Below are positions 1-61,894 of a DNA stretch of 61,894 bases, one piece after another. The DNA comes from Pseudomonadota bacterium (lineage in GTDB: Bacteria; Pseudomonadota; Alphaproteobacteria; Sphingomonadales; Sphingomonadaceae). Positions within the stretch are counted from its first letter, which is position 1. Every line of letters begins with the position of its first letter. Position numbers and translations under genes: made by a program. The notes beneath the pieces were generated by a model that did not search any database, was not told the origin of the DNA, and saw only the letters and a list, made by a program, of their open reading frames with translations. The DNA is taken from the NCBI GenBank assembly GCA_046733135.1, contig JBKPON010000013.1:1-61894 (forward strand), in the 5' to 3' direction.

Positions 1-777
1 CACAATCGTCTGGGCGAAGATCAGCTCATGATGCCAATGGACGTAACCGTCCCCGAGGTGGCTGACAGGTTCTCCGAGGCGAAGCTCCACACCAAGCTCG
101 TCGAGCGATTTCTCGGCGGCTAGAGAGAGTTCCGGTGGAAAGCTCGGAAGAATGCGTTCCCCGGCCTCGATCAGGACAATCCGCGAGCAGCGCGGCGTGA
201 TTGTGCGGAAGTCGCGCGACACGGATCGTCGCGCCAGCTCGGCGATCGCACCCGCCATCTCAACGCCGGTCGGGCCAGCGCCGATGATCACGAAGGTTAG
301 CAGCGCCTGCCGTCGACGGGGGTCACTCTCGGTCTCCGCGCGCTCAAGCGCGAGCAGCATCTCGCGGCGGATCGCGAGCGCGTCCTCTATTGACTTGAGA
401 CCCGGCGCGTTTGGCGCCCAGTCGTCGCGCCCGAAATAGCTGTGCCGCGCGCCGGTTGCGAGGATCAGCCAATCGTATGAAAGCACATTGCCGCCCGCGA
501 AGCGCACGGTCTGGTTGGCGGGGTCCACTCCGCAGACCTCTTCGAGGAGAACCCGGACATTGGGCGCGTTCGAAAAGATGGAACGGATCGGCCCGGCGAT
601 GTCCGCCGGCGAGATAGCCGCGGTCGCGACCTGATACAGCAACGGCTGGAACAGGTGGTGATTGCGCCGGTCGACCAAAGTCACGTCGACGGCTCCGCTG
701 GCCAGCCGCTTAGCCGCGGCCAACCCGCCGAAGCCGGCGCCAACGATAACGACATGAGGGCGATTGCTTGCGGGCAT
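1..777 (-). CDS. ndh: Type II NADH dehydrogenase-like FAD/NAD(P) oxidoreductase (3' end runs off the window)
   Basis: Absent from the ORF track. Manual translation from ATG 777 gives MPASNRPHVVIVGAGFGG, a second Rossmann motif FVIIGAGPTGVEMAGAIAEL, and ...IFAQTIV at the window edge. Confidence 0.85.
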   Translation of the reverse strand, partial: MPASNRPHVVIVGAGFGGLAAAKRLASGAVDVTLVDRRNHHLFQPLLYQVATAAISPADIAGPIRSIFSNAPNVRVLLEEVCGVDPANQTVRFAGGNVLSYDWLILATGARHSYFGRDDWAPNAPGLKSIEDALAIRREMLLALERAETESDPRRRQALLTFVIIGAGPTGVEMAGAIAELARRSVSRDFRTITPRCSRIVLIEAGERILPSFPPELSLAAEKSLDELGVELRLGEPVSHLGDGYVHWHHELIFAQTIV

Positions 778-789
778 CACGGGCAGCGC

Positions 790-1614
790 TCAGTGCGCGG
801 TCCAGCCGCCGTCGACCGGCAGCGCGGTGCCGGTGATCGAGCGCCCGCCAGGACCGCACAGGAAGAGGGTCAGCGCGCCCAGTTCCTCGACCTCGGCGAA
901 GCGCTTGTTCGGCTGGGCCGCAAGCAGCACGTCGCGGATGACTTCTTCGCGGGTGATGCCCCGCGCCTTGGCCGTGTCGTCGATCTGGTTTTCGACCAAC
1001 GGTGTCCAGACGTAACCGGGGCAGATTGCGTTGCAGGTGATGTTGTGTTCGGCGCCTTCGAGCGCGACTGTCTTGGTCAGGCCGAGGATGCCGTGCTTGG
1101 CCGCGACGTAGGCGCTCTTGAACGGCGAGGCGACCAGGGCGTGTGCAGACGCGACGTTGATGATCCGGCCAAAGCCGTTCTTCTTCATCGCCGGAAACGC
1201 GGCACGCGTCGTGTACCAGGCGGCCGAGAGATTGAGGGCGATGATCGCCTCGTATTTTTCCGGCGGGAATGACTCGATCGGACTGACGTGTTGGATGCCG
1301 GCATTGTTCACCAGGATGTCGACTCGGCCGAATCCGGCGACTGTCTGCTCCACCAGGCTTGCGGCTTCCTCGCCTTTCATCAGGTTGGCGCCGTTGTAGA
1401 CGATGCGGCTTAGCGGATGGTCGCCTTCCAGCTCGGCGAGGACGCCCTCGATCTCGTTCGGCTCGCCGAGCCCGTTGATCACGACGTCGGCGCCCGCCTG
1501 GAGGAGAGCGCGCGCGATGCCGAGCCCGATGCCGCTCGTCGAGCCGGTAACGACCGCCACCTTATCCGCGAGGGGCAGCGCGACATCCGTATGTTCCTGG
1601 ACCTGCATGTCCAT
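790..1614 (-). CDS. bdhA: 3-hydroxybutyrate dehydrogenase (SDR)
   Basis: TGSTSGIG, NNAGIQHV, ASPFKSAYVAAKHG, ICPGYVWTPLV, DGGWTA motifs; start moved to ATG 1614 (AGGAG upstream). Confidence 0.9.
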   Translation of the reverse strand: MDMQVQEHTDVALPLADKVAVVTGSTSGIGLGIARALLQAGADVVINGLGEPNEIEGVLAELEGDHPLSRIVYNGANLMKGEEAASLVEQTVAGFGRVDILVNNAGIQHVSPIESFPPEKYEAIIALNLSAAWYTTRAAFPAMKKNGFGRIINVASAHALVASPFKSAYVAAKHGILGLTKTVALEGAEHNITCNAICPGYVWTPLVENQIDDTAKARGITREEVIRDVLLAAQPNKRFAEVEELGALTLFLCGPGGRSITGTALPVDGGWTAH

Positions 1615-1670
1615 CTTCACGCTCCTGTTGAGTGAGCGCTTAGGATGCGGATCGCGTGGCTCGCCGTGAA

Positions 1671-1707
1671 ATGCGTTTCGTGCATGAAGTCGATGCGGCC
1701 TTGCGAT
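1671..1707 (+). promoter_or_regulatory. LysR-type operator ATGC-N7-GCAT-N7-ATGC-N7-CGAT upstream of the cupin operon
   Basis: Four tetramers at N7 spacing containing T-N11-A; followed directly by TTCCCC-N17-CATTTT (1708-1736); same pattern at 4945-4981. Confidence 0.7.
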
Positions 1708-1857
1708 TTCCCCGCCGGGACCGGCTCGTTCATTTTGATGGGGCGTCGCGATGGCCGGCTCCTCAGCCGATGGCGCACGGGAAGACAGAGGACATCCCTC
1801 GCATCCTGCAGTCCGGCCACTCGCGGCGCCCAGATTCATCAATTCAAGGAGACGGTA

Positions 1858-2307
1858 ATGTTCAACCTGAAGACCAAAATCGCGACGGCCGTCATTGCCG
1901 TTGCGGCCGCGGGTAGTTTCGCGAGCCCGGCCATCGCTGGCCAGTGCGCAACTCCCGGCACCAATGCGCTTGCCAATGCTCCGATGATGCCGAAGGGCGT
2001 CACGGACACGGTGATCGGCTCGATCGATCTCGCCCCTGAAATCAACGTGGATGGCCGGCAGCTGCGCACGCGCCGCCTGGTGGTTCAGCCCGGCGGGATT
2101 GTCCCTCTGCACAGCCACAAGGACCGTCCCGCGCTGATCTACACGTTGAGCGGCGCGATCACTGAATACAGCACTACCTGCAGCGTGCCGATCGAGCACA
2201 AGGCCGGCGACATCAGCCGCGAAGCCGATGGCCTTAGCCATTATTGGGTCAATCACGGCAAAGTGCCGGCCGTGCTGCTTTCGTCGGACGTGTTCCACGG
2301 AAACTGA
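1858..2307 (+). CDS. Secreted cupin-domain protein
   Basis: AAGGAG RBS; signal peptide ending ASPAIA; cupin motifs PLHSHKDRP and EADGLSHYWVN; two Cys. Confidence 0.8.
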   Translation: MFNLKTKIATAVIAVAAAGSFASPAIAGQCATPGTNALANAPMMPKGVTDTVIGSIDLAPEINVDGRQLRTRRLVVQPGGIVPLHSHKDRPALIYTLSGAITEYSTTCSVPIEHKAGDISREADGLSHYWVNHGKVPAVLLSSDVFHGN

Positions 2308-2349
2308 GTTCCCCGCGCCGGCGCCCAGCTCCCCTTCGCCGGCCACCCA

Positions 2350-2380
2350 GGCGTCCCGTCTCGACCCCGGACGGGACGCC
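2350..2380 (+). terminator. Intra-operon GC-rich hairpin (stabiliser or attenuator)
   Basis: Perfect 11-bp stem GGCGTCCCGTC/GACGGGACGCC, no U-tract. Confidence 0.45.
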
Positions 2381-2402
2381 GCCCCTTCTCGACGGAGTGA
2401 TC

Positions 2403-3599
2403 ATGCCAGACTTCGCCCAGCCCGTGATCGCGGCACGCCCGCCAGGTCTGACGCTGCAGCGTTCGGTGCTTATCGCGGTGATCGGGTTTCTGACGCTCGT
2501 CGATCTATTCGCGACCCAGGCCATCCTGCCCAGCCTTGCGACCCATTATGAGGTGACGCCGGCGCAGATCGGTCTTGCTGCCAATGCGAGCACGCTGGGA
2601 ATGGCGGTGTCGGGCCTGCTGTTCGGTGCCTTCAGCGGCGCCATGGAACGCAAGCGAGCGATTAGCCTGTGCCTCCTGCTCCTCTCCCTTCCTACGGCAT
2701 CGCTCGCCTTCGCGCCGAACCTCACCGTTTTCGCCCTTCTTCGAGTGACGCAGGGCCTTTTCATGGCCGGCGCCTTCACGTTGACCCTGACTCATCTCGC
2801 GGAACGCTGTGAAGTCCGCACGGCCCATGCTCTTGCGGCCTATGTGACCGGCGTTGTCGCAAGCAATTTGATTGGCAGGCTCACCGCGGCGTTAGTGGCA
2901 AGCGTCGTCGGCGCGGAGCAGAGCTTCTTGTTCTTCGCGCTGCTCAACCTTGCAGGTGCCGGCCTGGTCAGTGCTGCGCTTCACCGCAACGCTCCTGAGC
3001 CGAGAGATGGATCCGCGCGCTTTTGGGCGGCCTGGCTTCATCATCTCGGTGATCCGGCGCTGCGCCGCACTTTCGCTATCGGCTTTCTCATTCTGTTCGG
3101 CTTCATCGGGGTCTTCACCTATGTCGGGTTCGTCCTGATGAGGCCGCCGCACGCGCTTTCAATGGCCGCACTAGGTCTCGTGTTCCTCGTGTTCGCCCCG
3201 TCGATGGTTACGACTCCATTGGCAGGTGCGATCACGAGGAACACCGGTCCGGGGCCAGCCACGGCTCTGAGCCTCGCCATTGCGCTCCTCGGCCTGGTGC
3301 TTCTGCTGATCCCCAGCCTGATCTCGGTAATCGTCGGTATGACCCTCGTCGGTGTCGGTACCTTCTTTGCTCAGGCCGTCGCGACAGGACACGTTGGCCG
3401 CCTCGCCAAGGGAGACAAGGCCGCGGCGAGCGGGCTCTATCTGTCCTCATATTATTGCGGCGGCCTTGCCGGCGCAGCCGGCATCGGTTTGCTCTTCGAC
3501 CATTACGGCTGGTCGGCAGCCGTCGCCGGCGTATTCGTTGCATTAGCGTTTGCAGCCATCCTCGGACTGGGCCTGCGTCAAAGGAGTAACAATGAGTGA
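2403..3599 (+). CDS. MFS transporter (YnfM-like)
   Basis: About 12 hydrophobic segments; TQAILPSLA, LRVTQG, ASGLYLSSYYCGG; ATG 2403 after GGAG. Confidence 0.85.
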   Translation: MPDFAQPVIAARPPGLTLQRSVLIAVIGFLTLVDLFATQAILPSLATHYEVTPAQIGLAANASTLGMAVSGLLFGAFSGAMERKRAISLCLLLLSLPTASLAFAPNLTVFALLRVTQGLFMAGAFTLTLTHLAERCEVRTAHALAAYVTGVVASNLIGRLTAALVASVVGAEQSFLFFALLNLAGAGLVSAALHRNAPEPRDGSARFWAAWLHHLGDPALRRTFAIGFLILFGFIGVFTYVGFVLMRPPHALSMAALGLVFLVFAPSMVTTPLAGAITRNTGPGPATALSLAIALLGLVLLLIPSLISVIVGMTLVGVGTFFAQAVATGHVGRLAKGDKAAASGLYLSSYYCGGLAGAAGIGLLFDHYGWSAAVAGVFVALAFAAILGLGLRQRSNNE

Positions 3600-3987
3600 C
3601 CGTTATCGCCGCGGCATCGACATCGCGGAACATCTCGCCGCCGACAAGGTAGCTCATTTCGTCGAGAGCGGAGTCGCAGAGGTCGCGCCCGACTTCGCGC
3701 GAATGGTGATCGAATTTGCGTTCGGTGACATCTATGCGAGGGATGGGCTCGACCTCAAAAGTCGCGAGCTGATTGCGATCGCGGTCCTCGCTGCGAGCGG
3801 CAAGGCGGGGCCCCAGTTGCGGCTTCATGTCCAATCAGCCGCGAGCAGCGGAATCGGCAAAGCCGAGGTCGTCGAGGTCCTGATGCAGATCGCGCTCTAC
3901 TCGGGTTTTCCGACGGCGCTGAACGCCCTAGCCGACTGCCACGACCTCCTGACGGAAGACAATTGTGTCACCGCCCGGTGCGGGTAG
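3592..3987 (+). CDS. Carboxymuconolactone decarboxylase (CMD/AhpD-like) family protein
   Basis: EFAFGDIYARDGLDLKSREL and YSGFP signatures; AAGGAG RBS; overlaps the MFS stop. Confidence 0.85.
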   Translation: MSDRYRRGIDIAEHLAADKVAHFVESGVAEVAPDFARMVIEFAFGDIYARDGLDLKSRELIAIAVLAASGKAGPQLRLHVQSAASSGIGKAEVVEVLMQIALYSGFPTALNALADCHDLLTEDNCVTARCG

Positions 3988-4869
3988 ATTTGTTGTCGGC
4001 CACGAATATCGCCGCGCTTCCTGCACGAACGCTCCCACTGCGGGCGAATGAGGCCGCCCGCGGACTGTCGCAAGATAGACTGTCCGGTGAAAGCTGGGGT
4101 CTACCAAGGGGCGCACCGCAAGGTCCGGATCGGTGACGCTGAACTCGGGGAAGAAGCCCAGTCCCAATCCCGCCTTGATCATGCCCTGGACCCAATCGTC
4201 GCGGGGCGAGCTGAACACCTGGCGAAGAAACACGCCTCGGCTGTTGAGTTCCTTGCGTACCGGCTCGAACACTTCGCAATTCGAGCGGCTGACGTAGGGC
4301 TCCTTGTCGAGCACCGTCGCGGGTATCTCATCGAGGGCCCCGAGGCGGTGGTTCGGCGGCAAGACGATGACGAAGCGTTCTTCGAAAATCGGCAGCTGGT
4401 GGAGCGAGTCCGGCAGCTCTCCCGGAATGCCGACGATGGCAACCTCGAGCTCTCCTTTTTCAAGCATTTCGATCATCTGCGGCGCGCCGGCATCGATGAA
4501 TTGCACCTCGACTGCGGGATGTTGCGCACGAAAACGCACCAGCAGGTCGGATACGAGCTGTGGGCCGATCGTGCACATAGTCCCGATCGTGAGCGTCGCA
4601 CGCTCCAGTTTCTTCACGGCACGCGCCTGATCGCGCGCCGCACGGCAGCTCTCCTCGACGGTTTGCAGATAGGGCAGCATCATCCGCCCGAGCTCGGAGA
4701 GATGTGTGTTGCCTCGCTCGCGATGGAATAAAGGTCCGCCCAGCTCGTGCTCCAGCTGCTGGATCGCGCGGGTGAGCGCGGGCTGGCTGACGTTGCATTG
4801 CTCCGCGGCGCGGGTGAAGTTCAGCGTACCCGCCAACGCGACGAAATAGCGGACCTGCTGCATTTCCAT
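3928..4869 (-). CDS. LysR family transcriptional regulator
   Basis: HTH LNFTRAAEQCNVSQPALTRAIQQLE plus substrate-binding domain; start MEMQQVRYF. Confidence 0.93.
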   Translation of the reverse strand: MEMQQVRYFVALAGTLNFTRAAEQCNVSQPALTRAIQQLEHELGGPLFHRERGNTHLSELGRMMLPYLQTVEESCRAARDQARAVKKLERATLTIGTMCTIGPQLVSDLLVRFRAQHPAVEVQFIDAGAPQMIEMLEKGELEVAIVGIPGELPDSLHQLPIFEERFVIVLPPNHRLGALDEIPATVLDKEPYVSRSNCEVFEPVRKELNSRGVFLRQVFSSPRDDWVQGMIKAGLGLGFFPEFSVTDPDLAVRPLVDPSFHRTVYLATVRGRPHSPAVGAFVQEARRYSWPTTNLPAPGGDTIVFRQEVVAVG

Positions 4870-4944
4870 GGGTGCATCCCCCGATGGCCCATTGCGCCTT
4901 GCTTCCAATTACACGCTCCGAACGGAACCCGCCAGCGAACGGCG

Positions 4945-5010
4945 ATACCGGTCGCGCATCGATCCCATGCGCTCTTGGTCTGTGACTTGGTGCGGGCGCC
5001 GCCGGATAAT
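4945..5010 (+). promoter_or_regulatory. LysR-type operator ATAC-N7-GCAT-N7-ATGC-N7-GTCT plus sigma70-like promoter GTGACT-N17-GATAAT for the bufferin cluster
   Basis: Operator 4945-4981, -35 at 4982-4987, -10 at 5005-5010; geometry identical to 1671-1736. Confidence 0.65.
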
Positions 5011-5057
5011 CGCGTCCGGCCCAAACGGCCTCATCCAATTCAAGGAGAGTTCTCGCA

Positions 5058-5333
5058 ATGAAGATCAGGAACATCGCCATCGCCGGAGCCGCGGCGGCTG
5101 TCGTTTCGACCGCCTCAATCGCGTCGCCAGTCAAGCCCCAGCCGAACAAGGACAAGTGCTTCGGCATTTCGCTTGCCGGCAGGAACGACTGCGCGGCGGG
5201 CGCCGGCACGACCTGCGCCGGCACTTCCAGGCGCGACTACCAGGGCAATGCCTGGAAATATGTCGCCAAGGGCACCTGCACGGCGATCAAAACGCCCAAG
5301 GGCAATGGTTCACTCACTCCGAAAAAGGGCTGA
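5058..5333 (+). CDS. Bufferin-type RiPP precursor (DUF2282 / BufA1 family)
   Basis: Signal peptide plus four-Cys pattern [38 protein letters not shown]; directly upstream of DUF692. Confidence 0.9.
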
Positions 5334-5336
5334 ACC

Positions 5337-6164
5337 ATGACTCCCGCTGCCGGTGTCGGCTTCAAGGCCGAGCATTATGCAGAGGCGCTCGCCGCGCCGG
5401 CGGCGGACCTCTGGTTCGAAGTTCATTCTGAAAACTATATGGTCGCGGGCGGGCCGCGCTTGGCGATGCTGGAAGCGGTCCGACGAGAGCGGCTTGTGTC
5501 CTTGCACGGCGTCGGAATGTCCCTCGCTGGCCAAGCCGAACCGGATCCCGACCACCTCGCCGCGCTGAAACGGTTGGTCGACCGGTTCGAGCCCGCGCTT
5601 GTTTCCGAGCATCTGGCATGGTCACGCCTGGACGGGCGCTGCTTCCCCGATCTGCTCCCAGTGCCGCGCACGAATGAAGTGCTCGCGCGCTGCGCGGATA
5701 ACATCGGCCGCCTGCAGGATGCGCTCGGGCGCCGGATCCTGATTGAGAATCCGAGCCACTATCTGGCTCTTCGCGATCACCAGTGGAGCGAAACGAGTTT
5801 CCTTTCCGAGCTCGCCCGCCGCAGCGGCTGTGGGCTGCTGATCGACGTCAACAACGTCGCGGTCGGAGCGCACAATCTTGGCTATGATCCATTCGCCTGG
5901 TTGGAGACGATTTCCGCCGATTACGTCGGAGAGATCCACCTTGCCGGCCATTCACTGGACGCCGAGGGCACGCTTCTCATTGATAGTCACGATGAACCGA
6001 TCAGCGACGACGTCTGGAGCCTCTACGAGGCGCTGACTGCACGCATTGGTCCGCGGCCAACATTGATCGAGCGTGACGGCAACCTGCCGCCGTTCGCGGA
6101 ACTGATGCGCGAGCGCGAACGCGCACAGGGCCTTCTCCTCGGGGAGTTCGCCCTTGCTGCCTGA
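5337..6164 (+). CDS. DUF692 multinuclear non-heme iron oxidative enzyme (MNIO, BufB-like)
   Basis: FEVHSENYM, LHGVGMSL, SEHLAW, IENP, DVNN, EIHLAGH, DSH, IERD motifs. Confidence 0.93.
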   Translation: MTPAAGVGFKAEHYAEALAAPAADLWFEVHSENYMVAGGPRLAMLEAVRRERLVSLHGVGMSLAGQAEPDPDHLAALKRLVDRFEPALVSEHLAWSRLDGRCFPDLLPVPRTNEVLARCADNIGRLQDALGRRILIENPSHYLALRDHQWSETSFLSELARRSGCGLLIDVNNVAVGAHNLGYDPFAWLETISADYVGEIHLAGHSLDAEGTLLIDSHDEPISDDVWSLYEALTARIGPRPTLIERDGNLPPFAELMRERERAQGLLLGEFALAA

Positions 6165-6882
6165 ACTCCTCGCATTTCAGCGCGATTTTGTTGCCGCGCT
6201 CGATCATCCCGCGACTGGTGCGATGTCGGTCTATCGCAACACGGTCCTTCGCGGCGCCGTCGAGGCACTGCGCGCAAACTACCGCGTCGTCGAGCAGATT
6301 GTAGGCCACGAAATGTTCGAGGCGGTCGCGGTGGACTATGCGACCGAATGTCCGCCGCGGCAACCGGTGCTGGCGCTCTACGGTGCTCGTTTTGCCGAGT
6401 GGCTTGAGGGTCAGCAATGGGTTCGAGAACTTCCTTATCTCCCCGACGTTGCACGGGTCGAGCGCCTGTGCATCGAGAGTCTGATGGCCGCAGACGCCGA
6501 AGCGCTCTCGGCCGCGGATTTTGCCGGACGGAACATTGCGCGCCATGCGTTGAAGCTGCATCCGGCTCTTCGATTTACCTGGCTTCCGACGCCGGCGATG
6601 AGCATCTGGCTTGCACACCAACGGCCTGTTTCGTCCGAGCTGAAAGTCGACTGGAAGGCGGAAGGCGCCCTGTTCGCGCGGCCGAGCCCCAATATCATTC
6701 ATTCGCCGCGCATCGGCCCCGCCGCCCACCGGCTGCTGTACGGCATCCGTATCGGCGAAAGTATCGACAGTTCATTGGCGGCGGCCGCCAAGCTTTACCC
6801 TGACGCGGACTGCGAAGCTTTGTTCACATCGCTCCTCAACCTCGGCGCATTCGTCGCCACTTCCAAAAGGACTCCATCATGA
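6154..6882 (+). CDS. DUF2063 partner protein (BufC/HvfC-like)
   Basis: [36 protein letters not shown]; overlaps the DUF692 stop. Confidence 0.85.
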
Positions 6883-7337
6883 GCAGGCAAGCTGCCGCGC
6901 CTATTTGGCGCGCTCCGTTTGAGTTCATCGCGACGAGCGCTCGCACGTTGCTGCCTTCGTCGCTCCTCCTTCTCGTGCAACGGCTCGGAATCGCGGCTGT
7001 GTTCTTCATGTCCGGCCGAACCAAGGTCGACGGTCTGCTCACCGTCAATGATTCCGCGTTCGAGCTCTTCCGCTCAGAATATGCGCTGCCACTGGTGAAG
7101 CCGGAGATCGCTGCCTACGCCGCCACCTACAGCGAGCATCTGTTTCCGCTGCTCCTCGTCCTTGGCCTTTTCACAAGGTTCGCCGCCTCGGCGCTCCTGA
7201 TTATGACCTTGATCATCGAGATTTTCGTCTATCCGGACGCTTGGCCGACGCACTTGAGCTGGGCTGGTCTTCTCCTCCCGCTTATCGCGCTCGGCGGCGG
7301 CAAGCTCTCGCTGGACCGGTTGTTGCGGATTCCCTGA
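6879..7337 (+). CDS. DoxX family membrane protein (BufD-like)
   Basis: [46 protein letters not shown]; ATGA coupling. Confidence 0.9.
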
Positions 7338-7530
7338 GGTTGGGCCGTTGCACCGGGACTCAACCTTGTAAGCGTCTTCGCCACACGGATCCCGATCGAG
7401 TCATCCACGGCAGTTGGACCGTAACGGATGCGCTCCGCAGATCGAAGTTGTCATGGCTGCGTCCCCCAGGAGCCACCTCTGACGATCCGCTTGTCGCAGT
7501 CGCCGCCTTCCGAAGTTGCAGACATTTCCC

Positions 7531-7560
7531 GAGGTCCGCTTACTGACCGTTGCGAACATT
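7531..7560 (+). repeat. 12-6-12 imperfect palindrome, copy 1 (degenerate extra copy at about 7501-7526)
   Basis: GAG GTCCGC TTA CTGACC GTT GCGAAC ATT. Confidence 0.65.
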
Positions 7561-7639
7561 GGCTCGACCGACGGCGGCAATCGTCGTAAGTCGGCGAATT
7601 GGCGAAGATCGGTCGCCGCCAACTTGATACTAAATTAGA

Positions 7640-8437
7640 ATGCAGCTGAAATGTCTTATCCGGGCGTGGTTCTCACGCTTTGCCGTGTCCGCTGCCGAGC
7701 GCCCGATATTCATATTCGGATCAGCCTACCGGTGCGGGAGCACACTTCTGCAGCGCTATTTGAACTCGTCTGGATGTGTCTTCATTTGGGGCGAAAACGA
7801 CGGGCTGGCAGAGCGGATCATCGAAACAATCACGTTCTCACAAGAGTGGGTCGAAACATCTGACCGCCAAGAACGGGCTTTCAAATCAAAGAGACATTTG
7901 GCGTGGATTGCGAACTTGAACCCCAGGGTCAACAAGTCGAAATTCCTCAAAGCGGCGCTTCTGGCGTATTACCCAAATACTTCTCCGAATGGTGCCGCGC
8001 GCTGGGGGTTTAAGGAGGTCAGACATACCGGCGCTGTCGCTGACTTGTTGTTAGGAGCATTTCCACACGGACGCGTGTTGTTTTTGGTGCGGGGTCTTGA
8101 GGACGTGCTTGCGTCAAATGCTGGGACAGATTGGTACGCGGCCGTGGGTGGAGCAGAGGGTGTGAAACTGCTGTGGCTGAAGACCGTTCGATCCTTCTTG
8201 TCATTCGATGACCCGCGCTCAATGCTCATCCGCCTTGAATCCCTCGCTTCTCGAAACGAAACTTGCCTCAACCAATTGGCGCATTTTCTGGACATCCCAC
8301 GTGGTTGCTTCGACGATCGCGTGCTCGAGATGATCGTGCGCGGTTCAAGTGGGTCGCCCAAACTCGCCGCGCCCGAGCGACGGGCGTTGGCTGATCCGCA
8401 GATCGCGCAAGTTGCAGCTATGCTTCCGGATTGGTGA
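7640..8437 (+). CDS. Sulfotransferase family protein
   Basis: PAPS loop IFIFGSAYRCGSTLL, WGEN, RWGFKEVR, FLVR..EDV.AS; more AT-rich codon use than neighbours; start uncertain. Confidence 0.75.
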   Translation: MQLKCLIRAWFSRFAVSAAERPIFIFGSAYRCGSTLLQRYLNSSGCVFIWGENDGLAERIIETITFSQEWVETSDRQERAFKSKRHLAWIANLNPRVNKSKFLKAALLAYYPNTSPNGAARWGFKEVRHTGAVADLLLGAFPHGRVLFLVRGLEDVLASNAGTDWYAAVGGAEGVKLLWLKTVRSFLSFDDPRSMLIRLESLASRNETCLNQLAHFLDIPRGCFDDRVLEMIVRGSSGSPKLAAPERRALADPQIAQVAAMLPDW

Positions 8438-8647
8438 TGTTGCACGCCTGAAGGTTGCGAAGCGAGTCGCCTCGCAAATGCATCTTCATCGATCATGTGA
8501 GCGAGGCTGCGATCATGCTCCCACCGCCTCCCCGAAAAGGCGGGGTGTCGACACGAGATACCACCGCCAATCCAGCAACCGCAGTATTCGGCTCCAAGGA
8601 ATTCATGCTAAACGGCCACCCGATCGGTTATCGACGAGGCTATCCGG

Positions 8648-9457
8648 ATGAGCGCAAAGGCGCCTCACAACGGCAGGTATCTAATCGCCGGCGCTGCGAT
8701 CATAGCCGTTGCCATTGGCGCTTACGAGTTCACGCTCAGCTACCCGCCGCTCGGGCCGGTCGCGGGAACTATCTTTCCCCAGCATTATGTCGACTCACTG
8801 ACCGACGGCGAGATCCCGCAGCGTGGCCGCTTTGTCCTCGTCGATGCCGCCTCCGCGCGGTTATTCATGATCGAAGACGGGCGCGTGCGGGACTCGATGC
8901 GGGTGATCGTGGGCAAGCCTGAAACCCCGACACCGGCGCTGAAGAGCGTCATCAACTATGAGACGCTGAACCCTTACTGGCACGTGACTCCTGATCTTGC
9001 GAAGACGCTCATCGCTCCGCGCGTGCTCAAGGACGGCAACTCCTATCTGAGCGAGCGTGGCTATCAGATTCTCTCGAAATTTGGGCCCGATGCGCGGGTG
9101 CTGTCACCCGACAGTATCGATTGGAAAGCGGTCGCGGCCGGCGAGGCGCAGGTCCTTGTCCGCCAACTTCCTGGCCCAGCCAATTCCTTGGGTCAGTTCA
9201 AGTTCGACTTGCCGGACAGCGACGGTGTCTATCTCCACGACACCCCCAAGAAAGAACTTTTCGCCCAGGACGAGCGCAGTCTCAGCCACGGCTGCGTCCG
9301 GCTCGAGGACGCGCCCAGGCTTGCGCGGTGGCTGCTCGGCAATGATCCACCGGCGGTTTCGGTCCCCGAGCAGCACATCGCACTTCCGCGGCCAGTACCG
9401 ATCACGATCGCCTATCTCGGCTCCCGTGCGCAAATGCAGGTCGCGGGGCTGCAGTAA
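8648..9457 (+). CDS. L,D-transpeptidase (YkuD family, LdtD-like catalytic domain)
   Basis: MRVIVGKPETPTP, LNPYWHV, RQLPGPANSLG, YLHDTP...SHGCVRL; N-terminal TM segment. Confidence 0.9.
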   Translation: MSAKAPHNGRYLIAGAAIIAVAIGAYEFTLSYPPLGPVAGTIFPQHYVDSLTDGEIPQRGRFVLVDAASARLFMIEDGRVRDSMRVIVGKPETPTPALKSVINYETLNPYWHVTPDLAKTLIAPRVLKDGNSYLSERGYQILSKFGPDARVLSPDSIDWKAVAAGEAQVLVRQLPGPANSLGQFKFDLPDSDGVYLHDTPKKELFAQDERSLSHGCVRLEDAPRLARWLLGNDPPAVSVPEQHIALPRPVPITIAYLGSRAQMQVAGLQ

Positions 9458-9522
9458 CTGCTGAAATCGCCGACAATGACGCGCCCGCCCGGCCAGAAGT
9501 TCGCGATATGATCGCTCGGCAT

Positions 9523-9702
9523 CTACCGCTTTATGGGGCGAGATCCCCAGCGCTCCTCATATGCCGCGATGGCATCTGCTAGCTCGTCGTAACGCCTCGC
9601 CATCTCGAAATGGGCCGCCCGAGCCTGGGGATGAGCCGCCTCCAAGGCGGCCTTTGTTTCTTCATATGCCCGAAGGCCGAAATAGGTCAGGTCGTCCAAC
9701 AT
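9523..9702 (-). CDS. Small helical-hairpin protein (YxxRAxEE...HxxxAxxY family)
   Basis: 59 aa from ATG 9702; motif shared with three other ORFs in the window. Confidence 0.7.
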   Translation of the reverse strand: MLDDLTYFGLRAYEETKAALEAAHPQARAAHFEMARRYDELADAIAAYEERWGSRPIKR

Positions 9703-9851
9703 TTTACCGCCCTGATCCCCGTCTGAGCGAAACGCAACTGAAGTCCGAAGTTCGGATAGCACGGGCGAGCGGTCGGTTTTATATCCCACGAATGATTTGG
9801 CTCAAAGTGGGACTTCGCACGGCGCGGATGTTGGCGACCGACACATTTGCC

Positions 9852-9881
9852 CAAGTCCGTCCTCCATTCAAAGCTGCCGGA
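9852..9881 (+). repeat. 12-6-12 palindrome, degenerate copy 2
   Basis: CAA GTCCGT CCT CCATTC AAA GCTGCC GGA. Confidence 0.45.
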
Positions 9882-10028
9882 AAGCTTGCGAGTCGGCGGG
9901 TCGTGACGTTGGGGCGGCCACGGTCGAGATTGTGCGGCTCGTCGCCGTGCTTCTTTCGGGAACTTGCGATAGACAACAAAGTCGGGGACAGGTACGCCGG
10001 GAATGAGCTTCACGGGCGGTGGTCTGAT

Positions 10029-10151
10029 ATGACAAAGATCGACTTCAACAGATCATTCAAGTGGCCGCTAAGAATCAGAGTAGAGATTCTGCTCGCACTT
10101 CTCATCGCTTCCTGGCTGTTTGTCATGGTTGTTGTCCGGCTTCTGTTCTGA
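10029..10151 (+). CDS. Possible 40-aa single-pass membrane peptide
   Basis: MTKIDFNRSFKWPLRIRVEILLALLIASWLFVMVVVRLLF; one clean hydrophobic helix; weak RBS. Confidence 0.4.
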   Translation: MTKIDFNRSFKWPLRIRVEILLALLIASWLFVMVVVRLLF

Positions 10152-10179
10152 CGGAGGCTTGGCGTTCAATTCCGACCCA

Positions 10180-10209
10180 TTCGTCAGCTTTCGACCCAAA
10201 CCGGACATT
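10180..10209 (+). repeat. 12-6-12 palindrome, copy 3
   Basis: TTC GTCAGC TTT CGACCC AAA CCGGAC ATT; ends 20 nt from the protease stop. Confidence 0.75.
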
Positions 10210-10228
10210 TGGTCAGCACCACGCGGAT

Positions 10229-11317
10229 TTAGGACGTGCGTTCGGCCGGTGAGATGCGGTTCTCGCTGGTGATCAGCTCAAGGCGCACCACGCGCCCGTC
10301 CTTGCGAAAGAACTGGATGCGGTCGCCAGTTTCCGACATCTCGAACAGATCGCCCCCTAGGTAGGTCAGCACATGGGGCGGTCGGCCGTCCCGCTGGTGG
10401 ACGAGCTTGCCTTGCTCGAGGCGAATGGTGCGCGGCCCGAAGCGGCCGGTGAAATCCGCCCACGTCGGTTTTTCGCTTGCCGGATCGAGCACCCAGCTGC
10501 GTTTGTTGGCTGGATCGAGCACGATGGTGAGGTGGCGGATCAGCGGGAAGCCGACATTGATGACCGTATCGACGAATGCGACCGCAGGTTCCTTCACGCT
10601 GTACGGCCCTATCTCGACCGAACCCACGAGTTCGCCCCCAAGCACGTCTTGCTCGGCGAGAGCGGAGACCGCTTTTCCGACCACGCTGGCCGGGGCCTTC
10701 AGAGGGTGCGATTTCAGTGAATCCGCGGGAAGCGAGAGGGCGGCGTCATGGCCGGTGTCGAGCACGGCATCGTAGGATTTCCCGGCGATGCGGATCTCGG
10801 CTGCAGGGATATCTTCCTCATAGGCATGGCCGGGCCCGGGTGGGACGTAACCGCTGTCCTTGGCAATGATCCTCAGGCGGTTGAGCCCGGCTTCGACGAC
10901 GACGTACCGGTTGCCGAAACTGTACGGGCCGAAGATCCCGACTTCGTCCCCGGAGCGAGCGTGGGGAAGCCGAACCACTTTGATGTCGAGCGGCACGCCG
11001 CTGAGCCGCGCGTCCGGCGCCGCCGCCGTCGGCACTCGGACCGATTTCTTGCTCGCGTCGTCGACGAGGTTGAAATGCCCGACGACCTTGAGCCCGATGC
11101 GCCTGGCCAGCCCGGCATCGAGGATGTTCTCGGTCGTCCCGGTGTCGAAGACCACCGGCATCGGCGCGCTGTCGCCGATCGTCAGCATAGCGATCGGCCG
11201 GCTCGTCGAGACGTAGAGCGGCACGATCTCGCTCGGCGACGGGGCGGCGCCGGCCGGCATTGCGCCCGACGTCGCGGCGAGGACTGAAACGTAGAACCAC
11301 ACTCGAAGAGCTCTCAT
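10229..11317 (-). CDS. Secreted two-domain clan AA (retropepsin-like) aspartic protease with a C-terminal beta domain
   Basis: Signal peptide; VVFDTGT and AVLDTGH catalytic motifs; GGGAG RBS before ATG 11317. Confidence 0.85.
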   Translation of the reverse strand: MRALRVWFYVSVLAATSGAMPAGAAPSPSEIVPLYVSTSRPIAMLTIGDSAPMPVVFDTGTTENILDAGLARRIGLKVVGHFNLVDDASKKSVRVPTAAAPDARLSGVPLDIKVVRLPHARSGDEVGIFGPYSFGNRYVVVEAGLNRLRIIAKDSGYVPPGPGHAYEEDIPAAEIRIAGKSYDAVLDTGHDAALSLPADSLKSHPLKAPASVVGKAVSALAEQDVLGGELVGSVEIGPYSVKEPAVAFVDTVINVGFPLIRHLTIVLDPANKRSWVLDPASEKPTWADFTGRFGPRTIRLEQGKLVHQRDGRPPHVLTYLGGDLFEMSETGDRIQFFRKDGRVVRLELITSENRISPAERTS

Positions 11318-11397
11318 GGCGCGCTCCCAACTATGACACGAGGCCGCACGATGTGGGTGCCAATCGGTGCTTTGGCCAGCCATAATCGAAGTGTGCG

Positions 11398-11427
11398 AAT
11401 GTCTGCCTTCCGCCCGTTGCGGACCTT
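11398..11427 (+). repeat. 12-6-12 palindrome, copy 4
   Basis: AAT GTCTGC CTT CCGCCC GTT GCGGAC CTT. Confidence 0.75.
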
Positions 11428-11661
11428 CGCGTGCAATCCCCTCTGACGCGCTATGCTCCCGGCCGCGTTAGGCTCTTGGGGCTGCGCCATGCTAAGGGAC
11501 GCTATCGCGCACGCATCCCCTTCGTAGGCAATGGCGCGGCTGAGAGACATCCTCGTGCTCCCGCTTACTGGAACGGAGCACATCTTGAACCCTAAGGAAA
11601 AGACAAGCGCTATCCCGTCGAGCCGGTGTCGTCGACGGGGCCGGGCAGGAGGAGAATGACC

Positions 11662-11775
11662 ATGGCTAAAGGCCAGATGCGATCCAATAAGGAAGCCCGC
11701 AAGCCCAAGGCGGCCAAACCGAAGAAGGTCCACGGCGGCAAAGCAAGCCCGAAATTGGTGAAGGACAGCCGATGA
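11662..11775 (+). CDS. 37-aa Lys-rich small protein
   Basis: Below the ORF-track cutoff. AGGAGGAG RBS; MAKGQMRSNKEARKPKAAKPKKVHGGKASPKLVKDSR; ATGA overlap with next gene. Confidence 0.75.
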   Translation: MAKGQMRSNKEARKPKAAKPKKVHGGKASPKLVKDSR

Positions 11776-11996
11776 CCCGCGTCATTTTGCTATCGATGAA
11801 AGAAGTCGACGTGATCGCCAAATGCAAAGAGGGTAAAGTGGGGGTCTCGGCGATCGAGCGACTGGCGAGCGGTGGCGTGCGCCTGGTTTGCATGAGCAGC
11901 GACGGCGCGATGACGATGCGCAAAAAACTGAAAGCGCACATCATCGACGGCGAAGTCGTCCGGGAGCGTTTCCGCCCCATTAAACCGCAGTGGTGA
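11772..11996 (+). CDS. Hypothetical protein (74 aa)
   Basis: Translationally coupled to the upstream peptide; globular-looking VSAIERLASGGVRLVC. Confidence 0.7.
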   Translation: MTRVILLSMKEVDVIAKCKEGKVGVSAIERLASGGVRLVCMSSDGAMTMRKKLKAHIIDGEVVRERFRPIKPQW

Positions 11997-12063
11997 GGGG
12001 CCGCCGATTGGACTTAGGCAAAATCGCCGCTTCGAGAGTTATCCACAAGTAATTGAAGGCACG

Positions 12064-12179
12064 CCCGAGTCGGCGAGTAGACGGAGTGGCTCGGGGGTGT
12101 AGTGTGTTGGGGTGCATTGAGCCTTCGGGTTCAAAGCATGGGGAACCCCGCCGGGTCAAACCGGTGGGGTTTACCATTT
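12064..12179 (+). ncRNA. Candidate structured small RNA
   Basis: Hairpin 12064-12095, cUUCGg hairpin 12113-12138, terminator-like stem 12144-12171 followed by TACCATTT; no convincing ORF. Confidence 0.4.
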
Positions 12180-12246
12180 GTGGAGACGGATCCCCCCTCG
12201 CGACCAGCAAATCGCCTGTTTCGTCGGTAGGTGCACGGGAAGGCCA

Positions 12247-12447
12247 ATGCGCGCAGACCGGTCCGCAAGACAGGTTTCAAGGGACGGAGTTGCAGGTCTG
12301 CCATCGGCCGCTATTTGCGAGGCCCGTGCAGCGCAGGCGCTCGAGGCCGCAGAGAAGACAAATCTGACGAACCGCCGAGAGCTTTACACGCGCTCCGCGC
12401 TCCGTTGGTCCGAACTCGCTCAACGGACAACAACAACGCGCTCCTGA
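12247..12447 (+). CDS. Small helical-hairpin protein (divergent family member)
   Basis: GGGAAGG RBS; ICEARAAQALEAAEKTNLTNRRELYTRSALRW aligns without gaps to the family. Confidence 0.55.
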   Translation: MRADRSARQVSRDGVAGLPSAAICEARAAQALEAAEKTNLTNRRELYTRSALRWSELAQRTTTTRS

Positions 12448-12487
12448 TGCTGCCCATACCATCGTGGGTCCCCGCGCTCCGACGCGT

Positions 12488-13417
12488 TCAGCAGTCCGAG
12501 TTTATTGCCACGTCCAGCCACGGCTTCGAAGCTTCGAGTTCTTGCTTTGCTTCCGCAACCAACCACTCGGCGAAACGTGCGATCTTCTCAGTGCCGCGTC
12601 GCAGCGGAGGATAGGCAAGCCAGAACGACCGACCCGTCGCCACCACCAACGGGTGCGCAGGTACGAGCCTGCCGGCTTCCAGCTCCCGCCGGCAGAGCAA
12701 GGGAGAGCCCAAGGTAATCCCGTGTCCCGCGATGGCGGCCGCCGCATCCAGATATTCGTCGGCGAATCGAAACTGAGTCTCGCATTTCTGGTCGAAGCCA
12801 AGAGCTTTGAACCACACCTCCCACCAGTCTTGCCGGCCAAGCAGCGGAATTGGCAATTGCGAATGCGGCCATCGGCTGTCGCGCACGGCCGCAAGGAGCG
12901 AGGGCGCACAAAGCGGCATGAAGATGCTTGGAAAGAGAAATGTCGATTGCAGGCCCGGCCAATGCCCATGGCCGTTGCGGATCGCGATGTCGAAGCCATC
13001 TCCGATCAGGTCCCGCGCTCCCGCGGAAAGATCGAGTTCCAGCTTCACCTGCGGAAGTTTTGACTTGAGCTGTCCGAGCCTCGGCACCAGCCAGCTTGTT
13101 CCGAACGTCGGCAAGGCGGTGATCTTTAAACTCGACCGGTCGACGTCCACCGCTCGAGTGAAGCTCGAACGAAGGGCACAAAGTGCCTCGATCGTGCTTT
13201 CGGCCGCCGCCAACCCCGCTTCGGTGAGCTCAACGCGTTGAGCCAGGCGGCGGAAGAGCTGAGCACCGACCTGAGTTTCGAGTTGACGGATGTGGTAACT
13301 GACGGATGCGGCCGTCGTGCCCAACTCAAGCGCGGCTTTCGCGAAACTGCCGTGCCGAGCGGCAGCTTCGAAAGCTCCGATCGACACGAGCGAAGGCATG
13401 CGGGACTTCGAGAGCAT
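12488..13417 (-). CDS. LysR family regulator (GcvA/AmpR-like)
   Basis: PSL..I.AFEAAARHGSFAKAALEL, WLVPRL, DIAIRNG.G.WPGL. Confidence 0.93.
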   Translation of the reverse strand: MLSKSRMPSLVSIGAFEAAARHGSFAKAALELGTTAASVSYHIRQLETQVGAQLFRRLAQRVELTEAGLAAAESTIEALCALRSSFTRAVDVDRSSLKITALPTFGTSWLVPRLGQLKSKLPQVKLELDLSAGARDLIGDGFDIAIRNGHGHWPGLQSTFLFPSIFMPLCAPSLLAAVRDSRWPHSQLPIPLLGRQDWWEVWFKALGFDQKCETQFRFADEYLDAAAAIAGHGITLGSPLLCRRELEAGRLVPAHPLVVATGRSFWLAYPPLRRGTEKIARFAEWLVAEAKQELEASKPWLDVAINSDC

Positions 13418-13429
13418 AAGTCAGACTTA
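13417..13429. promoter_or_regulatory. LysR T-N11-A operator between divergent genes
   Basis: TAAG-TCAGA-CTTA dyad at the LysR start. Confidence 0.55.
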
Positions 13430-13501
13430 GCCTATAAGCCAAAGTCCTGTCTTGTGCAGCAGCTTGAGCGACGTGAAACCGGCCGCTCATCGGAGGTCCG
13501 C

Positions 13502-14083
13502 ATGAACGTCATTGTCCGTTGTGCGCTGTGCGCCGCAGCTTTTGTCTCGCCGGCGTCAGCCGATAATTTGCCGCCTACGCCTACCCCTGCACCCGCGTAT
13601 CGCGATGGGGCTCACGATTTCGACTTCCTGATCGGAAACTGGCGAGCGCATGTCCGCCGCCTTCCTGACCGGCTCGTCGGATCACATCGGTGGATCGAGT
13701 ACGACGGTATTTCGAACCATCATAAGATTTTGGACAGCAACGCCAACTTCGAACAATTCGAAGTCACGTCGAAGGATGGCAAGGACCATATGAAGGCGCA
13801 GACGCTGCGCCTTTACAATCCCGACACGCACCAATGGTCCATTTACCTGCTGGACGTGGATAAGGGGGCTTTACCAATGCCGCCGGTGGTCGGTGAGTTC
13901 AGCGGCGGCCGGGGTGAGTTCTACGATCAGGAAACGTACAAAGGCCGAGCCATTTTCGTTCGGTACCTTTGGCTGAACCTGTCGCCCACATCGGCCCGAA
14001 TGGAGCAATCATTTTCCGCGGACGGCGGAAAGAGCTGGGAAACGAACTGGATCTGCGAGCTCACTCGCTCTCCGCCAGGTTGA
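13502..14083 (+). CDS. Secreted hypothetical protein (DUF1579-like beta barrel)
   Basis: GGAGG RBS, signal peptide; HDFDFLIGNW, LRLYNP..QWSI, EQSFSADGGKSWETNW. Confidence 0.75.
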   Translation: MNVIVRCALCAAAFVSPASADNLPPTPTPAPAYRDGAHDFDFLIGNWRAHVRRLPDRLVGSHRWIEYDGISNHHKILDSNANFEQFEVTSKDGKDHMKAQTLRLYNPDTHQWSIYLLDVDKGALPMPPVVGEFSGGRGEFYDQETYKGRAIFVRYLWLNLSPTSARMEQSFSADGGKSWETNWICELTRSPPG

Positions 14084-14097
14084 GCTAGCTCAAACCG

Positions 14098-14126
14098 TTT
14101 GTCCGCCTTCCCGCAAAACGGCCTCT
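14098..14126 (+). repeat. 12-6-12 palindrome, degenerate copy 5 (1-nt deletion)
   Basis: TTT GTCCGC CTT CCCGC AAA ACGGCC; 15 nt after the stop at 14083. Confidence 0.5.
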
Positions 14127-14200
14127 CCTCGTGTGTCTCACAATCGTACGGCAACAAGTAAACGGCTTCCCAGATGCATCCCGCTGATCAAGATGTGCGG

Positions 14201-14398
14201 ATGGACATCGAACATCTCGATTACGCCCAGCTCAGTGAGGATGCGATGGCTGCTGCCGATAGCGCGATGTCGGTAGAAGAGTGTCAGATGCATCTCGCTC
14301 GGGCGGTGCGCTATGCTTCGCTCGCCTGTATGCAGCAACAACGGTCGCCCGACTTCAACGTCGTCGAAATACGACCGGAGATGGGCCGGCAGTTCTGA
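14201..14398 (+). CDS. Small helical-hairpin protein
   Basis: DYAQLSEDAMAAADSA....MHLARAVRY aligns to the family motif; start 14174 or 14201. Confidence 0.6.
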   Translation: MDIEHLDYAQLSEDAMAAADSAMSVEECQMHLARAVRYASLACMQQQRSPDFNVVEIRPEMGRQF

Positions 14399-14443
14399 TC
14401 GCCAGCTCGGTTTCTCGCCATCAGCTTTTGATATAGATGCGAG

Positions 14444-14473
14444 AGCCGCCGCTCGGTTTCCCGAACGGCGGCT
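14444..14473. terminator. Hairpin between convergent genes
   Basis: AGCCGCCG...CGGCGGCT stem with an inner TCGG/CCGA pair. Confidence 0.6.
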
Positions 14474-14496
14474 TCCTCTCCACTCAATATTGAGAG

Positions 14497-15456
14497 TCAG
14501 GCGACTTCGCGCTCAAGCTCGGCCTCCTCAACCATCGTCTCCGGCAAGCCCGAGTCCGCGTCAACTGACTCGGCTGTGCCGGCGGCCACCTCGCGTTCGC
14601 GCTTGTCGAAAAAGGCGGCGCGCTTCAACCGCGCCCTCAACGATACCGAGGGATTGGCGGGGGACGGACCGCGATATGCGCGCTCGATCCAGGTTTCGCC
14701 GGGGCGACGGTCCGAACCGTCATCGTCTGACGACTGAACGATCGGCTGCGCGTTCCCCCAAGCAAAGGCGGACGGAGCGACAATCGCCGGCTGCTCGGCA
14801 GGTACGACCGGATCGTGGCGCGGGATCGAAGGCTCGGCCGCGACCATGGCTTCGGGCTCATAATTCGGCTCGTAGACTTCCTCGGTCATCTGCTCGTCGC
14901 GCCGGCGGCGCAGCAGGGCATACGCGCCCCCTCCAAGCGCGAGAAGCGCGAGCGCTCCGGCGCCGAGCTCAATCGCGGTTTCGTTCGAATTACCATTCTC
15001 CGGCTTCACCGCGAGTTGCGCGGCGGGGTTGTTCGGAGATTTGTCGGTAACATCCACGATCGGCTTGACCGCGGACTGCCTCGCTGCGGGGACTGCCGTA
15101 GCAGCAACCGGGGCGGTGGAGGTGGGTTTCGGGCTGGCCGATCGGTTTTGGACTTGTCGAGCGACTGCGTGGGTCGCGACTGTGTGGGTTTTGCGCGCCG
15201 GGGTGGTTTGCTTGGCGGGCGTACTAGCTGTCTCGGGTGCCGGATCCGCCATATCGGTCGCGGGGGTCGCCGTGTCGGTGGTTACCGGCGCGGCTTCCGG
15301 CGCTGGCGCGGCTTCTGGCGTTGACGAAATCGTCGGCGGCGGCGCGGTGGTTGGCGGAGCCTCCTGGGCTCGAAGAGGGGTTGAACAAAGCGCCAAGACC
15401 GCGGCAATCGCGGTAGCGCCGGCTCGTGCATATAGCGTGCTGGTGATCATCATCAT
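14497..15456 (-). CDS. Exported Pro/Thr/Ala-rich single-pass membrane protein
   Basis: Signal peptide, low-complexity P/T/A region, TM helix followed by RRRR, charged C-terminal domain. Confidence 0.75.
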   Translation of the reverse strand: MMMITSTLYARAGATAIAAVLALCSTPLRAQEAPPTTAPPPTISSTPEAAPAPEAAPVTTDTATPATDMADPAPETASTPAKQTTPARKTHTVATHAVARQVQNRSASPKPTSTAPVAATAVPAARQSAVKPIVDVTDKSPNNPAAQLAVKPENGNSNETAIELGAGALALLALGGGAYALLRRRRDEQMTEEVYEPNYEPEAMVAAEPSIPRHDPVVPAEQPAIVAPSAFAWGNAQPIVQSSDDDGSDRRPGETWIERAYRGPSPANPSVSLRARLKRAAFFDKREREVAAGTAESVDADSGLPETMVEEAELEREVA

Positions 15457-15678
15457 GCCGAAACAACCGTCGGGAAACTCTGTCGGTCGCACGATTATCG
15501 CCGAAAAGACCGTGAGGTTCGACGAAGCGATTTCGTGTATAAACCGTTGCTATTATTAGGAAAAACATGTTGTCCTAAGGAGCAGCGCGGGGGCTTGACG
15601 TTTACATCGGTGGCGTTCGGTGTCGGGTCGATTCGCCTGTCGACAACTTCGGAGGGTTAGGAAGAGCGTCTTGCGCGG

Positions 15679-16320
15679 TTACTCCTGATTCCCGTCACTT
15701 TCGGCATTAGCCGGTTCGTCTGTGTCAATATTCGAACTTGGATTGTCTTCTGCATCCCCCTGCTCTTCCATGACGTCGGCCTGTTCTTGGATGACGTCGG
15801 CCTCGGCAGTCCGTCCTGGCTCCTGCCCATCGTCGGCTCGCGCAACAACAGTGGGAATCGGGCGCTCGACCACGAGCCGAGAGGAGGTCGTCGGCGGGGT
15901 GGCATTGATGTTCGTCGTCTGCGGGTCTGCGGGGGACCCGATGAAATTCCAATCGACATTCGCGGCGAGATTTTCATCGTTGTCAGTCGTGTGCTGCGCG
16001 GAAGGGGGAAGCCAAATCAGCGTGTAAATGCTGCTTCCTGACAAAAGGACCAGGAGCGCACCCAGCCCCCAGTCCCGCTCCGGCCATTTAGGACGGCGTC
16101 GCGGGAACAGCAGCCAGGCGGTAAGCGCGCATAAGATCAGCGTCCCGATCGCGCCGTTACGCTTGAACGTGACGATTGTCGTGCGGACATGCTCAGTCCC
16201 CTTAGCTACCGTTTCACCATGCGGGCTCATCATCAGGCCGATGCCCCACGTCACTATGGTGGCGAGCAGCAGAAGCGCGCCCATGAACAACCGGGCGCGG
16301 CCGATCCCGCGGTTCCTCAC
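15679..16320 (-). CDS. Hypothetical membrane protein (3 TM plus acidic tail)
   Basis: GAGGAAAG before GTG; three hydrophobic segments; D/E/N-rich C-terminus. Confidence 0.65.
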   Translation of the reverse strand: MRNRGIGRARLFMGALLLLATIVTWGIGLMMSPHGETVAKGTEHVRTTIVTFKRNGAIGTLILCALTAWLLFPRRRPKWPERDWGLGALLVLLSGSSIYTLIWLPPSAQHTTDNDENLAANVDWNFIGSPADPQTTNINATPPTTSSRLVVERPIPTVVARADDGQEPGRTAEADVIQEQADVMEEQGDAEDNPSSNIDTDEPANAESDGNQE

Positions 16321-16531
16321 ATCTTTCCTCGCTGGCGGCGCATGTCTGAAAGATCCTTCAGATGGATTCGTCCTGGCGGAAGGAAGACTTGTCAGCCGGG
16401 TCTGGTTCCTTCAGCCCCTTCGCCAGGTCGCGCCTTCCATTGCAGACTCGGGGCATCAAGTCGCCGGGCTACCTCGTCAGGAGTCATGACTCCCCGATAG
16501 AGTCCTGATATCCAAGGGAGAAGGGGCTGAC

Positions 16532-18280
16532 ATGTCGGACGTCTTCGTGTCTTACGCGCGGCCGGACGAGCCGCAGGCGAAGCGCGTCGCCGACACGCTG
16601 CGCGGCGAAGGCTATTGCGTTTGGCGCGATGACGAATTGCCCGCCCACCGCGCTTATACCGACGTGATCGAGGAACGGCTGGGCTCGGCCGGCGCGGTCG
16701 TCGTGCTGTGGTCGGCCGACGCGGTGAAGTCACAATGGGTGCGAGCCGAGGCGGATGCGGCGCGGACCTTTGGCACGTTGGTCCAGGCGACGCTGGACGG
16801 CTCCCTTCCGCCAATGCCTTTCAACCAGATTCAGTGCGCGGATTTGAAAGCCTGGGACGGCGAGACAGAGACACCCGGGTGGCGCAAGCTTCGAGCGAGT
16901 GTCGGAGCATTGGCGGGCCAACCCGCAGCCAACCACCCTCCGGTGAAAATCGGGCGCGAGCGCTCGATTTGCGTGCTGCCCTTCGCCAATATGAGCGGCG
17001 ATATCGAGCAGGAATATTTCAGCGACGGAATCAGCGAGGACATCACCACCGACCTGTCGAAAGTGTCCGCGCTTGCGGTGACCGCGCGGAACACGGCGTT
17101 CACCTACAAGGGTCAAGCCGTCGACGTGTGCGACGTCGCGCACAAACTCGGGGTCAGCCACGTGCTTGAAGGCAGCGTGCGCAAGGCCGGCGGACGAGTG
17201 CGAATAACGGCACAGCTGATCGACGGCACTAGCGGCGACCATGTTTGGGCCGAGCGGTACGACCGCGACTTGACCGACATTTTCGCCCTGCAGGACGAGA
17301 TTTCGAGCGCGATCGTGGACGCGCTCAAAGTCAAACTTTTGCCCGAAGAGAGGAAAGCTATCGAAAGCCGCGGCACGTCGAACGTGGACGCCTACAACCT
17401 TTATTTGATGGCGCGGCAATGCTGGGTGAGCGGTGATTTCGGCAGCCGGCGTCGCGAAGAGAAGGTCATTCGAATTTGCCGAAAGGCGATCGAACTCGAC
17501 CCGGAATATCCTCAAGCCTGGGCACTGATGGCGCTCGCCCAGGCCAATCTGTGCCACGGGTTCAGCGAGAATCTGTGCGATGACGATGGCGCCGCCGCCG
17601 CCGAGCGGGCGCTCGATCTCGATCCGACAATCGCCGAGGCGCATTTGCCCAAGGCTTGGGCGCTGGTCGAGCGGGGTCAGATTGACGAGGCCAATGCGGT
17701 GCTGGCGCTCGCGCTCGAGCTCGCGCCTGATTCGTGGGAAGTGAACAAGGAATCCGCTCGGCTCTATTACCGACAGAGGAGAATTGACGAGGCGACGCGG
17801 CGGCTGGAAAAGGCAATGACCCTGATGGAAAGCGATTTCCATGGCTGGGGGATGTTGTTCGCTTGCTACAACGCCCTACAAGATGCGGCGAAGGCCCGGC
17901 ACTGCGGCGAGCGCATCATCAAGAATGTCGAGGATGCCCTCAGCCGGGATCCCGATAATGGCACGGCTTTAGCCTTCGGCGCGCTGGGCTCTGCCGCGCT
18001 CGGTCAGCTAGAGCGCGCGCGCCAGTGGATGGATCGGGCGCTGTTGCTCGACCCTGACAATCTCTTCATGCGGTACAATTTGTCGATGGGCTTGCTGGTC
18101 TTCTTTAAGGACAAGGAGGCCGCAATGACGATGATCGGCTCCGTGCTCCCAAAGGCGGGCCCAAGCGTGATACAGCTGGCCGCGAGTGACCCGAACCTGG
18201 ATCCCCTGCGGGACGACGCGCGATTTCAGGAAATGTTGGCCGCGGCAAAGGAGCGCGTGGGCATCCGTACGCAGAACTGA
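16532..18280 (+). CDS. TIR domain - TolB-like N-terminal domain - TPR protein
   Basis: MSDVFVSYAR, VVLWSADAVKSQWVRAEA (TIR); ICVLPFANMSGDIEQEYFSDGISEDI, VLEGSVRK, WAERYDRDL; several TPR units. Confidence 0.9.
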   Translation: MSDVFVSYARPDEPQAKRVADTLRGEGYCVWRDDELPAHRAYTDVIEERLGSAGAVVVLWSADAVKSQWVRAEADAARTFGTLVQATLDGSLPPMPFNQIQCADLKAWDGETETPGWRKLRASVGALAGQPAANHPPVKIGRERSICVLPFANMSGDIEQEYFSDGISEDITTDLSKVSALAVTARNTAFTYKGQAVDVCDVAHKLGVSHVLEGSVRKAGGRVRITAQLIDGTSGDHVWAERYDRDLTDIFALQDEISSAIVDALKVKLLPEERKAIESRGTSNVDAYNLYLMARQCWVSGDFGSRRREEKVIRICRKAIELDPEYPQAWALMALAQANLCHGFSENLCDDDGAAAAERALDLDPTIAEAHLPKAWALVERGQIDEANAVLALALELAPDSWEVNKESARLYYRQRRIDEATRRLEKAMTLMESDFHGWGMLFACYNALQDAAKARHCGERIIKNVEDALSRDPDNGTALAFGALGSAALGQLERARQWMDRALLLDPDNLFMRYNLSMGLLVFFKDKEAAMTMIGSVLPKAGPSVIQLAASDPNLDPLRDDARFQEMLAAAKERVGIRTQN

Positions 18281-18290
18281 GCGCGGGCGA

Positions 18291-19097
18291 TCACGTTCCG
18301 CGCCACTTTGGCTGACGCTTCTCGAGAAACGCGCTGATCCCTTCCTCGGCATCCGTCGTCTGCATGTTCTCGACCATGACGCGCGACATATGCTCATAGG
18401 CTTCGGCAAGACCCATCCCCGCCTGCTGCAACACCGCTTCCTTGCCCAGCCGCACGGCGATGGGCGACTTGGCGGCGATGGTCCTCGCATAGTCGCTGAC
18501 GAATTGTGCGAGAGACGCACGCGGAACGACGCGATTCACCAACCCGTATTCGCAAGCGGTTCGCGCATCGATCATCTCGCCCGTCAGAAGCATTTCCATC
18601 GCCCGCTTCGGGCCGACGCTGCGCGTCAGCGCCACGGCTGGAGTCGCGCAGAATAGACCGACGTCGATGCCGTTGACGCCAAACCGCGCTTGGTCCGAAG
18701 CGACAACCAAGGCACAGGAGGCGACCAGCTGGCAACCCGCCGCGGTCGCGATGCCGTCGACTTCCGCGATGATCGGCTTGGGATGATTCACGACCGTTTG
18801 CATCAGGCGCGAGCAGAGCGCGAAAGTGTGCACGAAGAAGCTCTTGCCCCCGTCGGCATCGGCGCGATGCGCCGTCATTTCCTTAAGGTCGTGCCCCGCA
18901 GAGAACAGCTTTCCTTCGGCCGCGAGAACGATAACGTGGATTGCCGGGTCATTTTCGACCCGCTCTAGCTCCGACTGCAGCGATTGCATGACGTCGACCG
19001 AGAGGAGGTTAGCCGGCGGGCTGTAGAGCGTCAGGCGAAGGATCGGCCCCTGCCGTTCGGCGCGGATGTTCCGCTGCAGTTTGGAGAGTTCGGTCAC
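18291..19097 (-). CDS. Enoyl-CoA hydratase/isomerase family protein
   Basis: FSAGHDLKEM, ATAAGCQLVASC, GLFCATP, EGISAFLEKRQPKW; GTG start after GAGGGAG. Confidence 0.9.
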   Translation of the reverse strand: MTELSKLQRNIRAERQGPILRLTLYSPPANLLSVDVMQSLQSELERVENDPAIHVIVLAAEGKLFSAGHDLKEMTAHRADADGGKSFFVHTFALCSRLMQTVVNHPKPIIAEVDGIATAAGCQLVASCALVVASDQARFGVNGIDVGLFCATPAVALTRSVGPKRAMEMLLTGEMIDARTACEYGLVNRVVPRASLAQFVSDYARTIAAKSPIAVRLGKEAVLQQAGMGLAEAYEHMSRVMVENMQTTDAEEGISAFLEKRQPKWRGT

Positions 19098-19184
19098 GTC
19101 TGCTCCCTCGCCCAATAGGGCCACGACGGATTTAACACCGCGCGCGCTTGTCACCTACTTCGGTCAACAGGGGCGGTCCCTTGA

Positions 19185-19214
19185 GTCCATCCCAAACCGA
19201 CCATTGCGGACATC
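19185..19214 (+). repeat. 12-6-12 palindrome, copy 6 (right arm intact)
   Basis: GTC CATCCC AAA CCGACC ATT GCGGAC ATC in a divergent intergenic region. Confidence 0.55.
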
Positions 19215-19299
19215 AACGGCTGATGGGATGATCGGGCATGCATTGCCCTTGGGCTCGATTGATCTTCGCACATTTGCCGCGGATCGGGGTGGCGAACAG

Positions 19300-20643
19300 T
19301 TGAGCGCACATCGTGCCGCGCACCGGGAACGCCCTGTTCTCGCCCGCCGTCTCGGCGTGTTCGACGCGACCATGCTGGTCATGGGCGGAATCATCGGTTC
19401 GGGCATCTTCGTCACTCCGGCCGAAGTCGCGAGGCACGTCGACACGCCCTTGTTGATCGTCGGAGTCTGGTTCCTGGGCGGCCTCGTCGCGCTCGCCGCA
19501 TCCTTCGTTTACGCGGAGCTCGCCGCTCGCCGGCCCGAGGTTGGCGGCCAATATGCCTATCTGCGGGACGCCTACGGCCCGTTGCCTGCCTTCCTCTACG
19601 GCTGGGCGCTGCTGCTGGTGATCCAATCGGGCGGAATGGCGGCAGTCGCCATCACTTTCGCACGCTATTTCGGCAACCTCGTCCAGCTGCCGTTCGGCGA
19701 TGGAGTTGTGGCCTTCTTGGTTCTGGCGCTCCTGACGCTCATCAATTGCCTCGGCGTTCGTTCCGGCAGCAATGTGCAGAACGCATTGATGGTGCTCAAA
19801 ATAATGGCGATTGCCGGACTAGTGCTCGCCGGCGTCTGGCTCGCTCCGGCAGCTATTCCGACGGCGCCGCCCGCCCAGAGCTCGTCGCTCTCGACGCTCG
19901 CCGCTGTCGGCGCCGCGATGACTCCGGTGATGTTTTCCTACGGCGGTTGGCAGACCTCGAGCTTCGTTGCCGGAGAAATGCGCAACCCGGGCCGCGACCT
20001 CGCGCGCGGCCTTTTGCTGGGCGTTGCGGGGGTAGTCCTGCTCTACACCGCCGTCGCGTTCGTCTGTGTGCACGCACTCGGCCCCGGCGGCCTTTCGGCG
20101 TCGAAAACGCCCGCGACCGACGTCATGCGCCTCGCGCTGGGTGATCGCGGCGCGACCTTCATCGCCGTCGGAATTGCGATCTCCGCTTTGGGATTCCTGA
20201 GCCAGGGCATGCTCACCGCGCCGCGAGTCTATTTCGCGATGGCCGAGGATGGGCTTTTCTTCCGCCGAGTGGCGCAGGTCAGCGCGACCACTCGAGTGCC
20301 GGTGATTGCCATCGTGCTTCAGGGCGCGGCAGCCGCAATCATCGCGGTCTCGGGGACCTTCGGGCAGATTCTGAGCTACGTGGTCTCCGTCGATTTCATC
20401 TTCTTCGGACTGACCGGTGCCGCTTTGTTCGTCTTCCGCCGGCGCGACCCGGATCAACCGGTAGCATTCCGAGCGCCTCTTCATCCGGTGACGACAGGCC
20501 TGTTCGTGCTTGCCTGCATACTCACGGTTATTGCCACGGTGTGGAACAACCCGGTCAACAGTCTGATCGGCTATGCGATCGTGATCGCGGGCGTGCCGGC
20601 CTGCTTTTATTGGCAGCGCAAGAATCGGCGGGCCACTCAATGA
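19300..20643 (+). CDS. APC family amino acid permease
   Basis: GGIIGSGIF, YAELAA..P..GGQY.YL, FSYGGW, RVYFAMA; start uncertain (TTG 19300 or ATG 19228). Confidence 0.9.
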   Translation: MSAHRAAHRERPVLARRLGVFDATMLVMGGIIGSGIFVTPAEVARHVDTPLLIVGVWFLGGLVALAASFVYAELAARRPEVGGQYAYLRDAYGPLPAFLYGWALLLVIQSGGMAAVAITFARYFGNLVQLPFGDGVVAFLVLALLTLINCLGVRSGSNVQNALMVLKIMAIAGLVLAGVWLAPAAIPTAPPAQSSSLSTLAAVGAAMTPVMFSYGGWQTSSFVAGEMRNPGRDLARGLLLGVAGVVLLYTAVAFVCVHALGPGGLSASKTPATDVMRLALGDRGATFIAVGIAISALGFLSQGMLTAPRVYFAMAEDGLFFRRVAQVSATTRVPVIAIVLQGAAAAIIAVSGTFGQILSYVVSVDFIFFGLTGAALFVFRRRDPDQPVAFRAPLHPVTTGLFVLACILTVIATVWNNPVNSLIGYAIVIAGVPACFYWQRKNRRATQ

Positions 20644-21713
20644 GGGCGATGCAGTCGGATTACATGCATTGGGCGAAGTTCAAGCCGACCGTGCGCTTCG
20701 CCCTCACGGCCAGTGAAGTTCCGCATTTCCGGATGGATTCGCTCCCCGTTCGCATCGCCGACCTCGACCTCGACGGTGCGAGCCATCCGCGATACGCGCC
20801 GCTGCGCGAAGCGATTGCGAGGCGCTACGACGTTGCTTCGGAGCAGGTGGTTGCGGCGGACGGTACGTCAATGGCGAACTTCCTGGCGATGGCGACCTTG
20901 ATCTCGCCCGGCGATGAAGTGTTGATCGAGAGTCCGACCTATGAGCTGTTGCTCGGCGCGGCGAGCTTCCTCGGCGCGGAGATCAAACGCTTCGGTCGCG
21001 ATCCGCAAAGTGGCTTCCGCATCGATCCGGACCGAGTTGCATCGGCCATGAGCGAGCGTACGCGGCTGATCGTCATCACCAACCTCCACAATCCGAGCAG
21101 TGCGATTACAGACGAGGGGGGGCTTCGAGCGCTGGGCGATCTCGCCCGGAAGGCGGGCGCACATGTCCTCGTCGACGAGGTGTATCTCGACTCCGCCGTC
21201 CAGCCTCGGCGCAGCGCGGTTCACCTCGGCCCCGAGTTCGTCTGCACCAACAGCCTGACCAAGGTGTACGGCCTCAGCGGCCTGCGCTGCGGCTGGATCC
21301 TCGCCGATCCGGAGCTTGCGGAACGGATGTGGCGATTGAACGATCTGTTCGGGGTGAACCAGGCGCATCCCGCCGAGCGGCTCGCATGCCTCGCCTTCGA
21401 GCAGATCGACCAGGTGATCGGCGATATGCCCGCGGTGCTCGAGCGCAACCGAGCCGTGTTCAATCGGTTCATTGCCTCTCGTGCGGACCTCGAATGTTGG
21501 CCGGTAGAACATGGCATTGTCGCGTTTCCGCGATGGCTTGGCGGCGATACGGAGAGGCTCGATGCGCTGCTCCGCGAGCGCTTCGATACCGCCGTCGTGC
21601 CGGGACGCTGGTTCGAAATGCCCGACCATTTTCGAATCGGTCTTGGCTGCGGGACCGACCTGCTTGAAGAGGGCTTGAAGAGGCTCGGCGCCGCTCTGGA
21701 CGAACTCGGATGA
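20640..21713 (+). CDS. PLP-dependent aminotransferase class I/II
   Basis: TNLHNPS, VDEVY, NSLTKVYGLSGLRCGW; ATGA coupling. Confidence 0.9.
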   Translation: MRAMQSDYMHWAKFKPTVRFALTASEVPHFRMDSLPVRIADLDLDGASHPRYAPLREAIARRYDVASEQVVAADGTSMANFLAMATLISPGDEVLIESPTYELLLGAASFLGAEIKRFGRDPQSGFRIDPDRVASAMSERTRLIVITNLHNPSSAITDEGGLRALGDLARKAGAHVLVDEVYLDSAVQPRRSAVHLGPEFVCTNSLTKVYGLSGLRCGWILADPELAERMWRLNDLFGVNQAHPAERLACLAFEQIDQVIGDMPAVLERNRAVFNRFIASRADLECWPVEHGIVAFPRWLGGDTERLDALLRERFDTAVVPGRWFEMPDHFRIGLGCGTDLLEEGLKRLGAALDELG

Positions 21714-22483
21714 AGCTCCATCGGCACTATGTCGAAAAGCCTTGGGGAAGGATGCAACTGCCCCCAATGTTCGACGCTCCCAAAGGTCAAAGGATCGGCG
21801 AGGTCTGGTTTGCCGATGGCGCCGATTTGCCGTTGCTGGCCAAATATATTTTCACCAGTGAGCGGCTTTCCGTTCAGGTCCATCCCGACGATGAGCAGGC
21901 GCGAGCCCGCGGGCTGCCGCACGGCAAGACCGAGTGCTGGTACATATTGGAGGCCGACGCCGGTTCGACCCTGGGCCTCGGACTGAGGCGCGAACTTTCG
22001 ACTGAGGAATTGCGTTGCGCCGCGCTCGATGGATCGATCGAAGACCTCCTCGATTGGCGTACCGTCCGTCCGGGCGATTTCTTCCTGGTTCCGCCAGGTA
22101 CGATCCACGCGATTGGCGGCGGCCTCTCGCTGATCGAATTCCAGCGGAACGCGGACGTAACCTATCGCCTCTATGATTACGGCCGATCGCGCGAGCTCCA
22201 CCTTGACGATGCCGTTGCCGTGGCTTGTCGCGTCCCGTATCGAGAAACGCTCGCACAGCACCTCCCCGCCGCTGAGGAGCGTACGCTGGTGGACGGCCCG
22301 CTCTTCGAGCTACTCCTCAGCCACGAGGACGCTCTGCAGGACCGCCGGCGCTGGGTGATCCCGCTCGAAGGCGCGGTACAGGCGGGGAGCGATTCCGCCG
22401 GCCCTGGCGACTGCCTGCTGGTCGCGCCGGACGAACGGTTGGAGTGCCGCAATGCCCGAATGCTGATCGGCGCTATGGCCTAA
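21710..22483 (+). CDS. manA: Class I mannose-6-phosphate isomerase
   Basis: KPWG, LSVQVHPDD, GKTECWYIL, PPGTIHAIG, TYRLYDYGR. Confidence 0.88.
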   Translation: MKLHRHYVEKPWGRMQLPPMFDAPKGQRIGEVWFADGADLPLLAKYIFTSERLSVQVHPDDEQARARGLPHGKTECWYILEADAGSTLGLGLRRELSTEELRCAALDGSIEDLLDWRTVRPGDFFLVPPGTIHAIGGGLSLIEFQRNADVTYRLYDYGRSRELHLDDAVAVACRVPYRETLAQHLPAAEERTLVDGPLFELLLSHEDALQDRRRWVIPLEGAVQAGSDSAGPGDCLLVAPDERLECRNARMLIGAMA

Positions 22484-23348
22484 CTGACATGGCGAGCGCG
22501 ATGGCGCCGAACGGTCCCGCCTCGGCGCCGAGTTCCGGCGCGCGGACGTAATCGCCGTCTTCGGGGAGTTGGACATAGCCGTGAAGGCTCTCGATGAGCT
22601 TCGATTGGATATTGGCGAGAAGGTGCGGTCGCCGCTCGATCACTCCGCCGCCCATCGCGATCCGCTGCGGGGCGGCGGCACAGACGATGGCGTGACAAAG
22701 CTGCGCGAGCGTCCAGGAGACCGACTCCCAGACTGGATCATTGGGCCCGAGGTCGCTCAGGGCGTCACCAAATCGTGCGGCGAGGGAAGATCCGGATGCC
22801 AAGCCTTCGACGCAATCGCCGTGGTAGGGGCACGAGCCGGGCCAATCGTCGCCGGGCAAGCGGGCGACGCGCACGTGGCCCAGTTCGCAATGGCCAAACC
22901 CGCGGATCGGGCGGCCGTTGACGATCAATCCGACCCCGACGCCTGTACCGACGGTAACGTAGGCGAAGTCGTTGAAACCGCGCCCGGCGCCCCAGCGCAT
23001 TTCAGCGAGGGCCGCACCATTGACATCGGTATCGAAGGCGACTGGAGCGCAAGCCGCGCCGCTGAGCCTTGAAACGACATCGGCGCCGGCCCAACCCGCT
23101 TTTGGTGTTGCGAGTATGTGACCGTAGCTCGGTGACCGCGGATCAACATCGATCGGACCGAAGCTGGCGATACCCAAGGCTTCGAAGTTAGAGTCTTGTT
23201 TCCAGTCGCGGAGGAGGCGTTCGAGCGCACCGAGCGTGTCGTCCACCGAAGACGTAGGAATGACTGCGCGTGCAAGCACGTCCTCGGAACCACGGGCCAG
23301 GATCGCGACGCATTTCGTTCCGCCGAGTTCGATGCCAGCGAAAATCAT
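22473..23348 (-). CDS. ROK family sugar kinase (fructokinase-like)
   Basis: GIELGGTK, FDTDVNGAALAE, TVGTGVGVG, HCELGH, CPYHGDCVEGLASG. Confidence 0.9.
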   Translation of the reverse strand: MIFAGIELGGTKCVAILARGSEDVLARAVIPTSSVDDTLGALERLLRDWKQDSNFEALGIASFGPIDVDPRSPSYGHILATPKAGWAGADVVSRLSGAACAPVAFDTDVNGAALAEMRWGAGRGFNDFAYVTVGTGVGVGLIVNGRPIRGFGHCELGHVRVARLPGDDWPGSCPYHGDCVEGLASGSSLAARFGDALSDLGPNDPVWESVSWTLAQLCHAIVCAAAPQRIAMGGGVIERRPHLLANIQSKLIESLHGYVQLPEDGDYVRAPELGAEAGPFGAIALAMSVRP

Positions 23349-23391
23349 TTGGCGGCAAACCTGGCGCCAGACTGTGCGGCAAGCGACACGC

Positions 23392-24411
23392 CTATCGATT
23401 CACCGCCTTTATGCGGACAGGTCCCAAGGCCGTACATTCCGTATTGAGGCAGCTGTAGTCGAACCACACCTCGCCGTCGCCGATCATCGCGCCGATGTCG
23501 CGTCTGAAGAGCTGATCCGGCCGCTGTTTCAGGATCGCCTGCCGGACTCCCGGCGTGAAGATTCGGTCGAAGTCGCGCTCGACGGAGCGCGGATTGGGAT
23601 AGAAACGTGAACCGCCATTCGAATTCACGCGGAGCGGATAGGATATGAGCTTGGCCACCGAACCCCGATCATTTGCCCGAATCGCAGCCTGAAGACGGGC
23701 GACAAAAGTCGCATAACCAGAATTGTCAGGCTCGTCGGCGAGGACCTGCTTTGCCGCTGCCGTATCGGCGCTGCTGGACGCTTTGCCCACGGCCCGTTCA
23801 CGCGACGCAATGCGCGTACCGGTCACTGTGACGTTGCTGACTACCCCCTGGGCGGCGCCACCTTCCGCGACCATTGGTGCTGGTTGCGGAGCGGATGGCG
23901 GCGGGGGAGGGGCCGGCGGTGCAGGGGGGAGCGAAGCGTTCGCCACTTTTGCGTCATCGTTCTTCAGCTCTTCGAGTTTGTCGCTGACCTGTGAGTGATC
24001 CGGCGGAGTTGTGGGCGCGGCGGGCGGCGCCTGCGCGATCGGCGGTGCCGGAGAAGGCGCGCGCTGTGTATCCGACGAAGCGTCGGCACGGGGCGGGACG
24101 GCCTGCTGCGGTGTGCCGCTGACGGGCTGTGCGGGAATCTCCCGCACAACGGCTGGAGACCGGTCACGGATCGCGATCAACGCGGCCGGGAGACCGATCG
24201 CCGCGACGATCACGACGGAAAGAGCCATACCGAACTGCGGCTGGCGCAAGCGGGTCCACCAAAGTGGTGGCGGCGTGCGTGGGAGGTCGGCGGGGCCCTC
24301 CTCCGTTCCATCGAACCGTCGAAGGGCCGCATCGATTGCGGCTTCCCGCCGGGCGGGATTCGGCGGGGGTGGCTTGGGCAGCGACACGGACAGGTCGTCT
24401 TCGATCGGCAT
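23392..24411 (-). CDS. Membrane-anchored hypothetical protein, anti-sigma-like
   Basis: Short cytoplasmic N-domain, one TM, Pro-rich linker, C-terminal globular domain (YPLRVN...GAMIGDGEVWF, two Cys); downstream of ECF sigma. Confidence 0.6.
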   Translation of the reverse strand: MPIEDDLSVSLPKPPPPNPARREAAIDAALRRFDGTEEGPADLPRTPPPLWWTRLRQPQFGMALSVVIVAAIGLPAALIAIRDRSPAVVREIPAQPVSGTPQQAVPPRADASSDTQRAPSPAPPIAQAPPAAPTTPPDHSQVSDKLEELKNDDAKVANASLPPAPPAPPPPPSAPQPAPMVAEGGAAQGVVSNVTVTGTRIASRERAVGKASSSADTAAAKQVLADEPDNSGYATFVARLQAAIRANDRGSVAKLISYPLRVNSNGGSRFYPNPRSVERDFDRIFTPGVRQAILKQRPDQLFRRDIGAMIGDGEVWFDYSCLNTECTALGPVRIKAVNR

Positions 24412-24460
24412 CGGCCAACCTCATAGCGCGAATCGCGCCCTGATCGAATCGTCACTTGGC

Positions 24461-24489
24461 CGCCGCGGCGGCGGAGTCCCGCCGCGGCG
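24461..24489. terminator. GC-rich hairpin after the vWA gene
   Basis: Perfect 11-bp stem CGCCGCGGCGG/CCGCCGCGGCG. Confidence 0.45.
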
Positions 24490-24499
24490 AACATCGTGC

Positions 24500-26209
24500 C
24501 TATCGCTCCAGCTGCGCTAGTGCCGGAGCGCTCTTCGCCGCGCGCACCAGTTGAACGAACTCGGAGCGATAACCGAATTCGTCCCTGCCCCGCGAAGCGA
24601 TCGCGATCTTGAGCACGTCGTCATAGGTGAGCGACCCACTGTAACGGCCCCCGCGCAACAGGTCGGCGAAGACGGCTACCGCGCTTGCGAACCGCGCGTC
24701 CTGCGGCGCTTCTTCGAAGCGGCCGAATTCCGAGCGCCGGTCGATCGGCGTCGAGATCAGCCTGCTGGTCTCCGACCTGGGCAATTTGTAGCGGATCTTG
24801 ACGAAGCCAAGCTCCGCACCGTGTCCGGCAACCACGGGTCTGGGGGCGCTGTAGCGTAGATCGCCGATTGCGCGCGGTCCGCCGACCGGTACGACCTCGT
24901 AAAGCGCGGTGACCGACTGCCCCGAACCGACATCGCCCGCGTCGACTTTGTCATTGTCGAAATCGTCGCGGTTGAGCATCCGGGTTTCGTAGCCGATCAG
25001 CCGATACTCGGAGACCGTCGACGGATTGAACTCGACCTGGATCTTCACGTCCTTGGCAATGGGGAAGAGAGTCGAGCTGGCTTCCTCGACCAAGGTCTTC
25101 CGCGCTTCGGAAACCGTGTCGATGTAGGCGGCGACGCCATTGCCGTTCTGCGCCAGCGCCTGCATCAGCGCGTCATTGTAATTGCCCATGCCGTAGCCGA
25201 GCACGGACAGAAACACGCCTTTCCCGCGTTCGCGTTCGATATAGCCTTTAAGCTCACCTTGATCGGTGATCCCGACGTTGAAGTCGCCGTCGGTTGCGAG
25301 GATCACCCGGTTGACTCCGCGTGCATCGAGATTGGCTTCGGCCAGCGCATAGGCCTGGCGAATGCCTTCGGCTCCCGCGGTGCTACCACCCGCGCCGAGA
25401 TTTTCTATGACTGCACGGATCTTGCCCTTCTGGCTCACCGGAGTCGGCTCCAGCGCCGTGCCGGCTGATCCAGCATAAGTGACGATGGCAACGCTGTCGC
25501 GCGGATCCAGCTCGTCGAGCAGGAGCGAGAGTGACTGCTTCACCAGCGGCAGCTTGTTCGGCTCCTGCATCGAACCGGATGTGTCGATCAGGAACACCAG
25601 ATTGGCGCGTGGTCGCGTTGCCCGCCCGACGGCATAACCCTTGATTCCAATCCGGACGAGCTTCCGTCCCGACGACCAGGGACTGGGAAAAACCGCGATG
25701 GTGGTGCTGAACGGCTGGTCCGTACGCGGCGGCGCGGCATAGTCGTAAGGAAAATAGTTCACCATTTCCTCGGTGCGCACTGCGGCGGGCTGGGGCAGAA
25801 CGTTGTTGTTGAGCGACGCCCGGACCCACGAATAGGAAGCGGTGTCGACGTCGATCGAAAAAGTAGACACGGGCTCTTCCCGCACGACCTTGAACGGATT
25901 TTGGGCGGCGGCGGTGAAACGGTCGCGGCCGACGTCGTGATACGGCGGGGCAGCTTGGACGATCTGCGAATAGAGACCCGGCGGCGGCGGCGGTGCGGGC
26001 ATTGCAAAGTTGCGCGCATCGGCGGCCTGTTTCGCCGTCGAGCCGGTCATCGGTGAAGCTCGCGTGCCGGTGACGACGACGCCCGAGGCGGCGCTTTCCC
26101 GCGCTTTGTCGGCGGAGGAGGCAGGCCGTTCGTCGACGGCCGATCTAGTGCAGCCGACGACAAGCGCGAGAGCCAGGACCGAGGCCAGCGGGTGACGGAA
26201 TCTGAGCAT
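24500..26209 (-). CDS. vWA domain lipoprotein (YfbK-like, with DUF3520)
   Basis: Lipobox VVGC; STFSIDVDTASY; MIDAS LIDTSGSM; ATDGDFNVG; YRLIGYETR; R.EFVQLV. Confidence 0.9.
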   Translation of the reverse strand: MLRFRHPLASVLALALVVGCTRSAVDERPASSADKARESAASGVVVTGTRASPMTGSTAKQAADARNFAMPAPPPPPGLYSQIVQAAPPYHDVGRDRFTAAAQNPFKVVREEPVSTFSIDVDTASYSWVRASLNNNVLPQPAAVRTEEMVNYFPYDYAAPPRTDQPFSTTIAVFPSPWSSGRKLVRIGIKGYAVGRATRPRANLVFLIDTSGSMQEPNKLPLVKQSLSLLLDELDPRDSVAIVTYAGSAGTALEPTPVSQKGKIRAVIENLGAGGSTAGAEGIRQAYALAEANLDARGVNRVILATDGDFNVGITDQGELKGYIERERGKGVFLSVLGYGMGNYNDALMQALAQNGNGVAAYIDTVSEARKTLVEEASSTLFPIAKDVKIQVEFNPSTVSEYRLIGYETRMLNRDDFDNDKVDAGDVGSGQSVTALYEVVPVGGPRAIGDLRYSAPRPVVAGHGAELGFVKIRYKLPRSETSRLISTPIDRRSEFGRFEEAPQDARFASAVAVFADLLRGGRYSGSLTYDDVLKIAIASRGRDEFGYRSEFVQLVRAAKSAPALAQLER

Positions 26210-26311
26210 GGAAAAACGCTCCCTTCAAACCGCGGGCACGATCGCCCGCATGTCACTGGGACGCATCAGCTCGGGATTTCCTTGGGCGAGGCGAAATATT
26301 TTCTCGCCGTT

Positions 26312-26845
26312 CTAGCCGGCTGCCGAGAGCAGCCGCCGGATCTCGCTCATCCGCCAGGAGATGGTGGCTTCGGCAACGCTTAATATGGCGGCGGCCTCGG
26401 CATGGGTCAGCTGCTGGCCGACAACGAGCACCGCCGTCTCCCGATACACCGGCTTCAGCCGAGCCATCGCACTTTCGAGCCAAATGGCGTCATACAGATC
26501 TCGGCCGTCAGGAGCCGGCGTTAGACCAGCGAGCACGGCAAGCTTCTCCGCCACACCCGTAAAAGAGCGCCGCCTTCGCCTAAGGTCGACACAGGCGTTG
26601 AACGTGATTCCGCAAAGCCAGGTCGTGAATTTCGCCTCTCCGCGGAAGCTGCCGAGTTTCTCGACCAGCATGCAGCAGACATCCTGAGCGATGTCGTCGG
26701 CATCAGCGCGAGAACCGATCAGTTGCCAGGCGAGTCCATGGATCCGATCGTAATGTCGGCGGATCAGTTCGGCGAAGGCATCGCGGTTCCCGGCAATTGC
26801 AGCGACCAGAAGATCAGCATCCGGGTCACCACCGAAATCCGCCAT
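26312..26845 (-). CDS. ECF RNA polymerase sigma factor
   Basis: [43 protein letters not shown]. Confidence 0.9.
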
Positions 26846-26947
26846 CAATCAACCCGCCGCGCCTGCTGCAAAACCGCGGCTTCCTGTTAACAAGCGTATC
26901 GCGGACGACCAAGCGTTGCCCACTCTCTCTTGCGCTCGGCGCAAAGC

Positions 26948-26965
26948 CTGTCATGGGACTGTCAC
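26948..26965 (+). promoter_or_regulatory. Pho box (PhoB site)
   Basis: CTGTCAT-GGGA-CTGTCAC, 11-bp periodic direct repeat, 20 nt upstream of DUF47-pit. Confidence 0.85.
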
Positions 26966-26985
26966 AATCCGCTGACGGGGGATCA

Positions 26986-27627
26986 ATGTTCGCGTGGTTC
27001 CAGCGCCTGCTGCCCAGGACGGGCGATTTCTTCGGCATGTTCGAAGCCCATGCGACGACGATCGTGGCCGCGGCACGCGCCTTGGAGAAGCTCGTCGACG
27101 GCGAAACCCCGCATAAGGAATATATCGCCGAGATCGATCGGCGCGAGCATGAAGCGGACGAAATCATCCGACAGGTCCTCACCACGATCCGCCGTACGTT
27201 TCTCACGCCGTTCGATCGCGGGGCGATCACCTCGCTGATCGGGGCGATGGACGATGCCATCGACGAAATGCAGTCCACCGCCCGCGCTATCGACACCTAC
27301 GAGCTTGGGCACTTCACCGGTGAGATGAAGCAGATGGTCGGAATGATCGCCGAAGCGGCTTCCTTGACCGCGGAAGCCATGCCGTTGCTGAGGGATATCA
27401 GCCGTAACGGCCCTCGCCTGCACGAGATTACTGAAAAGGTCGTGGGACTGGAGGGCGACGCAGACGACGTGCGCGAGGCGGGACTCAAGAAGGCATTTGC
27501 GGAACAGTCCGACGAGCCGATGCAGTTCATTGTATCGCGCGAGATTTACAAGCATCTGGAACGCGTTACGGACGCCTTCGAGGATGTCGCGAATGAGATC
27601 GACGGCATCGTGATCGATCACGCTTAG
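26986..27627 (+). CDS. DUF47 Pit accessory protein
   Basis: FF.MF, EHEADEI, TFLTPFDR..I..L...MDD, REIY.HLE..TD..EDVAN. Confidence 0.92.
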   Translation: MFAWFQRLLPRTGDFFGMFEAHATTIVAAARALEKLVDGETPHKEYIAEIDRREHEADEIIRQVLTTIRRTFLTPFDRGAITSLIGAMDDAIDEMQSTARAIDTYELGHFTGEMKQMVGMIAEAASLTAEAMPLLRDISRNGPRLHEITEKVVGLEGDADDVREAGLKKAFAEQSDEPMQFIVSREIYKHLERVTDAFEDVANEIDGIVIDHA

Positions 27628-27630
27628 GCG

Positions 27631-28812
27631 ATGCACGAGCTCGCATTTCCGCTGCTCGTCGGCCTGATCGTCGTCGCGCTCGCATTTGACTTCCTGAACG
27701 GTCTGCACGACGCGGCGAACTCCATCGCCACCGTCGTTGGCACGCGCCTGATTAGTCCGGTGGCGGCGGTTGGGTTCGCCGCCTTCTTCAACTTCGCCGC
27801 TTATTTCCTCGCGTTGCAGTGGCCGACGCTGCACAAGGTCGCCGATACGATCGGCACGGGGCTGATCGACAAGGATCTCGTCACGCCCGCGGTCGTCTTC
27901 GGAGCGCTCGTCGGGGCCATGTTCTGGAACGTCGTGACCTGGCTCAAGGGCATTCCGTCTTCGTCGAGCCACGCGCTCGTCGGCGGTATCGTCGGTGCGG
28001 GCATAGCCCATGCGGGGATGGAGGGGATCCAGTGGACCGGACTGAACAAGACACTACTCGCCATCGTCCTGTCGCCAACGCTGGGCCTCATCCTGACCAT
28101 GGCGATCATGCTGGTTACGAGTTGGCTGGGGCTGAAGGCGAGCGCGAGCGGCGCCGAACGAACGTTCCGCGGACTGCACCTGGTATCGGCCGGCGCTTAT
28201 TCGTTGGGCCATGGCCTCAATGACGCCCAGAAGACGATGGGGGTCATCACGGTGCTGCTCTATTCGACCGGTTATTTGAGCGGCGAGTTCCAAGTGCCGC
28301 ATTGGGTGGCTCTCAGCTGCTATGTCGCCATCGGCCTCGGCACGCTGACCGGCGGATGGCGGATCATCGAGACGATGGGGACGCGCATCACGAAACTCAA
28401 TCAGCATCAGGGTTTCTCGGCCTCATTGGGCGGCTCCGTGATGCTGTTCGCCGCCTCGTATCTGGGAATTCCCGTATCGACGACGCACACCATCACGGGA
28501 TGCGTGATCGGAGCCGGTGCCGCTCGGCGCGCCTCTGCCGTGCGGTGGGGAATTGCGCGCAACGTGATGGTCGCGTGGATCATCACCATCCCCGCCTCCG
28601 CGACAGTCGCGGCCTTGTTCTACCTGATCGCCGACGGCTACGTCGGGCGGGCACTCGCCACGGCGGCGATCATTGCGCTCTTCGGTTTCGCGATCTTCGC
28701 CTGGCGCGAGTTCAAGCTTCAGCGTTCGAGTGCGGGACGTCTGAACGCGGCGATCGCCATGATCGGATTCCTCGTGGCCGCGGGCGTGGTGCTCTACGGA
28801 TTGTGGAATTAA
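27631..28812 (+). CDS. pit: Inorganic phosphate transporter (PiT family)
   Basis: NGLHDAANSIAT, GIPSSSSHAL, GHGLNDAQKTMG, PVSTTHTI. Confidence 0.93.
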   Translation: MHELAFPLLVGLIVVALAFDFLNGLHDAANSIATVVGTRLISPVAAVGFAAFFNFAAYFLALQWPTLHKVADTIGTGLIDKDLVTPAVVFGALVGAMFWNVVTWLKGIPSSSSHALVGGIVGAGIAHAGMEGIQWTGLNKTLLAIVLSPTLGLILTMAIMLVTSWLGLKASASGAERTFRGLHLVSAGAYSLGHGLNDAQKTMGVITVLLYSTGYLSGEFQVPHWVALSCYVAIGLGTLTGGWRIIETMGTRITKLNQHQGFSASLGGSVMLFAASYLGIPVSTTHTITGCVIGAGAARRASAVRWGIARNVMVAWIITIPASATVAALFYLIADGYVGRALATAAIIALFGFAIFAWREFKLQRSSAGRLNAAIAMIGFLVAAGVVLYGLWN

Positions 28813-28956
28813 TAACGCATTCGTTTCGCTTGACCGACTCAAGGTGGAGGAGCAGGGCCGGGAGCGGGCCGCGAGTCCAGTTGCGCACCAGCATTCAAGC
28901 GGCAAGTCACGCATTCCGTAACGCGTCTCTCCAATACCCTGACCAGGAGAATGACC

Positions 28957-30243
28957 ATGGCCGAAACGACATCGCCTGACGGCGGTGCGGATATCCTTGC
29001 GCCGACGCAACCCGCTCCCCCGCAAGAGAATGCGCCCAAAGAGACGATCATCCTGGCCGCGGAGGGCGATACATCAATCCGGCCCTTCAACTTCCACGCC
29101 TCCGACGATGAGCTTGTGGACTTGAAGCGGCGGATCGCGGCCACGCGATGGCCCGAGCGCGAGACCGTCAACGACGACACGCAGGGCGTGCAGCTTGCGA
29201 TCATCCAGAAGCTTGCTGATCATTGGCTCAACCATCACGACTGGCGGAAAGTCGAGGCGCGGATCAACTCGTATCCCAACTTTGTGACCGCGGTCGATGG
29301 CCTCGACATGCACTTCATCCACGTAAAGTCCAAACACGAGAACGCGTTGCCGCTGATCGTGACGCACGGCTGGCCCGGGTCGATCATCGAGCAGCTGAAA
29401 ATCATCGAGCCGCTAACCAATCCCACCGCGCACGGCGGAACGGAAGCTGACGCGTTCGACGTCGTCATTCCCTCGATGCCCGGTTACGGATTTTCCGGCA
29501 AACCGAGCACCCCCGGCTGGGGTCCCGAGCGGATCGCGAGTGGCTCAATCGAGCTGATGAAACGTCTCGGCTACCAGAAGTTCGTCGCTTCGGGTGGCGA
29601 CTGGGGCGCGCTGATCACGGATTTCATCGGAGTACAGGCGCCACCGGAACTGCTCGGCATTCACACCAACATGGCGGGCGCGATTCCGCCTCAAATCGAC
29701 GCCGCGGCATTCGCCGGCGCTCCCGCACCCGAGGGGTTAGATGACGAGGAGCGCTATTCTTTCGACCACGTCTCGTTCTTCTATAAGCATGGCCTGGGCT
29801 ATGCGCAGGAGATGGGGAATCGGGCCCAGACCCTGTACGGGCTCGCAGACTCGCCGGTGGCCCTCGCGGCGTGGATCATCGACCATGACATATGGACCTA
29901 TCGGCAGATCGCGCGCGTGTTCGACGGCGAGCCGCTTGGGCTGACGCGCGACGACATCGTCGACAACATCACCCTCTATTGGCTGACCAACACAGGGGTG
30001 TCCTCGGCGCGACTCTATTGGGAGAACAAGAACGCCTTCTTCGCTCCGAAGGGCGTCAACGTTCCAACAGTAGTGAGCGCCTTCCCGGAGGAGATATGCC
30101 CAATTCCGCGCAAGTGGGCGGAAAAAGCATATCCCAAGCTGCTCTATTATCAGAAGCATCCTGAGGGTGCGCACTTCGCGGCGTGGGAGCAGCCGAAGGC
30201 ATTGGTCGACGACCTGCGCAACGGCTTCCGGTCGTTGCGTTAA
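28957..30243 (+). CDS. Epoxide hydrolase (EHN plus alpha/beta hydrolase)
   Basis: IRPF, TRWP, HGWPGS, PSMPGYGFS, GGDWGA, AHFAAWEQP. Confidence 0.92.
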   Translation: MAETTSPDGGADILAPTQPAPPQENAPKETIILAAEGDTSIRPFNFHASDDELVDLKRRIAATRWPERETVNDDTQGVQLAIIQKLADHWLNHHDWRKVEARINSYPNFVTAVDGLDMHFIHVKSKHENALPLIVTHGWPGSIIEQLKIIEPLTNPTAHGGTEADAFDVVIPSMPGYGFSGKPSTPGWGPERIASGSIELMKRLGYQKFVASGGDWGALITDFIGVQAPPELLGIHTNMAGAIPPQIDAAAFAGAPAPEGLDDEERYSFDHVSFFYKHGLGYAQEMGNRAQTLYGLADSPVALAAWIIDHDIWTYRQIARVFDGEPLGLTRDDIVDNITLYWLTNTGVSSARLYWENKNAFFAPKGVNVPTVVSAFPEEICPIPRKWAEKAYPKLLYYQKHPEGAHFAAWEQPKALVDDLRNGFRSLR

Positions 30244-30632
30244 TGCTCTGGCTCATATGGGCCGCCGGGTTGATCGGGGGCGCGGTGCAAGCCGCGCCTC
30301 CTTCACGCCCTCCGGGCACCACGCGCACCGATCTCCAGCGCCATGATCTCAGCGTGAAGGGATGGGAGACACTCCAGGCCCGCGTGGATTTCGCGCCCGA
30401 AGCATCCTTTCCAAGGCATAAGCACCCGGGCGAGGAGATCATCTACGTCCTCGAAGGAAGTCTCGAATATCAGGTCGCCGGCAGTCCGCCCGTGGTACTG
30501 AAGGCCGGCGACGTGTTGTTCGTGCCCTACGGAACGGTTCATTCGGCACGCAACGTCGGTACCAGCCCAGCCGCCGAACTCGCGACCTATGTCGTCGAAA
30601 AAGGTAAGCCCCTCACCGAAATCGTGAAATGA
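30243..30632 (+). CDS. Secreted cupin-domain protein
   Basis: TAATG overlap; signal peptide; HKHPGEEIIYVLEG, VPYGTVHSARN, YVVEKGKP. Confidence 0.85.
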   Translation: MLWLIWAAGLIGGAVQAAPPSRPPGTTRTDLQRHDLSVKGWETLQARVDFAPEASFPRHKHPGEEIIYVLEGSLEYQVAGSPPVVLKAGDVLFVPYGTVHSARNVGTSPAAELATYVVEKGKPLTEIVK

Positions 30633-31297
30633 AGGGACACCTTCCGGAGGAGCTGAGGCCGACCAATCGACGCATCGAATCCTTCTCTGACGCGGTGTTC
30701 GCGATTGCGGTGACGATCATGGTGCTCGAGATTCGAATCCCCGACAGCCTTGCCTTCACAGACGACCCAGTCGCGCTCGAGCATTTCGTCGCGTTGATCG
30801 CGACCTATGCGGTGAGCTTCGTCGTTGTGGGAATTCTCTGGGCCAGCCACCACTATCTCATCTTCACTCTGCCCAATGCCGATCGGAGCACGCTGTGGCT
30901 CAATAATTTCGTGCTCTTCTGGGTGACTCTGATTCCGATCGTCGCGCGTTTCTTCGGGCTTCACCCCACCTCCTCGCGAGCAGCGGCCGCCTATGCGTTC
31001 GTAATCATGATGTGCACGCTCGCCTTCACCATCCTTCGTCGCCACGCGTCGAAGGTCAGTCACAATGAGCTGCACCGCGCGATCCACCGCGGCGTCTCCC
31101 GGCGGGCCTGGATTGCGATCGCGCTTTATACAGCGGCGATCCCGCTGGCTTTCCTCAACATCAAGCTTGCGTGGATCCTTCTTGCGCTCCTTCCGGCGCT
31201 GTTTTTCCTGCCCATCGTTCGGCGGCCTATGGAGTGGGGGTTTCTCCCCCAGGCAGAACGGCAAATGTTGATTCAGAAATCTGAAGGCAACGGATGA
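30629..31297 (+). CDS. TMEM175 (DUF1211) family channel
   Basis: RIESFSDAVFAIAVTIMVLEI signature, W..HH, six TM. Confidence 0.9.
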   Translation: MKGHLPEELRPTNRRIESFSDAVFAIAVTIMVLEIRIPDSLAFTDDPVALEHFVALIATYAVSFVVVGILWASHHYLIFTLPNADRSTLWLNNFVLFWVTLIPIVARFFGLHPTSSRAAAAYAFVIMMCTLAFTILRRHASKVSHNELHRAIHRGVSRRAWIAIALYTAAIPLAFLNIKLAWILLALLPALFFLPIVRRPMEWGFLPQAERQMLIQKSEGNG

Positions 31298-31337
31298 CCG
31301 CCCCCTCCCGATTGACTCTCAGTACGCCTATAAATAA

Positions 31338-31353
31338 CTGACTGGTCAGTCAG
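31338..31353. promoter_or_regulatory. TetR operator palindrome
   Basis: CTGACTG-GT-CAGTCAG between a TTGACT promoter element (31312) and the tetR RBS. Confidence 0.75.
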
Positions 31354-31362
31354 GAGTGAGTC

Positions 31363-31992
31363 GTGCGCCAACCCAAATGGCAGAGGCGGGCCGAGGAGCG
31401 ACCGCGGGAGATCTGCGCGGCGGCCCTCGAGGTGTTCGCGGAGAAGGGTTTCGCCGCCGCCCGGCTCGACGAAATTGCGCGGCGCGCGGGCGTGTCGAAG
31501 GGCACGCTCTACCTATACTTCAAAGACAAGGATGATCTGTTTCGCGCCGTCGTGCGCGACACGATCGCTCCGAACATCGCCACTATCCGCGATAGCTTGA
31601 TGGATGCCGATCTGCCCTTTGCCGAGCTGGTGCGCACCCTCCTTTCGCGGTTCGTGGAGATCGCCGCACGCGTTCCCGTTGGGGCGGTGGCAAAGATGGT
31701 CATCGGCGAGTCGGGAAATTTCCCGGAGCTCGCGAAGGTCTATCACGACCTCGTCGTATCGCAGGCCATCGGAATGATCGCGGCGCTGATCGAGAAAGCA
31801 CAGAAGAAGGGCGAAGTCCGCGCCGGCGACCCCCGCATTCACGCGATGAGCCTCATGGGCCCGATGCTGATGGGAATCTTGTGGCGCGCGACCCTGCAGC
31901 CGGTTGGCGCCAAGCCGATCGACCTGGAACTGTTGGCGCGGCAGCATGCGGAAACGGTGTTGACCGGTCTCCTGACGGAGCCGGCGCGGTGA
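31363..31992 (+). CDS. TetR/AcrR family regulator
   Basis: AALEVFAEKGF..RLDEIARRAGVSKGTLYLYF. Confidence 0.93.
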   Translation: MRQPKWQRRAEERPREICAAALEVFAEKGFAAARLDEIARRAGVSKGTLYLYFKDKDDLFRAVVRDTIAPNIATIRDSLMDADLPFAELVRTLLSRFVEIAARVPVGAVAKMVIGESGNFPELAKVYHDLVVSQAIGMIAALIEKAQKKGEVRAGDPRIHAMSLMGPMLMGILWRATLQPVGAKPIDLELLARQHAETVLTGLLTEPAR

Positions 31993-33452
31993 AACCAGTC
32001 TCAATCCTTGGCGCGCTGTTGCTCGCCGGCTGCACAGTCGGCCCGAACTACAGCCGGCCCAACGCCACCGTTCCGGAGAGCTATGCGGAGCAGCTTTCGC
32101 AACCCGGCCCGACGGATGCCGAGCTTGCGGGCTGGTGGAGCCGCTTCGGTGATCCGCTGCTCGACGAACTCGTCAATCGCGCCTTGGCGCAAAACCTTGA
32201 CGTGCAGACCGCCGCGTCGCGGATCCGCGAAGCGCGCGCGAGAGAAATCGTCGCTGGCGCTGTAGCGCTGCCCGAGCTCGACGCCCAGGCTTCCGCGACC
32301 CGCCAACGGATCAGCGAGAATGCCATTCCGATTCCGCCGGGTGCGGGCAGCGGCGGCGGTTCCGGCAGCGGCGGCACCTTCGGTCTTCCGGGGACCGAGT
32401 TCAGCACCTTCCGCATCGGCTTCGACGCCAGTTGGGAACTTGACTTGTTCGGCAAGACGCGCCGCTCGATCGAGGCGGCGCGAGCGCGCACCGGCGCGGC
32501 GCTGTGGAATCGGCGCGACCTGCAGGTAACGGCTGTGGCCGAGGTGGCGAACGCCTATTTCCGGCTGCGGGAATTGCAGGCGCGGATCGGCACGGCCGAG
32601 GCGGAACTCGCGCGGCAGGAACGATTCGAGCGGCTGGTCGCGGCGCGGGCTCGCGGCGGACTGGTGACCGGTCAGGATTTGGAACAGCAACGCTCCGAGC
32701 GATCGACGGCGGCTGCGGCCATACCGGAGCTCAAGGCCCAAGCCGATGCGCAGATCCACGCGCTTGGCCTGCTGACCGGCGACACTCCAGAAGCGCTCGT
32801 GAGGCAATTGAGCACGCCGGCGGCGCTGCCGGCGACGGCTTTCGCAGTGCCGCCGGGATTGCCGTCGGACTTGTTGCGCCGTCGGCCCGACATCCGCTCG
32901 GCCGAGCGGGAGCTTGCCGGCTCGACCGCGGACATCGGAGTTGCAGTCGCCGACCTCTATCCCCGTTTCTCCCTGACGGCCGCGCCCGCACTCGTCAGCA
33001 CGGCGCTGGCCTCGTTGCTCGAATGGGGCAGCCGCAGCTTCTCGGTCGGAGCTTCGCTCGATTGGCCGATCTTCAACGCCCACCGGACGCGCGGCAACAT
33101 TGCCGTCGCCAACGCGCGCCAGGAGCAGGCCCTCATTGCCTATCGCAAGACCGTGCTGAGCGCGTTGCGGGACGTCGAGGACGCGCTTTCGCGGACCGAC
33201 GCCGATCGCAATCAACTCTCCGATCTCGAGCAGGCCCTACACAATGCCAGACGCGCCGAGGGAATTGCGCGGACTCGTTACCAGGGCGGGCTCGTCACTC
33301 TTTCCGATGTGCTGCTCGCACAGCAGCAGCGTCTCAAGCTGGAGGATCAGGTGATCGAAACCAGGAGTGCGCTCGCGCGCGATACGGCAGCCTTGTTCAA
33401 GGCGCTCGGCGGAGGGTGGCCGGAACTGGCGACAGCGGAGGCGCAACCGTGA
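31989..33452 (+). CDS. Outer membrane efflux lipoprotein (NodT/OprM family)
   Basis: LAGCTVGPNY, WELDLFG, LLRRRPDI, KALGGGW; GTGA coupling. Confidence 0.93.
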   Translation: MKPVSILGALLLAGCTVGPNYSRPNATVPESYAEQLSQPGPTDAELAGWWSRFGDPLLDELVNRALAQNLDVQTAASRIREARAREIVAGAVALPELDAQASATRQRISENAIPIPPGAGSGGGSGSGGTFGLPGTEFSTFRIGFDASWELDLFGKTRRSIEAARARTGAALWNRRDLQVTAVAEVANAYFRLRELQARIGTAEAELARQERFERLVAARARGGLVTGQDLEQQRSERSTAAAAIPELKAQADAQIHALGLLTGDTPEALVRQLSTPAALPATAFAVPPGLPSDLLRRRPDIRSAERELAGSTADIGVAVADLYPRFSLTAAPALVSTALASLLEWGSRSFSVGASLDWPIFNAHRTRGNIAVANARQEQALIAYRKTVLSALRDVEDALSRTDADRNQLSDLEQALHNARRAEGIARTRYQGGLVTLSDVLLAQQQRLKLEDQVIETRSALARDTAALFKALGGGWPELATAEAQP

Positions 33453-34393
33453 GCCGCTTTCGTCCGATCGTCATCGTCGTCCTGATCATCGCCGCGGCGG
33501 CGGTCGCCTGGTACCTGCTAGGCGGGTCGAAACGTGAGCGCACGCTGTCCGGCTATATCGAGGGAGAAAATCTATATCTCGCCGCGCCGGTCTCCGGCAC
33601 CGTGGAGACGGTTTCGGCGGTCGAGGGAGCGCGCGTTTCCGCGGGCCAACCATTGTTCCGGATCGAACCGGCCACGCTCACGGCACAGGGGCAGCAGGCC
33701 GCCGCCAGTGTCGCGGCCGCGCGGACCGAGATCGCTTCCGCCGAGGCGCAGGCGCAACAGGCAGACGCGGATGTTTCCGCCGCGAGCGCCGACGCGGCGA
33801 AGGCGCGCCAGGACCTTGCGCGCCTGCTCTCGGTCAAGCGCGCCGATTCCGCCGCTGTTGCCGGCAAGGACATCGACGCGGCGAATGCGGCGCTGCGTAA
33901 TGCGAACGCGCGCGTCACTGCGGCGCAGAAGACCGCGCAAGCACGGCGTGCGCAAGTCGTCGCCTCGCGCGCCCAGGCCGAGCAGGCACGGGGCGGTGCA
34001 CGCGAGGTGGAGATTCGCGTGGGCCAGCTTGCTCCAGCGGCACCGTCGCCGGCGCGGGTCGAGGACGTGTTCTTCCAGCGTGGCGAATGGGTGAACGCCA
34101 ACCAGGCGGTCGTCAGCCTGATTCCCGACAATAAGGTGAAGGTGCGCTTCTTCGTACCGGAGGACCAAATCGCGCGTTATCGCCCGGGACGGAATATCCG
34201 CTTCTCTTGCGACAGCTGCGGCGGCGGGCTTGCCGCGACCATTCGCTACGTCAGCCCGCGACCGGAGTTCACTCCGCCGATCATTTATAGCCGCGACAGC
34301 CGCGACCGGCTGGTCTTTATGGTCGAGGCCTATCCTGACCGGCCGGCCGGCCTTCAGCCAGGCCTTCCCGTCGACGTGGAGCCATTGCCGTGA
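33449..34393 (+). CDS. HlyD family periplasmic adaptor
   Basis: TM anchor, SGYIEG, Ala-rich hairpin, PEFTPP.IYS, LQPGLPVDV. Confidence 0.9.
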   Translation: MSRFRPIVIVVLIIAAAAVAWYLLGGSKRERTLSGYIEGENLYLAAPVSGTVETVSAVEGARVSAGQPLFRIEPATLTAQGQQAAASVAAARTEIASAEAQAQQADADVSAASADAAKARQDLARLLSVKRADSAAVAGKDIDAANAALRNANARVTAAQKTAQARRAQVVASRAQAEQARGGAREVEIRVGQLAPAAPSPARVEDVFFQRGEWVNANQAVVSLIPDNKVKVRFFVPEDQIARYRPGRNIRFSCDSCGGGLAATIRYVSPRPEFTPPIIYSRDSRDRLVFMVEAYPDRPAGLQPGLPVDVEPLP

Positions 34394-35316
34394 CGCTTGC
34401 CATCGACGTCAAGGACCTCAGCAAGAGGTTCGGCTCGCTTCAGGCGGTCAATCATGTCTCGATAGCGATCGAACAGGGACATATCACCGGCTTCCTCGGC
34501 CCGAACGGCTCGGGGAAAACGACGACCCTGCGAATGCTTTGCGGACTGCTGACGCCCGACAACGGCCATGGCCAGGTGCTCGGGCTCGACTTCCCCCGCC
34601 AGTCGGAGGCGATCAAGCGCCAGACCGGCTATATGACCCAGCGATTTTCGCTCTACGAAGACCTGACGATCGAGGAGAACCTCACGTTCATCGCCCGCGT
34701 CTATGGACTCGATCACGTAGCTGACCGAGTCACCGCTTCGCTCGACAAGCTTGGCCTCATCAATCGGCGCAAGCAGCTCGCCAGCCAGCTTTCGGGCGGT
34801 TGGAAGCAACGATTGGCGTTGGCGGCCGCGGTGCTGCACGAACCCAAGCTGCTGCTGCTCGACGAGCCGACGGCGGGCGTCGACCCGCAGGCGCGGCGCG
34901 ACTTCTGGGACGAGATCCACCGCCTCTCCGACGAAGGAATAACGGTGCTCGTTTCGACCCACTACATGGACGAGGCGGAGCGCTGTCACGAGATCGCTTA
35001 CATCTTTAACGGCAACCTCATAGCGCGCGGTACGTCGGAAGCCGTCATCGCGGAATCCGGGCTCATCACCTTTGAGGCGGAAGGGCCGCGCGCCGACCGT
35101 CTAGGAAGCGAGCTCACGGGCAAGCCGGGAGTCGAAATGGTTGCGCCGTTCGGGCCGGCGCTTCACGTGAGCGGGAGGGATCGCGCGGCGCTGGAGCGCG
35201 CCATCAAGCCGTATCGCCACGATCCGTACCGTTGGACCGAGGTCGAGCCTTCGCTCGAAGATGTATTCATCGACCTGATGCGCCGTAACGCACCGCCCGA
35301 GCAGCGCGCGGCATGA
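34390..35316 (+). CDS. ABC transporter ATP-binding protein
   Basis: GPNGSGKT, LSGGWKQR, LLLDEPT, STHYMDEAE. Confidence 0.95.
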   Translation: MTLAIDVKDLSKRFGSLQAVNHVSIAIEQGHITGFLGPNGSGKTTTLRMLCGLLTPDNGHGQVLGLDFPRQSEAIKRQTGYMTQRFSLYEDLTIEENLTFIARVYGLDHVADRVTASLDKLGLINRRKQLASQLSGGWKQRLALAAAVLHEPKLLLLDEPTAGVDPQARRDFWDEIHRLSDEGITVLVSTHYMDEAERCHEIAYIFNGNLIARGTSEAVIAESGLITFEAEGPRADRLGSELTGKPGVEMVAPFGPALHVSGRDRAALERAIKPYRHDPYRWTEVEPSLEDVFIDLMRRNAPPEQRAA

Positions 35317-36452
35317 TGGGGCTGTCCTTGTCGCGGATCCTCGCGATCCTCTCCAAGGAGTTCACCCAGCTCGTCCGCGACCGGCTGACCTATGCGATGA
35401 TCATTGGCGTTCCGGTCTTTCAGCTGCTGTTGTTCGGATATGCGATCAACTCGGATCCCAAGCATTTGCCGACCGCCGTGCTGGTGCAGGACCAAGGGCA
35501 GTTTTCCCGTTCGATCCTCGGGGCGCTTGATCACAGCAAATATTTCGACCTTCGCCACGTAGCGCGCAGCCCGGCGGAAATGGATGCGCTGATCGAGCGG
35601 GGCGCGGTTCAATTCGCGGTTACGATCCCCGGTGATTTCACCCGCCGGGTGGTCAAGCGCGACAATGCGCAGATTCTGGTCGAGGCCGACGCATCGGACC
35701 CCGCGGCAACCGGGGGCGCCGTCGCCGCGCTCGCCGCACTGCCGCAATATGCGTTGATGCATGATCTCAAAGGTCCGCTCGCGTCCGCCGCTCCTCCCCA
35801 GGTACCTCCACCGTTCGAGGTGGTGGTCCAGCGCCGCTACAATCCCGAAAGCATCACTGCCTACAACATCGTCCCTGGCCTCGTAGCGACGATCCTCACC
35901 ATGACGTTGGTCATGATGACCGCGCTCGCCATGACTCGCGAGGTGGAGCGCGGGACGATGGAGACCCTGCTGTCGACTCCGGTACGGCCGATCGAGGTCA
36001 TGATCGGAAAGCTGGCACCCTATGTGATGGTCGGGATCATCCAGGCGACGCTGATCATCACCATGGCCCGGCTGCTGTTCGGCGTTCCGATGGCGGGCGG
36101 TTGGCCGGCGCTAATCCTCGGCCTGTTCCTGTTCATCGTCGGCAGTCTCTCGCTCGGCTTTCTGGTCTCCACGGTCGCGCGCAACCAGCTGCAAGCGATG
36201 CAGATGACCTTCTTCTATTTCTTGCCGTCGATCCTGCTGTCCGGCTTCCTCTTTCCGTTCCGCGGAATGCCGCAATGGGCGCAATGGATCGGCACGGCGG
36301 TCCCGGTGACGCACATGCTCCGCGTGGTGCGCGGCTCCATGTTGAAAGGGGTCGGCATCGCCGACGCTTTACCAAGCCTTGGCGCGCTGACGATCTTCAT
36401 GCTGGTCGTCGCGACGATTGCGGTCAGGCAGTACCGGACAACCCTCGACTGA
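35313..36452 (+). CDS. ABC-2 type permease (YbhR/S-like)
   Basis: KEF.QL.RD, YNP, REVERGTME.LL.TP, LLSGFLFP..GMP. Confidence 0.92.
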   Translation: MMGLSLSRILAILSKEFTQLVRDRLTYAMIIGVPVFQLLLFGYAINSDPKHLPTAVLVQDQGQFSRSILGALDHSKYFDLRHVARSPAEMDALIERGAVQFAVTIPGDFTRRVVKRDNAQILVEADASDPAATGGAVAALAALPQYALMHDLKGPLASAAPPQVPPPFEVVVQRRYNPESITAYNIVPGLVATILTMTLVMMTALAMTREVERGTMETLLSTPVRPIEVMIGKLAPYVMVGIIQATLIITMARLLFGVPMAGGWPALILGLFLFIVGSLSLGFLVSTVARNQLQAMQMTFFYFLPSILLSGFLFPFRGMPQWAQWIGTAVPVTHMLRVVRGSMLKGVGIADALPSLGALTIFMLVVATIAVRQYRTTLD

Positions 36453-38135
36453 TCAGACGGCCGCCGTTTGTTTGGGCTGCGCGACGATCACGGGGTCGGC
36501 CGTCGCAAGATATTTGTGGATGGAGGCGACCGCCTGGGCGCCATCGCCGACAGCGGCCGCAACGCGCTTGACCGACGCGGATCGAACATCGCCGACGGCG
36601 AACACGCCGCGGCGACTGGTCTCCAACGGCAGTCGATCCGGGCCGATGTCGTCATCCGTCAGGACAAAGCCGCGATCGTCGAGCTTGATCCCGGAGCTTT
36701 GCAGCCAGTCGGTGTTCGGCTCCGCACCAATGAAGGAGAAGAGGAACCGCGCCGGGCAGCGGATCTCGCGGCCCGACGCTTGTTCGTGGATCCGCACAGC
36801 TTCGAGCTCACCGGGCTTTCCGTCGAGCTGATCGATTTCACATCCGATGACGACGTCCACATTGGGCAGGCTTTCGATCCGCTCGATCAGGTATCGCGAC
36901 ATGGTCTGGCTGAGCGGCCGACGGGCGACGAGAGTCACCTTGCTCGCTCGGTTGGCAAGGAAGACGGTCGCCTGGCCGGCGGAATTGCCTCCACCGACCA
37001 GCGCCACCTCCTGACCGGCCGCGAGGTCGGCTTCGAGGGGTGAAGCCCAATAATGCACGGACGAGCCTTCGAATTGGTCGAGATGGTCGACCCCGAGGCG
37101 ACGGTAACGCGCACCCGTTGCGAGCACGACGGCCCGTGCCTGAGCGCGCTCGCCAGTGGCCAAAAGGACATGGCAAGGTTCGTTGCCGCACTCGAGCTTC
37201 ACGGCTTCGTCGGGGATGGCGACTTCGACTCCGAACTTTTGCGCCTGGCTGAAGGCGCGGCCCATCAACGCCATTCCGGAAATACCGGTGGGGAAGCCGA
37301 GGTAATTTTCGATCCGCGCCGATGCGCCGGCCTGTCCGCCGAAGGAACGGCAGTCGATAGCAAGCACCGAGAGACCTTCGGAGCCCGCGTAAACCGCCGT
37401 TGCCAGGCCTGCCGGGCCGGCACCGATCACAACCACGTCATACAGGCGATTAGCGTCGATCGGGCCGACCAGGCCGACGCATCGCGCGAGCTGGGATTCG
37501 GTCGGATTGCGCAGCAGCTGCCCCCCTGGGCAGAGGACGATTGGAAGCTGCTCGGGCTCGACGCTGAACCGTTCGACGAGTGTCCGAGCGCAATTATCTT
37601 TCGCGGGATCGAGGTTCCGGTAGGGGTGGCCGTTGCGACGAAGGAAATTGACCAGCCGCAGCACGTCCGAATCGGCTTCACCGCCGACGATGATCGGCCC
37701 TGCGCCGGACTCGATCAGGCCAACGCGGCGGAGGATTAGCGCGCGCATGATACGCTCGCCGAGATCCGCTTCAGCAATCAACAGGGCGCGCAGCCGGTCC
37801 GGCGCGATCGCGACCGCCTCCACATCGGTCAATGCAACCGCGTCGACCAGCGAAGGGCGCCCCGAAAGCTGCGCGAGCTCGCCCGTGAAATTGCCGCGCT
37901 CGTGAGTCACGATAGGCGCACGCTGACCACCACCGTCATGTTGGGTCACCTCGAGCTTACCCGCGAGGACCAACTGCAGGCCCGGCGGAACGTGGCCGAC
38001 GCGCGCGACCACTTCGCCCGCGCGGTAGCTGCGCGGCTCACCGAATTTGGCGAGCCGCGCGAGCTCCGTGTCCGTCAGGCGCGGGAACATTTGCGCCCCG
38101 CGCGTTCCAACGATGTCCTGACGGGCGTCAGTCAT
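36453..38135 (-). CDS. cNMP-binding-domain thioredoxin-reductase-like flavoprotein
   Basis: N-terminal cNMP fold (FTGELAQL..RP); GAGPAG, GGQAG, IENYLGFP, VGGGNSAG, FAVGDVR; CxxC position reads WASP. Confidence 0.88.
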   Translation of the reverse strand: MTDARQDIVGTRGAQMFPRLTDTELARLAKFGEPRSYRAGEVVARVGHVPPGLQLVLAGKLEVTQHDGGGQRAPIVTHERGNFTGELAQLSGRPSLVDAVALTDVEAVAIAPDRLRALLIAEADLGERIMRALILRRVGLIESGAGPIIVGGEADSDVLRLVNFLRRNGHPYRNLDPAKDNCARTLVERFSVEPEQLPIVLCPGGQLLRNPTESQLARCVGLVGPIDANRLYDVVVIGAGPAGLATAVYAGSEGLSVLAIDCRSFGGQAGASARIENYLGFPTGISGMALMGRAFSQAQKFGVEVAIPDEAVKLECGNEPCHVLLATGERAQARAVVLATGARYRRLGVDHLDQFEGSSVHYWASPLEADLAAGQEVALVGGGNSAGQATVFLANRASKVTLVARRPLSQTMSRYLIERIESLPNVDVVIGCEIDQLDGKPGELEAVRIHEQASGREIRCPARFLFSFIGAEPNTDWLQSSGIKLDDRGFVLTDDDIGPDRLPLETSRRGVFAVGDVRSASVKRVAAAVGDGAQAVASIHKYLATADPVIVAQPKQTAAV

Positions 38136-39017
38136 TCAGGCCGGAACGGGTTCGGCAACGGCCTGGTCCACATCGGCCGCGAGATCCTGCCCACGGATGA
38201 AGGCGAGTAGGTCCGCATTGATCAACTCCGGATGCGTGCAATGACATCCGTGCGGCAAATCCTTGTAGGTCTTGAGCGTGCCCTTCCTCAGCAGCTTGGC
38301 CGCGAGCGGCGCGGAATCCGCGTAAGGCACGATCTGGTCGTCCTCGCTGTGGATGACCAACACCGGCACATCGATCGTCTTCAGATCTTCGGTGAAATCG
38401 GTTTCCGAAAAAGCCTTGATGCACTCGTAACCCGCCTTGACGCTGCCCATCATGCCTTGCCGCCACCAATTGCGAATGAGGCCTTCGGATATCTTCGCCC
38501 CGGGGCGGTTGAAGCCATAGAATGGACCAGTCGGTATATCGAGATAGAGCTGAGCGCGATTCGCGGCGAGCGCGGCGCGATAGCCATCGAACACCTCGAT
38601 CGGAGTCCCGCCGGGATTGGAGTCCTTCTTCACCATTACCGGAGGCACCGCGTCCAGCAGGACGGCCTTGGCGACACGTCCCGGCTCAGCCCGCGCGACA
38701 TAATGGGCAACTTCGCCGCCACCGGTCGAATGGCCGATGTGAACGGCATTCTTGAGGTCGAGCTTCGCGACCAGTTCGGCCACGTCGGATGCGTAGGTGT
38801 CCATCTCATTGCCATGGTCGGTCTGGCTCGATCGTCCGTGGCCACGGCGATCGTGGGCGATCACCCTGAAGCCCTTGTCAAGGAAGAACATCAACTGGTT
38901 GTCCCAGTCGTCGGCGCTGAGCGGCCAGCCATGATGGAAGACAATCGGCTGCGCGTCCTTGGGACCCCAATCTTTGTAAAAGATCTCAGCGCCGTCTTTG
39001 GTAGTGATAAATGGCAT
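38136..39017 (-). CDS. Non-heme chloroperoxidase-like alpha/beta hydrolase
   Basis: FYKDWG, HHGWPL, HDRRGHGRS, GHSTGGGE, DDQIVP, PHG. Confidence 0.9.
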   Translation of the reverse strand: MPFITTKDGAEIFYKDWGPKDAQPIVFHHGWPLSADDWDNQLMFFLDKGFRVIAHDRRGHGRSSQTDHGNEMDTYASDVAELVAKLDLKNAVHIGHSTGGGEVAHYVARAEPGRVAKAVLLDAVPPVMVKKDSNPGGTPIEVFDGYRAALAANRAQLYLDIPTGPFYGFNRPGAKISEGLIRNWWRQGMMGSVKAGYECIKAFSETDFTEDLKTIDVPVLVIHSEDDQIVPYADSAPLAAKLLRKGTLKTYKDLPHGCHCTHPELINADLLAFIRGQDLAADVDQAVAEPVPA

Positions 39018-39317
39018 GGGGATTTGCCCTCTCGAATGGGAATGCCGGCCAGCGGGACCGGCGCCTACGTCCCGATCGGCCGAAGGGCGGGCTTGCTACT
39101 CGGTCCGCCGGACGCGCCGGACTCGCTCGTGACGGTGACGGCCCCGTAACAGGACTCCCGTGACAACGGAATGACGCGACTCGGCGGCTGGTCCCGCGAT
39201 TATGTCCGAGCGTCGGGACATTAAAAATGCGGACGGGCCGCGCCAGCCGTTGCGCTCATGGGCCGGGCCGTTAAATTCCGCCTCGTCGAACTGGTTTTCT
39301 CCGGAGAATTCAAGCTG

Positions 39318-42125
39318 ATGCGTTTTTCAAGCCGCTTCGCCCTGCTTGCCGCCGCGACGATCCTCACGCCGTCCGCCTTAGCCGCGACGCCCGCGTCCAA
39401 GTCGGTTCCCATTCCCGCGCTCGTCAAGCAAGTGTCGATTCCACACACGACTTTCCGGCTCGCGAACGGCCTGACGGTGATTGTCCATGAAGATCACAAG
39501 GCGCCGATCGTCGCAGTCAACGTGTGGTACAATGTGGGATCGAAGGACGAGCCGAAGGCCAAGACCGGCTTCGCCCACCTGTTCGAACATCTGATGTTCA
39601 ACGGCACCGAAAATCTGCAGGGCGACTATTTCACTTACCTGGAGCAGGTCGGCGCGACCGATTACAACGGCACGACCTCCTACGACCGAACTAATTATTT
39701 CGAGACCGTGCCCACTGGAGCGCTGGAGCGCGCATTGTTCATGGAAAGCGACCGCATGGGCCATCTGCTCGGCGCGGTGACCCAGGGCGTACTCGATAAT
39801 CAGCGTAGCGTCGTCCAGAACGAAAAGCGCCAAGGGGACAGCCGCCCGGGCGGGTTGGTTCAGTACGAAATGTTCGGCAATCTCTTCCCGCCGGGCCACC
39901 CCTACCATCACACCACCATCGGATCGATGGCTGACCTCGATGCCGCGAGCCTCGAGGACGTGAAGCAATGGTTTCGCGACAAATACGGGCCGAACAACGC
40001 CGTGCTCGTGATTGCCGGCGACGTCACCGCAGCGCAGGCCCGGCCACTCGTGGAAAAGTATTTCGGGGATATCGCGCGCGGTCCCGTGAACAACCCGGCG
40101 ATGGCGACGGTGCCCACCTTGGCCAAGCCCAAGACCATCGAAATGAAAGACAATGTCGCGACCACCATCATTCAGCGCTATTGGGCGGTCCCAGGATTGC
40201 TCGACAAAAAGCTGGCGGCGCTCGACATCGGAGGATCGGTTCTCGGCGGCCTCGCCAGTTCGCGTCTCGACAAGATCTTGGTGCGCGATGAAAAGATCGC
40301 GGTCGGAGTCAGCGCGGGGCTCACTCCGCTGCAACGGGCGGGAATATTCTCGGTCAGCGCCTACGTGAAGCCGGGCGTCGATCCGACCTTGGTCTCCAAG
40401 CGGCTCGACCAGGTGATGGCCGACTATCTCGCCAAAGGACCGACCGCCGATGAAGTCGAGCGCGCGGTCATGAGCGAGGTTTCGAACCGGATCCGCGGCC
40501 TGGAGCAGGTCGGCGACTTCGAAGGGAAGGCATCGACCCTGGCAGAAGGCCAGACATACGCCCACGACAGCGACTTCTACAAAAAGACGCTCGCGTCCTA
40601 TGCCGCGATCACTCCGGCGGTTGTCCGCACGACCATGCAGCAGTGGCTGCGGCGACCAGCGCTGACGATCATCCTTTCGCCCGGTGAACGCGCCGCCTAT
40701 GCGGAATCGAAGAGCAATGGCGAGGTGAAGCCGGCTCCCGACAAGGCCGCCGGCCTCCAACTGAAACCGACGCGGCAGCTCCCGCCCGTTGGCCAGCTGG
40801 CAGCGCTCGATTTCCCAACGATCGAGCATCTGCAACTCGCCAACGGAATGCCGGTTGAATATGTGCAGCGCACCGCGGTTCCGGTGACCCAAATGGCGCT
40901 GGCGTTCGACGCCGGTGACTCTGCCGACAGTCCCACTGCGCGTGGCCTCGCTGCGCTAACGGCCCAACTGCTGGATGAAGGCACGACGTCGCTGACATCG
41001 CAGGAACTTGCGGAGGCCGAGGAACGGCTTGGAGCCAATGTCAGCGCCAACAACACGGCCGACCGTTCCTATGTGATGCTCAACGCGCTTTCGTCAAACA
41101 TCGCGCCGTCGCTCGACTTGCTTGTCGACGTGGTGAAGAATCCCGCGTTCCGGGCGACGGACATCGACCGGTTGAAGGCGCAGACCCTGACAGCCATCGC
41201 GCAGTTGCAGAAGGACCCGACGCGGGTGGCGAACCGCTTGCTACCTAGCGTATTGTTCGGGGCGAACCACCCGTATGGCGGGCCGGCGGGCGGCGACCCG
41301 AAGGCTATTGCCGCCTTCACGCGCGACGATTTCGTCGGGTTCCAGCACCACTGGCTGCGCCCCGACAATGGGAAGCTGTTCGTCGTCTCGAGCCTGCCCT
41401 GGTCAGAGCTCAAGCCGCTGATCGACGAACGCCTCGGGCAATGGGCGGCGCCGACTGCTGCGAGGGGGGTGAAGAGCTTCACTCCTCCTCCGTCGCGTCC
41501 GGGCGCGCAGAAGATCCTCCTCGTCAATCGCCCTGGCGCGCCGCAGTCGAGCATCGTCGGCGGCCAGCTGATCCCCATCGATCCCAAGGGAGATGTCGTT
41601 CCGCTAGACGCGGCCAACGACGTCCTCGGCGGCGACTTCCTGTCACGACTCAACATGGACCTGCGCGAGGAGAAGGGCTGGTCTTATGGCGTGAGCGGCC
41701 GAACGCGGCTGCTCGAAAACGGCGTGAGCTACGTGATTTCCGCGCCTGTCCAGGCAGACAAGACCGGCGATGCGCTGCTCGAGCTCAACGCGCAGGTGAA
41801 CCAGTTCCTCGCCAACAAAGGGGTCACCCAAGAGGAGCTCGAGCGGACCATCGCGAGCAAGGTCAACGAGCTTCCCGGCGAGTTCGAGACGGGAGGGGCG
41901 GTGATTAGCGCGCTGATGGCCATGGACCTGCTCAAGCGACCCGATAATTACTACGAGCTGCTTCCGGCCAAATATCACGCCCAGACAGCTCAGTCGCTCG
42001 ATCAAGCCATTCGCGGCGTGATCGATCCCAAGGGTTTCACCTGGATCGTGGTCGGCGACGCTGCGACCGTGCGGCCGCAGCTGGAAAAGCTGGGCATGCC
42101 GATCGAGGTGGTCGAAGCGCCCTAA
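39318..42125 (+). CDS. M16 family zinc peptidase (pitrilysin-like), exported
   Basis: Signal peptide; GFAHLFEHLMF (HxxEH); second half with LREEKGWSYG. Confidence 0.93.
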   Translation: MRFSSRFALLAAATILTPSALAATPASKSVPIPALVKQVSIPHTTFRLANGLTVIVHEDHKAPIVAVNVWYNVGSKDEPKAKTGFAHLFEHLMFNGTENLQGDYFTYLEQVGATDYNGTTSYDRTNYFETVPTGALERALFMESDRMGHLLGAVTQGVLDNQRSVVQNEKRQGDSRPGGLVQYEMFGNLFPPGHPYHHTTIGSMADLDAASLEDVKQWFRDKYGPNNAVLVIAGDVTAAQARPLVEKYFGDIARGPVNNPAMATVPTLAKPKTIEMKDNVATTIIQRYWAVPGLLDKKLAALDIGGSVLGGLASSRLDKILVRDEKIAVGVSAGLTPLQRAGIFSVSAYVKPGVDPTLVSKRLDQVMADYLAKGPTADEVERAVMSEVSNRIRGLEQVGDFEGKASTLAEGQTYAHDSDFYKKTLASYAAITPAVVRTTMQQWLRRPALTIILSPGERAAYAESKSNGEVKPAPDKAAGLQLKPTRQLPPVGQLAALDFPTIEHLQLANGMPVEYVQRTAVPVTQMALAFDAGDSADSPTARGLAALTAQLLDEGTTSLTSQELAEAEERLGANVSANNTADRSYVMLNALSSNIAPSLDLLVDVVKNPAFRATDIDRLKAQTLTAIAQLQKDPTRVANRLLPSVLFGANHPYGGPAGGDPKAIAAFTRDDFVGFQHHWLRPDNGKLFVVSSLPWSELKPLIDERLGQWAAPTAARGVKSFTPPPSRPGAQKILLVNRPGAPQSSIVGGQLIPIDPKGDVVPLDAANDVLGGDFLSRLNMDLREEKGWSYGVSGRTRLLENGVSYVISAPVQADKTGDALLELNAQVNQFLANKGVTQEELERTIASKVNELPGEFETGGAVISALMAMDLLKRPDNYYELLPAKYHAQTAQSLDQAIRGVIDPKGFTWIVVGDAATVRPQLEKLGMPIEVVEAP

Positions 42126-42131
42126 CCCTGG

Positions 42132-42160
42132 TTCCTCCCTATCCGAAGGCTGGGGAGGGA
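42132..42160. terminator. Hairpin between convergent genes
   Basis: TTCCTCCC...GGGAGGGA stem. Confidence 0.5.
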
Positions 42161-43222
42161 CTAAAGCTTGACCCGAGTCACGTGCCCCATCTTCCGGCCC
42201 GGCCGGGCTTCCCCCTTGCCGTAGATGTGAACGTGGGCCTGCGGGTCGGCGACGAAATCGGCCCAGCGGTTCACATCGTCGCCAATGAGGTTGTCCATGA
42301 CGGAGCCGCGCCCGACCAGATCGGTCGAACCTGGCGGAAGGTCGCAGATCGCGCGAATATGCTGCTCGAACTGCGAGGTGACAGCGCCCTCGATTGTCCA
42401 ATGGCCGCTATTGTGAACACGCGGCGCGATCTCGTTCACCAGTGGACCTTCGGCGCTGGCAAAGAATTCAACCGTCAACACACCGACGTGATCGAGCGCT
42501 TCAGCGATGCGAAGTGCAGCTTCGCAAGCCTCCACCACCTGAACTGCGACGAGGTCGCTACACGGTACGCTCGAGCGGCGCAGAATCCCGCTCCCGTGCT
42601 CATTCTGCGGCGAGTCCCAAAAAGCGTGGCGTCCGTCGGCCCAACGGGCGACGATCACCGAGAACTCCGCGACGAAATCGATGGCGGCTTCGGCTACCGC
42701 CGGTTCCGCGCCGATCGCCTCCCACGCGGCCTGCTCCTCGCGCCGCGATCTGATCCAGGCCTGGCCCTTGCCGTCATAGCCGTAGCGGCGGGTCTTCAGC
42801 ACCAGCGGTAGGCCTACCTTGAGAACGGCTGCCGTGACGTCCGCCAAGCTCGTCACTTCGCGCCATGGGGCCACACGGGCGCCGCAGCGCTCGATGAACG
42901 CTTTCTCGTGCGCCCGATCCTGCGCGATCGCGAGCGATCTCGTCCCGGGGCGAAGCTTGGACCCGAGGGCCTGCAACGGATCTGCTGGCAGATTCTCGAA
43001 TTCATACGTCGCGACGTCGACTTGGGCTGCGTACCGTTCGAGTGCCGCCGAATCATCGTAAGCGGCACGCGTGAAGAAAGCGGCGACATCGGCTGCCGGT
43101 GGATGCTCGTGCGGATCGAAGATATGGCATTGGTAGCCGAGCTGCGCCGCGGCCATCGCCAGCATGCGGCCGAGCTGGCCACCGCCAATGATCCCGATAG
43201 TGGAGCCCGGAGGAACCGTCAT
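42161..43222 (-). CDS. purK: N5-carboxyaminoimidazole ribonucleotide synthase
   Basis: [43 protein letters not shown]. Confidence 0.96.
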
Positions 43223-43701
43223 TCGGGAGCGTCGGCCACCGAGTCCGTCTGACTTTCGCGCCAAGTCTCGAGGCGGTCGGCGAGGCCCTCATCGCTTGTC
43301 GCCAGAATCGCCGCGGCGAGAAGCGCCGCGTTGGTCGCGCCGGACTTGCCGATCGCCAGCGTTCCCACGGGTATTCCCGCCGGCATCTGCGCGATCGACA
43401 GCAGGCTATCGAGGCCTCCCAACGCCGCGGAATGGACGGGGACTCCCAGGACAGGGAGCGTCGTCATTGATGCGGTCATTCCCGGGAGGTGCGCCGCGCC
43501 GCCCGCGCCGGCGATGATGACCTTGAGCCCGCGCTGCTTCGCGGACGACGCATAATCGTAGAGTCTCTTGGGCGTCCGATGGGCGGAGACAATCTTCACC
43601 TCATGCGCGATTCCAAGCGCCTCGAGTGTTTCCGCGGCGTGACGCATCGTCTCCCAATCGGAATTCGACCCCATGATGATGCCGACCCGCGGCTCGGTCA
43701 T
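43219..43701 (-). CDS. purE: N5-CAIR mutase
   Basis: [34 protein letters not shown]. Confidence 0.97.
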
Positions 43702-43843
43702 TGTCCCGCCTTGAAGCAGTTGCCGGAAGCGCGGTCGTTTAGGGGGAGGAAGTGGGGTAGGCAATTGGTCCGACCGTGATGAATCGGTCACACCCGGGCG
43801 CCACGACGAAGAGATAGCATTTTCAAGGGTTTGGAATCAGGTT

Positions 43844-44458
43844 ATGTCGACGGAACACGAGGGGGAGCCACTTGGGGCAATGGCCGACCAACTGACCGAC
43901 GTTTCCGATGCCGAGTCCTTGGTCTCGGAGATCGTGCGCCTGCGGGGGCAGGTCGCGCAGCTCAACGAACGCGTCGAGCAGCTCGATCGACTCGCTCACC
44001 AGGATTCGTTGATCAATCTGCCGAACCGCCGCGGGTTCATGCGCGCGCTCGAGCGACTAATCGATCGCGCACAGCGCTACGGTCACAGCGCTGCGATGCT
44101 GTTCGTCGACCTCGACGGCTTGAAGATGATCAACGACACGTTCGGCCACCGCGCGGGGGACGAAGCGCTCATCCAGGTCGCGGGACTGTTGAACGACGGA
44201 GTGAGACGCAGCGATATCGTCGCTCGGATTGGCGGCGACGAGTTCGGGATTCTGCTCGAAAGTGCCGACGAGGAAAATGCGCACGAGACTGCGAATCGCC
44301 TCGTGGATCTGATTTGCGGCTGCGGGTTCAGCCACGACGGCGCCTCGCTTCCACTCAGCGTTGCAATCGGGGTCGGAATGATTGACGGCAGCGAGACCGC
44401 CGAAGACGTGATGGCTCGGGCCGATGAGGAAATGTACCGGCGTAAGGCGGCGGCTTAG
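43844..44458 (+). CDS. Diguanylate cyclase (coiled coil plus GGDEF)
   Basis: NRRGF, DLDGLKMINDTFGH, RIGGDEF. Confidence 0.92.
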   Translation: MSTEHEGEPLGAMADQLTDVSDAESLVSEIVRLRGQVAQLNERVEQLDRLAHQDSLINLPNRRGFMRALERLIDRAQRYGHSAAMLFVDLDGLKMINDTFGHRAGDEALIQVAGLLNDGVRRSDIVARIGGDEFGILLESADEENAHETANRLVDLICGCGFSHDGASLPLSVAIGVGMIDGSETAEDVMARADEEMYRRKAAA

Positions 44459-44464
44459 TTCCAC

Positions 44465-44585
44465 GAAATCCGCTGATCCTGAGTAAGGACTAACTTATCG
44501 AAGGCCTGTGTCGAAGAACGATCCTTCGAGACGGCACTTCGATGCGCTTCGCTTACTCAGTAGGTCTTCGGGATGAGCGGATTTC
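44465..44585. repeat. REP/MITE-like long imperfect palindrome
   Basis: Ends GAAATCCGCTGATCC / GGATGAGCGGATTTC; internal pairs CTGAGTAAG/CTTACTCAG and TCGAAGG/CCTTCGA. Confidence 0.7.
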
Positions 44586-44586
44586 T

Positions 44587-45273
44587 TTACGCCTCTCCAA
44601 GGAAATAACGCCGCACGACCGACAGATCGTCGGATAGGTCGTAGACGATCGGCTCGCCCGTCGGAATTTCCAGGCTAACGATTTCCTGGTCCCCGATGTT
44701 CGACAGGAATTTTATGATCCCGCGCAGCGAATTGCCGTGCGCGACGATGAGCACGCGCTTGCCGGCCCGAAGCGCCGGCTCGACGTCGGAATGATAGTAG
44801 GGGAGGGCTCGCTCGATCGTGTCCTTGAGGCTCTCGGTGCGCGGCACTTCAACTTCGGCATAGCGTCGGTCGCCGCTGACGTCATAAGGGCTGTCGTCAG
44901 GGAGCGGCGGCGGCGGGACGTCATAGGAGCGGCGCCATATCTTGACCTGTTCCGCCCCAACCTCATCGATCATCTCCTGCTTGTTGAGACCGGTGAGGCC
45001 GCCGTAGTGGCGCTCGTTCAGGCGCCAGTCCTTGGCCACCGGCAACCACAGCTGATCCATTTCATGCAGGGCGAGGTGCAAAGTACGGATCGCGCGCGTC
45101 AGCACGCTCGTGAAGCAGCAATCGAAGTCGAAACCGCGTTCCTCGAGCAACTTGCCGGCGTCGCGTGCCTCGATGACTCCGGCCGGTGACAGATCGACGT
45201 CCCACCAACCTGTAAAGCGATTCTCCAGGTTCCACTGCGATTGCCCGTGCCGAAGCAGGACGAGCGTCGGCAT
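44587..45273 (-). CDS. gpmA: 2,3-BPG-dependent phosphoglycerate mutase
   Basis: LLRHGQSQWN, LNERHYG.LTGLNK, WRRSYD, AHGNSLR. Confidence 0.97.
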   Translation of the reverse strand: MPTLVLLRHGQSQWNLENRFTGWWDVDLSPAGVIEARDAGKLLEERGFDFDCCFTSVLTRAIRTLHLALHEMDQLWLPVAKDWRLNERHYGGLTGLNKQEMIDEVGAEQVKIWRRSYDVPPPPLPDDSPYDVSGDRRYAEVEVPRTESLKDTIERALPYYHSDVEPALRAGKRVLIVAHGNSLRGIIKFLSNIGDQEIVSLEIPTGEPIVYDLSDDLSVVRRYFLGEA

Positions 45274-46439
45274 CAGGCGACAGCCTTCTCACGTTTCGCT
45301 GCTCTGGCTTTGGCCGCCCTCAGCTCCGGCAGAATGGCGTGGAGCGCGTCGAGGCAGGCGTAAGCCAGATATTTCGAACGCTGCGGCGACCAGCCGTAGA
45401 CCTCATCGGGCAAGTCGAAATTGTCCTTGAACGGCATTTCGAGCGTCATCGACACACAGCCGTAGCGTTCGGCGAGCTGGGTCGTCGACATGGACATGTT
45501 CGCTTCGCCTGGCGCCGGGACCTCATATCCTTGCGTTCGCTGAAAATCGGGCGAAAGCCGCTCGAGAGTCTCGCTGAAGAGGCTGAACAGCTTTTGCTGT
45601 CCTTCCGTGATTGACGGAATCCCTTCGAAGCCGGCGAGGAAGTTCGCCGGAATGGCCTCGTCGCCGTGCACGTCCATGGCGAAGTCCACTCCGGTCTCAT
45701 CCATCGCGTTTCGCACGCAGAGCACTTCCGGGCTCTTCTCTGAAGATGGCGCATGCCATTCGCGGTTGAGGTTCACGCCAACGGCGTTGGTCCGCAAGTG
45801 CCCTCGGCGCGAGCCGTCGGGATTCATGTTCGGCACCACGTGGAATGTGCATTCGCGGCGAAGCATCCGGGCGACGGGGTCGTCTTCATCGGTGAGCTTC
45901 TCGAGCGCTCCTTCCATCCACCATTCAGCCATCGTCTCGCCCGGGTGTTGGCGGGCATAGAGCCAGACATTGAGCGGCCCGTTGCCAAGCGTAAGGCAGT
46001 CGATGTCCTGCCCGTCGATGCTCTTGCCCAGCGAGGCGTAGCCGACATCCGCTAGCGTTGCGGTCTGTGTCACGAGATCGTGATGCCGCTCCATCGAATA
46101 CGGTGCGAAATAAGCGACCCACACCACGTCTTGCGGCGGCGTCAGCTTCATTGTCAGCACGCCATCGGCATAGCTGGTGTCGGAGATGCGCACCCATTGC
46201 TCGCGGTCGAGCGACATCACGCCTTTGTAATCTGGCCAGCCGTGCGGATAGGCAGACCCGGAGCAGTTGGTGATTCGCAGAGTGACCTCGCGGCCCGCCG
46301 CTCCGGCTACGCGAAAATAGAACCACTGATAGAAGTCGGACATGTGATCCTTGCCGATCTCCAGATCGACGCGGTCGCCCTCTTGCTCGACGACGCGAAT
46401 GTTGCCGGCGTCAAAAGAGCTAGAAATCGTAATTGCCAT
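45273..46439 (-). CDS. M14 cytosolic-type carboxypeptidase
   Basis: FDAGNI, QWFYF, AYFAPY, RQHPGE, NPDG, NLNREW, DVHGDE, TLEMPF. Confidence 0.92.
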   Translation of the reverse strand: MAITISSSFDAGNIRVVEQEGDRVDLEIGKDHMSDFYQWFYFRVAGAAGREVTLRITNCSGSAYPHGWPDYKGVMSLDREQWVRISDTSYADGVLTMKLTPPQDVVWVAYFAPYSMERHHDLVTQTATLADVGYASLGKSIDGQDIDCLTLGNGPLNVWLYARQHPGETMAEWWMEGALEKLTDEDDPVARMLRRECTFHVVPNMNPDGSRRGHLRTNAVGVNLNREWHAPSSEKSPEVLCVRNAMDETGVDFAMDVHGDEAIPANFLAGFEGIPSITEGQQKLFSLFSETLERLSPDFQRTQGYEVPAPGEANMSMSTTQLAERYGCVSMTLEMPFKDNFDLPDEVYGWSPQRSKYLAYACLDALHAILPELRAAKARAAKREKAVA

Positions 46440-46561
46440 GGATTTTCGCTCGGATCCGTTCGGAAGCTGGCGATCTGATAGACGAAAATGAACGACCCGC
46501 AACCATTCGGGGCCGGGCTTGGCTGGCGTCGCGGCTGTTCCTCGGCTAGCGACCGCTTCCC

Positions 46562-47560
46562 ATGGAAAAGCTCCCAGTGCTCGTCACCGGCGGCGCCGGC
46601 TATATTGGCAGCCACGCCGTTCTCGCCCTCATAGACGCTGGATGGAAAGTCGTGGTCGTCGACGATCTGTCGAGCGGAACGCGCGCCGCGGTTCCGGATG
46701 ACGTGCCGTTCTACCACGGCTCGATTGCCGATCGCGCGCTGATCGACGGCATACTCGACGAGCAGAAAATTGGCGCGATCATGCATTTCGCGGGATCGCT
46801 CGTGGTCCCGGAATCGGTCGAGAAGCCGCTCGATTATTATCGCAACAATACGGTCGCGACCCATTCGCTGATCAGCGCCGCGGTCGCCGCCGGCGTGAAG
46901 CACATCCTCTTCTCATCGACGGCGGCAGTCTATGGCGCGCCCAGCCAGGTGCCGATCGCGGAGGATGACTTCAAGGATCCGATCAATCCTTACGGCGCGT
47001 CGAAGCTGATGACCGAAAGGATGCTGGCGGACGCTTCGGCAACCTACCCCTTCAATTATGGCGCCCTGCGCTATTTCAACGTGGCAGGCGCCGATCCGCA
47101 CGGCCGCGTCGGACAGATTGGCAAAGGATCGACGCATCTCATCAAGGTTGCCGTCGAGGCCGCGGTCGGTAAACGGGATCACATATCCGTGTTCGGCACT
47201 GACTATCCGACACCCGACGGTACCTGCATTCGCGACTATATCCACGTCAGCGATCTTGCCGCGGCCCATGTCGCGGCGCTCGAATGGCTGGCTGAACATC
47301 CGGGCGAAAATCTCGTCATGAATTGCGGGTACGGTCGGGGTCTTTCGGTTCTCGAAGTCCTGGACGCCGTCGATCGGCGGACAAATCAGCCGCTCAAGCG
47401 CGTGATGGAAGGCCGCAGGGCGGGCGACCCCCCGGAGCTGATCGCGTCCAACGAGCGACTGCTCGCGACTCTCGCTTGGCGGCCGGCCTACGCCGACATC
47501 GACACGATCGTCGACCATGCCCTGGCTTGGGAGCGCAAGCTGGCTTCAAGGGCCTCTTAA
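46562..47560 (+). CDS. galE: UDP-glucose 4-epimerase
   Basis: TGGAGYIGSH, FSSTAAVYG, PYGASK, LRYFNVAGA, DGTCIRDYIHV. Confidence 0.95.
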   Translation: MEKLPVLVTGGAGYIGSHAVLALIDAGWKVVVVDDLSSGTRAAVPDDVPFYHGSIADRALIDGILDEQKIGAIMHFAGSLVVPESVEKPLDYYRNNTVATHSLISAAVAAGVKHILFSSTAAVYGAPSQVPIAEDDFKDPINPYGASKLMTERMLADASATYPFNYGALRYFNVAGADPHGRVGQIGKGSTHLIKVAVEAAVGKRDHISVFGTDYPTPDGTCIRDYIHVSDLAAAHVAALEWLAEHPGENLVMNCGYGRGLSVLEVLDAVDRRTNQPLKRVMEGRRAGDPPELIASNERLLATLAWRPAYADIDTIVDHALAWERKLASRAS

Positions 47561-47572
47561 CGCTTCTTTACC
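47557..47572. promoter_or_regulatory. CtrA-like box
   Basis: TTAA-CGCTTCT-TTACC, one mismatch to TTAA-N7-TTAAC. Confidence 0.55.
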
Positions 47573-47596
47573 CGCAATGGCGCTACGGCGCGTGGG

Positions 47597-48121
47597 ATGC
47601 GCGTCACCTTCCTCCTGGTGGTCATCGCGGCCGCGATTTTCGCGTCGCTCGTCCGTTCAGAAAAGTCGGCCCCGACGTCCGGCGGTGAGGCGGTGCAACA
47701 GACATCCAATACGCCGGAACCAGAATTCTCCCGCGCCTCCGAAAGTGGCGGCCCGCCGGCGGGAGGTCTCGAACTCCGCCGTCAGCCCGACGGCCATTTC
47801 TACGCTGACGTTGAGGTCAACGGCGCCATGCTCCACATGCTGGTGGATACCGGAGCGAGTGAAATCGCACTCTCCCGGGAAGATGCGCGAAATGCCCGGC
47901 TCGCAACCTCGATCGGAATGCAGGATGTGATCGGACGCGGCGCTGACGGCGACGTGCACGGAGAAGTCGCGATCTTGGATCACGTGTCGCTGGGGCAAAA
48001 GACGGTTGAAGGCCTTCCCGCCGTCGTCCTCGATTCCGGAGAGCAGTCGCTGCTCGGTCAAAGCTTTCTCAGCAAATTCGACCATGTCGAGATCGAAGGC
48101 GACAAAATGGTTCTTCGGTGA
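47597..48121 (+). CDS. Clan AA aspartic protease (TIGR02281-type)
   Basis: N-terminal TM; DGHFY, LVDTGAS, SLLGQSFL. Confidence 0.9.
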   Translation: MRVTFLLVVIAAAIFASLVRSEKSAPTSGGEAVQQTSNTPEPEFSRASESGGPPAGGLELRRQPDGHFYADVEVNGAMLHMLVDTGASEIALSREDARNARLATSIGMQDVIGRGADGDVHGEVAILDHVSLGQKTVEGLPAVVLDSGEQSLLGQSFLSKFDHVEIEGDKMVLR

Positions 48122-48235
48122 CGGCTCGACCTTCGTACGTCAGCTTGACTTCCGCGATCCGTCTATCTAGGTGAGCCGCCGGTTTTCGGACCTTTCCAAC
48201 AACGGTACAGCATCGAACGAGGCAGGCGCCCGGCC

Positions 48236-48361
48236 ATGAAGATTCGCAATTCGCTAAAGTCGCTGAAGTCGCGCCATCGGGACTGCCGAGTCATCCGTCG
48301 CCGCGGGCGGACTTACGTCATCAACAAGACGAACCGCCGGTTCAAGGCGCGGCAGGGCTAG
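48236..48361 (+). CDS. rpmJ: 50S ribosomal protein L36, type B
   Basis: Below the ORF cutoff; [41 protein letters not shown]. Confidence 0.97.
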
Positions 48362-48387
48362 ACCTGCTCGATGGGCCCGGTCGATCG

Positions 48388-50121
48388 ATGAACCGGGCGG
48401 CAGAAAGCGGCATCGCCGCCCTGCTCCGCGATTATCGAACATTTGCCGGTGCGCGCCTTTGGCTCGCGCTCGGACTGATGTTGCTGGGCTCCGTTGCGGA
48501 GGGGTTCGGACTGCTCCTGATCGTCCCGATCGCCTCTATTGCGATGGGCGGCGGAGCCAACCTTCCCTCAGCAATCTCCGGCTGGACCGAGATCCTCGCC
48601 AAGCAGCAACACCTCGGTCTCGCGCTCGCGCTCTTCGTCGGGGCGATGGCGGCACGCGCGGGACTCCTTTACGCGCGGGACATACTGCTCACGCGCTTGG
48701 AGACCGGCTACGAAGCATCGCTTCGGCTTCGGGCGGCCGCGACACTCGCAGAGCGCGGCTGGGCATTCGCGAGCCGGGTCGGCCAGGCGGGGATGCAGTC
48801 GCTGCTCCTCTACGACGTTCCGCGCGCGGGAGCGGCCACATCCTACGTCCAGCAGCTCGCGATCTCGGCCGTCATGCTCGTTGTCCAACTCGCCCTGGCT
48901 GCGATCCTCTCGCCCGCGCTTACCGCCGTGGCGTTCGGCATCGTCGTCGCAGGGTTGCTGGCCTCAATCGGCTGGACACGGCGCGGCGTAAGAAGCGGAC
49001 TTGCGCTCGTTGAGAGGGCCGAGGGGAGCACCAGCTCAGGGTTTCGCATGCACGCCGGACTCAAGGCCGCACTCGCGCAGGGCACGGTGGCGCAATTCCT
49101 CGGCGAGTACAGGTTAAGCCTCGACCTCGCTACGCGAGAGGCGGTGGGTTTCGTCTCAGATTTGGCGCGAGCGCGGTCGCTCGGTTTTCTGGGGAGCGCG
49201 CTGGCCGCAGCAGTGCTTCTATTCGTCGGCGTGCGCCTCCTCGCGCTGCCGCTTCCAGTGCTCATCGCCGCGCTGGTCCTGTTCGCGCGTATGAGCGGGC
49301 CCGTCCAATCGCTGCAGCAGGCGGCGCAGAACATTGCCGCCTATGCACCCGCGTTCGGGGCGATCGAGCGCCGCGTTGATGGGCTGGCCAAGGGGACAGC
49401 AACGGAGCCCGGAAGCGCTCCACGCCTCGACTGGCAGCAGCTCGACGTCGAGCGGGCGTGCTTCATGCATGCGCCGGGTCTCGGAATCGCGTTCGCCACG
49501 ATGCGCCTCATGCGGGGCCAATGGCTCGGGATCTCCGGCGCGTCCGGCGGAGGCAAGACGACCTTGGTGGATTTGATTGCCGGCCTCCTCGCTCCGCAAG
49601 AAGGCCGAATCTCGGTCGACGCGCGTAGCCTCGAAGGCAATACGCTAGAGCGGTGGCGTGGGGGTCTGGCCTATGTGGGTCAGGAAGGATCGGTGTTCGA
49701 CGACAGCGTACGGGGCAATCTGTTGGCGGAAGGAGCGTCGGTTGATGAAGCGAGGCTCTGGGCGGTTCTCGATACGGTTGGGCTGGAGCCCCGTATCCGG
49801 GCGTTGGCGAACGGACTCGACGAACGGGTCGGCGACCGCGGCAGCGCCCTATCGGGCGGCGAACGGCAACGGCTCGCGATCGCTCGCGCGCTGCTCCGCC
49901 GACCTTCGCTCCTCATTCTTGACGAAGCCACCTCCGCGCTCGATTCAGATAGCGAAACGGCATTGATCGACCGGCTGCAGGCGCTCGATCCGCGCCCGGC
50001 CGCGCTTGTCGTTGCGCATCGGGCCTCAACCCTCGCCCATTGCGATTCGGTGGTGACGATCCAACATGGGTCAGTGCAGGAATGTGTCGACACCAACGTC
50101 GGGGGCGACAAGCCGCCGTAA
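48388..50121 (+). CDS. ABC exporter, fused permease/ATPase
   Basis: About six TM then GASGGGKT, LSGGERQR, ILDEATSALD, VAHR. Confidence 0.9.
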   Translation: MNRAAESGIAALLRDYRTFAGARLWLALGLMLLGSVAEGFGLLLIVPIASIAMGGGANLPSAISGWTEILAKQQHLGLALALFVGAMAARAGLLYARDILLTRLETGYEASLRLRAAATLAERGWAFASRVGQAGMQSLLLYDVPRAGAATSYVQQLAISAVMLVVQLALAAILSPALTAVAFGIVVAGLLASIGWTRRGVRSGLALVERAEGSTSSGFRMHAGLKAALAQGTVAQFLGEYRLSLDLATREAVGFVSDLARARSLGFLGSALAAAVLLFVGVRLLALPLPVLIAALVLFARMSGPVQSLQQAAQNIAAYAPAFGAIERRVDGLAKGTATEPGSAPRLDWQQLDVERACFMHAPGLGIAFATMRLMRGQWLGISGASGGGKTTLVDLIAGLLAPQEGRISVDARSLEGNTLERWRGGLAYVGQEGSVFDDSVRGNLLAEGASVDEARLWAVLDTVGLEPRIRALANGLDERVGDRGSALSGGERQRLAIARALLRRPSLLILDEATSALDSDSETALIDRLQALDPRPAALVVAHRASTLAHCDSVVTIQHGSVQECVDTNVGGDKPP

Positions 50122-50133
50122 GGGCGGGTTAAC
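50118..50133. promoter_or_regulatory. CtrA-like box
   Basis: GTAA-GGGCGGG-TTAAC upstream of a small secreted protein. Confidence 0.5.
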
Positions 50134-50173
50134 ATGGGTTGCAGTAGCAGGAACCATGAGGAGAAGTGCGATC

Positions 50174-50458
50174 ATGCTGGCAGGAAGGATGCTGCTATTC
50201 GGCGGCGCGGCATTCGTCGCGGCGGCTCTCTGCACGACTTCCGCGACTGCACAGGATCAGCAGGGTCAGCTGGATCAGAAGACGCCGAAGAGCTTCTCCT
50301 ACGAAATCCGGGACGGCAAGCGCGTGCCCAAGGGCAATCGGGTCACCAATGCCGACGGGAGCTGGCGCGAAACGGTCCGTCAGGGCAATTGCGTGACGGT
50401 CAAGGAGAAGTCAGCGGGTGGCGAGTATAAAGAGACCCGCCAATGCAATCCCAATTGA
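50174..50458 (+). CDS. Small secreted hypothetical protein
   Basis: GAGGAG RBS; signal peptide; beta-rich mature part with two Cys. Confidence 0.65.
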   Translation: MLAGRMLLFGGAAFVAAALCTTSATAQDQQGQLDQKTPKSFSYEIRDGKRVPKGNRVTNADGSWRETVRQGNCVTVKEKSAGGEYKETRQCNPN

Positions 50459-50461
50459 CGC

Positions 50462-50875
50462 TTATTTCGCTTCCCTGAAGCTGCCTTTCGGGCGCTGCTT
50501 GATCACGCATTCGGGAAGGCCGGATCCAGGCACGTCCTTGCAATCGCGGACTTGGGCGCTGCCGTCAGGCCCGGCGAAGACCGCCCAGTCGCGCTTCTGC
50601 TTTCCGTCGGTGCAGCGGGCGACCCACATGTCGAGATTCTGATATTCAGCAACAAATCCCGCGTCAGTGATCGTCTTACAACTGTAACCGGCGTCATAGA
50701 TCGCGCGCTTGAGGCCGATCGCGAGGTTCAGGGCGTCGAGCTTGTGCAGCTGGTTCTGCTCGGCGCCGCGCACTTTGATCGTCCGCATCTTCGTTTGGGC
50801 CTGCTGGTTCTGCGAATTGTCGCATGCGACGAGCGCCAGCGCGCAAATCAATGCCGCCTTGAGCTTTAGAGCCAT
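50462..50875 (-). CDS. Hypothetical lipoprotein
   Basis: GGAGGAGG RBS; lipobox LVAC; four further Cys. Confidence 0.8.
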   Translation of the reverse strand: MALKLKAALICALALVACDNSQNQQAQTKMRTIKVRGAEQNQLHKLDALNLAIGLKRAIYDAGYSCKTITDAGFVAEYQNLDMWVARCTDGKQKRDWAVFAGPDGSAQVRDCKDVPGSGLPECVIKQRPKGSFREAK

Positions 50876-50885
50876 GGCCTCCTCC

Positions 50886-52058
50886 TTATTCGTGATAACG
50901 AATCTGAATGCGTGCGGCTGCGGCCTTCGCGCGCTCGACAGCTTCATCGGCATTTTCGCCGCGGGCGAGCGCAACCCCCATGCGGCGATTCTTGAGCGTG
51001 TTAGGCTTGGCGAAGATCCTGAGGTCGACCGGCGATCCGGGAGCGCCCACCGCAAGCGCCTCGGCGATGCCCTCATAGCCGAATCTATCGCTCTCCTGAT
51101 CGGCGAGGATCACCGCGGACGCCGACGGGCCGACCAGTTCGATCGACGGGATTGGCAGCTCGAGGATCGCCCGCAGGTGCAGCTCGAACTCGTTGGGAAA
51201 CTGCGAGATCAATGTGACCATGCCCGTATCGTGTGGCCGTGGCGAAAGCTCGGAAAAGATCGCCTGCTCGCCGCGGATGAAAAATTCGACGCCGAAGATA
51301 CCGTAACCGCCCAGCGCCTCCACAACCTTACGCGCCTGATGTCGGGCGGAAAAAAGCGCACCTTCGGAGAGTGACGCGGGCTGCCAACTTTCGCGATAGT
51401 CCCCCGCTTCCTGTCGATGGCCCACGGGTGGGCAGAACAAAACGCCGTCCTTCGTCGCGACCGTAAGCAGCGTGATCTCGGTGTCGAAGTCGATGAATTC
51501 CTCAACGATGATATGCGGGCGGTCGCCGCGCATCCTCTCGACGGCATAGTCCCAGGCGGCGCCGACGTCCTCATTCGTCTTGGCGGTGCTCTGCCCCTTT
51601 CCTGAGCTCGACATCACCGGCTTGACGACGCACGGCAGGCCCACTTCGGCGGCCGCCGCAATGGCTTCGTCGCGGTTCTCGGCGAAGCGATACTTGGACG
51701 TGACGAGGCCGAGTTCGCGAGCTGCGAATTCGCGGATTCCGTCGCGGTTCATCGTCAATTGCACGGCATTGGCGGACGGCGCGACGCGCCAACCTTCGCG
51801 CTCCAGTTCGGCGAGCGTCGCCGTGTCGATCGCCTCGATCTCGGGCACGATCACATCCGGGCGGTGTTTTTCGACGGCGGCGCGAAGCGCTGGGCCATCA
51901 AGCATCGGAAACACCTCGAAGGCGTCGGCGAGCTGCATCGCCGGCGCGTTGGCGTAACGGTCGCAGGCGATCACTCGACAGCCGAGGCGCTTCGCGGCGA
52001 TGGCGAATTCGCGGCCAAGTTCGCCGGAGCCAAGCAGCATTAAAGTGGCAAGATACAT
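50886..52058 (-). CDS. purT: Formate-dependent phosphoribosylglycinamide formyltransferase
   Basis: LLGSGELG, PEIEAI, KPVMSSSGKGQS, GDYRESWQP, SPRPHDTG, RRMGVAL. Confidence 0.96.
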   Translation of the reverse strand: MYLATLMLLGSGELGREFAIAAKRLGCRVIACDRYANAPAMQLADAFEVFPMLDGPALRAAVEKHRPDVIVPEIEAIDTATLAELEREGWRVAPSANAVQLTMNRDGIREFAARELGLVTSKYRFAENRDEAIAAAAEVGLPCVVKPVMSSSGKGQSTAKTNEDVGAAWDYAVERMRGDRPHIIVEEFIDFDTEITLLTVATKDGVLFCPPVGHRQEAGDYRESWQPASLSEGALFSARHQARKVVEALGGYGIFGVEFFIRGEQAIFSELSPRPHDTGMVTLISQFPNEFELHLRAILELPIPSIELVGPSASAVILADQESDRFGYEGIAEALAVGAPGSPVDLRIFAKPNTLKNRRMGVALARGENADEAVERAKAAAARIQIRYHE

Positions 52059-52119
52059 GGCTCGGCGATAGCGGGGCGGACTTTGCTCGGCTAGACCAGC
52101 GGATCATCGGGAGGATCGG

Positions 52120-53007
52120 ATGCGTTTACCTGTGCTGCTTGCGGCCACGGCGCTAATTGTCGGGGCCGCGCCGGCGAAGAAGCCACTCACGCCGAACGAC
52201 GTGGTTGCGAATGCACCCGCCAGCGCTTGGCGGGCGATCGACCCCGACGACCTGCTGGTCATGGATCTGCGGAATGGTGGTCGCGTCGTCGTGCAATTAG
52301 CGCCCGAGTTCGCTCCAGTGCACGTCGCCAACATCAAGGCGCTCGCAAAATCGAGCTATTGGGATGGAGCGACCATCTATCGGGTCCAGGACAATTATGT
52401 CGCGCAATGGGGCCTCAACGAAAGCGACAAACCATGGCCCGAAGGAGTCACGCCCAAGCCGCCAGCCGAATATACCCGCCCGCTGAAGGGGCTGTCGATC
52501 AAGCCGCTCGGCTATGCCGATCCCTACGCTCCGGGCGCGGGCTTCGCCGCGGGTTGGCCGATTGCCTACAGCGCCAAGGGCGGCTGGGCCAACCTGGCCC
52601 ATTGCTACGGCAGCGTCGGTGTGGGCCGCGACCTGTCGCCGGACACGGGAACCGGCGGTGAGCTTTATGCGGTGATCGGTCATGCTCCACGCCACCTCGA
52701 TCGTAACATTGCGGTGGTCGGGCGAGTGATCGAGGGCATCGACAGACTGAGCTCATTGCCGCGCGGAACCGAAGCGCTCGGCTTTTACAAAGAGAAGGCA
52801 CAATATGTGCCGATCGCGAGTATCCGGTTGGCGAGTCAGATTGCGCCAGCGGAGCGGCCAGCGTTCGAATTTATGGACACGGGCAGCCGGACCTTCGCCG
52901 ACTATCTTCGCCTTCGCGCCAACCGGAAGGACGATTTCTACATCCGGCCGGCGGGCGGCGTGGATCTGTGCAACGTCGGCGTGCCGGTGCGGCGCAAGTC
53001 CAGCTAG
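52120..53007 (+). CDS. Exported cyclophilin-type peptidyl-prolyl isomerase
   Basis: Signal peptide; APVHVANI, YRVQDNYVAQWG, PRHLDRN..VVGRVI.G. Confidence 0.85.
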   Translation: MRLPVLLAATALIVGAAPAKKPLTPNDVVANAPASAWRAIDPDDLLVMDLRNGGRVVVQLAPEFAPVHVANIKALAKSSYWDGATIYRVQDNYVAQWGLNESDKPWPEGVTPKPPAEYTRPLKGLSIKPLGYADPYAPGAGFAAGWPIAYSAKGGWANLAHCYGSVGVGRDLSPDTGTGGELYAVIGHAPRHLDRNIAVVGRVIEGIDRLSSLPRGTEALGFYKEKAQYVPIASIRLASQIAPAERPAFEFMDTGSRTFADYLRLRANRKDDFYIRPAGGVDLCNVGVPVRRKSS

Positions 53008-54833
53008 ATCAGGTCGCGTAGCTGCACACTCACGGTCTGCGGCTTGCCCGACCGGAGGATCGATAGCTCGACCGCCGTTCCAGCCGGAAGGCTGCGCAGC
53101 AGCATCCGCGCATCCGACAGCTCCTCGGCATGGGCAGATTTGCCGTTGATTGCCGTAATGACGTCGCCCTTGAGCAACCCGGCCTGCTCCGCGGGTCCCC
53201 CGGGCGACACGTTCACGACCTCAAAACCATTGTCCGCAGCATTCATCCAAATGCCCGAGCGATCGAAGTGGCCCGCGTCGGTAGGCGGCGGATCGAGGGG
53301 CTTTAAATACATGGTCTGACGACTGTAATCGAAGCTGACGACGAAGCGCTTCAGCAGCCCGCTTCCAACATTCCCTTCATAATTGGGATCGCTGATCGAG
53401 CCCCCCTTGTCTTGCGACAGGCCGGCGACGACCGACGACACCTTCACCGAGCCGAATGTCAGTGATGGAACCCGGACCACATAAGAGCGTGAGGCGCCGC
53501 CAACCCCCCAGCCGGTAATCGCATTGATCCCCGGCCGATACCGTTCACGCAAGCGGTTCCGGTTAACGAAGGGACTGGTGAGGTCGATCTCCGCGCGCGA
53601 GCCCGTGTCAATGTCGAAGCGAGCCGGCAGGTCATCGACGAGTCCCCGCACGGCCGGGAGGTGATCGTAGAATTTGAACGGCACTGGGGTGCCCGCTCCG
53701 CGGGGATCGAAAGCAGAGAAATCACTGATGGTCATCGTTTGAGCGCCGTAATCCAGCCGAACTGCAAAGCGCGCAAACAGCTCGAAACCGACCATCCCGT
53801 CGACGGGAATCCCCTCGATCGATCGATCGTAAATATTGGTGACGAAAGCCGGCTGGTCCGTGAGACGCACTGGGCCCAGCTCAATCTCCCGGTAATGGGA
53901 ATAACCGGTAGTCGACTTGCCCTCGCCGGCGCCACTGCTGACCCCGGCTCCAACGACCTTCAGTCCAACCTCGGCAGCGACGCGCGGCGACAACAAGGTG
54001 TGGCCGCCAGTATCGACGATGAAGGTATACGGACCTTGGTCGTTCACCTTTGCCTGGACGTAAATATGGTTGTTGAGCAGCCGGAACGGCAAGGTCACGG
54101 ACTTTACTCCGCCTTCGATGCGTCCGCCGCCTGGCCTCGTCCTCGGCCGTGAGTAGGCGTCGCTCGGGCGACCCGGCCCGAAGCTCGCACGTTTGACGAC
54201 CATCTTCTGCACGTCGCCATCGACGTCGATCGTGCGTTTGTAGGCGATCATCGCTCCGTCGACCCGGCGATAATCGCCGTAAAGCGTTTGGGTCTTCAGA
54301 AATTGCTGCGGCTCGGCCGTCCGGACGAGCAAATGATTGGCCGCGTCAAACCAGGCTTCGAACCGGTGGCCCCCGCGCGGGATGACCGCGAGATGATCCG
54401 CCGGACGCCCGTCGAGGGTCTCGCGGCCGATATAGAGGATCCTGGCTCCGCCGCGATCGCGTCGCCACCAGGTATTGGCGTTGCGATAGGCTTCATTGAC
54501 CGCGACCGGAACGCGGTCGCCTTCCTCCTGATCGGTGCTGACCCCGGATACTTCCGTCTGCCAGGGAATGCGCCCGTCGTAACCGTTGGCGCCGGTGATC
54601 ACCGACAAGTCGTAGCCATCGACAAATGCTCCGGTCGCCAAATCGCCGACATGGCTGGAGCTCCCGGTGAGGCCGCTGGTGTCTAGCGTATAATCGAGCT
54701 CGAGCGTGCCGCTGGCGGGCATTGTCCCGACGGCAGTCCGATTCGCAGCGAGCACGCTCTCGACCCTGCTTTCCCCGCTTGCGGTGGCTACCGAAGATAG
54801 CGCCGCCGCGACCAAGCCAATCGAACTTCTCAT
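53004..54833 (-). CDS. Secreted two-domain clan AA aspartic protease with C-terminal PDZ
   Basis: Signal peptide from ATG 54833; FIVDTGG and FDIDTGS; PDZ GGPAEQAGL.KGDVI.AING. Confidence 0.85.
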   Translation of the reverse strand: MRSSIGLVAAALSSVATASGESRVESVLAANRTAVGTMPASGTLELDYTLDTSGLTGSSSHVGDLATGAFVDGYDLSVITGANGYDGRIPWQTEVSGVSTDQEEGDRVPVAVNEAYRNANTWWRRDRGGARILYIGRETLDGRPADHLAVIPRGGHRFEAWFDAANHLLVRTAEPQQFLKTQTLYGDYRRVDGAMIAYKRTIDVDGDVQKMVVKRASFGPGRPSDAYSRPRTRPGGGRIEGGVKSVTLPFRLLNNHIYVQAKVNDQGPYTFIVDTGGHTLLSPRVAAEVGLKVVGAGVSSGAGEGKSTTGYSHYREIELGPVRLTDQPAFVTNIYDRSIEGIPVDGMVGFELFARFAVRLDYGAQTMTISDFSAFDPRGAGTPVPFKFYDHLPAVRGLVDDLPARFDIDTGSRAEIDLTSPFVNRNRLRERYRPGINAITGWGVGGASRSYVVRVPSLTFGSVKVSSVVAGLSQDKGGSISDPNYEGNVGSGLLKRFVVSFDYSRQTMYLKPLDPPPTDAGHFDRSGIWMNAADNGFEVVNVSPGGPAEQAGLLKGDVITAINGKSAHAEELSDARMLLRSLPAGTAVELSILRSGKPQTVSVQLRDLI

Positions 54834-54937
54834 CGAACCACCATTGTCTGTTCCGCTGGCCGCTCCTACCGCTGCGGCGGATGCCCGGTCTTGAACGCAA
54901 TTCACATGACCCCTTCCGTTGCGCGCCGCCCGGCCGG

Positions 54938-55591
54938 ATGCGCCACGCGCCGTGCGAGTCCCTGTCGCGCCACTGTCATCGCGAAGCGTTCGCGACCGTC
55001 GTGCTGGCGGGCGGCTATGACGAAGCGGGCGACACCGGCCGCCACCGGGTTCGCGCCGGCGACGTGATTTTCCACCGCGCGTTCGAAAGCCATCTCGACC
55101 GCTTCTACCGACCTGGCGCGGAAGTCCTGGTGATTCCGATTCCGGACCGCTGGGCCGGGCCGACGCTCGGGTCGGTTGCCGATCCCGATGCGATCGTTCG
55201 CGCCGGCGAGAAGAGTTCCGCCGAGGCGCTCCAAATGCTGGTCGATGGATTCTCTGTTCGCGCGACCGAAACGCATGACTGGGCCGATGCACTCGCCGAG
55301 GCGCTGCGCGCCGACCCGGCGCTGTCGCTGGAACAATGGGCCGAAGGCGCGGGCTTGCACCCGGGGAGTGTGAGTCGAGGCTTCGCCCGCGTGTTTGGGA
55401 TGAGCGCGGCCGCTTACCGCCTCGTGCAACGTACACGCCGCGCCATCGATGCCCTGCTGCACACTGAGGTGCCGCTCAGCCGGCTGGCAATCGATTGCGG
55501 CTTTGCCGACCAGGCGCACATGACCCGCGCAGTGAGCAGCGTGGCGGGAGTGCCGCCCTCTTTCCTGCGTAATCAGTACAGGCGCGATTAA
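54938..55591 (+). CDS. AraC family regulator
   Basis: Cupin-like sensor (RHCHR, H.AFESH); HTH ending LAIDCGFADQAHMTR; start 54881 or 54938. Confidence 0.85.
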   Translation: MRHAPCESLSRHCHREAFATVVLAGGYDEAGDTGRHRVRAGDVIFHRAFESHLDRFYRPGAEVLVIPIPDRWAGPTLGSVADPDAIVRAGEKSSAEALQMLVDGFSVRATETHDWADALAEALRADPALSLEQWAEGAGLHPGSVSRGFARVFGMSAAAYRLVQRTRRAIDALLHTEVPLSRLAIDCGFADQAHMTRAVSSVAGVPPSFLRNQYRRD

Positions 55592-55644
55592 GCACGACTG
55601 AGCTTAGCAGGACTGTCGCATTTCGCGGCTAGGGTTCGGAACTG

Positions 55645-55860
55645 ATGACCGATTCTCCGTTTCAGGATTATTTCCAAAGGCGCGCCGAAGAAGAGCGCGA
55701 GGCGGCCGAACAGGCTACGGACGAGCGGGCAGCCCATAGTCATCGTGAGCTCGCTGAACATTATCAGCGGCTATCCGGGGACGAGCGACAGAGGATCAGT
55801 GAACCGGAAGAGCCGCCGTATCGGGGCATCCTTCCCAAGGAATTCAGAATTCTTCCATGA
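55645..55860 (+). CDS. Small helical-hairpin protein
   Basis: DYFQRRAEEEREAAEQATDERAAHSHRELAEHY. Confidence 0.75.
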   Translation: MTDSPFQDYFQRRAEEEREAAEQATDERAAHSHRELAEHYQRLSGDERQRISEPEEPPYRGILPKEFRILP

Positions 55861-55941
55861 TCACAAGAATTTGGTTCAGGCTCAGCGACTAAAGCTAGGA
55901 AATATGGCAAAGTCTTCCGCCGACCGGCGGTAACTACCCGG

Positions 55942-58278
55942 CTAACCCGCCATACGCTTAGCGCCAAGACCGAGTACCATTTGGTTGGCGCGTTCGTAAG
56001 AGAGCGGCTTGCCGAACAGGTAACCCTGGATCGTGTCGCAGCCGAGTTCGCGCATGCGTTGGAAATCCTCGGCCGTTTCGACGCCTTCGGCCGTGACCGA
56101 CATGCGGAAGCTCTTGGCGAGCTGCACAATCGATTGGATGATGGCAACGTTCTCCGGCCGCGAGCCAGCTTCGCGGACGAAGCTGCCGTCGATCTTCAAT
56201 TTGTGGAAGACGGCCTTGTTCAAATAGCCGATCGACGAATAGCCGGTGCCGAAATCATCCAGCGCGATTCCGACGCCGAGCGCGCGCAAGCGCTTCAGCA
56301 CGTCGAGGGTCGCCCCATTGTCGCCGAGGAACACCCCTTCAGTTACCTCCAGCTCCACGCGGTTGCCGGTGATCCGGTAACGGGCGAGCGCTTCACTCAC
56401 GAGGTTGGGTAGCGAGGGCTGGATGATCTGTTTGGGGCTGATGTTCACCGCGACGGTGATTGGTTCGGGCCAGGTGGCCACGGCGCGGCATGCCTCGTCG
56501 ATCACCCATTCTCCGATCGCAGTCATCAGACCCGTCTCCTCCGCGACCGGAATGAAGACGTTGGGCGGGACCAAGCCGCGCTGCGGGTGGTTCCAGCGGA
56601 TCAGCGCCTCGAAGCCGACGAGCTTCTGCGTATGGGCATTGATCAGCGGCTGAAAGGCGAGGTGGAACTGCTTAGAGGCGATCGCCGAGCGAAGATCGCT
56701 TTCGAGGCGGACCCGGTCTTCTTGCTCCGACTGAAGCTCGGAAGAGAAATAGCGCGCCACGCCGCGCCCGGCATCCTTTGCCTGGTAGAGCGCGAGGTCG
56801 GCTTTGAGAATCAAATCGTCGACGGTCGCGCCGTCGATCGGGCCGAATGCGCAACCGATCGACACGCCGATGCGAATCTCCGTCTGGTCGATCTGATAAG
56901 GTTCCTTGATCGCGACGATGATGCGGTCGGCGAGCGCTTCCACCTTCTTGCGGCTCTGCGCGTCAGTCACGACGATGGCGAACTCGTCGCCGCCCATGCG
57001 GCCGACATGCCCGTCGATGCCGACTTCGTCGACCAGGCGTTTGGCGACGGCTCGTAGCACTGCATCGCCCTTGGGATGGCCGAACGTGTCGTTGACCGGT
57101 TTGAAGCCATCCAGATCGAGGAACATGATAGCGCAGGGCACATTGCCGCTGGTCGCTGAACGCAGGGCTTCACCGAGAAGCTGGCGGACCCGGCCGCGGT
57201 TTGGTAGCCCGGAAAGAACGTCCACGTTGGCGAGGTGCGTCAGCCGCTCCTGCGTCTGGCGAATCTCCGTGATGTCCGATCCCACGCCTCGGAACCCTTC
57301 GAAGCGGCCAGCGGTGTCGATGATTGGGTCCCCGGCGATCGAGATCCAACGCGAGCCGCGGGCCGTGCTCAGCTCCATGTCGAGCGCGTTGAAAGGCTGG
57401 CGCTCGAGCAGCACCTTGCCGAGTTCGGCGTTGCCTCCGAGCAGGGCAGGCAGCGAGTGGCCGATGAGCTGGCCGGCGGGCTTGCCGAGTAGCGCGCTCA
57501 TCCTCGACGAGATGTAGCTCACGCGATTGTCGTTATCGACCTGCCACAGCCAGCCGACGCCGCGCTGCTCATATTCTTGCAGGAGCAGGCTCGCGCTCTC
57601 GCTTTGGCTACCGACGTCGGCGTTGGTCTTGAGCTGGTGGAAGGCCCAGCGCGCGACCGTGAAAACGCCAAAGATCGCGACGCCCAACGTGAAGACAATC
57701 GAACTCATGTGCTGAAACGGCAGCGTATGCCGGCCGAGTAGCAGAACACCCCCGACGCCGCCGGTGAACGCGACCATCCAGGCGGTGACGCAAGGAGGGG
57801 TCACAACGAGGCCCAGCGCCCCGATTCCAAGCCCCGCCATCAACGATGCTGCGATGACCTGTGTGCCTGGGTCGAGGTTCTGGAAAAAGGCAAGCGGAAG
57901 GCTGATCCAAAGAACGGCGCGAACGACCACTTCGCCGACCAGAGTCCAGGTCGGGACTCGGCGGCTGGAGCGACCGACGCAAGTTACGGACTGGATGCGC
58001 GCAACGTGCATGGCCGCCAGATTGATCGCCCCCACTCCCGCGACCCAGGGTATCAGCCAGGTCAGCGCGACTTTTCCCCAAAGGTTGGCCGCCATCAGCA
58101 CAGCTGCGACGATATTGGCGGAGGTGAAGAAAGGTGCGAGCTGGGCGCGCGAGATCAGCTGCACGTCGCGGAGCGGCGAACTTTCGTCCTCCGCTCCGCG
58201 AATTGCGAGCCCGGCCGATTCACCGCCGGGAAGTCGCGCTGAAATCAAGCGCTTATAACGATCTGGAGCCTCGTACAT
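55942..58278 (-). CDS. Membrane PAS-GGDEF-EAL c-di-GMP enzyme
   Basis: TM region, PAS (FRGVGSDITE), RMGGDEF, FEALIRW, LDDFGTGYSS, EGVET, QGYLF. Confidence 0.93.
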   Translation of the reverse strand: MYEAPDRYKRLISARLPGGESAGLAIRGAEDESSPLRDVQLISRAQLAPFFTSANIVAAVLMAANLWGKVALTWLIPWVAGVGAINLAAMHVARIQSVTCVGRSSRRVPTWTLVGEVVVRAVLWISLPLAFFQNLDPGTQVIAASLMAGLGIGALGLVVTPPCVTAWMVAFTGGVGGVLLLGRHTLPFQHMSSIVFTLGVAIFGVFTVARWAFHQLKTNADVGSQSESASLLLQEYEQRGVGWLWQVDNDNRVSYISSRMSALLGKPAGQLIGHSLPALLGGNAELGKVLLERQPFNALDMELSTARGSRWISIAGDPIIDTAGRFEGFRGVGSDITEIRQTQERLTHLANVDVLSGLPNRGRVRQLLGEALRSATSGNVPCAIMFLDLDGFKPVNDTFGHPKGDAVLRAVAKRLVDEVGIDGHVGRMGGDEFAIVVTDAQSRKKVEALADRIIVAIKEPYQIDQTEIRIGVSIGCAFGPIDGATVDDLILKADLALYQAKDAGRGVARYFSSELQSEQEDRVRLESDLRSAIASKQFHLAFQPLINAHTQKLVGFEALIRWNHPQRGLVPPNVFIPVAEETGLMTAIGEWVIDEACRAVATWPEPITVAVNISPKQIIQPSLPNLVSEALARYRITGNRVELEVTEGVFLGDNGATLDVLKRLRALGVGIALDDFGTGYSSIGYLNKAVFHKLKIDGSFVREAGSRPENVAIIQSIVQLAKSFRMSVTAEGVETAEDFQRMRELGCDTIQGYLFGKPLSYERANQMVLGLGAKRMAG

Positions 58279-58322
58279 CCGCCCGCCGTTCCACGTGTGC
58301 AAAACGGGGTAGACAAAGAGCG

Positions 58323-58390
58323 TTTATGGCCGGTTAAGACCCCTTCCTTTGGCGGCATAGATTTAGCTGTTGCTGTTAACCTCAGTTTAT
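58323..58390. promoter_or_regulatory. Two CtrA-like boxes
   Basis: TTTA-N7-TTAA at 58323-58337 and GTTAA-N7-TTAT at 58375-58390. Confidence 0.5.
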
Positions 58391-58549
58391 TCGGGGAGGT
58401 CGTTGTTGGGATTTTGGCTTCGTTGACCCACTTTCGGCGATTTGGCTGGATGAAGCTCCGGTGAAGCCGTCTTGTATCGCGATCCCTGGGCCCGTCATGA
58501 AACGGCAAAACTGGCGACCCTCGTTCGTGCGGCCTATATCGGCCCCAGG

Positions 58550-59725
58550 ATGGCGACCGACAGCGTAACCCTGGATCGACGAGCAACGGCGCCGCGGCGC
58601 GTGTCGCCCGACGCGTCGGAAATCCGCTCGCCAGCGGCACCGATCGCGCGTGGCATCGGCCTCGATCAGCCCTTCTTCGATGACAAGAACCGTGCCTTCT
58701 GGATTTTACAGTCGATCGGATGGAGCGGATTTTTCTTCCTCCGATCGCTGTCCGGCTTCGCCAACAGCATGGGATGGATGTGGCTGGTCCACACGTTGCT
58801 GCTGACCGCTACCGGTTATTCGCTGACGCTGCTGATGGCGTCGCTCTATCGGCGGCTGATCAAGATGAAGCCGATCTGGACGGCGGTGCTGTCGTTCGCC
58901 ACGGTCGTCCTCGCGTCCGCCGCCTTCTCCGTTATCGAAACGTGGAGCGTCGCGACCTTTCTCAAGCCTGAGCTGAAGCCGGTCGGGATCAAGCTGCTCA
59001 GCCCGATCCTCCTCGATTTCGCGCTACTCGCCGCTTGGTCTGCTCTCTATTACGGCATCAACTACTTCCTGTTGCTCGAGGAGCAGATCAATCAGCGCGA
59101 GAAGTTAGAAAGCCAGGCGTCGACCGCCCAACTGGCAATGCTCCGCTACCAGCTCAACCCGCACTTCCTGTTCAACACCTTAAACTCGATCTCGACCCTC
59201 GTGCTCCTGAAGCAGACGGAGCGGGCGAACGCCATGCTGGCGCGGCTCTCCTCCTTCCTGCGCTATACGCTGGTCAATGAGCCTGCTGGAAAAGTTACCC
59301 TGGCGCAGGAAGTCGAGACGCTGAAACTCTATCTCGAGATCGAGAAGATGCGGTTCGAGGACCGGCTCCGGCCACATTTCCGGGTCGATGCGGACACGAT
59401 CGGCGCGCGGCTACCGTCACTGTTGCTCCAGCCGCTTATCGAAAATGCGATCAAATATGCGGTGACGCCGAGTGAAGACGGCGCCGACATCTGGATCACG
59501 GCGATGCGCGAGGGCCAGGCGGTGCGCATCGAGGTAACCGACAACGGCAGCGCGGAGACAACAGAACTGAGCGCTAGCCCCTCCACTGGAGTCGGCTTGG
59601 CGAACATTCGGGACAGACTGTCGCAGGCCTATGGCGCGGCGCACCGTTTCGAGACCAGGACGAACGACACAGGGGGCTTTAGCGTTATCATCGATATTCC
59701 TTTCGAAACCGGAGAAAAGCCCTGA
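58550..59725 (+). CDS. LytS/YehU-type sensor histidine kinase
   Basis: Four TM; QLNPHFLFNTLNSI, LQPLIENAIKY, GVGLANI. Confidence 0.93.
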   Translation: MATDSVTLDRRATAPRRVSPDASEIRSPAAPIARGIGLDQPFFDDKNRAFWILQSIGWSGFFFLRSLSGFANSMGWMWLVHTLLLTATGYSLTLLMASLYRRLIKMKPIWTAVLSFATVVLASAAFSVIETWSVATFLKPELKPVGIKLLSPILLDFALLAAWSALYYGINYFLLLEEQINQREKLESQASTAQLAMLRYQLNPHFLFNTLNSISTLVLLKQTERANAMLARLSSFLRYTLVNEPAGKVTLAQEVETLKLYLEIEKMRFEDRLRPHFRVDADTIGARLPSLLLQPLIENAIKYAVTPSEDGADIWITAMREGQAVRIEVTDNGSAETTELSASPSTGVGLANIRDRLSQAYGAAHRFETRTNDTGGFSVIIDIPFETGEKP

Positions 59726-60528
59726 TGACTATCCGGACCATTTTGGTCGACGACGAACCCCTGGCGACGCAGGGCCTGCAGCTCAGGCTGCAAGCACATG
59801 AAGACGTCGACGTGGTCGCGACCGCCGCAAACGGTCGCGAAGCGATCCGTCAGATCAAGACCCACAAGCCCGATCTCGTTTTCCTCGACATCCAAATGCC
59901 GGGCTTCGACGGCTTTTCGGTCATCCAAGGACTGTTGGACATCGAACCTCCATTGTTCGTCTTCGTCACAGCTTTCATCGAACATGCACTACGTGCATTC
60001 GACGCCCAGGCGGTCGATTATTTGATGAAGCCGGTCGACGAGGATCGGCTTGCGGCAACGATGGATCGGGTGCGTCAGCGGTTGAGCGAGAAACGCAGTG
60101 CGGAAGAATCGGAGCGCCTCAAGGAAGCGCTCGCCGAGCATGCTCCCGAAGCTGCCGAAGAGCTGGCGGAGGCCGCGCCGGAGGGGCCCGCCGCCAACCG
60201 ATATGAGAAGATGATCAACATCAAGGATCAGGGACAGATCTTCCGGGTCGACGTCGACACCATCGAACGCATCGATGCGGCTGGTGATTACATGTGCATC
60301 CAGACGGGCGACAACACGCTCATTCTGCGCGAGACGATGAAGGACCTGGAAAAACGCCTCGACCCGCGCCGGTTCCAGCGCGTCCACCGCTCCACGATCG
60401 TCAACCTCGACCTCGTCCGCCAGGTGAAGCCACATACCAATGGCGAGTGTTTCCTGGTGCTCGATAGCGGCGCCCAAGTTAAGGTTTCCCGTAGCTATCG
60501 CGACGTCGTTGCTAGGTTCGTCCACTAA
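59725..60528 (+). CDS. LytTR family response regulator
   Basis: VDDEP, FLDIQMP, DYLMKP; FQRVHRSTIVN, VSRSY. Confidence 0.95.
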   Translation: MTIRTILVDDEPLATQGLQLRLQAHEDVDVVATAANGREAIRQIKTHKPDLVFLDIQMPGFDGFSVIQGLLDIEPPLFVFVTAFIEHALRAFDAQAVDYLMKPVDEDRLAATMDRVRQRLSEKRSAEESERLKEALAEHAPEAAEELAEAAPEGPAANRYEKMINIKDQGQIFRVDVDTIERIDAAGDYMCIQTGDNTLILRETMKDLEKRLDPRRFQRVHRSTIVNLDLVRQVKPHTNGECFLVLDSGAQVKVSRSYRDVVARFVH

Positions 60529-60584
60529 GGGGGCGTGGGCTAACCTAGCGCCGGCTACAGCCGCGGCGAGGACCCCTAAAAGGC

Positions 60585-61592
60585 TCAGGGAGTGACTGGA
60601 AGGCGCACGGTCACGCTGGTTCCGATCCCCACCGTGCTCTTGATTTCCAGTGAGCCGCGATGCCGCTCGACAATGTGTTTGACGATGGCGAGCCCGAGAC
60701 CGGTACCGCCGGACTCGCGGCTGCGTGCGGCATCTACCCGGTAGAAGCGTTCGGTTATCCGCGGGAGATGCTCGCGCGCGATTCCGGGTCCGTGATCCGT
60801 CACCGTCAGCACGATCCACCGGCCATCCTGCCTCGCAGTGACTTCAATCGGTGAGCTCGTCCGGTCACAGCCGTAGCGCACCGCATTGCTCACGAGATTG
60901 TCGAGGACCTGGACGAGCTGTGTGCGGTCGCCACGGACTCCGGGCATATTGGGCGCTAAATCAACCGAAAGGTCGCACCGCCCTCCGCCCCGGAACTGAT
61001 CGGCATTGGCGATTGCCGTTTCCACCACGTCGGCGATCGACACAGTCCCGCTGGGCACAAGATAACGGTCCGCCTCAATGCGCGACAAGCTCATCAAGTC
61101 CTCGATGATGCGCAACATTCGCCTGGCTTCGTCGCGGATTGTCCGGCCGAAATTCGAGCGCAGCTCGGCCGGAAGATCGTCTTCTTCAGCAAGAGTTTCC
61201 GCATAGCCGAGGATCGTGGAAAGCGGCGTGCGCAACTCATGACTGGCGTTCGCGACAAAATCGACGCGCATCTTTTCCGCCGAAACCGCTTCCGACCGAT
61301 CGGTCATACGGACCAAAGCGGAATTATTGCCAAGCTGGCGGATGACCAGCCGCCACGAGCGCCCGAGCTCGGCGATGCCGGTGGCATCGATTTCGGTCGA
61401 CCTGTGGGCGAGGATGCGTTCGAGTGCCTGCGGGTGACGGATCGCGAGGCGCACATCGCGCCCTTCGATGCCCGCGCCGAACAGCCTGCGCGCGGGCGGG
61501 TTCGCGAGCCGGACGAGGCTTCCCTCGACGACGAGTGCGGGTTCATCAAGGGCATCGACGAGCGAGCGCTCGGATGAATTCGGAGCCGTCAT
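60585..61592 (-). CDS. phoR: PhoR-like sensor histidine kinase
   Basis: PAS, DFVANASHELRTPL, TERFYRVD.ARSR..GGTGLGLAIVKHI; likely start ATG 61592. Confidence 0.8.
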   Translation of the reverse strand: MTAPNSSERSLVDALDEPALVVEGSLVRLANPPARRLFGAGIEGRDVRLAIRHPQALERILAHRSTEIDATGIAELGRSWRLVIRQLGNNSALVRMTDRSEAVSAEKMRVDFVANASHELRTPLSTILGYAETLAEEDDLPAELRSNFGRTIRDEARRMLRIIEDLMSLSRIEADRYLVPSGTVSIADVVETAIANADQFRGGGRCDLSVDLAPNMPGVRGDRTQLVQVLDNLVSNAVRYGCDRTSSPIEVTARQDGRWIVLTVTDHGPGIAREHLPRITERFYRVDAARSRESGGTGLGLAIVKHIVERHRGSLEIKSTVGIGTSVTVRLPVTP

Positions 61593-61643
61593 TGCGGGCT
61601 CTGTAGCCGATTGGTCAGAGTCAGCCACGTCTGGAGACGATGA

Positions 61644-61709
61644 GGCCCCCTCGCCGCTGGGACGAGGGGGCCGCCTTTCGAGCCGAAGGGGAGAGAGGGA
61701 CCGAAAGGC
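61644..61709. terminator. Tandem hairpins after the porin gene
   Basis: GGCCCCCTCG/CGAGGGGGCC (perfect 10 bp) and GCCTTTCG/CGAAAGGC. Confidence 0.55.
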
Positions 61710-61727
61710 TGACTTGGATTTCACGCT

Positions 61728-61894
61728 CTAGAAATCGACCTGTGCTCGAACCGTGAAGACGTCGACTCCATATTTCCGGCGATTGGCAGGCGTCGTCGTG
61801 CCGACCGGGAACATTCCCAGTTGCGGCGGGATTGGCGGGATGAACAGCGGATCCCCCGGGGTCGACACGGTCGCGCGGGGACCGCCGGTCACGT
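61728..61894 (-). CDS. Outer membrane porin C-terminus, probably OprO/OprP-like (partial)
   Basis: Open frame ending RKYGVDVFTVRAQVDF-stop; amphipathic last strand with terminal Phe; upstream of phoR. Confidence 0.65.
   Translation of the reverse strand, partial: VTGGPRATVSTPGDPLFIPPIPPQLGMFPVGTTTPANRRKYGVDVFTVRAQVDF

Follow-up and report, generated by a model that had tools for sequence, protein, structure and literature searches.

REP and REPIN elements, which go together with RAYT transposases, are short, intergenic, palindromic repeats of patchy distribution among lineages. Sites of the Cre/loxP type carry symmetric arms around an asymmetric core and work as a single site pair, and the recombinases FimB and FimE (~200 aa) act on inverted repeats. 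The ends of attC sites are defined by R boxes. According to the available parts of PMC8618304 and PMC9024848, integrons and CALINs combine the integrase IntI, an attI site and attC cassette arrays, many of which are enzyme-less. The hallmark of IntI is a specific insertion in its catalytic domain (PMC8138268, in the part available), and the accessible text of PMC9024848 describes integrons as very rare among the Alphaproteobacteria, with no clear reason why.

Here we analysed a 61,894-nt stretch of sphingomonad DNA (the window), in whose accessory region a first-pass annotation had noticed co-oriented 30-bp sites and had read them as an integron- or pdif-like gene-module system acting in trans. 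A module system is what we find as well, but not one belonging to integrons or pdif, and action in trans would follow from our model only. Quite probably, the 30-bp sites of the array are those at which a tyrosine recombinase of ~200 residues recombines DNA; it would excise and insert the genes between them and change their order.

Results

The true consensus of the site is AATGTCCGC TTT C(C/G)ACCC A(T/A)(T/A) GCGGACATT, with inverted arms of 9-12 bp on either side of an asymmetric 6-bp core in a 12-6-12 layout, the core being dimorphic at one place (C-type or G-type). For scoring, we used a matrix of 495 sites from outside the window, with the reversed genome as null. The two arms and 6-nt spacer of the first-pass annotation are thus borne out, and its coordinates and 6-nt cores proved correct on re-checking; its consensus stands as to core and arm layout, but not in giving the GTT variant as a typical form, as G occurs there in 6% of sites. 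Column frequencies place the strongest conservation in the unpaired centre and show no conserved GTT/AAC ends, in agreement with the earlier remark that attC R boxes are lacking. The arms of a single site do not co-vary (65 shared versus 76.7 by within-genome permutation), and the window copies are predicted to fold weakly (-0.5 to -5.4 kcal/mol). An Rfam search gave three matches at chance level, a blastn search of plasmids with the 11398 site yielded nothing better than E ≥ 1, and an automated repeat search of the window did not recover the family.

Two copies in the window are strong, and no null match scores as high as either: 10180..10209 (+ strand, 36.9 bits, G-type core CGACCC) and 11398..11427 (+, 31.5 bits, core CCGCCC). 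They enclose a secreted aspartyl-protease gene (10229..11317, - strand; Pfam Asp_protease_2), lying 19 bp past its stop and 80 bp upstream of its start, respectively; this gene is the clearest putative cassette of the window. An extra core remnant, TTC CGACCC ATT (10170..10181, +), can be read 19 bp before the 10180 core; fused to that site it likely represents a scar, and fused doublets of 17 and 20 bp also occur in locus L202. At the left edge of the array lies a decayed site, 7531..7560 (+), with a score of 12.2 bits for which 0.005 matches per 12 kb are expected; it is preceded by 33 bp by a possible remnant at 7498..7526 (+; near 7501 in the annotation) that reaches 9.3 bits with the first matrix and <3 with the second and is not significant alone; its spacing is doublet-like, doublets of 26-37 bp being common in the pooled loci. 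The decayed site at 14098..14126 (+), which follows the stop codon of a gene for a secreted protein by 15 bp, has lost 1 nt and is borderline at 8.2 bits (0.05 expected). Of the copy placed at 19185, the right half-site at 19197..19214 (+) is significant in that half only (0.005 expected); it bounds the accessory region on the right and lies between an enoyl-CoA hydratase and an amino-acid permease gene, which are apart from each other in the relatives inspected. The copy at 9852..9881 (+, 1.8 bits) is not significant and the 9795 remnant has no matrix support. The eight copies originally listed thus resolve into two strong sites, two significant remnants, one borderline case and three without support; every supported copy is on the + strand and intergenic, as had been claimed. 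Beyond 14.1 kb the window holds no full site of at least 3 bits, so that the reported absence beyond 20 kb holds for full sites, but four right-half matches (20178, 28292, 36274 and 36852, minus strand) are present there inside coding genes. The best reading of the window is a modest, enzyme-less, ageing and partly decayed array.

Further cargo comprises sulfotransferase and L,D-transpeptidase genes (7640..9457, +; Pfam). The interval from 11398 to 14098 carries two small ORFs, a LysR regulator and a divergent secreted protein (11656..14083; Pfam for the named families). That from 14098 to 19197 carries three ORFs for which Pfam gave no match, a TIR-TPR protein and the enoyl-CoA hydratase (14174..19154), and has no internal sites remaining. 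Homologues of the aspartyl-protease gene occur in 6 of 270 other genomes of the genus, in a different neighbourhood each time. In genome G002, homology to contig C96 starts at the 10180 site, and on contig C350 the homologous gene has a site at the corresponding end; three of the six genomes have no scored site near the gene, which counts against the cassette model.

The whole assembly contains 64 sites on 19 contigs, clustered and intergenic, with only two inside genes against 84% coding DNA. Of 76 near-complete genomes from the genus, 64 carry the site, which also occurs in other proteobacteria. Random orientation, equal frequency between core genes and indifference to synteny breakpoints, the marks of ordinary repeats in the first-pass annotation, were none of them seen: 42 of 44 neighbouring pairs in this genome are co-oriented (411/471 in the pooled loci), sites cluster among accessory genes (55/64 have a neighbour within 3 kb, 7.4 expected), and homology breaks at sites. 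Locus L064 has 17 co-oriented sites within 6 kb. As in the tandem, mostly single-ORF arrays of integrons, 191 of 234 gene-bearing intervals in the pooled loci hold one called gene, another 112 intervals holding none. Cargo genes read in both directions (113 versus 78) and probably carry promoters of their own. By the cores at their ends, cargo intervals are G-to-C in 92 cases, C-to-C in 66, G-to-G in 43 and C-to-G in 20, and empty doublets of 26-37 bp are C-to-G in 20/27. A tie of orientation to replichore was rejected, clusters of both signs being interleaved along the closed genomes G045 and G050. Co-variation between the inner arms of one cassette is unsupported in this genome (p 0.24); the pooled arm signals, which weakened once permuted within genomes (to p 0.13 for inner arms, 0.016 for outer arms and 0.02 for doublets), come from six tests and are not relied on.

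Homologous modules in differing neighbourhoods end at sites. Across 41 homologous segment pairs meeting at a site, median identity was 0.72 inside and 0.28 outside, and arm variants were common to both members in 77/137 cases inside versus 10/112 outside, mostly in related recombinase-flanking pairs; the 15 other pairs shared 6/25 inside versus 7/45 outside, an uninformative contrast. Recombinase units in unrelated neighbourhoods kept their inner arms, but not the outer ones, and in genome G016 one module was found in three arrays. Alignments ended at sites in only 42 of 281 cases, against 5.4 expected under a uniform null that is not matched to gene ends. Contigs of sister strains diverge from the array on contig C170 at its 5973 site, and the single clean strain-level deletion in that array (n=1, 1,793 bp) has 6-bp microhomology and missed the cores. 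A strain ~97% identical retains the window layout. The assembled contigs searched contained no circle, excision junction or inversion, and contigs from seven runs no site-to-site excision joint with adequate side lengths at the window or C170; short joints between sites are likely sites of other organisms.

In genomes of relatives, a clade of ~200-residue tyrosine recombinases (197-203 aa), consisting of the catalytic domain only, lies between two inward-facing sites. Among 41 distinct close-clade genes, the upstream site faces the gene in 37/38 (31 within 140 bp) and the downstream site in 38/38; when every site within 5 kb is counted, 80 of 86 on the upstream side and 90 of 92 on the downstream side face it. 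Arrays extend outward from the gene on both sides, orientation flips coincide with it in G045 and G050, and the proximal sites are C-type in 67/71. The clade forms one branch (SH-aLRT 100) in a quick tree, from which 6 of 115 rows were dropped because they were short or contained stops; R48, K76, H145, R148, H171 and Y180 are invariant across 25 rows, the R-K-H-R-H/W-Y catalytic residues and fold being present, and in a structure model of moderate quality (pLDDT 66) the predicted fold matches Xer/Cre catalytic domains. NCBIfam assigned the protein to no IntI family and gave only weak Xer-type matches far below cut-off, FimB/FimE profiles scoring ~20 bits against cut-offs of 221-222. Alongside distant members, among them one from an E. 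coli plasmid, lie sites with the same arms and other cores, the core variants changing with the enzyme clade, and relatives occur on 272 plasmids, enterobacterial ones among them.

The window itself encodes no recombinase, as had been stated; this assembly (93% complete) has no close-clade gene, its PF00589 genes being two XerC/D-like ones only. Of the 64 near-complete genomes that bear sites, 47 lack a full-length close-clade gene; presence in 17/64 site-bearing versus 0/12 site-free genomes gives p=0.06, with kin not independent. When neighbour proteins were clustered over 135 loci, the small recombinase turned up at just two of these, and no other mobility protein recurred. A tyrosine recombinase of the kind that the first-pass annotation had proposed to look for was encountered as a linked enzyme in relatives, but its presence does not follow the sites genome by genome.

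Discussion

We propose that the enzyme would bind the arms in double-stranded DNA and exchange strands in the invariant centre of the site. Direct repeats would permit excision as circles, and a circle re-inserting at another site would make co-oriented arrays grow, while the inverted site pair would allow the gene of the enzyme to invert or to be exchanged through a double crossover; the enzyme would thereby come and go, leaving orphan arrays like that of the window. Without a core-binding domain it may need a partner. The dimorphic C/G core is disfavoured by strict core homology, which counts against this model. So do the lack of circles, excision junctions and inversions in the assembled contigs, the absence of the enzyme from this assembly and from most site-bearing genomes, the small share of alignment ends at sites, the C170 deletion that missed the cores and the layout kept in the ~97% identical strain.

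With two Xer-like genes as the only PF00589 genes here, the host might instead supply the enzyme that acts on the sites (XerC/XerD or an unknown core protein), in the manner of pdif, the small recombinase being a mere passenger cassette. The lack of the close-clade gene in most site-rich genomes, some with >100 matches, and the spread of the site across phyla speak for this reading, which we nonetheless consider improbable: the arms are unlike the XerC/XerD arms tabulated in the available part of PMC13141974, a separate dif-like site exists in this genome (G000:C186:4758) and in four closed relatives, sites around cargo are direct rather than inverted, and the small recombinase is privileged, sitting at the orientation flip with core variants that follow its clade. 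A shade less probable still is that the small recombinase acts, but that modules are moved chiefly by cassette exchange, through double crossovers of one array with another or with incoming linear DNA, rather than as free circles, G-core and C-core sites being non-equivalent ends. The mostly G-to-C cargo, the C-to-G empty doublets and the C-type sites beside the recombinase point that way, as does an inverted-end unit that moves yet cannot leave as a simple circle; however, uniform head-to-tail arrays are the expected product of repeated single-site insertion, and position 14 shows no clean partition with either side (1/4, 1/3).

Selfish REP- or MITE-like hairpins, spread by an HUH transposase and gathering in intergenic regions of low constraint, would account for sites that are short, imperfectly palindromic, intergenic, tens to >100 per genome and patchy among species. 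Such an origin is very improbable, as Y1_Tnp/RAYT, IS110 and resolvase genes are absent from this assembly, the arms lack co-variation, the window copies fold weakly, conservation peaks in the unpaired centre and pairs are direct rather than inverted; orientation and recombinase linkage largely refute it.

The site and its enzyme are apparently undescribed so far: we found no description of either in the literature, and a listing in a supplement or subscription journal is possible. On balance, we lean towards a third natural cassette system beside integrons and pdif, in which a minimal recombinase devoid of the core-binding domain would travel as its own inverted-site cassette, seed two-sided arrays and leave tens of capture sites per genome in sphingomonads, caulobacters and xanthomonads, sister enzyme-site pairs reaching enterobacterial plasmids. 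If true, this would explain part of the gain and reordering of single accessory genes in these soil bacteria, take the place of the "missing integron" in Alphaproteobacteria and provide the smallest lox-like recombinase toolkit. Such sites would escape attC-based tools, and the plasmid relatives, including enterobacterial ones, suggest that genes of clinical relevance may be moved by the family as well.

Compared with known systems, REP/REPIN elements share the short, intergenic, palindromic and lineage-patchy character, but the present sites are co-oriented and bound modules, and we reject membership since neither compensatory hairpin changes nor a RAYT (Y1 HUH, PF01797; no match in this 93% complete assembly) were found. 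Cre/loxP and FimB/FimE resemble our system in their symmetric arms and asymmetric core and in an enzyme of ~200 aa, respectively, but there a single site pair is involved, whereas here tens of sites bound cargo arrays. Like pdif of Acinetobacter, acted on by XerC/XerD, the sites measure ~28-30 bp, have two arms and a 6-bp spacer and bound modules; one spacer mismatch is tolerated there (available part of PMC13141974), and here the core is dimorphic. Membership is again rejected: the two arms are equivalent and unlike the XerC/XerD arms of dif, a separate dif-like site exists, the recombinase is dedicated and mobile and the arrays are chromosomal, and in place of the alternating inverted sites of pdif, sites are direct around cargo and inverted only around the recombinase. 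Integrons come close, with a tyrosine recombinase gene beside tandem, co-oriented, mostly single-gene arrays, many of them without enzyme. In contrast to integrons and CALINs, to which the system does not belong, the enzyme here has ~200 aa, no core-binding domain and no IntI match, the sites are fixed 30-bp dyads that show neither conserved attC ends nor a covarying hairpin, each genome has many small arrays, arrays lie on both sides of the enzyme gene where it is present, and cargo reads both ways instead of one way from Pc at a single attI.

Sites in the window and across the assembly

The repeats in the window are genuine and probably form an orphan array, now decayed, that belongs to a recombinase-cassette system for which there seems to be no earlier description. 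All coordinates and 6-nt cores of the first-pass annotation are present in the sequence; however, its eight copies fared unequally when scored with a matrix trained solely on copies from outside the window (consensus AATGTCCGC TTT C(C/G)ACCC A(T/A)(T/A) GCGGACATT). The sites at 10180 (36.9 bits) and 11398 (31.5 bits) are strong, 7531 (12.2 bits) and the right half of 19185, the only half retained there, are remnants that still score significantly (expectation 0.005 per 12 kb in each case), and 14098 is borderline (0.05 expected), whereas 9852, 9795 and the 7501 remnant lack individual support. As claimed, every supported copy is on the + strand and between genes; no full site occurs past 14.1 kb. 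In the relatives inspected, the two genes that flank the 19185 half-site lie apart from each other.

The assembly holding the window (G000; 2.5 Mb, 256 contigs, 93% complete) contains 64 sites of at least 17 bits, spread over 19 contigs, versus 0 in the reversed genome. Genes and gene neighbourhoods in common with named Sphingomonas and Sphingomicrobium contigs point to a sphingomonad as host. Just 2/64 lie within genes, against a coding share of 84%, and 55/64 have a neighbour within 3 kb, versus 7.4 under random intergenic placement. The common orientation noted in the window extends to the genome, neighbours sharing direction in 42 of 44 pairs (p 1e-10). The intervals between sites contain unrelated accessory genes, in many cases a single one each. 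Proteins with a TIR domain, identified by their N-terminal sequences and by a single Pfam scan, are repeatedly found as cargo within or next to arrays (G000 contigs C8, C26, C33, C164, C167, C170, C181; window 16532-18280), with a possible role in defence or signalling.

Elsewhere in the window, positions 5058-7337, just left of the array, hold a small precursor-like ORF, an MbnB/TglH/ChrH-family enzyme, its partner and a DoxX gene. An intergenic inverted repeat at 44465-44585 (39-nt arms, 43 nt apart), between what we take to be GGDEF-like and phosphoglycerate-mutase-like genes, looks like a REP-type stem-loop unrelated to the sites.

Distribution and array structure in other genomes

A 24-nt site pattern occurs in 14/18 genus genomes and 1/12 other genera of the order, and in 64/76 genus genomes of at least 98% completeness (this tally and that for the enzyme count the unpublished genome G099 as one row). 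Exact matches are estimated at 1,100 stretches in the species collection, in Sphingomonadales, Caulobacterales, Xanthomonadales and others. The pattern is also found on 10 viral contigs; the prophage-like ones (L009, L010, L012, L018), with one- or two-gene modules bounded by sites, are a possible route of site spread.

Closed genomes contain numerous small clusters whose signs are independent of replichores. Pooled neighbour pairs are co-oriented in 411 cases, inward-facing in 45 and outward-facing in 15, and one locus (L064) packs 17 co-oriented sites into 6 kb. Gene-bearing intervals mostly have a single called gene (191/234), which points with the site in 113 cases and against it in 78; a simple gene caller found none in 112 further intervals. 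Cargo is flanked by a G-core then a C-core 92 times, versus 20 in reverse, and empty doublets (26-37 bp apart) run C then G in 20/27. One Noviluteimonas gilva array (L045) combines CGACCC and CGGCCA cores with identical arms, which suggests two enzyme specificities together. In G041 and G042, both arms have shifted genome-wide at two positions that complement each other (5 and 26): here the site has drifted symmetrically in a lineage.

A small recombinase accompanies the sites in relatives

Consistent with the claim that the window encodes no recombinase, the whole assembly has just two PF00589 genes, both Xer-like, and no RAYT, IS110 or resolvase gene; at 93% completeness, the small recombinase was not found in it either. 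A tyrosine recombinase, which the first-pass annotation had proposed seeking, was found in relatives: protein clustering of 135 loci yielded a ~200-aa PF00589 protein adjoining sites in two of them. Across the close clade (41 distinct genes, identity at least 65%), the upstream site faces the gene in 37 of the 38 genes having one, at most 140 bp away in 31, and the downstream site in 38/38. Within 5 kb, 80/86 upstream and 90/92 downstream sites point at the gene, the proximal core is C-type in 67/71, and in the closed genomes G045 and G050 the cluster sign change coincides with it. These recombinases form a single branch in a quick tree (SH-aLRT 100), retain all six catalytic residues and are predicted to fold like Xer/Cre catalytic domains, without a core-binding domain; they fall below every curated NCBIfam family cut-off. 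A full-length close-clade gene occurs in 17/64 site-bearing versus 0/12 site-free genomes (p 0.06); this, like the absence of the enzyme from the window's assembly, counts against the proposed system.

Around more distant members (50-62%), sites that share the arms but carry different cores often stand in fixed places, judging by eye from many, not all, rows. Plasmid-borne relatives were found on 272 plasmids. One such copy, from E. coli, is flanked by sites of this kind 36 bp upstream and 16 bp downstream (0 null hits), and two further plasmid copies have 0 and 2 weaker matches. The genomes G037, G039 and G061 lack the 24-nt pattern and carry a distant recombinase (L308, L309, L304) between sites with a 13-nt centre. 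Sites that face inward and have inner arms of the recombinase type enclose no recombinase gene at L176:13908-14666 (G016:C7), possibly an emptied platform.

Homology breaks at the sites

The first-pass annotation had proposed to test whether gene gain and loss break within the site cores. All-against-all comparison gave 41 pairs of homologous segments that come together at a site in each partner, their flanks having a median identity of 0.72 inside versus 0.28 outside. Non-consensus arm letters are shared in 77/137 cases inside versus 10/112 outside; for the recombinase unit, this puts the exchange within the invariant centre, whereas in the 15 pairs away from that unit the figures (6/25 and 7/45) do not tell inside from outside. 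Arm covariation is weak or absent, a result that counts against the proposed system.

The aspartyl-protease gene (10229..11317, - strand), between sites 10180 and 11398, occurs in 6/270 other genus genomes, in different surroundings every time. Homology to G002 begins at the 10180 site, with a site also at its other end in G002, and in G091 sites bracket a two-gene version; three of the six have no scored site near the gene. At window 42125-42161 a peptidase gene is joined straight to purK; at this junction G244 (L320:5775-8440) has three added genes, the same protease among them, accompanied only by the remnant of a right arm and a short duplication of the ends of the flanking genes.

One module is present in three arrays of G016. 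Further results speak against the proposed system: the assembled contigs compared contain no excision joint, and a ~97% identical strain preserves the window layout. In the array on G000 contig C170, a sister strain departs at one site, but its one clean deletion lies off the cores.

Model and comparison with known systems

Site anatomy, orientation, enzyme linkage and breakpoints are the demonstrated part of our model. The small recombinase would bind both arms in duplex DNA and exchange strands in the site centre; direct repeats would release and accept modules, so that arrays would grow co-oriented from a seed site. An inverted site pair may allow the enzyme gene to flip or be exchanged, making it transient, so that orphan arrays would accumulate and decay, as in the window.

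Literature searches, judged from their listings, turned up no description of this site/enzyme system. Integrons, very rare in Alphaproteobacteria according to PMC9024848, are defined in PMC8618304 and PMC8138268 by IntI, attC, a single-sided array and uniform gene direction, all of which are missing from this system. It also differs from pdif modules, for which PMC13141974 gives dif-like arms and inverted module ends, having neither; a dif-like site exists separately from the 30-bp sites. Hence the integron- or pdif-like character first proposed does not extend to membership in either class, but the system works like either.
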